Of a DNA stretch of 32,000 nucleotides, positions 1-32,000 are shown in pieces. Numbering within the stretch: position 1 is the first letter of the stretch; every line of letters starts with the position of its first letter. A program made the position numbers and the translations under genes. The notes below the pieces were generated by a model. It was not told the origin of the DNA and did not search any database. It saw nothing but the letters and a program-made list of their open reading frames with translations. Source of the DNA: Vulcanisaeta distributa DSM 14429 (GTDB lineage Archaea; Thermoproteota; Thermoprotei; Thermoproteales; Thermocladiaceae); contig NC_014537.1 of the NCBI RefSeq assembly GCF_000148385.1, positions 660,001-692,000 of the forward strand. Direction: 5' to 3'.

Positions 1-714
1 GGGCCTTGAGTAGATCATTGATAGGTTAATGCCGAACTCCGCAAAGGGCTTCAACGCATTAAATAGGGAACCCGGCCTATTGGGTACTGAGAATATTGCC
101 AATGTCCTATCCCCCGACCTGTTCATGTGCCTTGAGATCACCAGGAACCTCGTGTAGTTTGGGTTATCCTCAATGCCACAAACCAGTGGTTTAAGCCCGT
201 AAAGCTCGGCCCCAATCCTAGACGCAATCGCCGCCCTATGCCTATGCCCCTTAATTAGCCTTAGCGCCTCCGAAGTTGATTGCGTATAACTTATTGATGC
301 ATTTAACCTGGTTATGAAGTTGAGCGCCTCATTAATTGCATGTGGGTGTGAGTAAACCTCCCTAATCTCGCTCAGTTCAACACCATCATTAACCACTAGG
401 CATAGGGTTACCCTGTGATCAATGGCGTAATTAACATAGACATTCCACCTAACCAGGGCATCCATGGACTCACCAACAACCCCCGCCTGATTATTCTCTA
501 TGGGTATTACACCGAAGCCATAATCACCCTGGTAAACACCCCTAACCACATCACTTATTGACCTGAGTGGCGTGAGTACCGCCCCCTTACCAAACAATTG
601 AACTGCAACCTCATGGGAGTAACTACCCTCAGGCCCCAGGTAGGCAATCCTATCATTATTAATTAATAACTCACTCACAAACCTGAGGAGTAACGGATCA
701 TGAATTGACTGCAT
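1..714 (-). CDS. pheA: prephenate dehydratase (PDT domain plus start of ACT domain); 3' end runs off the window
   Basis: Not in the supplied ORF track because it is open to the window edge. My reverse-strand translation from the ATG at 714 gives MQSIHDPLLLRFVSELLINNDRIAYLGPEGSYSHEVAVQLF...GVIPIENNQAGVV...SHPHAINEA...NYTRFLVISR...ALKPFAEFGINLSMIYSRP. AYLGPEGSYSH, TRFLVI and the SRP end are PDT/ACT hallmarks. The frame stays open upstream to 822, so TTG at 774 is an alternative start. Confidence 0.8.
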   Translation of the reverse strand, partial: MQSIHDPLLLRFVSELLINNDRIAYLGPEGSYSHEVAVQLFGKGAVLTPLRSISDVVRGVYQGDYGFGVIPIENNQAGVVGESMDALVRWNVYVNYAIDHRVTLCLVVNDGVELSEIREVYSHPHAINEALNFITRLNASISYTQSTSEALRLIKGHRHRAAIASRIGAELYGLKPLVCGIEDNPNYTRFLVISRHMNRSGDRTLAIFSVPNRPGSLFNALKPFAEFGINLSMIYSRP

Positions 715-902
715 AAGCTCCGTAACCCTCACAACACCCCCATACTTAATTAATAAATCCCTCAACCTGCCCAACTCCTCCTCAACCCTAACTATTGCGG
801 TAATTAGCTCTGAAATTCCTGGTTAACCACGTAATTACCTATTGACTATACTTTATAAATATTACCATGGCATTAACTACTTATTATATTTTCAATCGGC
901 AA

Positions 903-3143
903 TTACCTATAAAGGACGTCCTCGCCTGCGAGCTTAACCATGAGCATGTCCCTAACCCTACCACTTAATGCCCTGAGTAATTCCCTATTGCCAATTATTG
1001 ACTGTAATGAGTATATGCCGGCTGCACCAAGGAGTTGGGCAATCTCCCTCTTAATGCCCGTTAGGAACCTCATTAGCCTAAGCCTAAAGTCCTCAATACT
1101 CTCATAACCATGCAGAGCCCTCTCCACAAAACCGCTTATGATGACCGCATCCGCGCCAAGGGCCACCAACTTAACAATATCACCACTACTCCTAACGCTG
1201 GGCATGTGTATTATCAAGTCCACGTAATCCCTAACACCCCTCCTCCTAAGCTCCAAATCAAGCCTCACCAGGATTGCCTCTGGGTGGTCATCACTAACGT
1301 CAATTATCACGCCACTAAACCGACTAACACCCCTCACCAACTCATTCACCGCATTACTAACCTCATCAACACCTGTGACCTTCAGGTACGTGGGCACGTC
1401 AATGCCAGACCCAACCCGCCCTGCATGATCAATCACAAGCGCGCCCAAGCCATTCACGTACCTATCCCACATAACTCTCATCAAGTGCTTATTATCTGTC
1501 ACGTCCACGCCCTCGAGATCTATCATCACGGAGTTCGCCCTGACCACGAATTTAGCGGCCTTAATGAGGTCATCATCCCAGGTCCTTGGAGGCTTAATTA
1601 TCACTGGCATGGAGAGCCACAGCCTACCGCCGGCGAGTATCGTTGAGACGTCTATGTCCTCCCTATATGGGTCTATGGCTGGCTTCGTGACTTGGGCACC
1701 ATCAAACCTAAGCCAATCAATCAACCTCTTCGGAGGCTCAACCTCAGGGGGTCCATTACTACCCATGCTGACTATGACCACGTCACCGCTCCTCACGAGT
1801 TGTGTCACGTATATTGAGTAGTCAGGGGTCCAGACATCGCCCTTGCTCGTAATATCACCATCACCGGTATCGCAATTTACGCTCTTAATGCCCAGCACCC
1901 TAGCCGTGACCTCATCAATACAGTGACCCCGTAATAGGTCCCTCCTACCCACAAGCCTCCTAACATCGTCAATACCCAGGTGGTCCAGGATTAACCTTAA
2001 TTCCTCCATAAACGCCACTAGGAAGTTCCTTGAGGACCTTAGTGCGAATTCGTAATCAACAATCACAGACCCATCGGCAATTTTACTTGTTATCCCCGCC
2101 GGGCAATTACCCCTATGGCATGTCCTAGCCATGGCGCACCCCATGGATATCAGTAGGGCTGTTCCAAGGGCGATAGCGTCCGCACCAAGGGCCATGAGCT
2201 TCGCCGCATCATCCGCCGTGGAGACCCTGCCGGAGGCTATTAATGTAATTCTATCCCTCAGACCCTCCTCCCTGAGCATCCTATCGGCGGAGGCCACGGC
2301 TAACTCAATGGGTATGCCCACGTTATCCCTAACCACCAATGGCGTGGCCCCCGTACCAGCCCCATGACCATCGATTATTACACCATCGGCGCCCATCCTG
2401 GCTATGCCCGTAACTATGTACGGCGTATAATTTGTGGCGGCGATCTTCACAAACACGGGCTTACCCGTCGCCTCCTTAAGCGCGTCAATCCTTTGCTTCA
2501 AGTCCTCGATGGAGTATATGTCATGGTGTGGCGCGGGCGATAGTGCATCAACACCCACTGGTATCCTCCTGACCTGGGATATGACCGAGGTAACCTTGGA
2601 GCCAGGTAGGTGACCGCCAATGCCGGGCTTTGCACCCTGCCCGATCTTAATTACTATGCCCATGCCAGCCATCAACGTGTTTATGTCAACGCCAAACCTA
2701 GCCGAAGCCCATTGAACAAATATTCTCCTATGCCTAGCAACCTCTGGGTGAAGCCCACCTTCCCCGGTGCCGCTGATGAGCATCAACTCATCAGCGAGCT
2801 CCGCCTCTACGACATTTGGGACCCCGGCGAGGGACCCAAAGGACATGTCTGCCAGGTATATGGGTGCGGATACCTCAATACCCCCTATGAACGACGTGAG
2901 GCTAGCCCTGCCCCTCTCATTACCCACCAACCTAATTTCGTCAATTCCAAAATCAACATTATCAAGAATCCTAAACCTCCTAACACCCCTCCTAAATACC
3001 CTAATTGGCCTACCGTGCATTGCCATCTCCCTAATCTCCTCAACAACGCCACTATGCCAGAAGTCGCTTGTTGGCCCCTTATTCGTCAACCTAATGAAGT
3101 CTTTAATTACCTGCCTGGGCCTTATATTGATTATATAATTCAT
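903..3143 (-). CDS. glutamate synthase large-subunit-like protein: FMN/Fe-S barrel (GltB domain 2) followed by a degenerate second copy of the same module
   Basis: 746-aa ORF. Residues ~65-440 carry LSPAPHHDIYSIEDL, GHGAGTGAT and GRVSTADDAAKLMALGADAIALGTALLISMGC..CHRGNCPAGI, typical of the glutamate synthase FMN domain. Residues ~475-746 align collinearly with the first module but lack the catalytic and Cys motifs. Confidence 0.8.
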   Translation of the reverse strand: MNYIINIRPRQVIKDFIRLTNKGPTSDFWHSGVVEEIREMAMHGRPIRVFRRGVRRFRILDNVDFGIDEIRLVGNERGRASLTSFIGGIEVSAPIYLADMSFGSLAGVPNVVEAELADELMLISGTGEGGLHPEVARHRRIFVQWASARFGVDINTLMAGMGIVIKIGQGAKPGIGGHLPGSKVTSVISQVRRIPVGVDALSPAPHHDIYSIEDLKQRIDALKEATGKPVFVKIAATNYTPYIVTGIARMGADGVIIDGHGAGTGATPLVVRDNVGIPIELAVASADRMLREEGLRDRITLIASGRVSTADDAAKLMALGADAIALGTALLISMGCAMARTCHRGNCPAGITSKIADGSVIVDYEFALRSSRNFLVAFMEELRLILDHLGIDDVRRLVGRRDLLRGHCIDEVTARVLGIKSVNCDTGDGDITSKGDVWTPDYSIYVTQLVRSGDVVIVSMGSNGPPEVEPPKRLIDWLRFDGAQVTKPAIDPYREDIDVSTILAGGRLWLSMPVIIKPPRTWDDDLIKAAKFVVRANSVMIDLEGVDVTDNKHLMRVMWDRYVNGLGALVIDHAGRVGSGIDVPTYLKVTGVDEVSNAVNELVRGVSRFSGVIIDVSDDHPEAILVRLDLELRRRGVRDYVDLIIHMPSVRSSGDIVKLVALGADAVIISGFVERALHGYESIEDFRLRLMRFLTGIKREIAQLLGAAGIYSLQSIIGNRELLRALSGRVRDMLMVKLAGEDVLYR

Positions 3144-3215
3144 TCAATGGTAAATCAATAACCTATTTATAAATATTACTAACCTATCTAAGTAATATAT
3201 CAAAACTGTTAAGCA

Positions 3216-5204
3216 TTACTCAGCGGTTATGATTGTGTATTTAGAGCCTAGTAAATAATCAATTATTGACTCATTTAGATTGAAATCATGGGCGAACTTA
3301 CGTAGTATGGGCTCCAACTCCCTAACCTCGTCTTTATTCAGGTCTCTATACTCAATACTATTCCTCCTGACGTGCTCTGAACGCATTAACACATTGAGTA
3401 GCTTATTGATTTCGTCCTGCCCCAATCCCTCATCCTTTGATGCATCGAGGAATTCCCTGAGCTCGGAGTAAGATACTGTTAGGCCTACTTTATTCTCAGG
3501 TACTCTGCCCCTGATGTATATCCTGCCACCCACCATGCCACTACCCACGTGCTTACCGACCAATTGAATATTGCACTTATTCAGTGAGTCGATCCCGAGA
3601 ACCATGATTACACCACCCGCCATGTACTCACCGAGGTAATCATCAACCCTACCACCAATTATTAAGTAAGGCCTCCTATCACGGTACTCACGCATTTGAA
3701 TACCAGCCCTATTACCCGCGTTGCCCCTAACGAAGACCTCACCACCCTGCAGCGCCTGGGCTAGTATGTCCCTGGCGTCGCCATGTATTACCACCCTACC
3801 GCCGTGCATTGTGTCGGCAACGTCGTCCTGGGCATTACCATAAACCACAAACTCAACGCCATTATTCAGATTGGCCAATGAATTACCTGGGGTACCATAT
3901 ATCTCAACCCTGACATCCCTTATGCCGTGCCTCGGTAAGTTCACGCCTATGAATCTATGGCCCCTAACGTTTATGACCCTAATGACCCTATCACCACTCA
4001 ACGCCCTCCTTAGTATTTCCTCATTCAGCTCCCTATAGCTAAGGCCCTCGGCATTTATGGCATCCCTACCAACGTAGGTTGGAAACGACCTCTGCGGGAA
4101 GAAGGTATCGACCTCCTCCTTAGCCCTACCCCATGAAATAATACCACGCCTTAATGAGGCTATGAAGTACCCACCCGGTTCGAGAGTCCAAACCCTGGCG
4201 CTTGGCGACACAGTCCTAATGGCAGCCTCCTCACTGGCCACGTAATAGTAGTAATCATCCATACCCACAACGAGGGGTCTCAACTTAAACCTATCGACTA
4301 ATGCGATGAGGTAAAGATCGTCATTATGGTATATACCCATGAGTATTGCGAAGGGGCCGTCCAACATGGCCCACCTAAACTGCCTAATCAGTGATAGGGC
4401 ATTACCGTCAGTTGCATACTTAGGTGATGCACCAATTAGTATCTTTATGGCGTCCTCAATGCTAAGCCCATGCACATTAATTAGGTAATGCATTAGGTAT
4501 GCAGCTACCTCACTATCCGTACCCACGAACGAATTAAGGCCGTACCCATGGGATAGGGCATTCACGTGATTACCATAACTACTTAATTCGCCATTATGAA
4601 CCACGGCAATATCCCCAACGGAAAATGGATGCGACCAATACGGCAGGTAGCCAGGCGAATTGGTTGGGAATCTTGTGTGGGCGATCCATAGGTCTGCCGT
4701 GTACTTCTCTATTCCATACGCGGACGCTATTTCGCTTGGGTAACCAACGCCCTTAAACACATTAACATGCTCGCCCCAGTAATAGACCCTGCCAGCCCTA
4801 TCCTCCCACAACAGGTCATTAATGGAATTAACAATGCTCGTAAAATTAGAGCTGGACTTAGCATTGTTGAGGACCCTAACCTCCAAATCTATTATTGGCC
4901 CTAGCTTATTCCTAACCCTCACATCCATTAGGTCGATATCATTATCCCTCATCACAGACTTAATCGTGTCCATCGCATTACTCATTAATTCTCCCTTAAC
5001 AAAAATGCCCATCCTAAGGCCCATGGATTCTTTATTAAATAGGGCAAAGCCTGAACCTAGCCCTGCACCCCTGAATTTGATGCTCTCTATAGCCCTGGCC
5101 ACAAGATCACCATTAACCCTATCAGAACCCTCACCACGCCTAATAACACCAAATATTCCGCAATCCATGGGATACTTGACGATAAATACCATATGTATTG
5201 GCAA
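3216..5204 (-). CDS. glutamate synthase-like fusion: class II (Ntn) glutamine amidotransferase domain + GXGXG beta-helix domain (GltB domains 1 and 3)
   Basis: 662-aa ORF. The N-terminus has MDCGIFGV (Ntn Cys), HTRFPTNS and HNGELSSYG. The C-terminal ~250 aa has the GXGXG-domain repeat pattern (GNAQDDVADTMHGGRVVIHGDARDILAQALQGGEVFVRGNAGNRAG...GEYMAGGVIMVLG). The ATG at 5168 (MDCGIFGV) is a more likely start than 5204. Confidence 0.8.
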   Translation of the reverse strand: MPIHMVFIVKYPMDCGIFGVIRRGEGSDRVNGDLVARAIESIKFRGAGLGSGFALFNKESMGLRMGIFVKGELMSNAMDTIKSVMRDNDIDLMDVRVRNKLGPIIDLEVRVLNNAKSSSNFTSIVNSINDLLWEDRAGRVYYWGEHVNVFKGVGYPSEIASAYGIEKYTADLWIAHTRFPTNSPGYLPYWSHPFSVGDIAVVHNGELSSYGNHVNALSHGYGLNSFVGTDSEVAAYLMHYLINVHGLSIEDAIKILIGASPKYATDGNALSLIRQFRWAMLDGPFAILMGIYHNDDLYLIALVDRFKLRPLVVGMDDYYYYVASEEAAIRTVSPSARVWTLEPGGYFIASLRRGIISWGRAKEEVDTFFPQRSFPTYVGRDAINAEGLSYRELNEEILRRALSGDRVIRVINVRGHRFIGVNLPRHGIRDVRVEIYGTPGNSLANLNNGVEFVVYGNAQDDVADTMHGGRVVIHGDARDILAQALQGGEVFVRGNAGNRAGIQMREYRDRRPYLIIGGRVDDYLGEYMAGGVIMVLGIDSLNKCNIQLVGKHVGSGMVGGRIYIRGRVPENKVGLTVSYSELREFLDASKDEGLGQDEINKLLNVLMRSEHVRRNSIEYRDLNKDEVRELEPILRKFAHDFNLNESIIDYLLGSKYTIITAE

Positions 5205-5394
5205 TAAATAAGCATATGTAAGGAGTATTTAAGTTTTATATTTCTTAGGGGATTTGTAAATAAGTTATTTTTATTCCCTGGACGCTTATATATTAAATAC
5301 TTGATGAAAATAACCGGGAATACATATGATTATTTCCAAAAATTAATTACAACATATAATTAGATATTTATCGATAATATTAACAGTTAATGAT

Positions 5395-6402
5395 TCAGAT
5401 GCGCTTAATGACCTCCGCAGTAAAGGATTCAGTAGTATAATTGCCTCCTAGGTCGGGCGTGTGTATTCCCTGGCTTAGGGCGTTGATTACGGCATTTTCA
5501 ATGGCATTCCCTGCCATCACATAATTATTATTTCCCGTCTTTTCACCATACCACCTGAGCATCCATGCAGTACTTAGTATCATCGCCGTGGGGTTTGCAA
5601 TCCCCTTACCGGCTATGTCGAAGGCTGCGCCGTGTATTGGCTCGAACAATGCCTTATTATCGCCCACGTTGGCTGAGGGCGCGAGCCCTATGCTGCCGGT
5701 TACGTAGGCCGCCAAATCGCTTAGTATATCGCCATATAGGTTTGTCGTGACTATGATGTCGAAGTCCTGGGGCCTCCTGACGAGATCCATGACCGCTGCA
5801 TCTATGTACATTTCATTAATTGCCACCTCAGGATACTCCCTCGCAACTTCCCTAACGACACTCCTGAATAGGCCGTCTGACACCGTCAGTACATTGGCCT
5901 TATGCACGATGGTGACCCTCCTACGCCTAGTCCTCGCCATGTTGAGGGCCACCCTGGCAATGCGTTCACTGGCCCTCCTTGTTATTACCCTAAGGGCCAC
6001 TGCCGTGTCATTGCTAAGCATGTACTCGGCCCTCACGTAGACATCCTCGGTATTCTCACGCACTATGACTAAGTCCACGCCGTCTCTAACCGCCTTAATC
6101 CCTGGGTAATTCCTCGCAGGCCTGATGTTAGCATATAGATCGAGCCCCCTCCTTAATTTAACAACTACATCACCCGCACTCTCACCAACAGGACCCTTCA
6201 GTATTGCTTCGGCATTCTCTATCATTGGCCAGTACCTACTTGGTAATGCCTCCCCATACTTCCTAATTGCATTATCGCCGGCCTCAACGTAGGCAATATC
6301 GATGTTTAAGCCGTACTTAGACGCAGCCATCTTAAGAACTTCAATGGCTGACCTGGTCACCTCAGGCCCAATGCCGTCACCCTCAATTACGGCTATCCTC
6401 AT
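5395..6402 (-). CDS. leuB: 3-isopropylmalate dehydrogenase / homoisocitrate dehydrogenase family (beta-decarboxylating dehydrogenase)
   Basis: 335 aa with MRIAVIEGDGIGPEV, LVIVRENTEDVY, NLYGDILSDLAA and GLAPSANVG..ALFEPIHGAAFDIAGKGIANP. The BCAA gene neighbourhood supports the call. Confidence 0.85.
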   Translation of the reverse strand: MRIAVIEGDGIGPEVTRSAIEVLKMAASKYGLNIDIAYVEAGDNAIRKYGEALPSRYWPMIENAEAILKGPVGESAGDVVVKLRRGLDLYANIRPARNYPGIKAVRDGVDLVIVRENTEDVYVRAEYMLSNDTAVALRVITRRASERIARVALNMARTRRRRVTIVHKANVLTVSDGLFRSVVREVAREYPEVAINEMYIDAAVMDLVRRPQDFDIIVTTNLYGDILSDLAAYVTGSIGLAPSANVGDNKALFEPIHGAAFDIAGKGIANPTAMILSTAWMLRWYGEKTGNNNYVMAGNAIENAVINALSQGIHTPDLGGNYTTESFTAEVIKRI

Positions 6403-6502
6403 CGGGAGTAATTACATAGCCTATTTTTATGTATTGCCAACCTATAGAAAGTACTGATAATTCTAGATTAGCACTTAAAAATTCAAATCGTATGATTAAG
6501 CG

Positions 6503-6850
6503 ATGGCCCTACTTAAGTATGAGGAATCCAATTGGGAAAGGCTTGGAAATTTAATCTATAGAAAACACATGCACGGACTCAGGGTGACAGTTGCCCAATT
6601 CAAGCTGCTAAAGGGCTCCGTCGTCAAACCGCACTCCCATACCCATGAGCAGGTCTCGATAGTGGTCAAAGGCAGATTGAGGTTTACTGTGGATAATGAG
6701 GTGTACATAGCGGAGCCCGGTGATGTAGTTCATATACCCCCGAATACTATACATAGTGTTGAGGCTCTTGAGGATTCGCTCGTAATCGATGTTTACTCAC
6801 CAATTAGAGATGATTGGTTGAGGGGTGAGGATAGGTATTTGAGGGAGTAG
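6503..6850 (+). CDS. small cupin-domain protein
   Basis: 115 aa. The cupin motifs are HSHTHEQVSIVVKGRLRF and GDVVHIPPNTIHSVEA. ATG start, in an AT-rich upstream region. Confidence 0.7.
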   Translation: MALLKYEESNWERLGNLIYRKHMHGLRVTVAQFKLLKGSVVKPHSHTHEQVSIVVKGRLRFTVDNEVYIAEPGDVVHIPPNTIHSVEALEDSLVIDVYSPIRDDWLRGEDRYLRE

Positions 6851-6892
6851 GGTACTCTAAATTTTGAATGAAGCAAAATACTCATCGCAGTT

Positions 6893-8026
6893 TCAGTTCA
6901 ATTTGTCGTTACCGTGATTAAGCACCTCCATCACTATGCGCTTAATATCCTCCTCAGAAGCCCTAATGCCCATGTCACCCAACTCCTTAACCCTCCTTAG
7001 CACTGCACTAACAATGTCATCGCGTGGCTCAATACCCATGGACTTAAGGACATAAATTATCGAATGCCTACCACTGTGCTTTCCAACGACTATCCTCCTA
7101 TTCATACCCACTGCTCCCGGGTCTATTGGCTCGTATGTTAGTGGGTTCGAGAGGACTCCGTGAACGTGGATACCAGACTCATGCGAAAAGGCGTTAGCCC
7201 CAACAATGGCCTTGTTGGGTGGTACAGGTATCCCAAAGAGCTTAGAGACTAAATCAGAAACCTCCTTAATCTTCTCGAACCTGATCCCAACATCATAATT
7301 AAGTAGGAACCTCACGGCAGCCGCGATCTCCTCAAGCGCCGCATTGCCTGCTCTCTCGCCAACACCGTTTATAGTTCCATGGGCCTGGTCAGCCCCAGCC
7401 TCAATGGCAGCCACGCTATTTGCCACGGCCATCCCAAAGTCATCGTGACAATGCACACTCAGTAAGTAATTGCCCCTAACATTCTCCCTAACGAACCTAA
7501 CGAGTGATGCCATCTTACTTGGCCACATCACGCCTACGGTATCCGCAATATCGAGCCTATCAGCACCCGCATTAACAACCTCCTGGAAAACCCTGACCAG
7601 GAACTTAGGGTCACTCCTCGTCGCATCCTCCGCGCTGAATTCCACGGTTAGGCCATGGGACTTTGCATAACTTACTGCGTTCACGGCTGCCTCAACCACC
7701 TCCTCCCTATTCATCCTGAGTTTATACCTCATGTGTAGGTCTGACGTGGCTATGAAAATGTGTATGGCATTCACGTCGGCATCAATCGCCTTATCAATAT
7801 CCTCCCTCCTGGTCCTCGCCAACGCAATAACTTCCGAATTACTTACCTCCCTGGCTATTGACTTAACGGCCCTAAACTCACCCTCACTAACTATTGGAAA
7901 GCCAGCCTCAATAGAGTCGACACCCAACTCCTCAAGCTTTAACGCAATTAGTAACTTATCCTCGGGTTTCAGGGCAACACCAGGGGTTTGCTCACCATCC
8001 CTGAGCGTCGTATCTAACAGTCTCAC
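6893..8026 (-). CDS. 2-isopropylmalate synthase / homocitrate synthase family enzyme, short form without the C-terminal LeuA-dimer regulatory domain
   Basis: 377 aa with MRLLDTTLRDGEQTPGV, HCHDDFGMAVANSVAAIEAGA, GTINGVGERAGNAALEE and HESGIHVHG (DRE-TIM metallolyase fold). Substrate (IPMS or HCS) cannot be decided from sequence alone. Confidence 0.8.
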   Translation of the reverse strand: MRLLDTTLRDGEQTPGVALKPEDKLLIALKLEELGVDSIEAGFPIVSEGEFRAVKSIAREVSNSEVIALARTRREDIDKAIDADVNAIHIFIATSDLHMRYKLRMNREEVVEAAVNAVSYAKSHGLTVEFSAEDATRSDPKFLVRVFQEVVNAGADRLDIADTVGVMWPSKMASLVRFVRENVRGNYLLSVHCHDDFGMAVANSVAAIEAGADQAHGTINGVGERAGNAALEEIAAAVRFLLNYDVGIRFEKIKEVSDLVSKLFGIPVPPNKAIVGANAFSHESGIHVHGVLSNPLTYEPIDPGAVGMNRRIVVGKHSGRHSIIYVLKSMGIEPRDDIVSAVLRRVKELGDMGIRASEEDIKRIVMEVLNHGNDKLN

Positions 8027-8315
8027 GTATTTATTTCCAGGGGAAGCCCTAACTACGTCTCCCTGAGCAATCTAACCCACCGGATCATGTAATAAAAATA
8101 CCTTATTTAAGTATTTCCCTAAGATATAGATTTAACCATAACCGATTAGTGATTCACATTATATTAGTTATATGGCGGAAAAGCTTAAATATTCTATAAA
8201 TTGACTTATGTCTGATGAGGTGCTTTATTCTTTACGTATGATGCGGATGAAAATAATAGGGAAAGTAATGAGTTGAGTCCGCGGTCAAACCATGCGGTGA
8301 TTATGCATGGAGTGA

Positions 8316-10064
8316 GTGCGTCGGGTGATTATAGTGCCTAGGGCCGTTGATTTATTGGTTAGGGAGATGGAGGGCATGGGCGTTAGGGAGGTCTTTGGCA
8401 TTATTGGTGGCCAGATAATGCCGTTCTTTGATGCGTTATATAACTCTGATATTAAGGTTTATATGTTTAGACATGAGCAGGGCGCAATACATGCCGCGGA
8501 CGCCTACGGCAGGGTCATGAAGAGGCCCATGACCGTGGTCGTCACGTCAGGTCCAGGCGCCACAAACCTACTCACTGGGCTTGCAAACGCAATGATGGAT
8601 TCATCACCACTAATAGCAATAACCGGTCAGGTCCCAACTGCGTTCTTCGGGAGGGATGCGTTTCAGGAGACGGACATAGTTGGCGCGACCATGCCGGTCA
8701 CCAAGCACACATTCATGGTTAAGAGACCTGAGGACTTAGTCCCCGTGTTTAGGGCTGCTTATGAAATATCGATTGACGGTAGGCCGGGTCCAGTCGTCAT
8801 AGACTTGCCGAGGGATGTGCAGTTAACGGATGTCGACCCAGCAATTGTTAGGGGTAGGGTGATAAGGATAGTCAGGAAGGCAATCCCAGAGCCCGACCCC
8901 TCATTAATTGCCTATGCACTTAAGCTACTCCTAACTGCCGAGAGGCCCGTGATGCTGGTTGGCGGTGGTGTTTGCTGGAGTGGGGCGACTAATGAGGTCT
9001 TGACCCTCGCCGAGCTAATGGGCATGCCCATAGTCACCACACTGCCAGGTAAGAACTGCGTGCCTAGTAACCACCCACTGGTTATGGGTCCCTCGGGGAT
9101 GCACGGTAGGCTTGAGGCCGATGCAGCCATAATAAATGCCGACGTAATACTCGCCGTAGGTACGAGATTCAGTGATAGGACTGTGGGCAACTTCAATGAG
9201 TTCAGGAGGGGTAGGAAGATAATACATATAGACATTGATAGGAGTGAGATTGGTAAGAATGTCAAGCCTGAGGTCGGTATTGTCGGTGACGCTAAGGCAG
9301 TCTTATCAACCATGATTAAGCTAGTGCCCAAAGCCCTTGAGAGAAGGCATGATGCGTTCATTAAGTGGTTAAGGAGTATTAAGGAGAGTTATGAGGAGTA
9401 TAGGAGGAGGGTCGACATTAATGGGTTCGCACCATGGAAGGTCCTGAAGGTCCTTAGGGAGGTGATGCCGCCGTACTCGATAACCACGACGGGGGTTGGT
9501 AGCCACCAGATGTGGTGTGAGCTTCACTGGGACGTCTATGTGCCTGGAACCTTCATAACAAGTGCGGGCCTTGGGACAATGGGGTTTGGATTACCCGCAG
9601 CCCTGGGTGCGAAGATTGCCAGGCCTGGCGTGCCCGTGCTCGATATTGATGGTGATGGGTCATTCCAAATGACTATGCAGAACCTAGCCCTTGTCCGCGA
9701 GTACGGCCTACCCGTGATAGTGACTATATTTGACAATTCAACACTCATGCTCGTTAGGCATTGGCAGGTAATGCTGTATAATAAGAGGATAATCGCCGTG
9801 GACTTCAACGTAAACCCAGACTTCATGAAGATTGCCGAGGCCTACGGGATAGAGGGCGTTAGGCCGAGTAGCTATGATGAGTTGAGGAGTGCTGTGGCGA
9901 GGGCCGTTAGGAATAATGAGGCGTTGATTGTTGACGTAACCATTGATAGGGAGAGGGACTTCGTGCTACCCTTCGTGCCATCGGGCAAGTGGCTTGAGGA
10001 GGTCATACTACCGGAGGGCTTTAGGATCGACCTTAGGTACCCAGGTGATGACTATGGAGGGTGA
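8316..10064 (+). CDS. ilvB: acetolactate synthase (acetohydroxyacid synthase) large subunit
   Basis: 582 aa, GTG start. It has the TPP-enzyme N-terminal pattern (FGIIGGQIMPFFDAL, HEQGAIHAADAYGR, TSGPGATNL) and the TPP-binding motif DGDGSFQMTMQNL. It is followed by ilvN and ilvC. Confidence 0.9.
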   Translation: MRRVIIVPRAVDLLVREMEGMGVREVFGIIGGQIMPFFDALYNSDIKVYMFRHEQGAIHAADAYGRVMKRPMTVVVTSGPGATNLLTGLANAMMDSSPLIAITGQVPTAFFGRDAFQETDIVGATMPVTKHTFMVKRPEDLVPVFRAAYEISIDGRPGPVVIDLPRDVQLTDVDPAIVRGRVIRIVRKAIPEPDPSLIAYALKLLLTAERPVMLVGGGVCWSGATNEVLTLAELMGMPIVTTLPGKNCVPSNHPLVMGPSGMHGRLEADAAIINADVILAVGTRFSDRTVGNFNEFRRGRKIIHIDIDRSEIGKNVKPEVGIVGDAKAVLSTMIKLVPKALERRHDAFIKWLRSIKESYEEYRRRVDINGFAPWKVLKVLREVMPPYSITTTGVGSHQMWCELHWDVYVPGTFITSAGLGTMGFGLPAALGAKIARPGVPVLDIDGDGSFQMTMQNLALVREYGLPVIVTIFDNSTLMLVRHWQVMLYNKRIIAVDFNVNPDFMKIAEAYGIEGVRPSSYDELRSAVARAVRNNEALIVDVTIDRERDFVLPFVPSGKWLEEVILPEGFRIDLRYPGDDYGG

Positions 10065-10335
10065 CTTCTTGATAGAGGTCATAATGAGTAATGAGGTTAA
10101 CACATTCGATGCCGTAGTCAGGGCTATGAACGTGATCAGGAGGGGTAAGGTAACGATTAAGCACATGGTGATAGACATGAGTGACTCGGTGATCAAGGTC
10201 TCCATTAGGGCTAGGGGCGAGGAGGATGAGGTTAGGTGGGTCTGTAATAAACTTGATAAGCTCTACGATGTGGTAAATGTTAAATATATGCCCGAAGAAG
10301 TACACATGAATAAGGTGGTGATTAGTAATGGCTAG
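10048..10335 (+). CDS. ilvN: acetolactate synthase small (regulatory) subunit, minimal ACT-only form
   Basis: The ATG at 10048 overlaps the ilvB stop region. The ~95-aa product is MTMEGDFLIEVIMSNEVNTFDAVVRAMNVIRRGKVTIKHMVIDMSD..KLDKLYDVVNVKY, which is ACT-like and has the KL.DV..V ending typical of IlvN. Position between ilvB and ilvC supports it. The track ORF start at 9943 lies inside ilvB and is unlikely. Confidence 0.55.
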   Translation: MTMEGDFLIEVIMSNEVNTFDAVVRAMNVIRRGKVTIKHMVIDMSDSVIKVSIRARGEEDEVRWVCNKLDKLYDVVNVKYMPEEVHMNKVVISNG

Positions 10336-11311
10336 GATATACAAAGATGGGGATGCGGATCTATCGGTGATAAGGGGTAAGGTAGTGGCTGTGCTTGGTT
10401 ACGGCATTCAGGGTAGGGCGTGGGCCTTAAACATGAGGGATAGTGGTGTCAAGGTCATTGTTGGCGTCAGGCCTGGCAAGAGCTTTGACCTGGCTCGGCA
10501 GGAGGGCTTTGAGGTCTACCCAGTGGGTGATGCGGTTAGGAGGGCCGACATAATAGCGGTCCTACTACCCGATATGGTACAGCCAAGTGTTTGGGGGTCT
10601 GAGATCGCGCCGGGCCTTAGGCGTGGCATGACTGTGGTGTTTGCCCATGGCTTCAACATTAGGTTTGGGTTAATAAGGCCGCCAAGTGATGTGGACGTAG
10701 TCCTAATAGCGCCCAAAGCCCCAGGTAAGGCCGTTAGGGATGAGTTCGTTAGGGGTTGGGGAGTCCCGGCACTCGTCGCAGTTCACCAGGACTTCACGGG
10801 GAGTGCCCTGAAGACGGCATTGGCGATTGCCAAGGCCAATGGGTTCACGAGAGTGGGTGTAATAGAGACGACCTTCGCCGAGGAGACGGAGACCGACCTA
10901 ATCGGTGAGCAGAACGTGCTTGTTGGCGGGCTACTGCAGTTGTTGAGGTATGGTTTTGAGGTTATGGTGGAGCTCGGTTACCAACCTGAGGTGGCTTACT
11001 TCGAGGCCATTAATGAGGCTAAGCTAATAATGGACCTGATATGGGAGAGGGGACTCACTGGGATGCTTCTAGGTGTTAGTGAGACTGCCAGGTACGGTGG
11101 CTTGACGGTTGGGCCGTACGTAATTAATGAGGATGTTAAGAGGAGGATGAAGGAGGCTGCCGAGAAGGTTAGAAGTGGCGAATTTGCTAAGGAGTGGATT
11201 GCGGAGTATCAGAGGGGTGCGCCAAGGCTCAGGGAGTTACTTGAGCAGGTTAGTAATAGCCAGGTTGAGAGGGTTGGCGAGTTCCTAAGGCAGTTAATGA
11301 GAAGCAAGTAA
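10328..11311 (+). CDS. ilvC: ketol-acid reductoisomerase (class I)
   Basis: 327 aa with GYGIQGRAWALNMRDSG (the NADP-binding GxGxxG region), FAHGFNI and EETETDLIGEQNVLVGG. It overlaps ilvN by 8 nt. Confidence 0.9.
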   Translation: MARIYKDGDADLSVIRGKVVAVLGYGIQGRAWALNMRDSGVKVIVGVRPGKSFDLARQEGFEVYPVGDAVRRADIIAVLLPDMVQPSVWGSEIAPGLRRGMTVVFAHGFNIRFGLIRPPSDVDVVLIAPKAPGKAVRDEFVRGWGVPALVAVHQDFTGSALKTALAIAKANGFTRVGVIETTFAEETETDLIGEQNVLVGGLLQLLRYGFEVMVELGYQPEVAYFEAINEAKLIMDLIWERGLTGMLLGVSETARYGGLTVGPYVINEDVKRRMKEAAEKVRSGEFAKEWIAEYQRGAPRLRELLEQVSNSQVERVGEFLRQLMRSK

Positions 11312-11515
11312 GCCCCTATTCTAAAATTCATTAACCTTCAAAAATAAACAATCCATAATTCTCGCCCATTACCCACTGTATGACTGAAGGGCCACCGGAC
11401 CGCTTATTAATTATGATAATTATGAATTATAAATCATGATTATATATTATGAATAATTTTCAATAATTTAGAGGTTAGTCTATTGACTTATTAATCTTTC
11501 ATTTTTGACTTAGGC

Positions 11516-11528
11516 AAAATTTTTAATT
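11516..11528 (+). promoter_or_regulatory. candidate TATA box for the hdrA-like gene
   Basis: AAAATTTTTAATT is centred ~27 nt upstream of the GTG at 11549. That spacing fits an archaeal promoter driving a leaderless or short-leader mRNA. Confidence 0.35.
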
Positions 11529-11548
11529 CACGGCATAACTCATTAACC

Positions 11549-14500
11549 GTGAATTATAGGGCACTGGATGTTAATCGCGTGAAGAGGCCGTTGGGTAGGC
11601 TTAAGATTACGCCGGAAATGTGCATTGGCGATGAACTGTGCGTTAAGAGGTGCCCAATGGGTATCCTGGAGCTAACTAGGGAGGAGGTTAATCCAAGGGG
11701 TTATCATTATGTCAGGATTAAGCCCGGTAAGGAGGTTGATTGCGTGGCATGTGGTATATGCGAAAAGGTCTGCCCAACAAACGCCATATATGTCGAGCAT
11801 GAGGAGGAAATAACAATCAAGGATTACTTAATGAAGATTGACAAGACTAAGGTCACGCAGGAGAGTGCCACTAACAATAGGGTCCTTGTGATTGGTGGTG
11901 GTATTGCTGGTGTTGAGGCTGCTCTTGCTTTGGCTGGCATGGGTTATAGGGTTACGCTTGTTGAGAAGTCCCCGGCCATCGGCGGTAAGATGGCAATGCT
12001 CGACAAAACATTCCCAACCCTCGACTGCTCAATATGCATAGAAGGACCATTAATGAGCGATACCTCGAATAATAGGAACATCGAGGTATTAACGCTGGCA
12101 GAATTAATGGAGTTAAAAGGTGAACCAGGCCATTATAGGGCTAAGATCCTCGTCAAGCCGAGGTACGTGACCAACGAATGCACTAAGTGCGGGTTGTGTG
12201 AGGGCGTGTGCCCCGTGGTGGTTCCAAGCGAGTATAATGCGGGTATTGGCCTTAGGAAGGCCATATACCTACCATTCCCACAGGCGGAGCCCGGCATCTA
12301 CGCCATAGACCCAGACCTATGCCTAAACAAGCCCCCTGAGAACATAGCCTGCAATAGGTGCGTTAGTGTCTGTGAGCCTAGGACCATACTATTCACCATG
12401 ATGCCCAGGATAATCGAGAGGGAGGTGGCGGCAGTCATAGTGGCCACGGGATACGAACTAGAGGGTGGCGAGGTATTGACTAAGTATGGCTATGGAAAAC
12501 ACCCTGACGTACTCACGGCAATGGAGTTCGAGAGGCTCGTCAACGCCACGGGACCATCATTAGGCGAGGTGGTTAAACTAAGTAATCATGGACACCCGAG
12601 GAAGGTCCTATTCATATCCTGCATAGGCTCTAGGACGAGTAGGGCAAACCCATACTGCTCAAAGGTCTGTTGCGAGTACCTGCTTAAGCAAGCCATTTAC
12701 GCGAAGAATCACGGCATTGATGACGTCACCATATTATACATGAATGACGTTAGGACCTACGGCAAGGGTTTCGAGAACCTATACCAAAGGGCTGTTGAGA
12801 GAGGCGTCAGGATAGTCCATGGTAGGCCATTGGTAATAGGCCCTGTCAACGGTTCAATAAGGGTTAAGTACGAGGATACGCGGAGTGGGGAGGTCAGGGT
12901 TGAGGATTACGACATGGTTGTCCTGGCACCAACCATGAGGCCACCTAAGGACATGCAGAGACTAGCCAATGCATTGGGTCTCGAACTTGATAGGTACGGC
13001 TTCATCAAGGTAAACCCGGCAAATCCCGTTGAGACAAACATCCCCGGCATATTCGTGGCAGGGAGCGCCTCCGGGCCCACGGACATTACGGAGTCAGTAC
13101 TCATGGGCTTAGCCGCGGCGGCCCAGGCCGTGGGCTTCATGGGCAAATCCATAATAGAGACTGAGGAGTTTAGTGAAACCATAGAGGCGGAGAAGCCGAG
13201 GATAGGCGTCTTTGTTTGCCACTGCGGTAGTAATATAGCCGGTATCGCCGATGTGAACGAGTTGGTCAAGTTTTCGAGGGGATTGCCTGGCGTGGTCCAT
13301 GCCGAGGACATACCCTTCGCCTGCTCGAAGGCTGGGTTAGACCGAGTCGCCGAGTCAATAAAGAGGAATAACCTTAACAGAGTCGTTGTTGCGGCCTGCT
13401 CACCGGCAACTCACCTTAGGTTTTTCCGGGATTCTGCGAGGAGGGCTGGTCTTAATCCGTATCTCGTGGAGATGACGAACATTAGGAACCTGGATACGTG
13501 GGTCCACAACGATAGGAAGGTGGCCACAGAAAAGGCAAAAGACATGATAAGAATGGCCGTGGCCAAGGCATCACTCATGAGGCCCTTCAGACCCGAGAAG
13601 CTCGGTATAATTAAGAGGGCGTTAGTCATCGGTTGCGGCCCCGCGGGGCTAGCGGCTGTTAATGCCCTCGTTAATGCGGGTGTTGAGACCATGGTGGTTG
13701 AGCTAGGGAGTAAGTGCGGTGGTCCTTATCTAAACGACTTCGTGATTAGGTACTTACCAGAGGGTATCAGGGCTAAGGAGGTGGTTAACAAATTGCTTAA
13801 GGTTCTTGAGAACCCCAGGGTTAAGGTTTATTACGGAACCACGGTTAAGGACGTGTCTGGCTTCACGGGTAACTTCCACGTTATCCTAAGCAACGGTGTC
13901 GAACTCGACGTAGGCGCAATAATAGTGGCCACGGGAGCCAGCCCTGTCAATACCGTTAACTACAAAGCTGGCAATGGACTTAATGTCATGACTATACACG
14001 ACTTAATCAATGGTGGTTTAAACGTCGGTAATGACGTGTTATTCATCGACCTATGTAACAAGCCGTATTGCCAAGCCGTAATGTTTAACACTGCGTTAAC
14101 CCTGAGGAGGGCAGGTAAGAATGTGTACGTGGTCGTTAGGGATATCATGATGGTTGGGACACAGTATGAGGACTTGTATAGGGAGGTTAGGAGGGCTGGC
14201 GTTACAATACTGAGGGTTCCAAGGGATGGCAATGTCATGAACCACGTGGTGCTCAATCACGACACTGCCGTGATTAGGGATGTGGAGCTTGGTGAAGACG
14301 TGACAGTACGCATAGACTCAGTCATACTTAACACGCCCATGAAGCCCAACTCAGACGAGGTTTCAAAGATATTGAGGCTTTCTAAGGATCAGGAGGGCTT
14401 CCTGATGGAGGCCCACCCGAAGCTCGGCCCGGTGGACACCATGACCCCGGGAATATTCGTAGCCGGTGCTGTTAGGGCTCATAGGGGCTTTGGCGAGGCT

Positions 14501-15229
14501 GTCCTGGAGGGTTACGCGGCAGCTGCCAGGGCATTGACGCTATTGTCTAGGGACTACATAATTAAGGAGGTCTCAGTGCCAAGGGTGGACCCGGGTAAAT
14601 GCGTTGGTTGCTTGCTATGCGTTAAAGCTTGCCCGTACGGCGCCATCAAGGGTGAGCCTGGTAAGCCCGTCACGATAAACCCCGCCGCTTGCCAGGGCTG
14701 TGGTTCATGTGTTGGTGAGTGCCCATACGGTGCATTGGATATGGACCTGCTTAGTGATGATGCTATTTTGGCTCAGGTTGAGGCTGCCTTGGCTGAGGAG
14801 CCTGAGAAGAAGGTGATAATGTTCACATGCGCCTACTGCTCCTACTACGCGGCCGATAACACGGGGATACTGAAGCTTCAGTATCCACCGCATATTAGGA
14901 TAATTAGGTTACCATGTAGCTCAAGGCTTAATTGGAGGCATGTTAAGCGTGCTTTTGAGCTTGGTGCTGCCGGTGTGTTTGTGACTGGTTGTAGGCTTGG
15001 TGACTGCCACTACATAACCGCAAACTACAACACAGTAAGAAGATTCGAAAACTGGAAAAAGAGACTAAAAAACATAGGCGTGAGAGAAGAAAGATTCCAA
15101 CTGAGACTATTCGGTGCGCCGGACGTTAAGGACTTCATAGAGGCTGCTAATGAGGCGAAGAGGATTGTTGAAACAGTGACTAGGGAAGAGATTGAAATGA
15201 CAAAACAAAAAATCAAGCAAATAAGGTGA
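11549..15229 (+). CDS. tandem HdrA-like flavoprotein (two FAD modules, several 4Fe-4S ferredoxin domains) fused to a C-terminal MvhD-like domain
   Basis: 1226 aa. N-terminal ferredoxin: CVACGICEKVCP. Module 1: VIGGGIAGVEAALALAGMGYRVTLVEK..GGKMAMLDKTFPTLDCSICI, CTKCGLCEGVCP, FISCIGSR..YCSKVCC. HdrA N-terminal-type domain: IGVFVCHCGSNIAG..VVVAACSPATHLRFF..NIRNLDTWVH. Module 2: ALVIGCGPAGLAAVNALVNAG. Ferredoxin: CVGCLLCVKACP and CQGCGSCVGECP. MvhD-like: VIMFTCAYCSYYAADNTG..RLPCSSRLNW..GAAGVFVTGCRLGDCHY. Confidence 0.8.
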   Translation: MNYRALDVNRVKRPLGRLKITPEMCIGDELCVKRCPMGILELTREEVNPRGYHYVRIKPGKEVDCVACGICEKVCPTNAIYVEHEEEITIKDYLMKIDKTKVTQESATNNRVLVIGGGIAGVEAALALAGMGYRVTLVEKSPAIGGKMAMLDKTFPTLDCSICIEGPLMSDTSNNRNIEVLTLAELMELKGEPGHYRAKILVKPRYVTNECTKCGLCEGVCPVVVPSEYNAGIGLRKAIYLPFPQAEPGIYAIDPDLCLNKPPENIACNRCVSVCEPRTILFTMMPRIIEREVAAVIVATGYELEGGEVLTKYGYGKHPDVLTAMEFERLVNATGPSLGEVVKLSNHGHPRKVLFISCIGSRTSRANPYCSKVCCEYLLKQAIYAKNHGIDDVTILYMNDVRTYGKGFENLYQRAVERGVRIVHGRPLVIGPVNGSIRVKYEDTRSGEVRVEDYDMVVLAPTMRPPKDMQRLANALGLELDRYGFIKVNPANPVETNIPGIFVAGSASGPTDITESVLMGLAAAAQAVGFMGKSIIETEEFSETIEAEKPRIGVFVCHCGSNIAGIADVNELVKFSRGLPGVVHAEDIPFACSKAGLDRVAESIKRNNLNRVVVAACSPATHLRFFRDSARRAGLNPYLVEMTNIRNLDTWVHNDRKVATEKAKDMIRMAVAKASLMRPFRPEKLGIIKRALVIGCGPAGLAAVNALVNAGVETMVVELGSKCGGPYLNDFVIRYLPEGIRAKEVVNKLLKVLENPRVKVYYGTTVKDVSGFTGNFHVILSNGVELDVGAIIVATGASPVNTVNYKAGNGLNVMTIHDLINGGLNVGNDVLFIDLCNKPYCQAVMFNTALTLRRAGKNVYVVVRDIMMVGTQYEDLYREVRRAGVTILRVPRDGNVMNHVVLNHDTAVIRDVELGEDVTVRIDSVILNTPMKPNSDEVSKILRLSKDQEGFLMEAHPKLGPVDTMTPGIFVAGAVRAHRGFGEAVLEGYAAAARALTLLSRDYIIKEVSVPRVDPGKCVGCLLCVKACPYGAIKGEPGKPVTINPAACQGCGSCVGECPYGALDMDLLSDDAILAQVEAALAEEPEKKVIMFTCAYCSYYAADNTGILKLQYPPHIRIIRLPCSSRLNWRHVKRAFELGAAGVFVTGCRLGDCHYITANYNTVRRFENWKKRLKNIGVREERFQLRLFGAPDVKDFIEAANEAKRIVETVTREEIEMTKQKIKQIR

Positions 15230-15534
15230 TGAAAATGGCCGTGGCAAACCCCACACTTAAGGAGGAGTTACTCAGGTTTGAACCCACGGCATCACTATGC
15301 TACCAATGCGGTACGTGCACCACGGTTTGCCCAATGTCTGAGTTCGGGTTGAACACAAGGTTGGTAATGAAGTTGGCGAACTTAGGGGTAATAAATGATT
15401 GGGTGCGTAAAGTCATATGGCTATGCACGGGTTGTGGCTTATGTCAGGAGAACTGTCCAAACGAAATTAGAATACCCAACGTGATTAGGTTCATCAGGTC
15501 AAAGGTGATAATCGAGCAACGAAGAGGTAGGTAA
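15226..15534 (+). CDS. small HdrC-like 2x[4Fe-4S] ferredoxin-type protein
   Basis: 102 aa with CYQCGTCTTVCP and CTGCGLCQENCP. The GTG at 15226, or the ATG at 15229, overlaps the upstream stop (translational coupling). Confidence 0.6.
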   Translation: MMKMAVANPTLKEELLRFEPTASLCYQCGTCTTVCPMSEFGLNTRLVMKLANLGVINDWVRKVIWLCTGCGLCQENCPNEIRIPNVIRFIRSKVIIEQRRGR

Positions 15535-15603
15535 TGCGATAAATTATCATTATCAAAAATAAACAAATTTTATCAAAGGGACTTACACCCCATATAGAAC
15601 TTC

Positions 15604-16752
15604 ATGACCCTCAAGCCAGAGATTAAGTGGGGATTGGAAGGCATTTATGTTAAGGAAAGTAGCATATGCCTAATAGACCTTGACAATGCTAAGATATACT
15701 ACAGGGGTTATGAACTGAGTGACCTCGCCCTTAAATCCACATTCGAGGAAACCGCATATTAATACTCAGGGGTAAACTACCGAGCAGGACAGAGCTAAGG
15801 GAGTTCACTAGTGAATTGTCTTCAAATAGAGAATTACCCAAAGAATTACTGGCGCTCCTCAGGGGTTTACCCAATGGCCTTAGGCCCATTGACGTACTTA
15901 GACTAAGCATCGATTACCTGGGCACCCTCGACAGGGAGGCAATGTCTAAGGGACCTAATGAAGAGGCTAAGGCAATTAGGCTAATAGCCATGGCGCCGAC
16001 CGTTGTCGCAACTACCATAGGCTGACCATGGATAGCTCAGTGCCGAGTCCCAGGACAGACCTAAACCATGTGGCTAATTATTATTACATGTTTTTCGGTA
16101 GGGAACCCAGTGATGAGGAGCTTAGGGCTTTGGAGACTATGTTCATAACGTACATGGAGCACGGCATGAACAACTCCTCGTTCACAGCCGTGACCGTGGC
16201 ATCCACATTAACAGACATATACTCAGTGATTGTGGCAGCACTCTCAAGCTTAAAGGGCCCATTACATGGCGGCGCTAACTTTGAGGCCTTGAAGACGATA
16301 ATCGAGGTCGGTGACCCAAGCCGCGCGGAGGAGTATGTCATTGATAAGGTGAGGAGGGGTGAAAGATCATAGGGTTTGGGCATAGGGTGTATAAGAGGTT
16401 TGCAGATCCAAGGACAACCTACCTAAAGGACCTGGCTAGGAAGTTAGCGGTGAGTAGGGGCGGTTATTATTTAAGACTTTTCGAGACGGCGAGGGCGCTT
16501 GAGGATGCGGTTGAGAAGCACCTGGGCCATAAGGGCGTACATGCCAATACCGATCTCTACGCATCCCTAATATACTACATGCTGGGCTTTCCAATGGAGT
16601 ATAACCCAGCCAATTTCGCGCTGGCCAGGATAGTTGGTTGGGTGGCTCACGTAATTGAGTACTGGGGCATGAATGGCAAATTAATAAGGCCTATGGAGTA
16701 CTACGTGGGTCCACGCGACTTAAAGTATTTACCAATTAGTGAAAGGGAGTGA
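15604..16752 (+). pseudogene. gltA: citrate synthase, interrupted by three frame changes
   Basis: Four collinear segments in frames 1, 0, 2 and 1. Segment 1: MTLKPEIKWGLEGIYVKESSICLIDLDNAKIYYRGYELSDLALKSTFEETAY. Segment 2: LILRGKLPSRTELREFTSELSSNRELPKE... Segment 3: ...YHRLTMDSSVPSPRTDLNHVANYYYMFFG..EHGMNNSSF..GPLHGGAN. Segment 4: IIGFGHRVYKRFADPR..GWVAHVIEYW. Together they make a ~380-aa archaeal citrate synthase. Breaks are near 15759, 16010 and 16363-16369. Confidence 0.8.
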
Positions 16753-16864
16753 GAAGGGATTATTTCATTTATGCCGTGGTAATGATGACCTCATTAATTG
16801 CACTAGGGATTTTCTACAGTGGACTAATTTCATTATTATAAATACTTAAAAATTTGTAAAATTG

Positions 16865-16871
16865 TTTATAA
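16865..16871 (+). promoter_or_regulatory. candidate TATA box for the oxidoreductase operon
   Basis: TTTATAA lies ~30 nt upstream of the ATG at 16898, inside a 140-nt AT-rich intergenic region. Confidence 0.35.
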
Positions 16872-16897
16872 CCAATCATACCCAATGAAGATTTAAT

Positions 16898-17458
16898 ATG
16901 ACGGGTGAAAGTTATGAAATGGTGTTCTTCGGCAGAGGTGGGCAGGGCGCCGTAACCGCAGCGCAGATAATGGCGTTGGCGGCTGTGGGTAAGGGATTAT
17001 ACGCATTAGCATACCCAGAGTTTGGACCAGAGAGGAGAGGTGCGCCTGTTAGGTCGTACTTGGCAATATCCAATGAGCCAATAGAGGTTAGGGAGCCCAT
17101 AGAGAGGCCTAATATATCCATAGTCTTTGGCCCAGACCTACTAAGGGTTAACCCAGAAATACCTGAGAGGACGCGTGATTACATAATCGTTAACTCAAGG
17201 CGTTATGAGACTGTTGAGCCGTATTTAAGGGGTTTTGGCGGTGGTATAGTTCATATAAATGCGTATGACCTATCAACTAAGTACTTGGGTAGGGCTATAG
17301 TTAATACGGCGATGCTTGGGGCGTTATTAAAGGTCTTTGATGCCTTAACGGTTGATGATGTCGCTAATGCGGTGCTGAGGGTCTTTGGCGGTAAATTGGG
17401 TAAGGCGAATGCGGAGCTCATTAGGGTAGCGTATAATGAGGCGCGGGTGATTAGATGA
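16898..17458 (+). CDS. porG: 2-oxoacid (pyruvate/2-ketoisovalerate):ferredoxin oxidoreductase gamma subunit
   Basis: 186 aa with FGRGGQGAVTAAQIMALAA and EFGPERRGAPV. It is the first gene of a four-gene overlapping operon. Confidence 0.85.
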   Translation: MTGESYEMVFFGRGGQGAVTAAQIMALAAVGKGLYALAYPEFGPERRGAPVRSYLAISNEPIEVREPIERPNISIVFGPDLLRVNPEIPERTRDYIIVNSRRYETVEPYLRGFGGGIVHINAYDLSTKYLGRAIVNTAMLGALLKVFDALTVDDVANAVLRVFGGKLGKANAELIRVAYNEARVIR

Positions 17459-17808
17459 GCACAGGCGCCTGGGCGCCAAAGAGCATCAAGTTGCTGGGTT
17501 GGAGGGAGTTACCTGCCATTGGTGGTTATGTAATAGAGCCGATGAGCACGGCAAGGAATAACACGGGTTCCTGGAGGACCGAGAAGCCCGTGATAAACCA
17601 AGACCTGTGCATTAGGTGTAGGACCTGCTGGACATACTGCCCCGAGCCGGCGATACTGGAGCTCGATAAGCCCTACATTACTAAGGATGGTAGGAAATAC
17701 GACATAACCTACGAGATTGATTACGACCACTGCAAGGGCTGTGGGATATGCGCTCACGAATGCCCAGTCAAGGCGATAACCATGATACCCGAGGGTGTTG
17801 AAGAATGA
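17455..17808 (+). CDS. porD: 2-oxoacid:ferredoxin oxidoreductase delta subunit (2x[4Fe-4S])
   Basis: 117 aa with CIRCRTCWTYCP and CKGCGICAHECP. It has 4-nt overlaps with both neighbours. Confidence 0.85.
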   Translation: MSTGAWAPKSIKLLGWRELPAIGGYVIEPMSTARNNTGSWRTEKPVINQDLCIRCRTCWTYCPEPAILELDKPYITKDGRKYDITYEIDYDHCKGCGICAHECPVKAITMIPEGVEE

Positions 17809-19034
17809 GCTTGGCAACGGTTGAGTCAAGGATTAGGAGGGGTATCGTCAGGGATAGGATAGCCGTAACCTCAAACCACGCGGCAGCCTACGCCGCTAGG
17901 GATGCCGAGGTCGACGTTGTGGCGGCATACCCAATAACACCGCAGACGCCAGCCGTTGAGAAGATCGCGGATTTTATAGCAAATGGTGAGATGAGCGCCG
18001 AGTACATACCCGTTGAGTCGGAGCACAGCGCACTATCAGCGTTAATAGGGGCCTCGGCGGCCGGCGCCAGGACGTTCACCGCAACCTCAAGCCAGGGACT
18101 CTTCTATATGTTTGAATTACTCTACATAGCGTCGGGCCTGAGGCTTCCAATAGTCATGGCCCTGGCCACGAGGGCTGCCTCCGCGCCCATATGCATTCAT
18201 GGTGATTACCAGGACTTAGCCTCGGTTAGGGACTCTGGGTGGATAGTCATGATTGCCTCCTCTGCTCAGGAGGTTTATGATTCGATTATTATGGCGTATA
18301 GGATTGCCGAGGATGGTAGGGTCCTGCTGCCCGTCATGGTCGCGTACGACGGATTCCTAATGAGCCACACCACAGAACCCGTGGAGTTGTATGACCTGGA
18401 CGTGATTAGGAGGTTTGCGCCAAAGAAGATAGATAGGCCAATACTAGATAGCAGGAGGCCAATAACGATGGGCGTGATGGCAGTGCCTGAGTGGTACTAT
18501 GAAATCAAGTACCAATTAATCGATGCAATGCATAACTCAATGAGTGTTATTAAGGAGGTTCATGATGAGTTCAATAAGACCTTTGGTAGGGATTATAGGT
18601 TAATTGAGGGGTATAGAATTGACGATGCGGACTACGTGGTACTATCCTACGGCGGCATCTGGGGCAATACCAAGAGGGCTGTTGACCTGGCTAGGAAGAG
18701 GGGTGTTAGGGCTGGCGCCCTGAGACTCAGGTTATTTAGGCCATTCCCAACCGATGAGTTAGTGAGGGCTGTTGAGGGTGTTAAGGCTGTGGCAGTAATC
18801 GATAGGGCGGTCAGCCCAGGGGCGCCGATCGAGGGTCCCGTGGCATTGGAGGTCGCGTCAGCGCTAAGGTCCAGGGGCTTGGATGTGCCTGTCGTTTCTG
18901 TGGTTCACGGGCTGGGCCAGAGGACCGTGTTTTCGAGGGATATTGAGGAATTGATCAGGATATTAAACACATCGGAATTAACGAAACTAATGAGGAATAC
19001 GCTGTACATGGGTGTGAGGGAGTATGGTGGTTAA
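17805..19034 (+). CDS. porA: 2-oxoacid:ferredoxin oxidoreductase alpha subunit
   Basis: 409 aa with AAYPITPQT, ESEHSALSALIGASAAGARTFTATSSQGL and the expected operon position. Confidence 0.85.
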   Translation: MSLATVESRIRRGIVRDRIAVTSNHAAAYAARDAEVDVVAAYPITPQTPAVEKIADFIANGEMSAEYIPVESEHSALSALIGASAAGARTFTATSSQGLFYMFELLYIASGLRLPIVMALATRAASAPICIHGDYQDLASVRDSGWIVMIASSAQEVYDSIIMAYRIAEDGRVLLPVMVAYDGFLMSHTTEPVELYDLDVIRRFAPKKIDRPILDSRRPITMGVMAVPEWYYEIKYQLIDAMHNSMSVIKEVHDEFNKTFGRDYRLIEGYRIDDADYVVLSYGGIWGNTKRAVDLARKRGVRAGALRLRLFRPFPTDELVRAVEGVKAVAVIDRAVSPGAPIEGPVALEVASALRSRGLDVPVVSVVHGLGQRTVFSRDIEELIRILNTSELTKLMRNTLYMGVREYGG

Positions 19035-19995
19035 GGTTAGGCTTGCCAAGTCGCTCTTTGATATACCCAGGGAGGAATACTTAGCACCTGGCCACACGGC
19101 TTGCCCGGCCTGCGGTGCTACCCTGGCCGCTAGGTTAATACTCAAGGCATCAGGGCCAGACGTGATCATAGTGAACCCAACGGGTTGTCTGGAGGTCACG
19201 ACAACAATATACCCATACACGGCGTGGGGAGTCCCATACATACACGTGGCCTTTGAGAACGCGGGTGCCGTTGCATCGGGTATTGAGGCCGCCATAAAGG
19301 CCCTTAATAAGAATGGCTTGTTGAGGAGGAGTACCAGGGTCATAGCCATTGCTGGTGATGGTGGTACTTTTGATATTGGTTTGCAGTCTCTTAGTGGTAT
19401 GCTTGAGCGTGGTCATGGTGTGCTCTACGTGCTTTATGATAATGAGGCATACATGAACACCGGGATACAAAGAAGCGGAGGAACACCTAAGTTCGCGAAA
19501 ACAACCACAATGCCTGCTGGAACTATCATTAGAGGTAAAATACAGAGGAAGAAGGACATCATGAGCATCGTCATTGCCCACCACATTCCATATGCGGCAA
19601 CGGCTAACGTAGCCTACCCAATTGACTTAGTGAATAAGGTTAGGAAGGCGTTGTCGTACCTCGATGAGGGTCCTGCCTTCATACACGTACTAGCACCATG
19701 CCCACCAGGCTGGGGATTTCCCGATGAGAGAATGATTGAGATTGCCAGGCTCGCCACAGAGACAGGCTACTTCCCACTATACGAGTGGGACCATGATAGA
19801 TTAATCATAAATCCACCAAGCGACATGTATATGGATAGAAGACTGCGTAAGCCATTAAGGGAGTTTGTTAAAGCTCAGTCCAGGTGGTCTCACATAACTG
19901 ATGAGGAAATAAAGGAGCTTGAGAAGGATGTTGATGACTTCCTGAATTACCTGTGGCGATTATCAATGAGCTCAGGGGTTTCGATCCTCTACTGA
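19024..19995 (+). CDS. porB: 2-oxoacid:ferredoxin oxidoreductase beta subunit (TPP-binding)
   Basis: 323 aa with GHTACPACG and IAGDGGTFDIGLQSLSG..YDNEAYMNTG (TPP motif). It overlaps porA by 11 nt. Confidence 0.85.
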   Translation: MVVKVRLAKSLFDIPREEYLAPGHTACPACGATLAARLILKASGPDVIIVNPTGCLEVTTTIYPYTAWGVPYIHVAFENAGAVASGIEAAIKALNKNGLLRRSTRVIAIAGDGGTFDIGLQSLSGMLERGHGVLYVLYDNEAYMNTGIQRSGGTPKFAKTTTMPAGTIIRGKIQRKKDIMSIVIAHHIPYAATANVAYPIDLVNKVRKALSYLDEGPAFIHVLAPCPPGWGFPDERMIEIARLATETGYFPLYEWDHDRLIINPPSDMYMDRRLRKPLREFVKAQSRWSHITDEEIKELEKDVDDFLNYLWRLSMSSGVSILY

Positions 19996-20130
19996 TAACT
20001 GCCTTTCGACGCCTTAATTCATTATTTAGATTTAACAATGGAATTCCATGAAGAAAAATGGTAGTAATGTTATTCATAACCTCTGTATTATGAGATAAAC
20101 CATATAAACACTATATATTCCTGAGAATTA

Positions 20131-21381
20131 ATGGGCTTAACACTAACCGAGAAAATACTAAGCAGGGCGTCAGGTAAATACGTAAGTCCTGGTGATGTTG
20201 TAGAGATAAATGTTGATTTAGCCGCATTTCATGACCTCACGGGCTATCACGTGGTTGAGGTTATGGAGAAGATGGGAGTTGTTAAGGTTTGGGATGTGAA
20301 TAGGTTTGTCCTGGCCTTCGACCACCTGGCCCCACCACCCACGGAGAGGGCAGCCGAGATTCAGGTTGGGCTTAGGAAGTTCGCGAAGGCAGCCGGCATT
20401 AAGTTCTTCCATGATGTTGGCGATGGAATACTGCATCAGCTACTCCTTGATCATTACGCATTGCCCGGCCAGGTAGTTATGGCCGCCGACAGCCATACGA
20501 CGACTGTCGGCGCCGTGGGCGCCTTTGCCCAGGGGCTTGGGGCCAGTGACATAGCCGCCATAGTGATAACAGGTAAGACCTGGCTCGTGGTCCCTGAACC
20601 ATTTAGGATCAGGATACTCGGTAGGCCAGGCCCTGGGGTTTACGGTAAGGATGTTGCATTACACTTACTTAGTGTGTTTAGGGCTGAGGGGCTTAATGGT
20701 AAGTCTGCTGAGTTCTTTGTTGAGGATCCAGGGGCATTCCCAATGGATTATAGGGCCACCGTATCCAACATGGGTATCGAGCTCGGCCTCGATGCGGCCA
20801 TGTTCATACCTGACAGCGAGACTGTAAGGCATATTAAGGAGAGGAGGGGTGTTGAGGTCAAGCCAGTGACGCCAGACCCAGATGCTAGGTATGTCGATGG
20901 TTATGATGTGGAGTTGAATAGGCTCGAACCACTCGTGGCCACGCCGCATAGTGTTGATAATGTTAAGTCGATAAGTGAGGTTGAGGGTTTGGATGTGGAT
21001 TACGTATTCATAGGCTCATGCACAAATGGTAGGCTTAGCGATATTGAGGTTGCGGCTAAGATACTTAGGAATGGCAAAGTGAGGAGTAGGTGCGTGGCAA
21101 TACCCGCATCGCGCGAGATCTACATAAGGGCTATGGAACTGGGGTACATAGATACGTTGGTGAGGGCTGGCTGTGTGGTGACTTACGGGACTTGCGGCCC
21201 ATGCCTTGGTGGTCACTTTGGATTAGTCGGCCCTGGGGAGGTGGCTGTGTCTACGGGCAGTAGGAACTTCAAGGGTAGAATGGGTTCGCCAGAGGGTAAG
21301 GTTTACCTGGCTAACGCTGCCGTGGCTGCCGCAGCAGCGTTGAATGGTAAATTCGTTGATCCCAGGAAGTACCTTACGTAA
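20131..21381 (+). CDS. leuC: 3-isopropylmalate dehydratase / homoaconitase large subunit (archaeal short type)
   Basis: 416 aa with [33 protein letters not shown] and TCGPCLGG (aconitase-family Fe-S ligands). Confidence 0.85.
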
Positions 21382-21472
21382 GTTAGGATTTATTAACCAT
21401 TCATTATAAGGGTAGTTTTTGTGGGTAATCCTAGGGTTAGGGGTAGGATTGGGCATATATGGGTGATTAGCC

Positions 21473-21859
21473 ATGGCGGTAAGGGTGAGGTTGAGATTAA
21501 AGGTGAGGGTGAGGATAAGGGCAGGGGAGAGGAGGATAATCACGACTGCGCTGGTCAATACGGGCTTTGAGACCGAGAGGCCACAGCTATTAATACCAAT
21601 TTGGCTAGGGCTTTATCGCTATGGCCACCGCCAGATAATGCCTACCTAGTCGAGTTAGGCACCGCCGGTGGCCCAATAAGGGAATACGTAGTACCAAATT
21701 CCGTGCAGGTGGCGGTGATAACCGACGATAAGGAGACCCGAGATATAACCTGCGATGCAGTCATATCGCATATTGAGGAGAAGGTTATCATAAATGATAA
21801 GTTATAAGTTATGTGAGGAGTTGGGTATTGTTATCCTGACGGCCGGTAGTGGTAAGTAG
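21473..21859 (+). pseudogene. decayed clan AA (retropepsin-like, DTGF-type) aspartic protease gene
   Basis: Three collinear segments. Frame 2: MAVRVRLRLKVRVRIRAGERRIITTALVNTGFETERPQLLIP. Frame 1: LARALSLWPPPDNAYLVELGTAGGPIREYVVPNSVQVAVITDD..VISHIEEKVIINDKL. Frame 2: CEELGIVILTAGSGK. NTGF sits where this family has DTGF. The second break is a visible 7-bp tandem duplication, AAGTTAT AAGTTAT, at 21799-21812. Confidence 0.4.
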
Positions 21860-22149
21860 ATGTTCGTAGATTACGACATTAACAAGGCCAGACCCTCAGA
21901 AGCGCGCAATACTAGTGAACAGCGTAAGCTAATGACATCATTAAACTCATTTAAACTATAACGTCGCCATATCATTAACTAGTACATTCGATGAGTTTCT
22001 ACATGCGTAAGAAATTAAGAATCAATGATATGCACTACTGTGATTAAGCCACATGTTATTTCTCGGCTGTACTGGAAATCTTCAACTTTGCTCGGTTCAC
22101 TTTTATGAACACCCGAAGTTAAAAAAGTCCCGCGAAATAAAAGGTTCTG

Positions 22150-23733
22150 ATGGTTATGGGTTTGAGAGTGGGGTGGTTATTAGTTTTGGTTATTGCTGCC
22201 TTGTCCGTTGTCTTCTCGGTGCTTTCCTTCGTTAGGGCTCAGCCCAGTCCTGTTGGGAGTCTTAGGCTTCCTCATGGCGTGATTTCCTACTACTCGTCGA
22301 CGTCGATTTCGGTTTCTCCTGGCTTGGTTGTTAGGGTTTACGCAATCAATGGTTCTAGGATCTACCCGGTTCAAGCCTTCGTGGCTGTTTATGGTTTGAC
22401 TCCTAGGCACATCGTGCCCATTGCCTATGGCTTTAGCTCTATGGTGAGTGTGCCGTTCAATAACACGAATTGGTTATTCATAGCCAATAGGTGGCTATCC
22501 TTCAACCCAAGCGTTAATGAGTACAACACCTCACTCCTAGTATTCATCACGTACATAGACTTCACGAGGAATGAAAGCTGGATTGAGGCGTACTCAGTAC
22601 CATACAACATTGGCTGGGTCATGGGCAACCCAGGGAGAATCAAGTACATAGTCCTAACAGCCTACATAAACCTAAGCTCAAAGCCATTTAGGGTGGTTCC
22701 CGTTAAGCAATTACCGCAGGGTCAACCCGTAATTAATTCGGCGAGTAAAGACCCCGTTTATACGGAGTATAACTGCGTTGAGCAAAGCCCAACCGCGCCA
22801 AAACTCACCAATGGACCATACATCTACTACCCAATACTAAACTGCTACGGATTCACAGGACCGATACCACTGGATTGGATAACGTGGAGTCAGGGAATTA
22901 CGAACGAATATAAGAACTATGGATTAGATTTTCTAATTGATGTGTTTTATTCCGGCAGGTTTACTTGGGATGCGGTTGGTTATTATGAGAATGGTGGATT
23001 TAGTACAATCGGTACCTCTTATCAGGCAAGTGTAAATTGGAACCCGCCCATAATGGATATTGGTGATAGTGGTTATCTTACTCAGCCTGGTAGTTTCTAC
23101 TTTGCCTACGATGGTTCCTTCGCCCTGGCTAATTATACAGAGTACTATTACAACATTCACACGGGTTACGTCTACGTGGGTAATGTCGTCATTTCAGAAG
23201 TAATTAGTGTGTCGTCAACAAGCTGGTTCGTTTACGGCACTGATTATGGCAATGGGCCAATCAGCTATATATACAAAGTCCTAATATTACTTGCGGAGCA
23301 GGGGCTTGGATACCCAGCTCTAAACAAATCAACCATAGTAACATACGCAAGCTGGGTATACGGAAGACAAGGACCAGGATGCGGAGTAATATCATCAGAG
23401 CCAATAAGCTCCTTTTATGCCTGGTGGTTAACGCTAGAGAGCTTAACCACGACTTACGGCGTTAGTCCTGCCCAGTTGGGTGTGACCCTTGGCACCATTG
23501 GCGTTGAACCCGCTGAGATATTACTCGACTTAATCGGTTTAACACTACCACCGAACACGTCAATATCATTAATACATACCGAGTTTGAAATTGAAGCCCC
23601 TACGAATAACTTGTATCACATTGCTTGGTACTTGTCCTTAATAAACGCATCTGACGTCTTCGGCATCTCAACCTTCGGATTCATAGTAAACGCAACAAAT
23701 TATTACCAAGGCGCCTACAACTGCAATGGCTAA
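22150..23733 (+). CDS. orphan secreted / cell-surface glycoprotein candidate
   Basis: 527 aa. The N-terminal signal-like segment is MVMGLRVGWLLVLVIAALSVVFSVLSFVRAQPSP. There are about ten N-x-S/T sequons and 4 Cys, the composition is rich in Y/W/N/G/S, and there is no C-terminal TM segment. I recognise no family motif. Confidence 0.65.
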   Translation: MVMGLRVGWLLVLVIAALSVVFSVLSFVRAQPSPVGSLRLPHGVISYYSSTSISVSPGLVVRVYAINGSRIYPVQAFVAVYGLTPRHIVPIAYGFSSMVSVPFNNTNWLFIANRWLSFNPSVNEYNTSLLVFITYIDFTRNESWIEAYSVPYNIGWVMGNPGRIKYIVLTAYINLSSKPFRVVPVKQLPQGQPVINSASKDPVYTEYNCVEQSPTAPKLTNGPYIYYPILNCYGFTGPIPLDWITWSQGITNEYKNYGLDFLIDVFYSGRFTWDAVGYYENGGFSTIGTSYQASVNWNPPIMDIGDSGYLTQPGSFYFAYDGSFALANYTEYYYNIHTGYVYVGNVVISEVISVSSTSWFVYGTDYGNGPISYIYKVLILLAEQGLGYPALNKSTIVTYASWVYGRQGPGCGVISSEPISSFYAWWLTLESLTTTYGVSPAQLGVTLGTIGVEPAEILLDLIGLTLPPNTSISLIHTEFEIEAPTNNLYHIAWYLSLINASDVFGISTFGFIVNATNYYQGAYNCNG

Positions 23734-23779
23734 TAAATTAAGTAAAATCTTTAAAACAATCCTTTATTCACTTATCATT

Positions 23780-23803
23780 TATTAACACTGGTATTAACAC
23801 TGG
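23780..23803. repeat. perfect 12-bp tandem duplication (TATTAACACTGG x2)
   Basis: Read directly at 23780-23791 and 23792-23803, in the convergent intergenic region between the secreted protein gene and leuD. Confidence 0.9.
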
Positions 23804-23856
23804 CTAAGCTTATTCAGTAAATTCTAATATGGTGATTGTGCTCTGATGCGCATCGG

Positions 23857-24378
23857 TTATGGTTTATACCGTGATTTTATATACTCGAGTAGGCCGCCGC
23901 TCATTAATATCTCAAGGGCCATGCCCGTTATTGGCCTGGCCCTTAGGATCTTCTGACCATTGTTAATAATAACCTCTCCTGTGCCCACATTAACCCTCAC
24001 GAAGTCACCATCATTTACCTCCCTACTAACCCCAGGCACCACCAGCACTGGTAGGCCATTGTTAATTGCATTCCTATAGAATATCCTGGCAAAGGACTCG
24101 GCCAATACAGCCTTAACGCCAGCCGCCTTTAGGGCTATGGCCGCCTGTTCACGGCTTGAGCCCATGCCAAAGCCCCTACCTGCAACCAGGATCACGCCTT
24201 TGTTAGCCTTCTCGAAGAAGTTCGGTATTAAGGGCTCCATGGCATGCTTGGCGAGTATTGATGGGTCCGTATAAACAAGGTACCTGGCTGGTATTATCAC
24301 GTCAGTGTCTATATTATCACCAACCTTTATCACGGGACCCTCCACAACGAACTCGCTAGACCCCACATTCCATGGCAT
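23857..24378 (-). CDS. leuD: 3-isopropylmalate dehydratase / homoaconitase small subunit
   Basis: 173 aa with [14 protein letters not shown] and [44 protein letters not shown]. Confidence 0.85.
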
Positions 24379-24555
24379 GCACGCTACTATTTAAGTTTTA
24401 TATCCCCTCAAATACCATAATTAGATTTCTTACTGAATTCAAGCCTATTGGATCTTGGTGGTGGTTAGGTTCTCAATATATTATTGTTGATAGGTAATGC
24501 TTATATATACCCACTATAACCTAGGTGTGTATGGTTAACGGTGGTGTAGAAATCC

Positions 24556-26124
24556 GTGAGGGTTGAGGTACTGGACACGACACTTAGGGATGGAGCCCAA
24601 ATGACTGGTGTTTCGTTCACGCTTAATGACAAGGTTAGGATTGCCCTGATGCTCGATGACCTCGGCGTTGATTACATAGAGGGTGGTTGGCCTGGCAGTA
24701 ATCCTAAGGATGCCGAGTTCTTTAAGGCGATGAGGAATTACTCACTAAGTCACGCTAAGCTTGCGGCCTTTGGTATGACTAGGAGGAAGGGCGTCAGTGC
24801 TAAGGATGACCTTAACCTGGCTGCTATACTGGATTCAGGCGTTGAGGTAGCGGTCCTGGTTGGTAAGTCCTGGATACTCCACGTTAGGGAGGTGCTTAGG
24901 GTTAGTCCTGAGGATAACCTGGACATGGTCTACGATAGTATTCGTTACCTTAAGGACCATGGATTGAGGGTAATCTTCGATGCTGAACATTTCTATCAGG
25001 GATTTAGGGAGGACCCGGACTACGCGCTTAGGGTTGTTAAGACTGCCGAGGAGGCTGGGGCGGATACCGTGGTCCTTGCGGACACAAACGGTGCCATGCT
25101 ACCCCACGAAGTTTACGAAATAACGGGTAAGGTTGTGAAGGAGTTAAGGGTTACGGTTGGCGTTCACATGCATAATGACTCTGGCTGCGCAGTGGCTAAC
25201 ACTATAATGGGTGTATTGGCTGGTGCGCGTCATGTGCAGGGAACCATTAATGGGCTTGGTGAGAGGACGGGCAATGCCGATTTAACCCAGGTAATACCAA
25301 ACCTAATGCTTAAACTAGGCTTTAAAGTGCTTAGGGGTATTGATGACCTCAGGAAGTTAAAGGTGATATCCAGGTTCGTCTATGAGGCGGCGGGTTTAAA
25401 CCCAAACCCGTACCAGCCATACGTGGGTGATTACGCCTTCTCCCATAAGGCAGGTTTGCACGTTGATGGTGTTTCCAAGGTAACTAAGGCTTATGAGCAC
25501 ATAGACCCCGAGCTCATTGGTAATACGAGGAGGTTCGTGGTTTCCGAGCTCGCCGGCTCATCAAACATACTCGTATACCTTAAGGACCTAGGCTTTAACA
25601 TAAGTAAGGAGGACCCGAGGTTAAGGCGTGCCCTTGAGAGGATAAAGGACCTTGAGAATAGGGGGTATAGCTTCGATTTAGCCCCTGCTTCAGCAATACT
25701 CATAGCCCTTAGGGAGATGGGGCTCTATAACGATATGTTGAGGGTTGAGTATTGGAAGGTCGTTAGTGATGATGACATGCACGTGGCCATAGTAAAAGTT
25801 AATGGAGAGCTTGGCGTCGCCGAGGGTGTTGGGCCTGTTCACGCAATTGATAAGGCGTTGAGGAGCGTCGCCTCCAAGTTATTCCCTGAACTCAATAATG
25901 TAAAGCTCACTGACTATAGGGTTATAATCCCTGGTGAGGTTAAGGGTACGGAGAGTGTAGTGAGGGTTCTCATGGAATTTGATGATGGAAGGACTAGGTG
26001 GAGGACTGTGGGTGTATCAACAAGTATAATCAAGGCAAGCGTTGAGGCGTTGAGTGATGGACTTAATTACATACTAATGATCCGTAATCACAATACCACG
26101 AAGGTAAATAATACAACGTATTAA
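24556..26124 (+). CDS. cimA: citramalate synthase-like / 2-isopropylmalate synthase, long form with C-terminal LeuA-dimer type regulatory domain
   Basis: 522 aa, GTG start. Motifs are LDTTLRDGAQMTGVSFTLNDKVRIALMLDDLGVDYIEGGWPGSNPKDAEFF (the GWPGSNPKD signature I associate with the CimA-type clade), HMHNDSGCAVANT, GTINGLGERTGNA and HKAGLHVDG, plus a ~140-aa C-terminal extension. Confidence 0.75.
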   Translation: MRVEVLDTTLRDGAQMTGVSFTLNDKVRIALMLDDLGVDYIEGGWPGSNPKDAEFFKAMRNYSLSHAKLAAFGMTRRKGVSAKDDLNLAAILDSGVEVAVLVGKSWILHVREVLRVSPEDNLDMVYDSIRYLKDHGLRVIFDAEHFYQGFREDPDYALRVVKTAEEAGADTVVLADTNGAMLPHEVYEITGKVVKELRVTVGVHMHNDSGCAVANTIMGVLAGARHVQGTINGLGERTGNADLTQVIPNLMLKLGFKVLRGIDDLRKLKVISRFVYEAAGLNPNPYQPYVGDYAFSHKAGLHVDGVSKVTKAYEHIDPELIGNTRRFVVSELAGSSNILVYLKDLGFNISKEDPRLRRALERIKDLENRGYSFDLAPASAILIALREMGLYNDMLRVEYWKVVSDDDMHVAIVKVNGELGVAEGVGPVHAIDKALRSVASKLFPELNNVKLTDYRVIIPGEVKGTESVVRVLMEFDDGRTRWRTVGVSTSIIKASVEALSDGLNYILMIRNHNTTKVNNTTY

Positions 26125-26357
26125 TAAATCATGCTACTCTGGACATTTAACAATTTAAATCAACGTAAATTCATTGCATTACTCAGCCTATGAGATGAGC
26201 CGTAAAATAGGCTTTATGGGTTATTATGTTTCGTTAATATTTCATTAAGGAGACTACAATCCCTAAGTAGTCCTAAGTAATCAATGCTAATTTACTACTT
26301 AGTTACTCGAATCACCGCACAAAAAGGAATAAGTGCTATGCCATGAGGGTGTTACGA

Positions 26358-26406
26358 GTGATGAATGCCGAGTTCGCAGAATGGTGAAGAGTCGGTTCTA
26401 TGCTGA
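26358..26406 (+). ncRNA. candidate C/D box sRNA (2'-O-methylation guide)
   Basis: C box GTGATGA (26358-64), 12-nt spacer, D' CAGA (26377-80), 4-nt loop, C' TGAAGA (26385-90), 12-nt spacer, D box CTGA (26403-06). This is a 49-nt unit with the canonical archaeal architecture and exact 12-nt guide spacing. It is intergenic. Confidence 0.5.
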
Positions 26407-26457
26407 ATTTAAGAAATAATGTGTCTGCCTTCGTAATAATCCATTGAGTCCTTCTAT

Positions 26458-26478
26458 ATCAGGGAAAGGCTTTTTACC
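26458..26478 (+). repeat. left copy of the 21-nt perfect direct repeat ATCAGGGAAAGGCTTTTTACC (core of a longer diverged repeat ~26340-26525)
   Basis: Exact match to 28473-28493 in the same orientation. Patchy collinear similarity continues on both sides. Confidence 0.9.
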
Positions 26479-26591
26479 CTCAATACGTGATTACGCACCA
26501 GTAGATGATGAGTTTAGAGCCCACTTTTATAGTAATTTGTTAAATTTTCTTATATCGGTTCGGTAAAGTAAGCCGTATGGGAAGAAATGTT

Positions 26592-27305
26592 TTATTGTGC
26601 CCGTGGGCCCTGGGCGGGGCAGTTTAGGTTAATCATCGCCTTGGTCACTGATCGAGCTCTCTCGATCTTACCTTCGTTCATTGTCTCATTAAGCATCCTC
26701 CTCAGAACCTCACAGACCTTAACGACCAGCACTGGATGTCTCACAATTTCGTCCTTGTTTATGAAGACCACAAATTTCTTACCTCGTTGAGATAACTTAG
26801 CATCGTAATCAGCCTTTTGTAAGGCTTCCTGAACCGCCTTTGCGTCCTCGAGCATACTACGGTTAATAACAAGTTCGATATACCCATTTCGAGTTACACG
26901 TATGCTCATTTGTACTCCATTGATGACCTCGACTGACGAGCTACCCTTCGGCTTAATCCTCGTGCTAGCTAGCGTCATTAGTTTTCTGAGCTTCATGGCA
27001 TCGGGTAGGGAGCTCAAGTCCTCAATCAAAGTCTTAATTAATGGATCATTAAGTCCCTTTCTAGTGAGCTCAACGGCTTTTGAGCTAGCAATTTTATAGC
27101 GTATTCTGGCCCTACGTTCATTGCGTTCATCATACCTGAATCCGATGGCTTTCATCCTCTCAATAATATCTTTCCACAAATTATGCTTCGGATTGCCAAT
27201 CGTGAGCCTAATCCTCTTCTTCTCAACATCGCCATCACCTAATACGGCAGATAGTAAAAAATATCGGGAATTTCTCATCATCAAGCTTGGATGCCTCCTC
27301 GGCAA
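26592..27305 (-). CDS. C-terminal part of the orphan gene; LAGLIDADG-like domain candidate
   Basis: This is the 237-aa track ORF, with TTG read as the start. FLLSAVLGDGDVEKKRIRLTIGNPKHNLWKDIIERMKAIGFRYDERNERRARIRYKIASSKAVELTRKGL resembles a LAGLIDADG helix followed by the beta-beta-alpha-beta-beta core. It probably continues the upstream ORF (see findings). Confidence 0.5.
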   Translation of the reverse strand: MPRRHPSLMMRNSRYFLLSAVLGDGDVEKKRIRLTIGNPKHNLWKDIIERMKAIGFRYDERNERRARIRYKIASSKAVELTRKGLNDPLIKTLIEDLSSLPDAMKLRKLMTLASTRIKPKGSSSVEVINGVQMSIRVTRNGYIELVINRSMLEDAKAVQEALQKADYDAKLSQRGKKFVVFINKDEIVRHPVLVVKVCEVLRRMLNETMNEGKIERARSVTKAMINLNCPAQGPRAQ

Positions 27306-28182
27306 CTTTAACCTTATTAGTGAATTTATTCCTATGATCGCGGGCTACTAAATACCACTTGATATTAACATCATTCACATTAAGATTCACGCCATATATA
27401 TGTACATAGTTTTCCCTGGGCCATGTCAGTATCCACATCACAGACTGCCAAAGCTGGTTCGTGCCCATCGTCGGATAATCGTGCGTAATTGAGGCATCGG
27501 TCATTAGCCAGCCGTACTGCATTGGCCTCAATGTATCGTCACTGAACAACTTGGAAGTTATGATGTTAGTACCCCTAGAGCCAACCAATGATATGTTTAT
27601 TGTTACGCCACTTCCTCTGATTTTAGTTATTGCGATTGAAAGATGGTCCGTGTATAGGTGCGCTATAAAACTCCTTTTGATATTGAATGGTTCGCCATTA
27701 ATGATCACTTTAACTTCTCTCTTCCTTAGCCCCTCGATTAATTTCTCGAGCTCTTTTCGGTATATTGTCAGCCACTTCTCCCTGGCTTGTTTTGCTAACG
27801 TGAGCATTTTCTCGCCAATGTTTATCATTGCCCTCCTCATCCTCATGATGTTTTCATCGTTGGTCTCCTTAACCTTCGTTTCCATCAGCGTCAGCCAGTT
27901 GCTTAGTTCGTTGATTGCCTTGTCGAATGGTGTGTTCGACTCACTCAACAATACATCCTTGCGTCTCTCGACTCTTTTCAGAAATTCGTTGATTAGCCTA
28001 TTGACCTCCTCGATTGTTTTTGGATCGTTGACTGGTTCGCCACACCTTAATCGCTTACCGCCCTCGACCTTGACGCCCCAGCAAATCCTTAAGCCGTTAA
28101 GAGCCATGGAGACATCCATAAGGTTATTCATCAACCGAACTAATAAGCCACTACCAACCCAGTGCTGAAATGGAATAAGCAC
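27235..28182 (-). CDS. N-terminal part of the orphan gene (K/E-rich helical region, then a W/Y-rich region); no family recognised
   Basis: 315-aa ORF with a GTG start; ATG alternatives lie at 28131 and downstream. It overlaps the next ORF by 71 nt, and a T6 run on the coding strand (27256-27261) lies inside that overlap. Confidence 0.5.
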   Translation of the reverse strand: MLIPFQHWVGSGLLVRLMNNLMDVSMALNGLRICWGVKVEGGKRLRCGEPVNDPKTIEEVNRLINEFLKRVERRKDVLLSESNTPFDKAINELSNWLTLMETKVKETNDENIMRMRRAMINIGEKMLTLAKQAREKWLTIYRKELEKLIEGLRKREVKVIINGEPFNIKRSFIAHLYTDHLSIAITKIRGSGVTINISLVGSRGTNIITSKLFSDDTLRPMQYGWLMTDASITHDYPTMGTNQLWQSVMWILTWPRENYVHIYGVNLNVNDVNIKWYLVARDHRNKFTNKVKVAEEASKLDDEKFPIFFTICRIR

Positions 28183-28211
28183 TTAATTGAAAGCCCTAGT
28201 CAGGTACGGGA

Positions 28212-28231
28212 GTAGGGCGTACAAGCCCTAC
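28212..28231. other. 7-bp stem / 6-nt loop hairpin (GTAGGGC gtacaa GCCCTAC)
   Basis: Perfect inverted repeat read directly, 30 nt upstream (in gene orientation) of the orphan ORF start. Confidence 0.6.
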
Positions 28232-28234
28232 ACT

Positions 28235-28348
28235 AACCTCACCTACCACACCCTCGACAACCCACCAACACCAGGAAAACGCTAAGAAAAATACACAACA
28301 CATACACACAAACAACGAAACAAACACAGAACAAAATTTCCCAAGCCC
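28235..28348. other. 114-nt strand-asymmetric A+C-rich tract (G+T-rich on the orphan gene strand)
   Basis: My count is 9 T and 8 G in 114 nt, about 85% A+C, with CA/ACA-type low complexity (ACACAACACATACACACAAACAACGAAACAAACACAGAACAAAA). Confidence 0.85.
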
Positions 28349-28472
28349 AGGTAGAGAGGGATTATGAAGCACTTAAGATTATGTTGAGTACCGAGTATAT
28401 CATCCGAGCGCAGACTCCCCTGCTGTGACGATAGGCTGAGGGGTTATGCTTGATTAAGTGGTTATGTTAATC

Positions 28473-28493
28473 ATCAGGGAAAGGCTTTTTACC
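28473..28493 (+). repeat. right copy of the 21-nt perfect direct repeat (core of a longer diverged repeat ~28390-28537)
   Basis: Exact match to 26458-26478. Confidence 0.9.
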
Positions 28494-28514
28494 TTGTGAG
28501 CGCATTGCTGGTAG

Positions 28515-28575
28515 GTGACGATTTTTTAGAGCCCGCTGATTGGATTTATTTCAATGATGAGTGGCTGAGCGCTGA
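28515..28575 (+). ncRNA. weaker candidate C/D box sRNA
   Basis: C-like GTGACGA (28515-21), 14-nt spacer containing TTTAGAGCCC, D' CTGA (28536-39), 14-nt loop, C' ATGATGA (28554-60), 11-nt spacer, D CTGA (28572-75). The boxes are present but the spacings are off-canonical. Confidence 0.25.
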
Positions 28576-28644
28576 TTGAATATTAAAAGATGAAGTTGAA
28601 GTTTAAGGAATTTTATGTGGAGATTTAGGCGTGGATAATGGAAA

Positions 28645-28956
28645 TTAGTCCACAAGTTCTATCTCTATTTTTATGTTCTCGGGAACCCTTAACCTCATTA
28701 ACTGCCTAATGGCCCTCTCGTCAGCGTCCATGTCTATTAATCGCTTATAGATCCTCATCTCCCAGTGGTCGTACGTGTGGTATCCCTGCCCACTTGGCGC
28801 CCTTCTAACCGTTACCAGCAATCTCTTCCTGGGCAGTGGTATTGGGCCTGAGACCTTAACGCCAAGTTTCTTAGCTATGCCTACTATCTCATTGGCTAAG
28901 TCATCAACCTGCTTACTGTCTGTTCCCCAAATGCGTATTCGCGCCTTTCTCGGCAT
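28645..28956 (-). CDS. rps10: 30S ribosomal protein S10 (uS10)
   Basis: 103 aa: ARIRIWGTDSKQVDDLANEIVGIAKKLGVKVSGPIPLPRKRLLVTVRRAPSGQG..HWEMRIYKRLIDM. It lies immediately downstream of EF-1alpha, the conserved archaeal arrangement. Confidence 0.9.
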   Translation of the reverse strand: MPRKARIRIWGTDSKQVDDLANEIVGIAKKLGVKVSGPIPLPRKRLLVTVRRAPSGQGYHTYDHWEMRIYKRLIDMDADERAIRQLMRLRVPENIKIEIELVD

Positions 28957-28962
28957 TAATCA

Positions 28963-30297
28963 TCACGCCTTAATTTCAACCTTCTTCGGCTTAATCTCGA
29001 TTATCTGCCCAGCGGCTATTGTCCTACCCATGTCCCTGAGGGCGAACCTACCAAGCCCTGGGAAGTCACTGTACTTCTCAACAACCACGTCCTTAAGCGG
29101 CTTAAGCCTAACAACCGCCACGTCACCCTGCTTAATGAACTGAGGCTTCTGCTCCACGGTCTGGCCCGTCCTTGGGTCCAGCTTGGCTATTAGCTCAACG
29201 ATCTGTGCTGGCACAGTCGCCGTGTGTATGTGGAGTACTGGTGTGTAGCCTGGGCCTATTGCCGTTGGGTGCCATAGAACGGCGATTCTAGCCACAATCT
29301 CCTCAGCAACCGTCGGTGGGTTGGCTAGGTGGCCCATCACGTCACCTCTCTTAACGTCCTCCTTCTCAATACCCCTAACGTTAATGCCAATGTTATCGCC
29401 GGGCTGCGCCTGCTCCAACTTCATGTGGTGCGTCTCTATGCTCCTGACATCACCGACCTTGGCAGGCGGCATTACGACAACCCTATCACCAACCTTAAGC
29501 ACTCCAGTCTCGACCCTACCGACAACCACCGTACCTGCACCTGTTATTGTGTAGACGTCCTGTATTGGTAGCCTGAATGGCTTGTCAACAGGCCTTGGCG
29601 GCGGCTGTAACGCATCAAGTGCCTCTAATAAGGTTGGCCCATTGTACCACGGCATGTTGCTGCTCTTCTCCTTAATATTGTCGCCCTTCAGGGCACTAAC
29701 CGGTATGAAGGGTACCTTCGATGGATCATAGCCGAGTAGCTTCATGAACTTGCTGACCTCAGCCTTGATCTGCTCATACCTCTTCTGGTCGTAGTTGACG
29801 ACATCCATCTTATTAACAGCCACTATTATCTGTCTAATACCCAACGTGGCAGCTAGGAATAGGTGCTCCCTAGTTTGACCCTGTGGTCCAATGCCCGTCT
29901 CGAACTCGCCAGGCCTTGCGGAGACAACGAGTAATGCGGCATCCGCTTGGCTTGCACCTACTATCATGTTCTTGACGAAGTCCCTGTGGCCCGGTAGGTC
30001 TATGATTGTTATGAAGTACTTGGGCGTCTCGAAGCCTACGTGCATCGCCTCAATCGTGACACCCCTCTCCCTCTCCTCCTTCAGCCTGTCAGTTACCCAG
30101 GCATATACGAAGTCCTCCTTACCCATCTTCTTAGCCTGCTCCTCAAGCTCCTTGAAGCCCTTCTCGTCAACATAGCCAGTAACCACCAGTAGGTGGCCCA
30201 CCAGTGTTGATTTGCCGTGGTCAACATGCCCTATAACCGCTAGGTTAAGGTGTGGCTTTTGTAAAGCCGTCTCCTTAGGCTTAAGTATCAGGCTCAT
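28963..30297 (-). CDS. tuf: translation elongation factor 1-alpha (aEF-1alpha / EF-Tu family)
   Basis: G motifs are GHVDHGKST, DLPGHRDF and NKMD. I place the start at the ATG at 30297 (MSLILKPKETALQKPHLNLAVIGHVDHGKST, 444 aa). The track start at 30366 adds 23 residues that run through the AT-rich promoter. Confidence 0.9.
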   Translation of the reverse strand: MSLILKPKETALQKPHLNLAVIGHVDHGKSTLVGHLLVVTGYVDEKGFKELEEQAKKMGKEDFVYAWVTDRLKEERERGVTIEAMHVGFETPKYFITIIDLPGHRDFVKNMIVGASQADAALLVVSARPGEFETGIGPQGQTREHLFLAATLGIRQIIVAVNKMDVVNYDQKRYEQIKAEVSKFMKLLGYDPSKVPFIPVSALKGDNIKEKSSNMPWYNGPTLLEALDALQPPPRPVDKPFRLPIQDVYTITGAGTVVVGRVETGVLKVGDRVVVMPPAKVGDVRSIETHHMKLEQAQPGDNIGINVRGIEKEDVKRGDVMGHLANPPTVAEEIVARIAVLWHPTAIGPGYTPVLHIHTATVPAQIVELIAKLDPRTGQTVEQKPQFIKQGDVAVVRLKPLKDVVVEKYSDFPGLGRFALRDMGRTIAAGQIIEIKPKKVEIKA

Positions 30298-30318
30298 ACC
30301 TATCAAGACGGAGTTGTG

Positions 30319-30335
30319 AAAATAAAAATTAATAA
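30319..30335 (-). promoter_or_regulatory. candidate TATA box for tuf-rps10
   Basis: The minus strand reads CTTATTAATTTTTATTTT, ending ~21 nt upstream of the ATG at 30297. That spacing is consistent with a leaderless transcript. Confidence 0.4.
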
Positions 30336-30559
30336 GTTTTTGGGTTTCGATCACCGACATGAACAAGGTTAAACAACGACCTTAAGTAAGTATTGCCCAT
30401 AGTGACTTTAACTTCTCCTGAAAAGGAATAATGGTTGTGGTCGATCTAATGGTTCCTCTTGGTGTAGATTGAAGTCTATCCTTAACATTACTTAGGTGGG
30501 TGTAATGAGAAATAGGTCAATGCCTATCTCATTGAGGGTTTATTTAACCACGTAAGTCA

Positions 30560-31018
30560 TCACGAGAGCCTCTGCCTTAACTTCTCCACGCTGTCCTGAA
30601 CTATTTTCTGGGCCACTGGGTCTAGTACCCTGGCTCCCATTGAGCCTATTAGGCCGCCCACGTTGCCGTCGAAGTACCAATTAACCTTGGTCCTACCTGG
30701 GCTTGGCTCCTCAAGTCTGAAACCAATTTCGAAGTCCATGGTGCTCTGCATCCCCGTGCCCCTACCAACGACCTTGGCGCTCTCGGGTGGCTTTTTCTCG
30801 GTGAACTTAGCGGTTATGTTTATCGTACCCTTAATAGCCCCAACACCCATACTTGCCTTAACCCTGAAGTTATCTGGGTCAATCACATCCACAGACTCAA
30901 CACCGGGTATTACCGAGGCTATGTTCCTCGGGTCGATGAGGAAGTTATAAACCACATCCCTAGGCTTATCAACCTCAAAGGAACCATCATAGTGAACCCT
31001 CGCCATACGGTGGGTCAA
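30560..31018 (-). CDS. SRPBCC-fold protein, CoxG-like (carbon monoxide dehydrogenase subunit G family)
   Basis: 152 aa. FEVDKPRDVVYNFLIDPRNIASVIPGVESVDVIDPDNFRVKASMGVGAIKGTINITAKF follows the CoxG/SRPBCC pattern. Confidence 0.65.
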   Translation of the reverse strand: MTHRMARVHYDGSFEVDKPRDVVYNFLIDPRNIASVIPGVESVDVIDPDNFRVKASMGVGAIKGTINITAKFTEKKPPESAKVVGRGTGMQSTMDFEIGFRLEEPSPGRTKVNWYFDGNVGGLIGSMGARVLDPVAQKIVQDSVEKLRQRLS

Positions 31019-31052
31019 TGTTAAACTTATTTATAAGTAATTCCAACGGTAC

Positions 31053-32000
31053 TTAAATTAATAGGGCGATTATCGAGATTATGCAGGACACCAGTAATAG
31101 GGTGGGTATGGTGATAAGCCCCGTATCAATACCATATATTGATATTAATAGTGATATTAGGTACGTGGTTAAACCACCCAGTGAACTGGCCACGTGGTAA
31201 GAAACGCCAGCGCTAACGTGCTTAACATCACTTCTGAATAGTGATACTAGGTATAGCGATTGTGGTGTGTAGGTTATTGCGTCGGCTATGCCAAAGAGAA
31301 TAAAGAGGGGTAATGGCTCTATCCTAAACATGAAGGCATTCACCAGGGAGAAGAAAACGTAACCGAGTAGTAACGCCTTAATTGGGCTCATCCTAGTCAT
31401 GATTAATGACATTATTAACGTGAATATCAATAGGGAGATTGTGGCCGTGATTATTAGGCTTGAAACCTCACGCACGCTAAAGTATAGGAGTAGTACGGAT
31501 GTGTACACGTAAAAACTCAAACTCTCACCAAGCTTAACACCGATAGCCCTTACAATCCTCTTAACATCCTCAACGCGGAATGTCGGCCTCCAATTAATGG
31601 ATCCAGCGCCCTGCTGTGCAAGTGTTAGGATTACCGCGGCTGATGAGAGGCTTAATAACGATCCCATTAATAACGCCAACCGCCACTGAATAACCGCGAA
31701 GGTCGTTAATAACATACCCAGTGGAACACCGAGTTGCACGAGGCTCGTTAGAAACCTACCAACACTACCCCTCACGGATTCGTACGTAAGGACCGATGCT
31801 GATGCCCACTCACCACCGAGAGCCATTCCCTGGGCTACCCTTAGGACCAATAATTCGTATGCGGTATACCACGTGTTTTTAATAATCGATATTAGGAGAG
31901 TTGAAATACCCATGATCACGAGAGTCGAAACTAACGATGACTTACTAGAGAATTTATCGCCAACCAAGCCAAAGACATAAGCACCAATGGGCCTTGCAAT
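31053..32000 (-). CDS. major facilitator superfamily transporter (metabolite:H+ symporter-like); 5' end beyond the window
   Basis: Multiple TM segments. The frame stays open to the window edge (..IARPIGAYVFGLVGDKFSSKS.. and LRVAQGMALGGEWASASVLTYES match MFS/MHS loop motifs). The track start at 31967 is an internal TTG. Confidence 0.75.
   Translation of the reverse strand: MARPIGAYVFGLVGDKFSSKSSLVSTLVIMGISTLLISIIKNTWYTAYELLVLRVAQGMALGGEWASASVLTYESVRGSVGRFLTSLVQLGVPLGMLLTTFAVIQWRLALLMGSLLSLSSAAVILTLAQQGAGSINWRPTFRVEDVKRIVRAIGVKLGESLSFYVYTSVLLLYFSVREVSSLIITATISLLIFTLIMSLIMTRMSPIKALLLGYVFFSLVNAFMFRIEPLPLFILFGIADAITYTPQSLYLVSLFRSDVKHVSAGVSYHVASSLGGLTTYLISLLISIYGIDTGLITIPTLLLVSCIISIIALLI

Follow-up and report, generated by a model that had tools for sequence, protein, structure and literature searches.

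Gene content of the locus

The window analyzed here is a stretch of 32,000 nucleotides from Vulcanisaeta distributa DSM 14429 (NC_014537.1:660001-692000), in which ORF calling recovers a single 1226-aa open reading frame with a GTG start (11549-15229, on the plus strand, as are all of the window features described below). This gene encodes a fusion of a ferredoxin, two HdrA units, and an MvhD domain (Fd::HdrA-HdrA-MvhD), and has a whole-gene dN/dS of 0.12 and a congeneric ortholog that is 81% identical. Its stop overlaps the start of a 102-aa frame as GTGA. The product of this second gene (15226-15534) is a ferredoxin core in which two CxxCxxCxxxCP motifs are complete. It matches positions 2-74 of the 144 in the HdrC profile TIGR03290 (60.8 bits, below the 160-bit cut-off), and has neither the C-terminal half of HdrC nor an HdrB. 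The HdrC-like partner recognized in the initial annotation is confirmed, in this form, as an HdrC core.

A 1.1-kb citrate synthase pseudogene (15604-16752), with an in-frame stop and frameshifts, parts the short hdrC from porC in the window. The ortholog locus of genome G011 lacks this pseudogene, and its gap is approximately 294 bp. The next feature is a porCDAB-type 2-oxoacid:ferredoxin oxidoreductase (OFOR; 16898-19995), with gamma, delta, alpha, and beta subunits identified by NCBIfam matches. The initial annotation placed this four-subunit enzyme some 1.4 kb downstream as the nearest redox partner, and the enzyme does begin 1364 bp downstream, although the pseudogene within the interval had been missed. 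The gene order ilvBC, HdrAA, hdrC, porCDAB is kept in three congeners.

No CCG/HdrB sequence, hydrogenase, or formate dehydrogenase was found in the window, in agreement with the earlier account. The CCG proteins of the genome are either a member of the paralog operon described below, or DsrK-, GlcF-, or TfrB-like, with one stand-alone CCG protein adjoining a GlcD-like gene. The genome-wide search for hdrB proposed earlier thus recovered the HdrB of the paralog operon, as an HdrC-HdrB fusion, and none at the window locus. The only NiFe hydrogenase large subunit of the genome is encoded at a distance of 1.47 Mb; FrhB was not found in the genome, and neither was McrA (MCR_alpha), at a completeness of 99.99%.

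The best NCBIfam match of the 1226-aa protein is HdrA2 (NF040770), with 996.8 bits over four stretches, under the curated cut-off of 1100. A match of some 997 bits might suggest a true subunit of a methanogen-type CoM-S-S-CoB heterodisulfide reductase, but the score below the cut-off, the absence of Mcr from the host genome, and the absence of HdrB from the locus leave this assignment with a negligible probability, and it was rejected.

Architecture of the fusion protein

The protein consists, in order, of a two-cluster ferredoxin, HdrA module 1, an HdrA N-terminal-type domain, HdrA module 2, a ferredoxin, and MvhD. The tandem HdrA and MvhD in one chain, as first proposed, is borne out by the reading frame, the Pfam and NCBIfam profiles, the matches in the PDB, and the structure model (pLDDT 86.4, pTM 0.88).

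The N-terminal ferredoxin domain (11549-11848, residues 1-100) contains a Fer4 dicluster at residues 23-100. Module 1 (11849-13192, residues 101-548) has a TrxR-type FAD fold into which a 2x[4Fe-4S] ferredoxin is inserted, and its residues 108-479 match the TrxR unit and inserted ferredoxin of HdrA in the PDB sequences. The HdrA N-terminal-type Cys domain (13193-13612, residues 549-688), with Cys557, 559, 592, and 617, falls within residues 539-695, which phmmer aligns to residues 3-158, the N-terminal domain, of the HdrA chain in the PDB (1e-39). Module 2 (13613-14548, residues 689-1000) has a TrxR fold, carries the motifs GCGPAG...E...GG and GIFVAG, and is matched by TRX_reduct at residues 691-996 (1e-23); Pyr_redox_2 is found as three stretches, covering residues 111-520 and approximately 691-996. 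The C-terminal 2x[4Fe-4S] ferredoxin domain (14549-14800, residues 1001-1084) contains the second Fer4 dicluster, at residues 1012-1065, and residues 940-1084 align to HdrA residues 513-656, that is, the end of TrxR and the C-terminal ferredoxin. The MvhD/FlpD domain (14801-15229, residues 1085-1226) is recognized at residues 1089-1208 (4.6e-38; PF02662, 130.4 bits, cut-off 22.3) and is matched by MvhD chains in the PDB (1e-24 to 1e-26), and its Cys1094, 1097, 1123, 1148, and 1153 are conserved.

Two unequal HdrA modules

The hallmark of the HdrA class is a four-cysteine [4Fe-4S] motif, CxGSR...CSxxCC, followed by a lysine that contacts the flavin N5, and it is present in module 1 and absent from module 2. 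In the structure model, module 1 matches HdrA residues 149-574 with a VIA Z of 50.2 and an rmsd of 2.0 Å. It carries TLDC160SIC163, in which Cys163 corresponds to Cys197 of HdrA, and an intact cluster motif, CIGSR...CSKVCC (Cys358, 370, 374, and 375), followed by Lys380. These motifs are invariant in the family, with the lysine present in all of the sequences (73/73).

Module 2, taken in the model as residues 548-1083, matches the whole HdrA chain over 527 residues (Z 35.9, rmsd 2.3 Å), and model residues 587-903 match the thioredoxin reductases (Z 22-23). The initial annotation would have been overturned by the lack of an FAD-binding fold here, an objection that falls away, given that both profile and model place a TrxR/FAD-type fold in the module. 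It was also right that TLDCxxC is missing, as are the inserted ferredoxin and the active-site lysine, but it overlooked the loss of the four-cysteine cluster motif, of which an 8-residue deletion leaves two cysteines. This motif is kept in 68 of the 73 family members and lost in the window subfamily. The position matching Lys380 is occupied by glutamine in 57/73 of the family and by Thr848 in the window subfamily.

A precedent for this asymmetry is BamE of the class II benzoyl-CoA reductase of Geobacter metallireducens, which has Lys280 at its bifurcating FAD and Gln768 at its structural FAD (bioRxiv 10.64898/2026.04.10.717634, 2026). The family-wide lysine of module 1 and the predominant glutamine of module 2 match these two residues, as judged from the residue numbering that the preprint gives. 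If BamE is a guide, module 2 most likely serves as a structural half that does not bifurcate, rather than as a second catalytic site. At the sequence level, the modules are complementary, module 1 having Cys163 and module 2 the N-terminal domain, following the same logic described for other fused HdrA proteins (PMC9012536). The initial annotation put forward an HdrA pseudo-dimer, linked covalently and joined to MvhD, and this is backed by the motifs and by the predicted fold of both modules.

The fused N-terminal ferredoxin

The ferredoxin domain claimed at the N-terminus is present, although the claim needed to be narrowed: at the sequence level, this domain is specifically a homologue of the OFOR delta subunit. 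Its identity is 43% with the OFOR delta encoded in the paralog operon of the same genome (E 6e-27), 50% with the OFOR delta of G011, and only 33% with the adjacent porD. This greater proximity to a Kor-type delta, together with the fact that Por has a delta of its own, makes the OFOR partner ambiguous. The first motif of the domain is CxxDxxCxxxCP, with aspartate in place of the second cysteine, a variant that is kept in the orthologs. Such a substitution at a ferredoxin cluster alters the properties of the cluster, as in the Pyrococcus-type ferredoxins.

Paralogy, selection, and origin

A paralog in the same genome (2,130,353-2,133,745) is 64% identical to the fusion over residues 108-1226. 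Its operon, which has the arrangement typical of the family, encodes OFOR delta-alpha-beta-gamma, HdrAA-MvhD, an HdrC-HdrB fusion, EtfA, and EtfB, and recurs in Chloroflexota, Elusimicrobiota, and Asgard archaea. The short HdrC of the window shares 51% identity with residues 5-90 of the 374-aa HdrC-HdrB fusion from the paralog operon. In the tree, the window type is the sister of the canonical Vulcanisaeta clade, with 100% support.

The two loci coexist in both G000 and G011, which would be compatible with the window protein being an alternative A-subunit isoform. It is possible, if rather unlikely, that the protein, rather than working with its neighbors, swaps into the paralog complex, with its Kor-type delta domain docking on alpha-beta-gamma of the paralog OFOR and the paralog HdrCB and EtfAB being used in trans, leaving the short HdrC as a spare or regulatory wire. 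The resemblance of the fused ferredoxin to the paralog delta, rather than to porD, favors this, as does the full conservation of module 1, which binds HdrC in the known complexes. However, translation of the short HdrC is coupled to that of the window gene, purifying selection acts on it (74-83% identity in congeners; pN 0.15, pS 0.79), the porCDAB synteny is kept in the genus, and the paralog operon already has its own delta and HdrAA.

Purifying selection also acts on the fusion itself, with a dN/dS of 0.05-0.15 in every domain at a dS of approximately 1, including 0.08 in the N-terminal ferredoxin, 0.05 in the HdrA N-terminal domain, 0.12 in module 2, and 0.05 in the C-terminal ferredoxin. 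These values largely refute the view of the fusion and the short hdrC as remnants heading for pseudogenization, like the neighboring citrate synthase. The losses of HdrB, Etf, and one cluster motif, the pseudogene directly downstream, and the absence of the window-type copy from some congeners, such as the complete genome G005, could all be read as signs of decay, but the frames are intact and the subfamily stays conserved in sequences with as little as 65% identity (P0004), which makes such decay highly improbable.

The window gene is a selected, genus-restricted duplicate, in the Vulcanisaeta lineage, of a widespread tandem HdrA-MvhD type, and its missing HdrB is a derived loss in this duplicate, rather than a property of the fusion type. 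The duplicate probably arose from the OFOR(delta-alpha-beta-gamma), HdrAA-MvhD, HdrC-HdrB, EtfAB operon that is still present in the genome. The loss of OFOR alpha-beta-gamma would have joined the delta ferredoxin to its N-terminus, and HdrB, Etf, and the vestigial cluster of module 2 would also have been shed.

Relationship to known systems

Tandem HdrA-MvhD proteins, of approximately 1130 aa, form a huge family, with 2587 matches and at least 596 genome loci, which answers the call for a survey of large HdrA fusions, and removes the novelty that the fusion was first thought to have. Fused HdrA3/HdrA4 has been described in ANME archaea, alongside the HdrA of the Moorella MetFV-HdrABC-MvhD complex (PMC9012536), and double-HdrA fusions with a C-terminal MvhD in TACK archaea (PMC11237513); BamE is a structurally characterized relative by architecture. 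The possibility, acknowledged at the outset, that the same fusion was already known with partners encoded elsewhere has largely proved to be the case, since the paralog operon holds HdrC-HdrB, EtfAB, and OFOR, although the literature yielded no characterized member of this OFOR/HdrAA/HdrCB/EtfAB operon. What is already known is the chain of two HdrA units plus MvhD; what is peculiar to the window copy is the fused delta ferredoxin and the lack of HdrB and Etf.

The canonical paralog shares its domain order and module 1 motifs with the window protein, as well as an association with a 2-oxoacid:ferredoxin oxidoreductase, but its operon encodes delta separately, together with EtfAB and a complete HdrC-HdrB fusion, and the four-cysteine motif of its module 2 is intact. 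The methanogen HdrA of HdrABC-MvhAGD (PDB 5ODC, 8RVU, 7BKB) has the fold of each module (Z 50 and Z 36) and the same module 1 cofactor motifs. Its N-domain cluster is completed by a cysteine from the other TrxR unit, as would be predicted for the window protein from the position of Cys163. The methanogen protein, however, is a homodimer of 650-aa chains, rather than one asymmetric 1226-aa chain, and works with the noncubane clusters of HdrB on CoM-S-S-CoB, neither of which has a counterpart at the window locus. The ANME, Moorella, and TACK proteins likewise have two HdrA units per peptide, with a complementary N-terminal domain and Cys197. In HdrA3/HdrA4, however, the first unit has the N-terminal domain and the second has Cys197, the reverse of the order found here, and the partner proteins are different as well. 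The HdrA2 protein of Methanosarcina acetivorans is another HdrA-MvhD fusion, but contains only one HdrA unit (profile length 777 positions).

By its description in the preprint, BamE is also a single-chain fused HdrA dimer with TrxR1 first, a cysteine pair near residue 60 of TrxR1, a lysine at the bifurcating FAD, and a structural, non-bifurcating second TrxR; the window protein similarly has two TrxR units, the first with the hallmarks of a bifurcating FAD and the second without them. Electrons enter BamE at the C-terminal ferredoxin from an MvhD-type adaptor, the HdrBC-like BamD hands the high-potential electron to ETF, and supply of the low-potential consumer falls to the inserted ferredoxin (bioRxiv 10.64898/2026.04.10.717634). 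The paralog operon mirrors the pairing of ETF with BamD, itself an HdrBC fusion. The window copy differs in having neither BamD/HdrB nor ETF, no E7-type cluster in module 2, threonine for glutamine at the second flavin, and an extra N-terminal delta ferredoxin. MvhD is also fused, rather than separate (BamF), and OFOR, rather than BamBC, would be the consumer.

Proposed electron flow

The electron path, its direction, and its partners are predictions, placed here upon the observed architecture, fold, motifs, paralogy, selection, and synteny. With moderate confidence, the product of the window gene can be taken as a working paralog, specific to this lineage, of the fused HdrA dimer of the BamE type, with a bifurcating core and a low-potential arm leading to OFOR. 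A flavin-based bifurcating or confurcating role, as suggested in the initial annotation, is still the best reading.

The single chain would fold as an asymmetric HdrA pseudo-dimer, with module 1 as the seat of the Hdr-type bifurcating FAD, together with Lys380, the Cys160/Cys163 pair, the four-cysteine cluster, and the inserted ferredoxin. Module 2 would supply the cluster of the N-terminal-type domain, the C-terminal ferredoxin, and the MvhD entry port, while its own flavin site would be non-bifurcating and mainly structural. Electrons would be split at the FAD of module 1. The low-potential electron may then pass from the N-domain cluster to the inserted ferredoxin, the fused delta ferredoxin, and finally a 2-oxoacid:ferredoxin oxidoreductase, either the adjacent Por/Vor or the Kor-type enzyme. 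This route would favor reductive carboxylation or, if reversed, would drain electrons from 2-oxoacid oxidation. The high-potential electron may pass from the module 1 cluster to the 102-aa HdrC core, and from there to an acceptor other than the thiol/disulfide site of HdrB.

With neither HdrB nor Etf, the locus lacks the high-potential acceptor that bifurcation requires. This, together with the lost cluster of module 2 and the aspartate in the first cluster of the fused ferredoxin, could indicate a non-bifurcating conduit, in which a flavo-iron-sulfur wire would link OFOR and one other carrier, following the loss of HdrB and Etf. That the protein is such a wire, working as a large polyferredoxin-like oxidoreductase with no energetic splitting, is unlikely, given that module 1 retains, under constraint, every hallmark of bifurcation (Lys380, the Cys160/163 pair, two exit routes that are separate, and entry through MvhD), all of which would be superfluous in a simple wire.

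Within the preferred reading of a bifurcating paralog, a bolder version can be considered, although only tentatively: an HdrB-independent bifurcase with a mini-HdrC, docked on OFOR by its fused delta ferredoxin, and passing the high-potential electron to a new kind of acceptor. Were this the case, the enzyme would push electrons of sub-ferredoxin potential straight into reductive carboxylation, and the resulting synthesis of pyruvate or 2-oxoisovalerate would feed the flanking ilv/leu genes. Hdr-type bifurcation would then be tied directly to CO2 fixation in an organism that is not a methanogen.

Domain Architecture and Predicted Structure

The 1226-aa HdrAA protein, identified by ORF listing and translation, is encoded at 11549-15229 (+), and overlaps the 102-aa short HdrC (15226-15534, +) as GTGA. 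Profile searches placed Fer4 dicluster domains at residues 23-100 and 1012-1065, Pyr_redox_2 in three stretches, a thioredoxin-reductase profile at residues 691-996, and FlpD/MvhD at residues 1089-1208, the last of these scoring 130 bits (cut-off, 22). Sequence matches in the PDB were found only with ordinary HdrA chains (no longer than 671 aa) and MvhD chains, which correspond to the TrxR with its inserted ferredoxin (residues 108-479), the HdrA N-terminal domain (539-695), the end of a TrxR with the C-terminal ferredoxin (940-1084), and MvhD (1086-1202). In this comparison, Cys163 of the TLDC160SIC163 segment is the counterpart of Cys197 in the 5ODC HdrA, and the absence of this segment from the second unit, pointed out in the initial annotation, is borne out. 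An AT-rich cluster of AWTYATGA repeats lies at 11409-11452, some 100-140 nt before the GTG start codon.

A methanogen-type Hdr can be rejected, given that the top NCBIfam model, HdrA2, scores 997 bits, under its cut-off of 1100 bits, and that McrA was not found in the 99.99%-complete genome, a single contig of 2,374,137 bp of which the window represents bases 660,001-692,000. This genome encodes one NiFe hydrogenase large subunit and no FrhB.

The structure of residues 101-1226 was modeled with a 73-sequence alignment, and is predicted to form a single, compact body with high confidence, as indicated by the mean pLDDT of 86.4 and pTM of 0.88. In VIA-align, model positions 7-433 superpose on residues 149-574 of HdrA (Z 50.2, rmsd 2.0 Å, 45% identity), while positions 448-983 match the full length of the HdrA chain of 5ODC (2-652; Z 35.9, rmsd 2.3 Å, 527 residues aligned), and the core of module 2 (residues 689-1000) matches thioredoxin reductases at Z 22-23. 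These matches show module 2 to have an FAD-type fold, as first proposed, and the dinucleotide motifs of this module are intact, that is, GCGPAG, the acidic residue after strand 2, GG, and GIFVAG. An NAD(P)H site in module 2 was rejected on the primary structure only, given that the second Rossmann loop position has no Gly-rich motif. The initial observation is confirmed, and the original reading of the protein as an HdrA pseudo-dimer appears to be right, with both modules predicted to adopt the HdrA fold, but this arrangement is already published, and is not new.

The Fused HdrA Family

The fusion itself belongs to a large family that has been described in the literature. A search of 5.8 billion proteins returned 2587 matches, and a scan of one genome per species recovered at least 596 loci of the tandem HdrA fusion. 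The best 120 of the 2587 matches are nearly all 1119-1166 aa in length, with 43-81% identity over approximately 90% of the query, the exceptions in length being a 1093-aa partial sequence and the 1214-aa metagenome protein P0004; these 120 derive from the Sulfolobales, Nitrososphaerota, Aigarchaeota, Thermoplasmata, Chloroflexota, Armatimonadota, Elusimicrobiota, and other taxa. Fused HdrA was reported from ANME archaea, as well as from the MetFV-Hdr complex of Moorella, by Chadwick et al., who proposed an intramolecular heterodimer on the grounds that Cys197 and the N-terminal domain are distributed in a complementary manner (PMC9012536), and double-HdrA fusions with a C-terminal MvhD are common in TACK archaea, according to Padalko et al. 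(PMC11237513). A CCG gene lies no more than 6 kb away in at least about 50 of 80 loci, a survey that is rough because several loci contain more than one HdrA gene.

A structural precedent comes from a 2026 preprint on the cryo-EM structure of the class II benzoyl-CoA reductase (PDB 29QY/29RC), in which BamE is called “a fused HdrA dimer” (bioRxiv 10.64898/2026.04.10.717634). In BamE, TrxR1 carries the bifurcating FAD, with Lys280 and the Cys59-Cys62 pair, and TrxR2 a non-bifurcating, structural FAD, with Gln768, while the inserted ferredoxin supplies the low-potential consumer and the HdrBC-like BamD passes the high-potential electron to an ETF (bioRxiv 10.64898/2026.04.10.717634). The tandem-HdrA family would appear to share this layout, because, in the family alignment, the module-1 Lys (K380) is found in 73/73 sequences and the matching position of module 2 is Gln in 57/73, and because a Cys pair is located at residues 55/58 in the own-genome paralog, which has no N-terminal extension; this equivalence is based on the residue numbers of the preprint, rather than on sequence alignment. 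Fused HdrA dimers are now known as the bifurcating core of quite dissimilar enzymes, among them the benzoyl-CoA reductase and, probably, the MetFV-Hdr complex.

The Canonical Paralog and Its Operon

The same genome encodes a canonical HdrAA-MvhD of 1130 aa (2,130,353-2,133,745), which is 64% identical to the window protein, in an operon of eight genes (2,127,259-2,136,652) encoding, in order, the delta, alpha, beta, and gamma subunits of a Kor-type 2-oxoacid:ferredoxin oxidoreductase (OFOR), the HdrAA-MvhD, a 374-aa HdrC-HdrB fusion, EtfA, and EtfB. Operons of this type are also present in three congeners and, with HdrAA 44-46% identical, in the Dehalococcoidia, Anaerolineae, other Chloroflexota, and Elusimicrobiota, while OFOR genes adjoin HdrAA in Asgard and Calditrichia loci. 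A combination of OFOR, HdrCB, and ETF is the commonest context of the family among the close relatives, and such an operon is without a studied member; no description of it was found in a search of the full-text literature.

Derived Features of the Window Copy

Residues 1-100 of the window protein are 43% identical (E 6e-27) to the OFOR delta subunit of the paralog operon, and only 33% identical to the adjacent porD. From a parental order of delta-alpha-beta-gamma-hdrAA, the loss of alpha, beta, and gamma in a duplicate would yield exactly this delta-HdrAA fusion. No in-frame N-terminal ferredoxin was found in the 43 other loci in which a motif allowed the start of TrxR1 to be located, nor was one seen in some related loci with matches starting at query residues 12-20. 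In all the window-type orthologs, the fused ferredoxin has CxxDxxCxxxCP as its first cluster motif (11621-11656, residues 25-36), whereas the parental delta subunit has the usual CxxCxxCxxxCP; with Asp replacing the second Cys, this cluster may be Asp-ligated or of the 3Fe type.

In module 2, a deletion of eight residues has left only two of the four cluster Cys, GPK(D/N) is replaced, and Thr occupies the position that is Gln in 57/73 family members. The cluster motif of module 2 is found in 68/73 family members, and is deleted only in the window subfamily, with two other members having single substitutions.

The short HdrC shares 51% identity with residues 5-90 of the HdrC-HdrB fusion and retains both 4-Cys motifs, and no HdrB or Etf remnants were detected downstream of its gene by tblastn. 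The large protein would be expected to contain about eight cubane sites, one of which would be Asp-ligated or 3Fe, and one [2Fe-2S] cluster, with two further clusters in the short HdrC. The lack of HdrB noted previously is borne out, and represents a derived loss.

Genomic Context and Candidate Partners

The order ilvB, ilvC, HdrAA, hdrC, porCDAB, leuC is conserved in three related genomes (G011, G006, and G002). The hdrC-porC gap is only about 294 bp in G011; in the window, these two genes are separated by a citrate synthase pseudogene (15604-16752), with an in-frame stop in its N-terminal part followed by two frame changes, which is absent from the G011 locus and partly retained in G006. The locus of V. 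souniana is free of this spacer. An intact citrate synthase paralog, 38-42% identical, is located at 1,738,429-1,739,124 of the genome. The HdrAA-hdrC-por block is embedded among genes for 2-oxoacids and branched-chain amino acids (903-11311 and 20131-26124), with archaeal GOGAT parts, IDH/IPMDH, homocitrate/isopropylmalate synthase-like genes, ilvB, ilvC, and leuC/leuD-like genes, a context relevant to the 2-oxoacid substrate of the adjacent OFOR.

In a rival, less likely reading, the window protein would be an isoform that uses the partners of the paralog operon in trans, such as HdrC-HdrB, EtfA, and EtfB. The other CCG proteins of the genome resemble DsrK, GlcF, or TfrB, apart from the only stand-alone one (2,003,094-2,004,044). 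This protein is encoded beside a GlcD-like oxidase, looks like a lactate/glycolate dehydrogenase subunit, and is an unlikely dedicated HdrB partner in trans.

Distribution and Selection

The window type was found only within the genus, in G011 (81% identity) and as fragments in six further genomes (G002, G003, G004, G006, G008, and G009). The nearest named relative of the window's genome is Vulcanisaeta souniana (81%). The window type was found neither in the complete congener G005 nor in the other families covered by the search within the order. The metagenome protein P0004 (65% identity) shares all the derived features, and forms with the window and G011 proteins a clade that is the 100%-supported sister of the canonical Vulcanisaeta clade, the two together being sister to Sulfolobales sequences.

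The losses in this copy might be read as decay, but selection rejects a pseudogene. The dN/dS against G011 is 0.12 overall and 0.05-0.15 per domain, including the fused ferredoxin and module 2, and the short HdrC has a pN of 0.15 and a pS of 0.79; the dN/dS ratios are rough because dS is near saturation, although the constraint is clear. The pattern of substitution indicates a functional copy, and the distribution a lineage-specific one.

A second metagenome protein, P0005 (ENA, 1119 aa, on a 4.9-kb contig), is a mosaic, 90-100% identical to the canonical paralog except at window residues ~790-930, where its identity is 68-90% with the window type and 32-43% with the paralog; this pattern reflects either gene conversion involving both paralogs or a chimera of metagenome assembly. 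Another, short HdrA-like gene, encoding about 461 aa (for example, G011:C1:1703312-1704580) and 45-47% identical to module 1, is present in G011, G005, G003, G006, G002, G020, and G023, and was not found in the window’s own genome with the query used.

Proposed Electron Routes and Their Significance

By analogy with HdrA and BamE, bifurcation would take place at the FAD of module 1. The low-potential route may run from the N-domain cluster to the inserted ferredoxin, the fused delta-ferredoxin, and then an OFOR, while the high-potential route would lead from the module-1 cluster to the mini-HdrC, and on to an acceptor, with the donor, the acceptor, the direction, and the OFOR partner all being tentative. 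The missing cluster of module 2 is consistent with the structural role given to TrxR2 in BamE, where this unit is non-bifurcating. Another rival, less likely reading of the protein is that of a non-bifurcating wire; the bifurcating half is complete in this copy.

With bifurcation at module 1 as the preferred reading, the window represents a natural deletion experiment within a single genome, in which a copy under selection has kept the complete bifurcating half, while dispensing with HdrB, the ETF, and the cluster of the second module, and being joined covalently to an OFOR subunit. It supports the view of the second HdrA unit as structural, and suggests that the conserved partner on the low-potential side is the OFOR. 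The two genes provide a compact target for biochemical work on Hdr-type bifurcation in a system lacking a thiol/disulfide site, and this copy is of value mainly as a naturally minimal version of an OFOR-linked Hdr system that is itself unstudied.

What the first reader, a model, noticed from the sequence alone, without database searches (positions are those of the whole stretch)
26340..28540. About 2 kb single-gene insertion flanked by chimeric direct repeats with a perfect 21-nt core, in a housekeeping intergenic region
ATCAGGGAAAGGCTTTTTACC occurs at 26458-26478 and again at 28473-28493, in the same orientation and 2015 bp apart. Weaker collinear similarity extends outward. To the left, CCGAGttCGCAGA matches CCGAGCGCAGA, and GGTTctATGCTGAaTTtAAG matches GGTTATGCTtGATTAAG. 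To the right, GTAGATGATGAG..TTTAGAGCCC matches GTAGGTGACGAT..TTTAGAGCCC. The pattern is reciprocal. In the left repeat the upstream part holds an intact-looking C/D sRNA, while the downstream sRNA-like unit has a canonical C box but is truncated after its first guide. In the right repeat the upstream copy is decayed (no C box, and CTTGA in place of the D box), and the downstream unit has all four boxes but a noncanonical C box and off-canonical spacing. That is roughly the attL/attR-like outcome expected if a circular DNA carrying a ~190-bp homologue of this locus integrated by a single crossover at the 21-nt core, though the stronger C box sits in the truncated copy, which the model does not predict. 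The cargo is one orphan gene plus a peculiar non-coding region. I recognise no integrase, transposase or Rep, so the mobilisation mechanism would be unknown. Alternatively, the 21-mer (a GAAAGG + CTTTTTA, BRE/TATA-like sequence) is a conserved sRNA promoter and the repeats are paralogous sRNA loci.
Basis: partly seen in the sequence, partly recalled or inferred. Interest (0 to 1): 0.75.

Follow-up and report, generated by a model that had tools for sequence, protein, structure and literature searches.

The report
Homing-endonuclease gene splits duplicated sRNA gene
A 1.9-kb insertion carrying a now-frameshifted LAGLIDADG homing-endonuclease-type gene sits inside one of two tandem copies of a small methylation-guide RNA gene in Vulcanisaeta distributa, and the repeated 21-mer is that RNA gene's promoter, present once per copy.

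Summary
The 21-mer is real: exactly two copies, 2015 bp apart. The 2 kb between them is a true insertion. Five distinct alleles from related Vulcanisaeta, including V. souniana, carry sRNA-A, the promoter and sRNA-B side by side with nothing in between.

The unit left of the right-hand 21-mer is not a decayed sRNA-A. It is the 3' half of sRNA-B plus its downstream flank (0 of 3000 shuffles reach the score). The layout is therefore A, promoter, B*5' | 1887-nt insert | B*3', promoter, intact B. Deleting 26526-28412 in silico restores a full-length promoter-plus-B unit.

In every lineage the 21-mer lies at the position of sRNA-B's promoter-like element.

The cargo is not an orphan. It is one gene broken by a +1 frameshift, from a multi-copy, unannotated family seen mostly in Vulcanisaeta. 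The family has two conserved LAGLIDADG motifs, and its predicted fold matches archaeal homing endonucleases.

How it arrived is unresolved. I favour integration of a foreign endonuclease-bearing sRNA-B allele by recombination in the conserved promoter. The main rival is an in-situ tandem duplication followed by insertion. I rate it a new variant of a known kind, of moderate interest.

The parts
24556..26124 (+). cimA-type (HMGL-like/LeuA_dimer) gene, the left neighbour in this genome only
   Evidence: Pfam match. In relatives the gene downstream of cimA is an aspartate-kinase-like gene, not the sRNAs.
26318..26319 (.). Synteny breakpoint. To the right of it the sequence is orthologous to the peptidase-M16/sRNA-A intergenic region of relatives. 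To the left it is unique to this genome.
   Evidence: Alignment to V. souniana starts at ACAA, directly after the position of the pepM16 start codon.
26358..26406 (+). C/D box sRNA-A, intact and native (GTGATGA / ATGCCGAGTTCG / CAGA / TGAAGA / GTCGGTTCTATG / CTGA)
   Evidence: Box scan. Profile built from relatives, E 4.5e-12. Orthologues in L085, L089, L090, L093 and L098.
26458..26478 (+). Left 21-mer, the BRE/TATA-like promoter element of the split sRNA-B copy (B*)
   Evidence: Spacer/promoter profile E 1.3e-4. TTTTTA lies 28 nt before the C box.
26503..26525 (+). B* 5' half: C box ATGATGA (26505-11), D' guide GTTTAGAGCCCA, and the first two bases (CT) of the D' box. Homology breaks at 26525|26526.
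   Evidence: sRNA-B profile positions 4-23, E 7.5e-4 and 1e-4. Alignment to V. souniana.
26526..28412 (.). The inserted block (1887 nt), absent from all related alleles
   Evidence: Empty sites. In-silico excision restores a full promoter-plus-B unit at 41.8 bits, the best of 8 boundary variants.
26592..28121 (-). LAGLIDADG-type gene, about 510 aa if repaired. It is split into ORFs 27235..28182 and 26592..27305 by a +1 frameshift.
   Evidence: Vdis_0702 is the N-terminal half; full-length homologues are about 500 aa. Alignment A3 shows motifs YGLLLTDGSI and FLLxAVLGDG. AF2 pLDDT 87. Foldseek top hits are LAGLIDADG endonucleases.
27256..27261 (-). A6/T6 homopolymer where the reading frame shifts, just upstream of LAGLIDADG motif 2
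   Evidence: Three-frame translation. Homologues read straight through (...EKFLTFLL...).
28122..28192 (-). Conserved 5' leader and promoter region shared by paralogous loci (TTTCAAT..TGCTTA..GGTAGTG..TTATTAG..CTTATGGATG)
   Evidence: blastn homology limits. Alignment of four loci.
28263..28345 (+). CA-rich tract (GT-rich on the gene strand). Tracts of similar composition lie upstream of paralogues. Function unknown.
   Evidence: Sequence.
28346..28412 (+). Unassigned end of the insert.
   Evidence: Only a weak sRNA-A 5' profile hit (E 0.029 in 133 nt). Pairwise tests are not significant.
28413..28472 (+). B* 3' half and downstream flank: GA (rest of the D' box), loop remnant CTCCCCTGCT, C'-like GTGACGA (28425-31), D guide TAGGCTGAGGGG, CTTGA, then TTAAGTGGTTATGTTAATC
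   Evidence: Alignment to the V. souniana sRNA-B 3' half plus flank: 0 of 3000 shuffles and 0 genomic controls reach the score under 3 scoring schemes. B 3' profile E 0.005.
28473..28493 (+). Right 21-mer, the promoter element of the intact sRNA-B
   Evidence: TTTTTA lies 23 nt before the C box, as in all relatives.
28515..28575 (+). C/D box sRNA-B, intact (GTGACGA / TTTTTTAGAGCCCG / CTGA / loop / TGATGA / GTGGCTGAGCG / CTGA)
   Evidence: Box scan. Profile E 8e-9. Orthologues in all relatives.
28645..28956 (-). rps10, followed by EF-1alpha at 28963..30366 (-). This is the right neighbour, syntenic in all relatives.
   Evidence: Pfam. Loci L085-L091 and L098.

Best explanation
**What is there**
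The locus holds two tandem units, each made of a promoter plus C/D box sRNA-B. The first unit (B*) is split exactly in its D' box by a 1.9-kb cassette. The cassette's only gene encodes a LAGLIDADG homing-endonuclease-type protein. That gene is now inactivated, or at least split, by a frameshift. The second unit is intact and supplies the guide RNA. The 'perfect 21-nt core' is the sRNA-B promoter, one copy per unit.

**Shown here**
- The block is an insertion relative to five other alleles.
- Both halves of the split gene are identifiable.
- The 21-mer occupies the promoter position in every lineage.
- The cargo has a LAGLIDADG fold and both LAGLIDADG motifs.

**Inferred**
- The cassette originally entered an sRNA-B gene as a free-standing homing-endonuclease gene. 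The guide/D' box segment is a conserved sequence, which is the kind of target such enzymes use.
- The endonuclease-bearing allele (promoter, B*5', cassette, B*3', short flank) came from another, unsampled Vulcanisaeta lineage.
- It was integrated beside the resident gene by homologous recombination in the conserved promoter, as a Campbell-type or unequal exchange. The other end closed at the ...AATC|ATCAGGG junction.
- This route leaves the resident sRNA-A and sRNA-B intact and duplicates the promoter plus the sRNA-B 5' part.
For: - **Empty sites.** Five distinct alleles have pepM16, sRNA-A, promoter, sRNA-B, rps10 with no insert: the L085 group including JCM 14467, L089, L090, L093, and V. 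souniana L098.
- **Split gene.** The sRNA-B profile hits the 5' half at 26506-25. The V. souniana B 3' half plus flank aligns to 28417-71 with 0 of 3000 shuffles reaching the score. Deleting 26526-28412 raises the promoter-plus-B profile hit from 29.2 to 41.8 bits over model positions 4-100. That beats seven shifted control deletions.
- **Promoter.** The element sits at the same place in all alleles. It is 20/21 identical in L093 and has a constant 23-nt spacing to the C box.
- **Cargo.** Full-length homologues of about 500 aa show that the window copy is frameshifted. D218/G219 and D307/G308 are nearly invariant at the ends of two predicted helices. The top Foldseek hits against the PDB are I-Tsp061I, I-DmoI, PI-PfuI, E-DreI, I-AniI and the WhiA N-terminal domain. 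Sub-threshold Pfam LAGLIDADG_3 and LAGLIDADG_WhiA hits occur in several members.
- **Foreign origin.** No homologue is closer than 63-64% anywhere, whereas paralogue P0001 has a 91% counterpart in another genome. B* has a canonical C box and a GTGACGA C' box. That is the reverse of the resident B and of all five other alleles. The two units are 64% identical overall but 21/21 identical in the promoter.
Against: - No endonuclease activity or target has been shown.
- Other family members (L001, L002, L094, L095) are not next to C/D sRNA genes and have no flanking repeats.
- One paralogue appears vertically inherited, which fits a domesticated host protein equally well.
- Similarity to V. souniana cannot tell which unit is foreign: U1 56%, U2 46%, native flanks 55%, not significant.
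- The promoter is under selection, so perfect identity of the 21-mer does not by itself prove a crossover.
- No donor allele, circular form or extrachromosomal copy was found.
- A second structural change, the pepM16/cimA breakpoint, lies 140 nt to the left. The history may therefore be more complex than one event.
Confidence: 0.5

Rival explanations
1. In-situ history. The promoter-plus-sRNA-B unit (about 130 nt) first duplicated in tandem within the DSM 14429 lineage. Both copies stayed functional for a long time, so both promoters were conserved. A LAGLIDADG gene cassette then inserted into the first copy, by homing from another allele or by illegitimate recombination. This was tolerated because the second copy remained.
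For: The final topology is the same. Tandem or duplicated C/D sRNA genes with obliterated remnants are documented in Pyrobaculum (PMC6009581). Promoter conservation by selection would explain the 21/21 identity without a crossover. Divergence from V. souniana is similar for both units.
Against: None of five related alleles has two units. The swapped C and C' boxes of B* would need four directed substitutions. This route needs two independent rare events at one site.
Confidence: 0.3
2. The cargo is a domesticated LAGLIDADG-fold host protein, a DNA-binding or regulatory family, and not a mobile endonuclease. It reached this spot passively, through the same rearrangement activity that moved cimA next to sRNA-A. 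The repeats are by-products of that rearrangement.
For: The family is multi-copy and long (about 500 aa with extra N- and C-terminal domains). One paralogue is conserved at 91% between species. A synteny break lies at 26318|26319. Truncated genes abut paralogues in L001 and L002. Domesticated LAGLIDADG proteins are known, such as WhiA and HO (PMC3384342).
Against: Unlike WhiA, the acidic residues at the ends of both LAGLIDADG helices are nearly invariant (criterion from PMC3384342). The insert lies precisely inside a conserved RNA gene and is absent from relatives. This copy has no orthologue.
Confidence: 0.13
3. A circular element carrying a homologue of about 190 bp of sRNA-A, core and sRNA-B integrated by a single crossover at the 21-nt att-like core. 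This would give attL (native A plus element B') and attR (element A' plus native B).
For: Identical 21-mers 2015 bp apart. Empty sites exist. Intact sRNA-A lies on the left and intact sRNA-B on the right.
Against: The supposed A' is not detectable as an sRNA-A homologue. It is significantly the sRNA-B 3' half plus flank. There is no recombinase and no episomal, viral or plasmid copy.
Confidence: 0.04
4. There is no insertion at all. The region holds two paralogous sRNA loci that happen to share a conserved promoter, with an ordinary gene between them.
For: The 21-mer is a promoter-like element conserved across species.
Against: Five alleles lack the 2 kb. The two halves of one sRNA gene flank it, and in-silico excision restores the gene.
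Confidence: 0.02

Closest known systems
Archaeal LAGLIDADG homing endonucleases of rRNA introns (I-DmoI, I-Tsp061I, I-Vdi141I of V. distributa) and free-standing homing endonuclease genes
   Same: Two LAGLIDADG helices that end in acidic residues. [quoted passage not shown] The gene sits inside a conserved functional RNA gene and is absent from related alleles. It has decayed by a frameshift, as in the known homing-endonuclease life cycle (background: PMC2602781).
   Different: It is not inside a self-splicing or BHB intron or an intein. It is antisense to the host RNA gene. The protein is about 500 aa, with an N-terminal beta plus coiled-coil region of about 200 aa and an extra C-terminal domain. 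The target is a C/D box sRNA gene, not rRNA, tRNA or a protein gene. It falls below Pfam thresholds. No activity is known.
Campbell-type integration with attL/attR next to RNA genes (tRNA-targeting integrative elements of archaea)
   Same: An identical core flanks the inserted DNA. Part of an RNA gene is duplicated, so a functional copy is preserved.
   Different: There is no integrase. The 'core' is the gene's promoter. The flanks are about 60% diverged homologues rather than an element-borne att site. No free form of the element was found.
[quoted passage not shown] 2018, PMC6009581)
   Same: A duplicated sRNA gene in which one copy is disrupted or left as a remnant. Each gene has its own promoter. 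Boxes and guides are plastic.
   Different: Here the disrupted copy is split cleanly by a protein-coding cassette of a nuclease family, and both halves are still recognisable.
WhiA/DUF199 and other domesticated LAGLIDADG proteins
   Same: A LAGLIDADG fold fused to extra domains. A chromosomal, free-standing gene. Weak Pfam LAGLIDADG_WhiA hits.
   Different: WhiA lacks the catalytic acidic residues (PMC3384342). This family keeps them in at least 90% of aligned members.

Membership tests
LAGLIDADG homing endonuclease | Two LAGLIDADG helices, each ending in a conserved acidic residue | tested here: met
   Alignment A3 has motifs YGLLLTDGSI and FLLxAVLGDG. D218/G219 and D307/G308 are at least 90% conserved and lie at the C-terminal ends of predicted helices 204-217 and 295-307. 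The window copy has TDA and GDG.
LAGLIDADG homing endonuclease | [quoted passage not shown] | tested here: met
LAGLIDADG homing endonuclease | Match to a curated family model above threshold | tested here: not met
   Only sub-threshold hits. Best is LAGLIDADG_3 at E 1.2e-4. P0005 scores 18.1 bits against a 22.5-bit cut-off. No NCBIfam match and no PDB sequence match.
LAGLIDADG homing endonuclease | Gene lies within its conserved target and is polymorphic (present or absent) among alleles | tested here: met
   The insert splits the D' box of an sRNA-B copy. Five empty alleles exist, and in-silico excision restores the gene.
LAGLIDADG homing endonuclease | Site-specific cleavage of the uninterrupted allele, followed by homing | not testable with these tools
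   Needs biochemistry or genetics.
LAGLIDADG homing endonuclease | Embedded in a self-splicing intron, archaeal BHB intron or intein (the usual but not obligatory context) | tested here: not met
   The ORF is antisense to the sRNA. The junction regions do not pair: cofold -13.5 kcal/mol against a shuffled mean of -17.0.
Integrase-type integrative element (attL/attR) | Encodes a tyrosine or serine recombinase | tested here: not met
   The only gene is the LAGLIDADG-type ORF. There are no recombinase domains.
Integrase-type integrative element (attL/attR) | Identical core sequence at both ends | tested here: met
   21/21 identity. However, the core coincides with a conserved promoter.
Integrase-type integrative element (attL/attR) | Related free or integrated copies elsewhere (virus, plasmid, other genomes) | tested here: not met
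   No hits in IMG/VR, INPHARED phages or PLSDB plasmids.
C/D box sRNA (sRNA-A, sRNA-B) | Boxes C, D', C' and D with guides of 10-14 nt, conserved at the orthologous position | tested here: met
   The box scan finds exactly sRNA-A and sRNA-B in the window and their orthologues in L085, L093 and L098. Profiles give E 4.5e-12 and 8e-9. Rfam hits are only weak, 14-18 bits against gathering scores of 40-45.
C/D box sRNA (sRNA-A, sRNA-B) | Guide complementarity to rRNA or tRNA | not tested
WhiA/DUF199-like domesticated LAGLIDADG regulator | Loss of the catalytic acidic residues | tested here: not met
   The acidic residues are retained in at least 90% of aligned family members. The criterion comes from PMC3384342.

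The most novel reading that the evidence does not exclude
A previously undescribed family of free-standing LAGLIDADG homing endonucleases in Vulcanisaeta uses a C/D box methylation-guide RNA gene as its homing site. It spreads as a cassette of about 2 kb: promoter, 5' half-gene, endonuclease gene, 3' half-gene. The cassette lands beside the resident gene rather than replacing it, by recombining in the conserved sRNA promoter. It therefore needs no recombinase of its own and never destroys the host's guide RNA.
Probability: 0.15. Interest if true: 0.8.

Novelty: new variant of a known kind. Interest (0 to 1): 0.55.

Why it matters
- If the cargo is an active or recently active homing endonuclease, it adds a new target class. 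Small non-coding guide-RNA genes would join the rRNA, tRNA and protein genes these elements are known to invade.
- It would also define a new, long-form, free-standing LAGLIDADG family in Crenarchaeota. About 250 sequence clusters are currently annotated only as hypothetical proteins.
- It gives a concrete example of how C/D box sRNA loci are remodelled: duplication, splitting and box swapping. It also shows how a conserved archaeal promoter can act as the only stretch of identity available for recombination between diverged alleles.
- Practically, it corrects the annotation. Vdis_0702 and the ORF after it are one frameshifted gene. Three sRNA features are unannotated: sRNA-A, sRNA-B and the split B*.

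Tried and rejected
- **Decayed sRNA-A copy in the right repeat.** Rejected and replaced by the sRNA-B 3' half.
- **Archaeal BHB-intron reading of the insert.** The junctions do not pair better than shuffles.
- **Virus or plasmid origin.** The cargo family is absent from IMG/VR, INPHARED phages and PLSDB plasmids. The two IMG/VR hits to the promoter 17-mer lie in unrelated phage coding sequence.
- **Terminal repeats or conserved ends of a mobile unit.** Homology between paralogous loci stops at the stop codon and 70-140 nt upstream of the start. Paralogues have no flanking direct repeats.
- **Remnant of a divergent 144-aa ORF upstream (L095).** The shared stretch differs mostly at non-synonymous positions (my reading), so it is DNA homology and not a conserved coding remnant. 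It has no Pfam hit.
- **Deciding which sRNA-B unit is foreign from similarity to V. souniana.** Not significant.
- **General association of the family with C/D sRNA genes.** None was found beside four other members.
- **Structured RNA in the conserved leader.** Only weak support: -9.5 kcal/mol, with 3 covarying pairs among 4 sequences.
- **ORF 22150..23733 as another family member.** It is not one.


Full report
**Source and observation**

The N-terminal ORF of the cargo is 100% identical to Vdis_0702 of Vulcanisaeta distributa DSM 14429. This identifies the source of the window. The 21-mer ATCAGGGAAAGGCTTTTTACC occurs exactly twice, at 26458 and 28473 on the same strand. No further match exists with up to 3 mismatches, and none is expected by chance. 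The flanking genes are a cimA-type gene at 24556..26124 (+) and rps10 plus EF-1alpha at 28645..30366 (-).

**The cargo**

- The 2 kb holds two overlapping minus-strand ORFs of 315 and 237 aa. They are one gene broken by a +1 frameshift in a T6 run, which is plus-strand A6 at 27256-27261.
- A search with the fused sequence found 42 homologues, nearly all named Vulcanisaeta. Most are about 500 aa and read through the shift point. Several occur per genome, at 47-64% identity.
- A profile search of 1.84 billion representatives found 247 clusters. No curated family matches above threshold.
- The alignment (A3) shows two LAGLIDADG-type motifs about 90 residues apart, YGLLLTDGSI and FLLxAVLGDG. Their Asp-Gly pairs are nearly invariant.
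- An AlphaFold model of paralogue P0001 (pLDDT 87) places both motifs at the ends of helices. Each helix is followed by beta-beta-alpha-beta-beta elements.
- The best Foldseek matches in the PDB are LAGLIDADG homing endonucleases, including the archaeal I-Tsp061I, I-DmoI and PI-PfuI, and the WhiA N-terminal domain.
- WhiA-type domesticated proteins lack the acidic residues (PMC3384342). This family keeps them.
The frameshift falls just before motif 2.

**Empty sites**

Contigs encoding an rps10 identical to the window's, a metagenome pattern scan and the V. souniana genome gave five distinct alleles. In all of them EF-1alpha and rps10 are followed by an intergenic region of about 300-330 nt and then a peptidase-M16 gene. 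In window orientation, every one of these regions contains the following, with nothing in between:

- sRNA-A
- a 10-46 nt spacer
- a BRE/TATA-like element (..GAAA.GCTTTTTACC)
- exactly 23 nt
- sRNA-B

L091 is an independent read set with the same sequence as the window, and it carries the insertion. The 2 kb is therefore a lineage-specific insertion. The non-canonical C box GTGACGA of sRNA-B is its native state. The cimA neighbourhood is not ancestral. Relatives have an aspartate-kinase-like gene after cimA. Orthology with the pepM16/sRNA-A spacer begins at window 26319.

**What the repeats are**

I built profiles only from the relatives and searched the window with them.

| Profile | Window hit | E-value |
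|---|---|---|
| sRNA-A | 26355-26405 only | 4.5e-12 |
| spacer/promoter | both 21-mers | about 1e-4 |
| sRNA-B | 28514-28575, full length | 8e-9 |
| sRNA-B | 26506-26525, 5' half only | 7.5e-4 |

Its pairwise similarity to sRNA-A is not significant (p 0.03-0.85).
- Once the V. souniana sequence was in hand, the unit before the right 21-mer turned out to be the 3' half of sRNA-B plus its downstream flank. The window reads TGACGATAGGCTGAGGGGTTATGCTTGATTAAGTGGTTATGTTAAT. V. souniana reads TGATGAGAGGCTGAGAGCTGA..ATTATTAAGTGGTTTTGTAAT.
- None of 3000 dinucleotide shuffles, and none of about 2800 random genomic segments, reached that alignment score under three scoring schemes.
- The homology of the left half ends at ...GAGCCCACT (26525). 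The right half resumes with GA (28413). The D' box CTGA is therefore split into CT and GA.
- Deleting 26526-28412 in silico produces one contiguous hit to the promoter-plus-sRNA-B profile. It spans model positions 4-100 at 41.8 bits, against 29.2 bits for the 5' half alone. It is the best of eight boundary variants.

The architecture is:

sRNA-A, spacer, [P, B*5' | 1887-nt insert | B*3', short flank], [P, intact B], rps10.

The robust direct repeat is about 70 nt, 26458-26525 against 28473-28539. It consists of the promoter plus the first part of sRNA-B.

**The 21-mer**

- It occupies the promoter position of sRNA-B in every lineage.
- It is 20/21 identical in L093. It carries three changes including an indel in V. 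souniana, and is 15/21 identical in the L085 group.
- It is a constrained element, but it is not invariant.
- Within the window the two units are 64% identical overall. That is about as diverged as units from different species, yet they are 21/21 identical in the promoter.
- This fits two readings. One is a recombination or conversion event at the promoter. The other is two promoters that were both under selection until recently.

**How it got there (inference)**

- B* differs from the resident sRNA-B and from all five other alleles in one striking way. It has a canonical C box (ATGATGA) and a GTGACGA C' box, which is the reverse arrangement. This is hard to obtain by neutral decay of a copy of the resident gene. 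It suggests that B* evolved as a functional gene in a different lineage.
- The cargo has no orthologue: nothing is closer than 64%. Another family member has a 91% counterpart in a second species.
- I therefore favour the following model. An endonuclease-split sRNA-B allele from an unsampled Vulcanisaeta lineage recombined with the resident locus in the only long identical stretch, the promoter. The exchange was Campbell-type or unequal, and it left the resident sRNA-A and sRNA-B intact.
- I could not decide which unit is foreign from similarity to V. souniana. No donor, circle or episome was found.
- The main rival is an old in-situ tandem duplication followed by insertion into one copy.
- A BHB-intron reading was tested and rejected.

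**Limits on the homing-endonuclease reading**

- Other family members (L001, L002, L094, L095) have no adjacent C/D sRNA genes and no flanking repeats.
- Homology between loci covers only the coding sequence plus a 70-140 nt leader.
- At least one paralogue looks vertically inherited.
- Domestication therefore cannot be excluded, and enzymatic activity is untested.

**Verdict**

- It is a real insertion with promoter-containing direct repeats. The repeats belong to two tandem sRNA-B units, one of them split by a LAGLIDADG-type gene.
- It is not an attL/attR pair made of chimeric sRNA-A/sRNA-B homologues around an orphan gene.
- I rate it a new variant of a known kind and of moderate interest.

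Noticed in passing
window 26125-26319: Synteny break. In all relatives sRNA-A is preceded by the start of a peptidase-M16 gene, and cimA is followed by an aspartate-kinase-like gene. In this genome cimA abuts sRNA-A through 194 nt of unique sequence, and orthology resumes exactly after the position of the pepM16 start codon.
   Followed up: partly
window 21871-23870 (ORF 22150..23733, +, 527 aa): A block of about 2 kb encoding a signal-peptide-like, Asn/Tyr/Gly-rich protein is absent from the syntenic regions of four related genomes (L005, L006, L023, L069). Those genomes have 138-1234 nt there instead. It is not related to the cargo family.
   Followed up: partly
window 26505-26511 and 28425-28431, compared with 28515-28521 and 28554-28560: In the split copy B* the C box is canonical (ATGATGA) and the C' box is GTGACGA. 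In the intact sRNA-B and all five orthologues the arrangement is the reverse. The two K-turn boxes appear to have swapped.
   Followed up: partly
window 26517-26525 and 28405-28414: An imperfect direct repeat lies at the two insert junctions: GAGCCCACT on the left and GAGCGCAGA on the right (7 of 9 identical). It could be microhomology used at insertion, or chance.
   Followed up: no
window 28122-28345 (-); L001 3860-3990; L002 3880-3990; L095 about 2830-3000: Family genes share a conserved leader of 70-95 nt (TTTCAAT..TGCTTA..GGTAGTG..TTATTAG..CTTATGGATGT.TCCATGG), preceded by GT-rich low-complexity tracts of variable length. Consensus folding gives only weak support for structure. Function unknown.
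   Followed up: partly
L001 5674-5949 and L002 5586-6509: The genes directly after the 3' end of two paralogues are short fragments: a 91-aa DLH (dienelactone hydrolase) piece and a 307-aa MoCoBD_2-only piece. This suggests that these family members also sit at truncation or rearrangement junctions.
   Followed up: no
L089 5415-6403, L090 5824-6312, L095 4702-4983: PaREP1-family genes lie near the rps10/argG region in two metagenomic Vulcanisaeta alleles and next to a cargo paralogue.
   Followed up: no
L001 6320-6454: A tRNA-like sequence with an apparent long insertion (an intron?) lies at the contig end, downstream of paralogue P0005.
   Followed up: no
window 28576-28590 compared with L098: The intact sRNA-B unit lacks 14 nt (ATTATTAAGTGGTT) of the downstream flank that V. 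souniana has. The split copy B* retains that stretch.
   Followed up: partly

Follow-up and report, generated by a model that had tools for sequence, protein, structure and literature searches.

A frameshifted gene of Vulcanisaeta distributa belongs to a multi-copy family with a predicted double-LAGLIDADG core

The two overlapping open reading frames (ORFs) described here are one disrupted gene of Vulcanisaeta distributa DSM 14429, located in a stretch of 32,000 nucleotides (positions 660,001 to 692,000 of NC_014537.1) that is referred to throughout as the window. The reading that we favour, at a probability of roughly 70%, is of a single gene broken by one extra T, which comes from a multi-copy Vulcanisaeta family with a LAGLIDADG core, has been inactivated recently in the window, and belongs to a cassette that was once mobile. 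The gene itself comprises the following features.

26592..28182, minus strand: the frameshifted gene, Vdis_0702 together with the downstream ORF; its two ORFs give 529 aa once one T is deleted
27256..27261, minus strand: T6 homopolymer on the coding strand (A6 on the plus strand), inside the ORF overlap
28108..28193, minus strand: conserved non-coding 5' leader, common to at least nine paralogues

The minus-strand ORFs, 26592..27305 (237 aa) and 27235..28182 (315 aa), overlap by 71 nt. Their coordinates and the repaired translation agree with the first-pass annotation, which had placed a T6 run in the overlap and joined the frames by deleting one T. The run carries one T more than the frame of all intact paralogues (..ATA TTT TTA CTA.., encoding I F L L), and the repaired product of 529 aa, with a junction reading ..KFPIF-LLSAVLGDGD.., aligns over its full length with paralogues that have no interruption. 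The proposal that this is one gene split by a +1 T is borne out by 22 homologues that align over the junction, the full-length ones being single ORFs there, so the split gene is not a chance arrangement. The true start is likely the ATG at 28119 (M22) or at 28107 (M26, MALNGLRICW); the deposited annotation keeps the break, Vdis_0702 (294 aa) matching the upstream ORF exactly from M22 onward. The leader, unusually conserved over ~90 nt, begins sharply at TTTCAAT and carries a TATA-like GTGACTTATTAG (~28140–28150) about 25–40 nt ahead of the ATGs; it is probably a promoter or regulatory site. With the leader, the conserved gene unit spans 26588–28193.

The gene had been called an orphan, a description that did not survive a profile search returning 203 cluster representatives (E ≤ 1e-3), the named ones all from Vulcanisaeta save one. 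Twenty-three Vulcanisaeta homologues were found (alignment A1, 23 sequences). Full-length members P0001, P0003, P0005 and P0014 lie on the same chromosome (2,374,137 bp), each as a single ORF, and Vdis_1223 is a further paralogue; the paralogue count proposed by the first-pass annotation thus stands at no fewer than five intact copies on the V. distributa DSM 14429 chromosome. The nearest paralogue is just 63% identical to the window copy, and hence no donor copy was identified. Each genome holds 6–8 diverged chromosomal copies, with differences in presence and absence; some copies are syntenic between strains, and the family gene diverges faster than its flanks (76% vs 88%). Family genes are intergenic and sit in no intron or intein. 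No Pfam or NCBIfam family is assigned to any member, searches of NCBIfam and PHROGs gave nothing useful, and no description of the Vulcanisaeta family was found in the literature. The family is a Vulcanisaeta-restricted, multi-copy and previously unannotated group of free-standing proteins of ~500 aa, laid out in the window copy as follows.

27562..28107, minus strand: family-specific N-terminal ~180 aa, with a conserved CWG..RLxCGE hairpin, long helices at 54–153 and a five-strand beta region at 158–209
26988..27561, minus strand: double LAGLIDADG core, residues ~208–398, from the AF2 sub-model and Foldseek; the frameshift falls between the subdomains, where the second LAGLIDADG helix starts
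27487..27516, minus strand: LAGLIDADG motif 1, YGWLMTDASI, residues 223–232, in the upstream ORF; D229 invariant
27228..27261, minus strand: LAGLIDADG motif 2, FLLSAVLGDGD, residues 308–318, beginning the downstream ORF; D316 and G317 invariant
26595..26996, minus strand: C-terminal accessory part, a third unit followed by two helices and a conserved LNCPxQGPRA tail

The suggestion that IFLLSAVLGDGD is a LAGLIDADG motif is supported by fold searches, which give essentially just LAGLIDADG endonucleases and WhiA. In the AF2 sub-model of residues 208–398 (pLDDT 95.7, pTM 0.91) the LAGLIDADG topology is present twice. Foldseek searches of this core against the PDB gave 29 matches at E ≤ 1e-3, and the best 50 matches listed were all LAGLIDADG proteins (probability 0.99–1.00). 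The best of these was the WhiA N-domain (3hyi/3hyj, E 3.3e-5), and the TliVMA intein endonuclease and I-Tsp061I (E 1.2e-4) were also matched. Agreement with I-DmoI was at a TM of 0.55–0.60 over the whole chain, and with solved endonucleases at a moderate TM of about 0.5–0.6 with an rmsd of ~5 Å. For the full-length model (pLDDT 83.4), PDB and viral matches were almost all LAGLIDADG or intein endonucleases. On these models the core is a monomeric double-LAGLIDADG domain of the I-DmoI/I-Tsp061I type.

Profile searches point the same way at lower scores. The profile and structure checks outlined in the first-pass annotation support the fold, with the window protein itself below every Pfam LAGLIDADG cut-off; its sole LAGLIDADG match in Pfam is LAGLIDADG_WhiA (E 0.022, 15.3 bits against a cut-off of 23.2). 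Matches across the 23 members are likewise weak, with LAGLIDADG_WhiA found in 8, LAGLIDADG_3 at a best E of 1.2e-4, and LAGLIDADG_2 also present, and the distant member P0086 exceeds the LAGLIDADG_3 gathering score (27.9 vs 22.5). Furthermore, the family profile matches I-Tsp061I, with LGDG aligned to the second I-Tsp061I motif. In the alignment, D229 and D316 are retained by all of 38 diverse members, the window copy included. D229, Q246, D316 and G317 are invariant in 35–38 members, down to ~20% identity, and K332 is kept in 29 of 38. At motif 1 the window copy has A230 where most members carry G (consensus ..LxTDGS..).

The domain layout departs from that first proposed, in which the motif unit was paired with the MSIRVTRNG.. 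unit. The latter is a third, accessory domain (residues ~396–482) of beta-beta-(beta)-alpha-beta-beta order, with a weak likeness to subdomain B and to WhiA-type LAGLIDADG. The N-terminal ~300 aa had been described as matching nothing; this holds for ~180 aa, for which no family or structure match was obtained, and fails for the remainder, since the first LAGLIDADG helix lies within the upstream ORF.

Intact members are predicted to cleave DNA sequence-specifically with Mg2+, or at the least to bind it at specific sites. D229 and D316, one at the end of each LAGLIDADG helix, are the predicted metal-binding aspartates, and the N-terminal helical/beta region and third beta-alpha-beta domain may add DNA contacts or oligomerisation. 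I-DmoI and I-Tsp061I, which are archaeal, monomeric, double-motif enzymes encoded in rRNA introns, likewise have thermophilic crenarchaeal hosts, and a conserved glutamine of the family comes after beta2 of subdomain 1, as I-DmoI Q42 does. In contrast to these intron-borne enzymes of ~190 aa, the family proteins have ~500 aa, of which ~180 form an N-terminal region and ~130 a C-terminal extension; they are free-standing, in 6–8 diverged copies per genome, and their similarity falls below Pfam cut-offs. Yeast HO resembles the family as a LAGLIDADG enzyme with extra domains outside any intron or intein, but HO is intein-derived and retains Hint-domain remnants, whereas no intein-like region was detected in the family.

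An alternative that we consider somewhat unlikely is that the family is a domesticated, non-catalytic LAGLIDADG protein with a DNA-binding or regulatory role like that of WhiA, the paralogues being ordinary fast-evolving host genes and not selfish ones. WhiA (DUF199) is also a host-encoded, free-standing LAGLIDADG protein with added domains; it gives the best structural match to the core and the main weak Pfam matches, and the N- and C-terminal additions of the family resemble its extra helix-turn-helix (HTH). The location of the genes outside introns and inteins, the synteny of some copies, and a conserved promoter/leader suggestive of common regulation agree with such a role. Acidic residues separate active homing endonucleases from WhiA, which lacks them and has a C-terminal HTH (PMC3384342). 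The family, however, keeps both aspartates in all 38 diverse members, together with a glutamine, and profiles for HTH and WhiA all stay below their cut-offs, so that neither hallmark of WhiA is found in it. Moreover, WhiA is bacterial, whereas the family is archaeal; its multiple copies, variable presence and 76% vs 88% divergence fit a selfish or conflict-driven gene better.

The frameshift itself would put the two LAGLIDADG subdomains on separate polypeptides, and because of this split the window copy is most likely non-functional. Its inactivation appears to be only recent, as the two halves otherwise contain no interruption and none of the invariant or near-invariant family residues has been lost. 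These same features would be expected if the extra T were a homopolymer error of sequencing or assembly in a gene that is really an intact family member of 504–508 aa, a reading that we consider unlikely. Family copies in finished genomes (L019, L032 and L034) are all intact, and homopolymer errors are rampant in related drafts: comparison with L022 shows split housekeeping genes in L023, and in the JCM drafts almost all family copies are broken into 2–4 pieces. The deposited T6 is also unconfirmed by independent assemblies of the strain's reads, as Logan contigs anchored in S10 and cimA reach only 28054 and about 26628, a short way into the gene. Against an error, the genome is finished and its annotation accepts the break; moreover, a six-base run is short for an error to persist after polishing.

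It is very improbable that the T6 run serves programmed +1 frameshifting, transcriptional slippage or phase variation, yielding a full-length enzyme or two reassembling halves. The break does fall exactly between the LAGLIDADG subdomains, both ORFs are intact, and LAGLIDADG halves can dimerise, which makes a heterodimer possible in principle. However, the family conserves neither a start nor a ribosome-binding context for the downstream ORF, and a T6 run is short for efficient slippage. The T-run frameshift proved not to be shared by paralogues: in finished genomes they are intact, and other codons carry the frame across the corresponding site, evidence against a programmed or family-wide event. 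A family-wide programmed frameshift was accordingly rejected, neither the slippery run nor the frameshift being conserved among full-length paralogues and finished-genome copies, which are single ORFs.

The gene lies between a cimA/leuA-like gene on one side and S10 on the other, in a segment with the following features.

26479..28472, no strand assigned: lineage-specific DNA of ~2.0 kb, which other Vulcanisaeta lack between sRNA-A and sRNA-B/S10
26458..26478, plus strand: left copy of the 21-nt perfect direct repeat ATCAGGGAAAGGCTTTTTACC, with a BRE/TATA-like AAAGGCTTTTTA
28473..28493, plus strand: right copy of the repeat, serving as promoter of the complete sRNA-B
28515..28575, plus strand: C/D-box sRNA-B, with C box GTGACGA at 28515, D' CTGA at 28536, C' ATGATGA at 28554 and D CTGA at 28572
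26358..26406, plus strand: C/D-box sRNA-A, with C box GTGATGA at 26358 and D box CTGA at 26403

At least five assemblies of other Vulcanisaeta have the empty site, in the order EF1a-S10-sRNA-B-sRNA-A-peptidase M16, without the family gene. There the 21-nt repeat occurs once, as an sRNA promoter; the boxes and both guides of sRNA-B are conserved at these loci, and sRNA-A is 87.5% identical to the sequence next to sRNA-B where other species have the empty site. In the window the repeats are spaced by 2015 nt, and the left one, with the C box ATGATGA (26505) and the guide GTTTAGAGCCC that come after it, forms a truncated duplicate of sRNA-B (26458–26524). The bounding repeats thus represent not the termini of an element but promoter and 5' sequence of a C/D-box sRNA gene that has been duplicated in part. 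Of the earlier description of a nuclease-like protein as sole cargo of a repeat-bounded insertion, the first part stands, since the ~2 kb that relatives lack carries no coding sequence other than the split gene, and the second gives way to the sRNA promoter. Nor do the repeats abut the conserved gene unit, as had been supposed; they sit 110 and 280 nt outside it. A whole-window Rfam search gave nothing at the gathering score, with sub-threshold C/D-box matches near the repeats, and a tRNA search of the window found none. The unique flanks (26125–26590 and 28190–28475) had no match at other loci except for sRNA-A and the 21-mer.

Under the favoured reading of a recently inactivated copy in a once-mobile cassette, the ~2 kb would have come to lie S10-proximal and intergenic, within the partly duplicated sRNA gene, and the cassette of promoter/leader and ORF may have moved through endonuclease-stimulated or illegitimate recombination, not transposition. 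We infer gain in this lineage; relatives could instead have lost the ~2 kb segment via recombination between the repeats. At 14 other copies, no bracketing direct repeats of at least 12 nt were found to abut the gene (the one 12-nt pair of L019 lies 683 nt past the stop), no target-site duplications were seen at the other copies examined, and no C/D-box sRNA genes adjoin other family copies. As the other copies lack flanking repeats and target-site duplications, and some are syntenic between strains, recent mobility is not demonstrated.

A stronger proposal, which we regard as distinctly unlikely, is that intact members function as hyperthermostable, free-standing LAGLIDADG endonucleases and spread as promoter-plus-ORF cassettes into intergenic DNA, here into a C/D-box sRNA gene whose 5' part was duplicated, with the ~90-nt leader or an sRNA-type site as recognition or autoregulatory site. 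If true, it would amount to a chromosomal homing system in Crenarchaeota, independent of introns and inteins, with a new three-domain architecture.

That the gene is a member of the PaREP2a/PaREP2b families of Pyrobaculum, or that the 21-nt repeats bound a transposase-type insertion sequence, has a next to negligible chance. PaREP2b has been termed a putative transposon (PMC3558965). The families are alike in being lineage-specific, multi-copy Thermoproteales groups that lie in variable genome regions and are sometimes or often disrupted, and a direct repeat does bracket the window copy, but no sequence relationship is detectable. Membership, raised as possible by the first-pass annotation, was rejected, as Pfam PaRep2a and PaRep2b are absent from the window protein (E ≤ 10), 22 relatives (E ≤ 1) and 10 distant members (E ≤ 0.01). 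An insertion sequence or transposon was likewise rejected: there is no transposase domain, the repeats lie outside the unit as the sRNA promoter, and other copies are unbracketed.

Some 200 clusters of "hypothetical protein" from Vulcanisaeta and hot-spring metagenomes become recognisable as a LAGLIDADG endonuclease-like family of larger, new architecture. Should members prove active, they would provide hyperthermostable meganuclease scaffolds and exemplify homing-endonuclease genes that persist in archaea outside introns and inteins. In the annotation of the window, one disrupted gene replaces two hypothetical ORFs, and two previously unannotated C/D-box sRNA genes are added.

The gene at 26592..28182 (−) belongs to an uncharacterised, Vulcanisaeta-specific family of free-standing proteins that resemble LAGLIDADG endonucleases; this copy is disrupted, or mis-sequenced, and it sits in lineage-specific DNA inside a duplicated C/D sRNA gene. 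The split ORFs, T6 run, junction and 21-nt repeat described in the first-pass annotation are all present in the sequence, and its LAGLIDADG lead was essentially right; its domain assignment, "orphan" label and PaREP2 idea did not hold. By ORF reading, the gene comprises:

27235..28182 (−), upstream ORF, 315 aa
26592..27305 (−), downstream ORF, 237 aa
27256-27261, homopolymer in the ORF overlap, A6 on the + strand and T6 on the coding strand

The two ORFs overlap by 71 nt and fuse into a 529-aa "repaired protein" when one T is removed (junction ..DDEKFPIF/LLSAVLGDGD..); Vdis_0702 (Vulcanisaeta distributa DSM 14429) is 100% identical to the upstream ORF. Since full-length members read through the T6 position without a break in the family alignment, the window copy has a +1 frameshift, located exactly between the two LAGLIDADG subdomains. 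With no further lesion and with D229, Q246, D316, G317 and K332 retained (A230 here is G in most members), the sequence suggests that the frameshift is recent, or else a homopolymer sequencing error. Contigs assembled independently from the strain's reads stop just inside the gene, at both ends. A programmed frameshift is unsupported, because the shift was found in the window copy alone, the full-length paralogues and the finished-genome copies being intact. Frameshifts are frequent in the JCM drafts (BBBI, BBBJ, BBDM, BBDN) and include housekeeping genes (loci L023 and L025 vs L022 and L024; L001-L018), with peptidase M16 and argininosuccinate synthase split in L023 vs L022; the many split family copies in these drafts are therefore no evidence of decay and should not be read as pseudogenes.

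A search with the repaired protein returned 23 proteins at 47–64% identity, from V. distributa, V. souniana, strain JCM 16161 and MAGs, all named ones being Vulcanisaeta. Exhaustive profile searching extended this to 203 cluster representatives at E<=1e-3 (69 at E<=1e-30), the named ones comprising Vulcanisaeta and one partial 'Infirmifilum' MAG protein and the remainder coming mostly from ENA metagenome or Logan read-run assemblies. The 2.37-Mb chromosome with the window copy carries at least five paralogues, four full-length (P0001, P0003, P0005 and P0014) and a more divergent fifth, Vdis_1223, and copy number is 3–8 per species-representative genome. The family has no Pfam domain on record and no NCBIfam or PHROG match, and a literature search found no paper describing it; it is lineage-restricted and entirely unannotated. 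Membership of PaREP2a/PaREP2b was rejected, with no match to Pfam PaRep2a or PaRep2b in 33 members. The cluster of P0098, comprising Vdis_1223 and V. souniana proteins, shows >=90% identity between V. distributa DSM 14429 and V. souniana, other paralogue pairs being far more diverged; strong constraint, or else a recent transfer, could be the cause.

From the family alignment, AlphaFold gave a confident model of the whole protein (pLDDT 83.4, pTM 0.71), which was compared by Foldseek with the PDB and viral models. Nearly all matches were LAGLIDADG homing or intein endonucleases, with I-DmoI aligned along its entire length. The relevant units and motifs, numbered on the repaired protein, are:

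residues 215-300, unit A, alpha/beta (predicted secondary structure)
residues 305-395, unit B, alpha/beta (predicted secondary structure)
residues 396-480, unit C, alpha/beta (predicted secondary structure)
residues 223-232, window 27487-27516 (−), motif 1, YGWLMTDASI, in the upstream ORF
residues 308-318, window 27228-27261 (−), motif 2, FLLSAVLGDGD, at the start of the downstream ORF

When residues 208-398 were modelled alone with 38 diverse homologues, all 50 PDB matches listed were LAGLIDADG proteins (29 hits at E<=1e-3), among them:

WhiA N-terminal domain, E 3.3e-5 / 5.6e-5
TliVMA intein endonuclease, E 7.9e-5
I-Tsp061I, E 1.2e-4
I-DmoI, TM 0.55-0.60 over 180-190 columns

Sequence-level evidence is weakly concordant with this fold: Pfam LAGLIDADG_WhiA gave weak matches in 8 of the 23 members, LAGLIDADG_3 reached a best E of 1.2e-4 among them, also weak, and the family profile matches I-Tsp061I (E 0.007) with '..avLGDGsv' opposite its second motif, 'FIDGDGWV'. 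Given the sub-model matches and these agreeing signals, the LAGLIDADG core is predicted to be units A and B. The motif proposed where the downstream ORF begins stands; the 'MSIRVTRNGYIELV..' unit, described at first reading as a second similar unit lacking the motif, is unit C, a predicted additional domain outside the core that weakly resembles unit B (hhalign probability 54%) and has a WhiA-type match below threshold. The distant member P0086 (594 aa, 4.1-kb NCBI contig) has an additional C-terminal copy of this third-domain unit and is the sole member above the LAGLIDADG_3 gathering cut-off. The N-terminal region matching nothing shrinks from ~300 to ~180 residues, motif 1 also lying in the upstream ORF; these ~180 residues contain a conserved CWG..RLxCGE hairpin, long helices and a five-strand sheet, and gave no match.

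In active LAGLIDADG enzymes both LAGLIDADG helices bear an acidic residue at their base (Taylor and Stoddard, PMC3384342), D20/21 and E117 in I-DmoI; these residues have been lost in the domesticated regulator WhiA (PMC3384342). In alignments of 35–38 members, with identity down to ~20%, only four columns are invariant: D229 (the motif 1 D), Q246, and D316 and G317 (the motif 2 D and G). K332, placed pseudo-symmetrically to the ..TNQLWQ.. segment, is present in 29/38. Purifying selection acting on a two-metal LAGLIDADG active site would be expected to leave such a pattern, and from these residues we infer DNA cleavage or nicking by intact members. Although WhiA is the best single structural match to the core (E 3.3e-5), membership was rejected, as the family does not show its defining loss of acidic residues with an HTH present. 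In structure and predicted mechanism the family comes closest to I-DmoI and I-Tsp061I, monomeric endonucleases of archaeal introns; in contrast to these ~190-aa enzymes, its members are ~500 aa with two accessory regions, free-standing and intergenic, in multiple diverged chromosomal copies. Significance would grow if nuclease activity and cassette mobility proved true.

On the + strand the order is cimA/leuA-like gene, sRNA-A, truncated sRNA-B, family gene (−), complete sRNA-B and S10:

24556-26124, cimA/leuA-like gene
26358-26406 (+), sRNA-A, C/D-box sRNA-like, C box GTGATGA, D box CTGA
26458-26478 and 28473-28493, 21-nt perfect direct repeat ATCAGGGAAAGGCTTTTTACC
promoter 26458-26478, C box 26505, guide GTTTAGAGCCC (+), truncated sRNA-B duplicate
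28515-28575 (+), complete sRNA-B, promoter 28473-28493, C, D', C' and D boxes at 28515/28536/28554/28572

Unique sequence of 64 nt separates the truncated sRNA-B from the family gene, and 280 nt the gene from the complete sRNA-B. The sRNA-A gene is 87.5% identical to sequence adjoining sRNA-B in other Vulcanisaeta species and has an Rfam sR2 match below threshold (18.4 bits). The boxes and both guide segments of sRNA-B are conserved across Vulcanisaeta species (counterpart in the S10 locus of another Vulcanisaeta, L022:6430-6491 (−)) and the internal spacer differs; the gene is unannotated and below every Rfam gathering score. Of the proposed repeat-bounded insertion, a ~2.0-kb segment with the family gene as sole gene is borne out, but the repeats belong to an sRNA gene, of which they form the promoter and which has its 5' ~67 nt duplicated. 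S10-based retrieval recovered the same region in at least five other Vulcanisaeta assemblies, where the family gene is absent and peptidase M16 comes no more than 318 nt after EF-1alpha and S10, the S10–M16 spacer containing two C/D-box sRNA-like genes. Its absence in relatives and its position between duplicated sRNA-B copies support a lineage-specific insertion of the ~2.0 kb; a possible alternative is that the relatives lost this DNA when the repeats recombined. A synteny breakpoint lies directly beyond sRNA-A (window ~26125-26358 vs L022:6586-6630), with the cimA/leuA-like gene here vs two peptidase M16 genes and argininosuccinate synthase in other Vulcanisaeta. PaREP1-family genes occur a few kb from the S10 locus in other Vulcanisaeta (L022:12291-12312, L026:5415-6531, L027:5824-6312).

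DNA similarity among paralogues is limited to 26588-28193, namely the ORF, 4 nt beyond the stop and a ~90-nt 5' leader:

28108-28193 (−), non-coding family leader, sharp start at TTTCAAT

The leader (TTTCAAT..TGCTTAAG..GTGACTTATTAG..ATGGATGTC..ATGGCTCT, with GTGACTTATTAG TATA-like) also lies upstream of the gene in L001, L007, L009-L011, L013, L015, L016 and L019, at ~73–81% identity to the window copy's leader. With 68% mean column identity in the alignment, it is better conserved among paralogues than coding DNA (~65%), and is probably a shared promoter or operator, though it may be a recognition site. Upstream of it lie a perfect hairpin, GTAGGGC-GTACAA-GCCCTAC (28212-28231), and, within 28200-28345, a long CA-rich tract, which reads as GT-rich on the gene strand; the L015 copy also has a comparable GT-rich stretch ahead of it.

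A transposon was rejected: the sRNA-B duplicates are diverged apart from the 21-mer and a 10-mer and do not abut the conserved unit 26588-28193, and in 14 other copies no repeats adjoin the gene and no C/D sRNA lies next to it. Between strains, some copies keep their synteny yet diverge faster than their flanks (76% vs 88% in one pair). Two syntenic orthologous copies, in JCM 11217 and JCM 11216 (L014:4001-4519 versus L018:4001-4515), share ~91% identity across the 3' two-thirds and flanks, and their 5' ~500 nt (N-terminal region) is not alignable, suggesting that a module was replaced or that gene conversion took place. Close to two other family copies there are SSO2105_N-domain genes (L032:6711-7784, L034:9809-10888). 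In DSM 14429, a 307-aa ORF (L019:7586-8509) 40 nt downstream of the P0014 copy has MoCoBD_2 as its sole domain and is perhaps a piece of the large subunit of a molybdopterin oxidoreductase.
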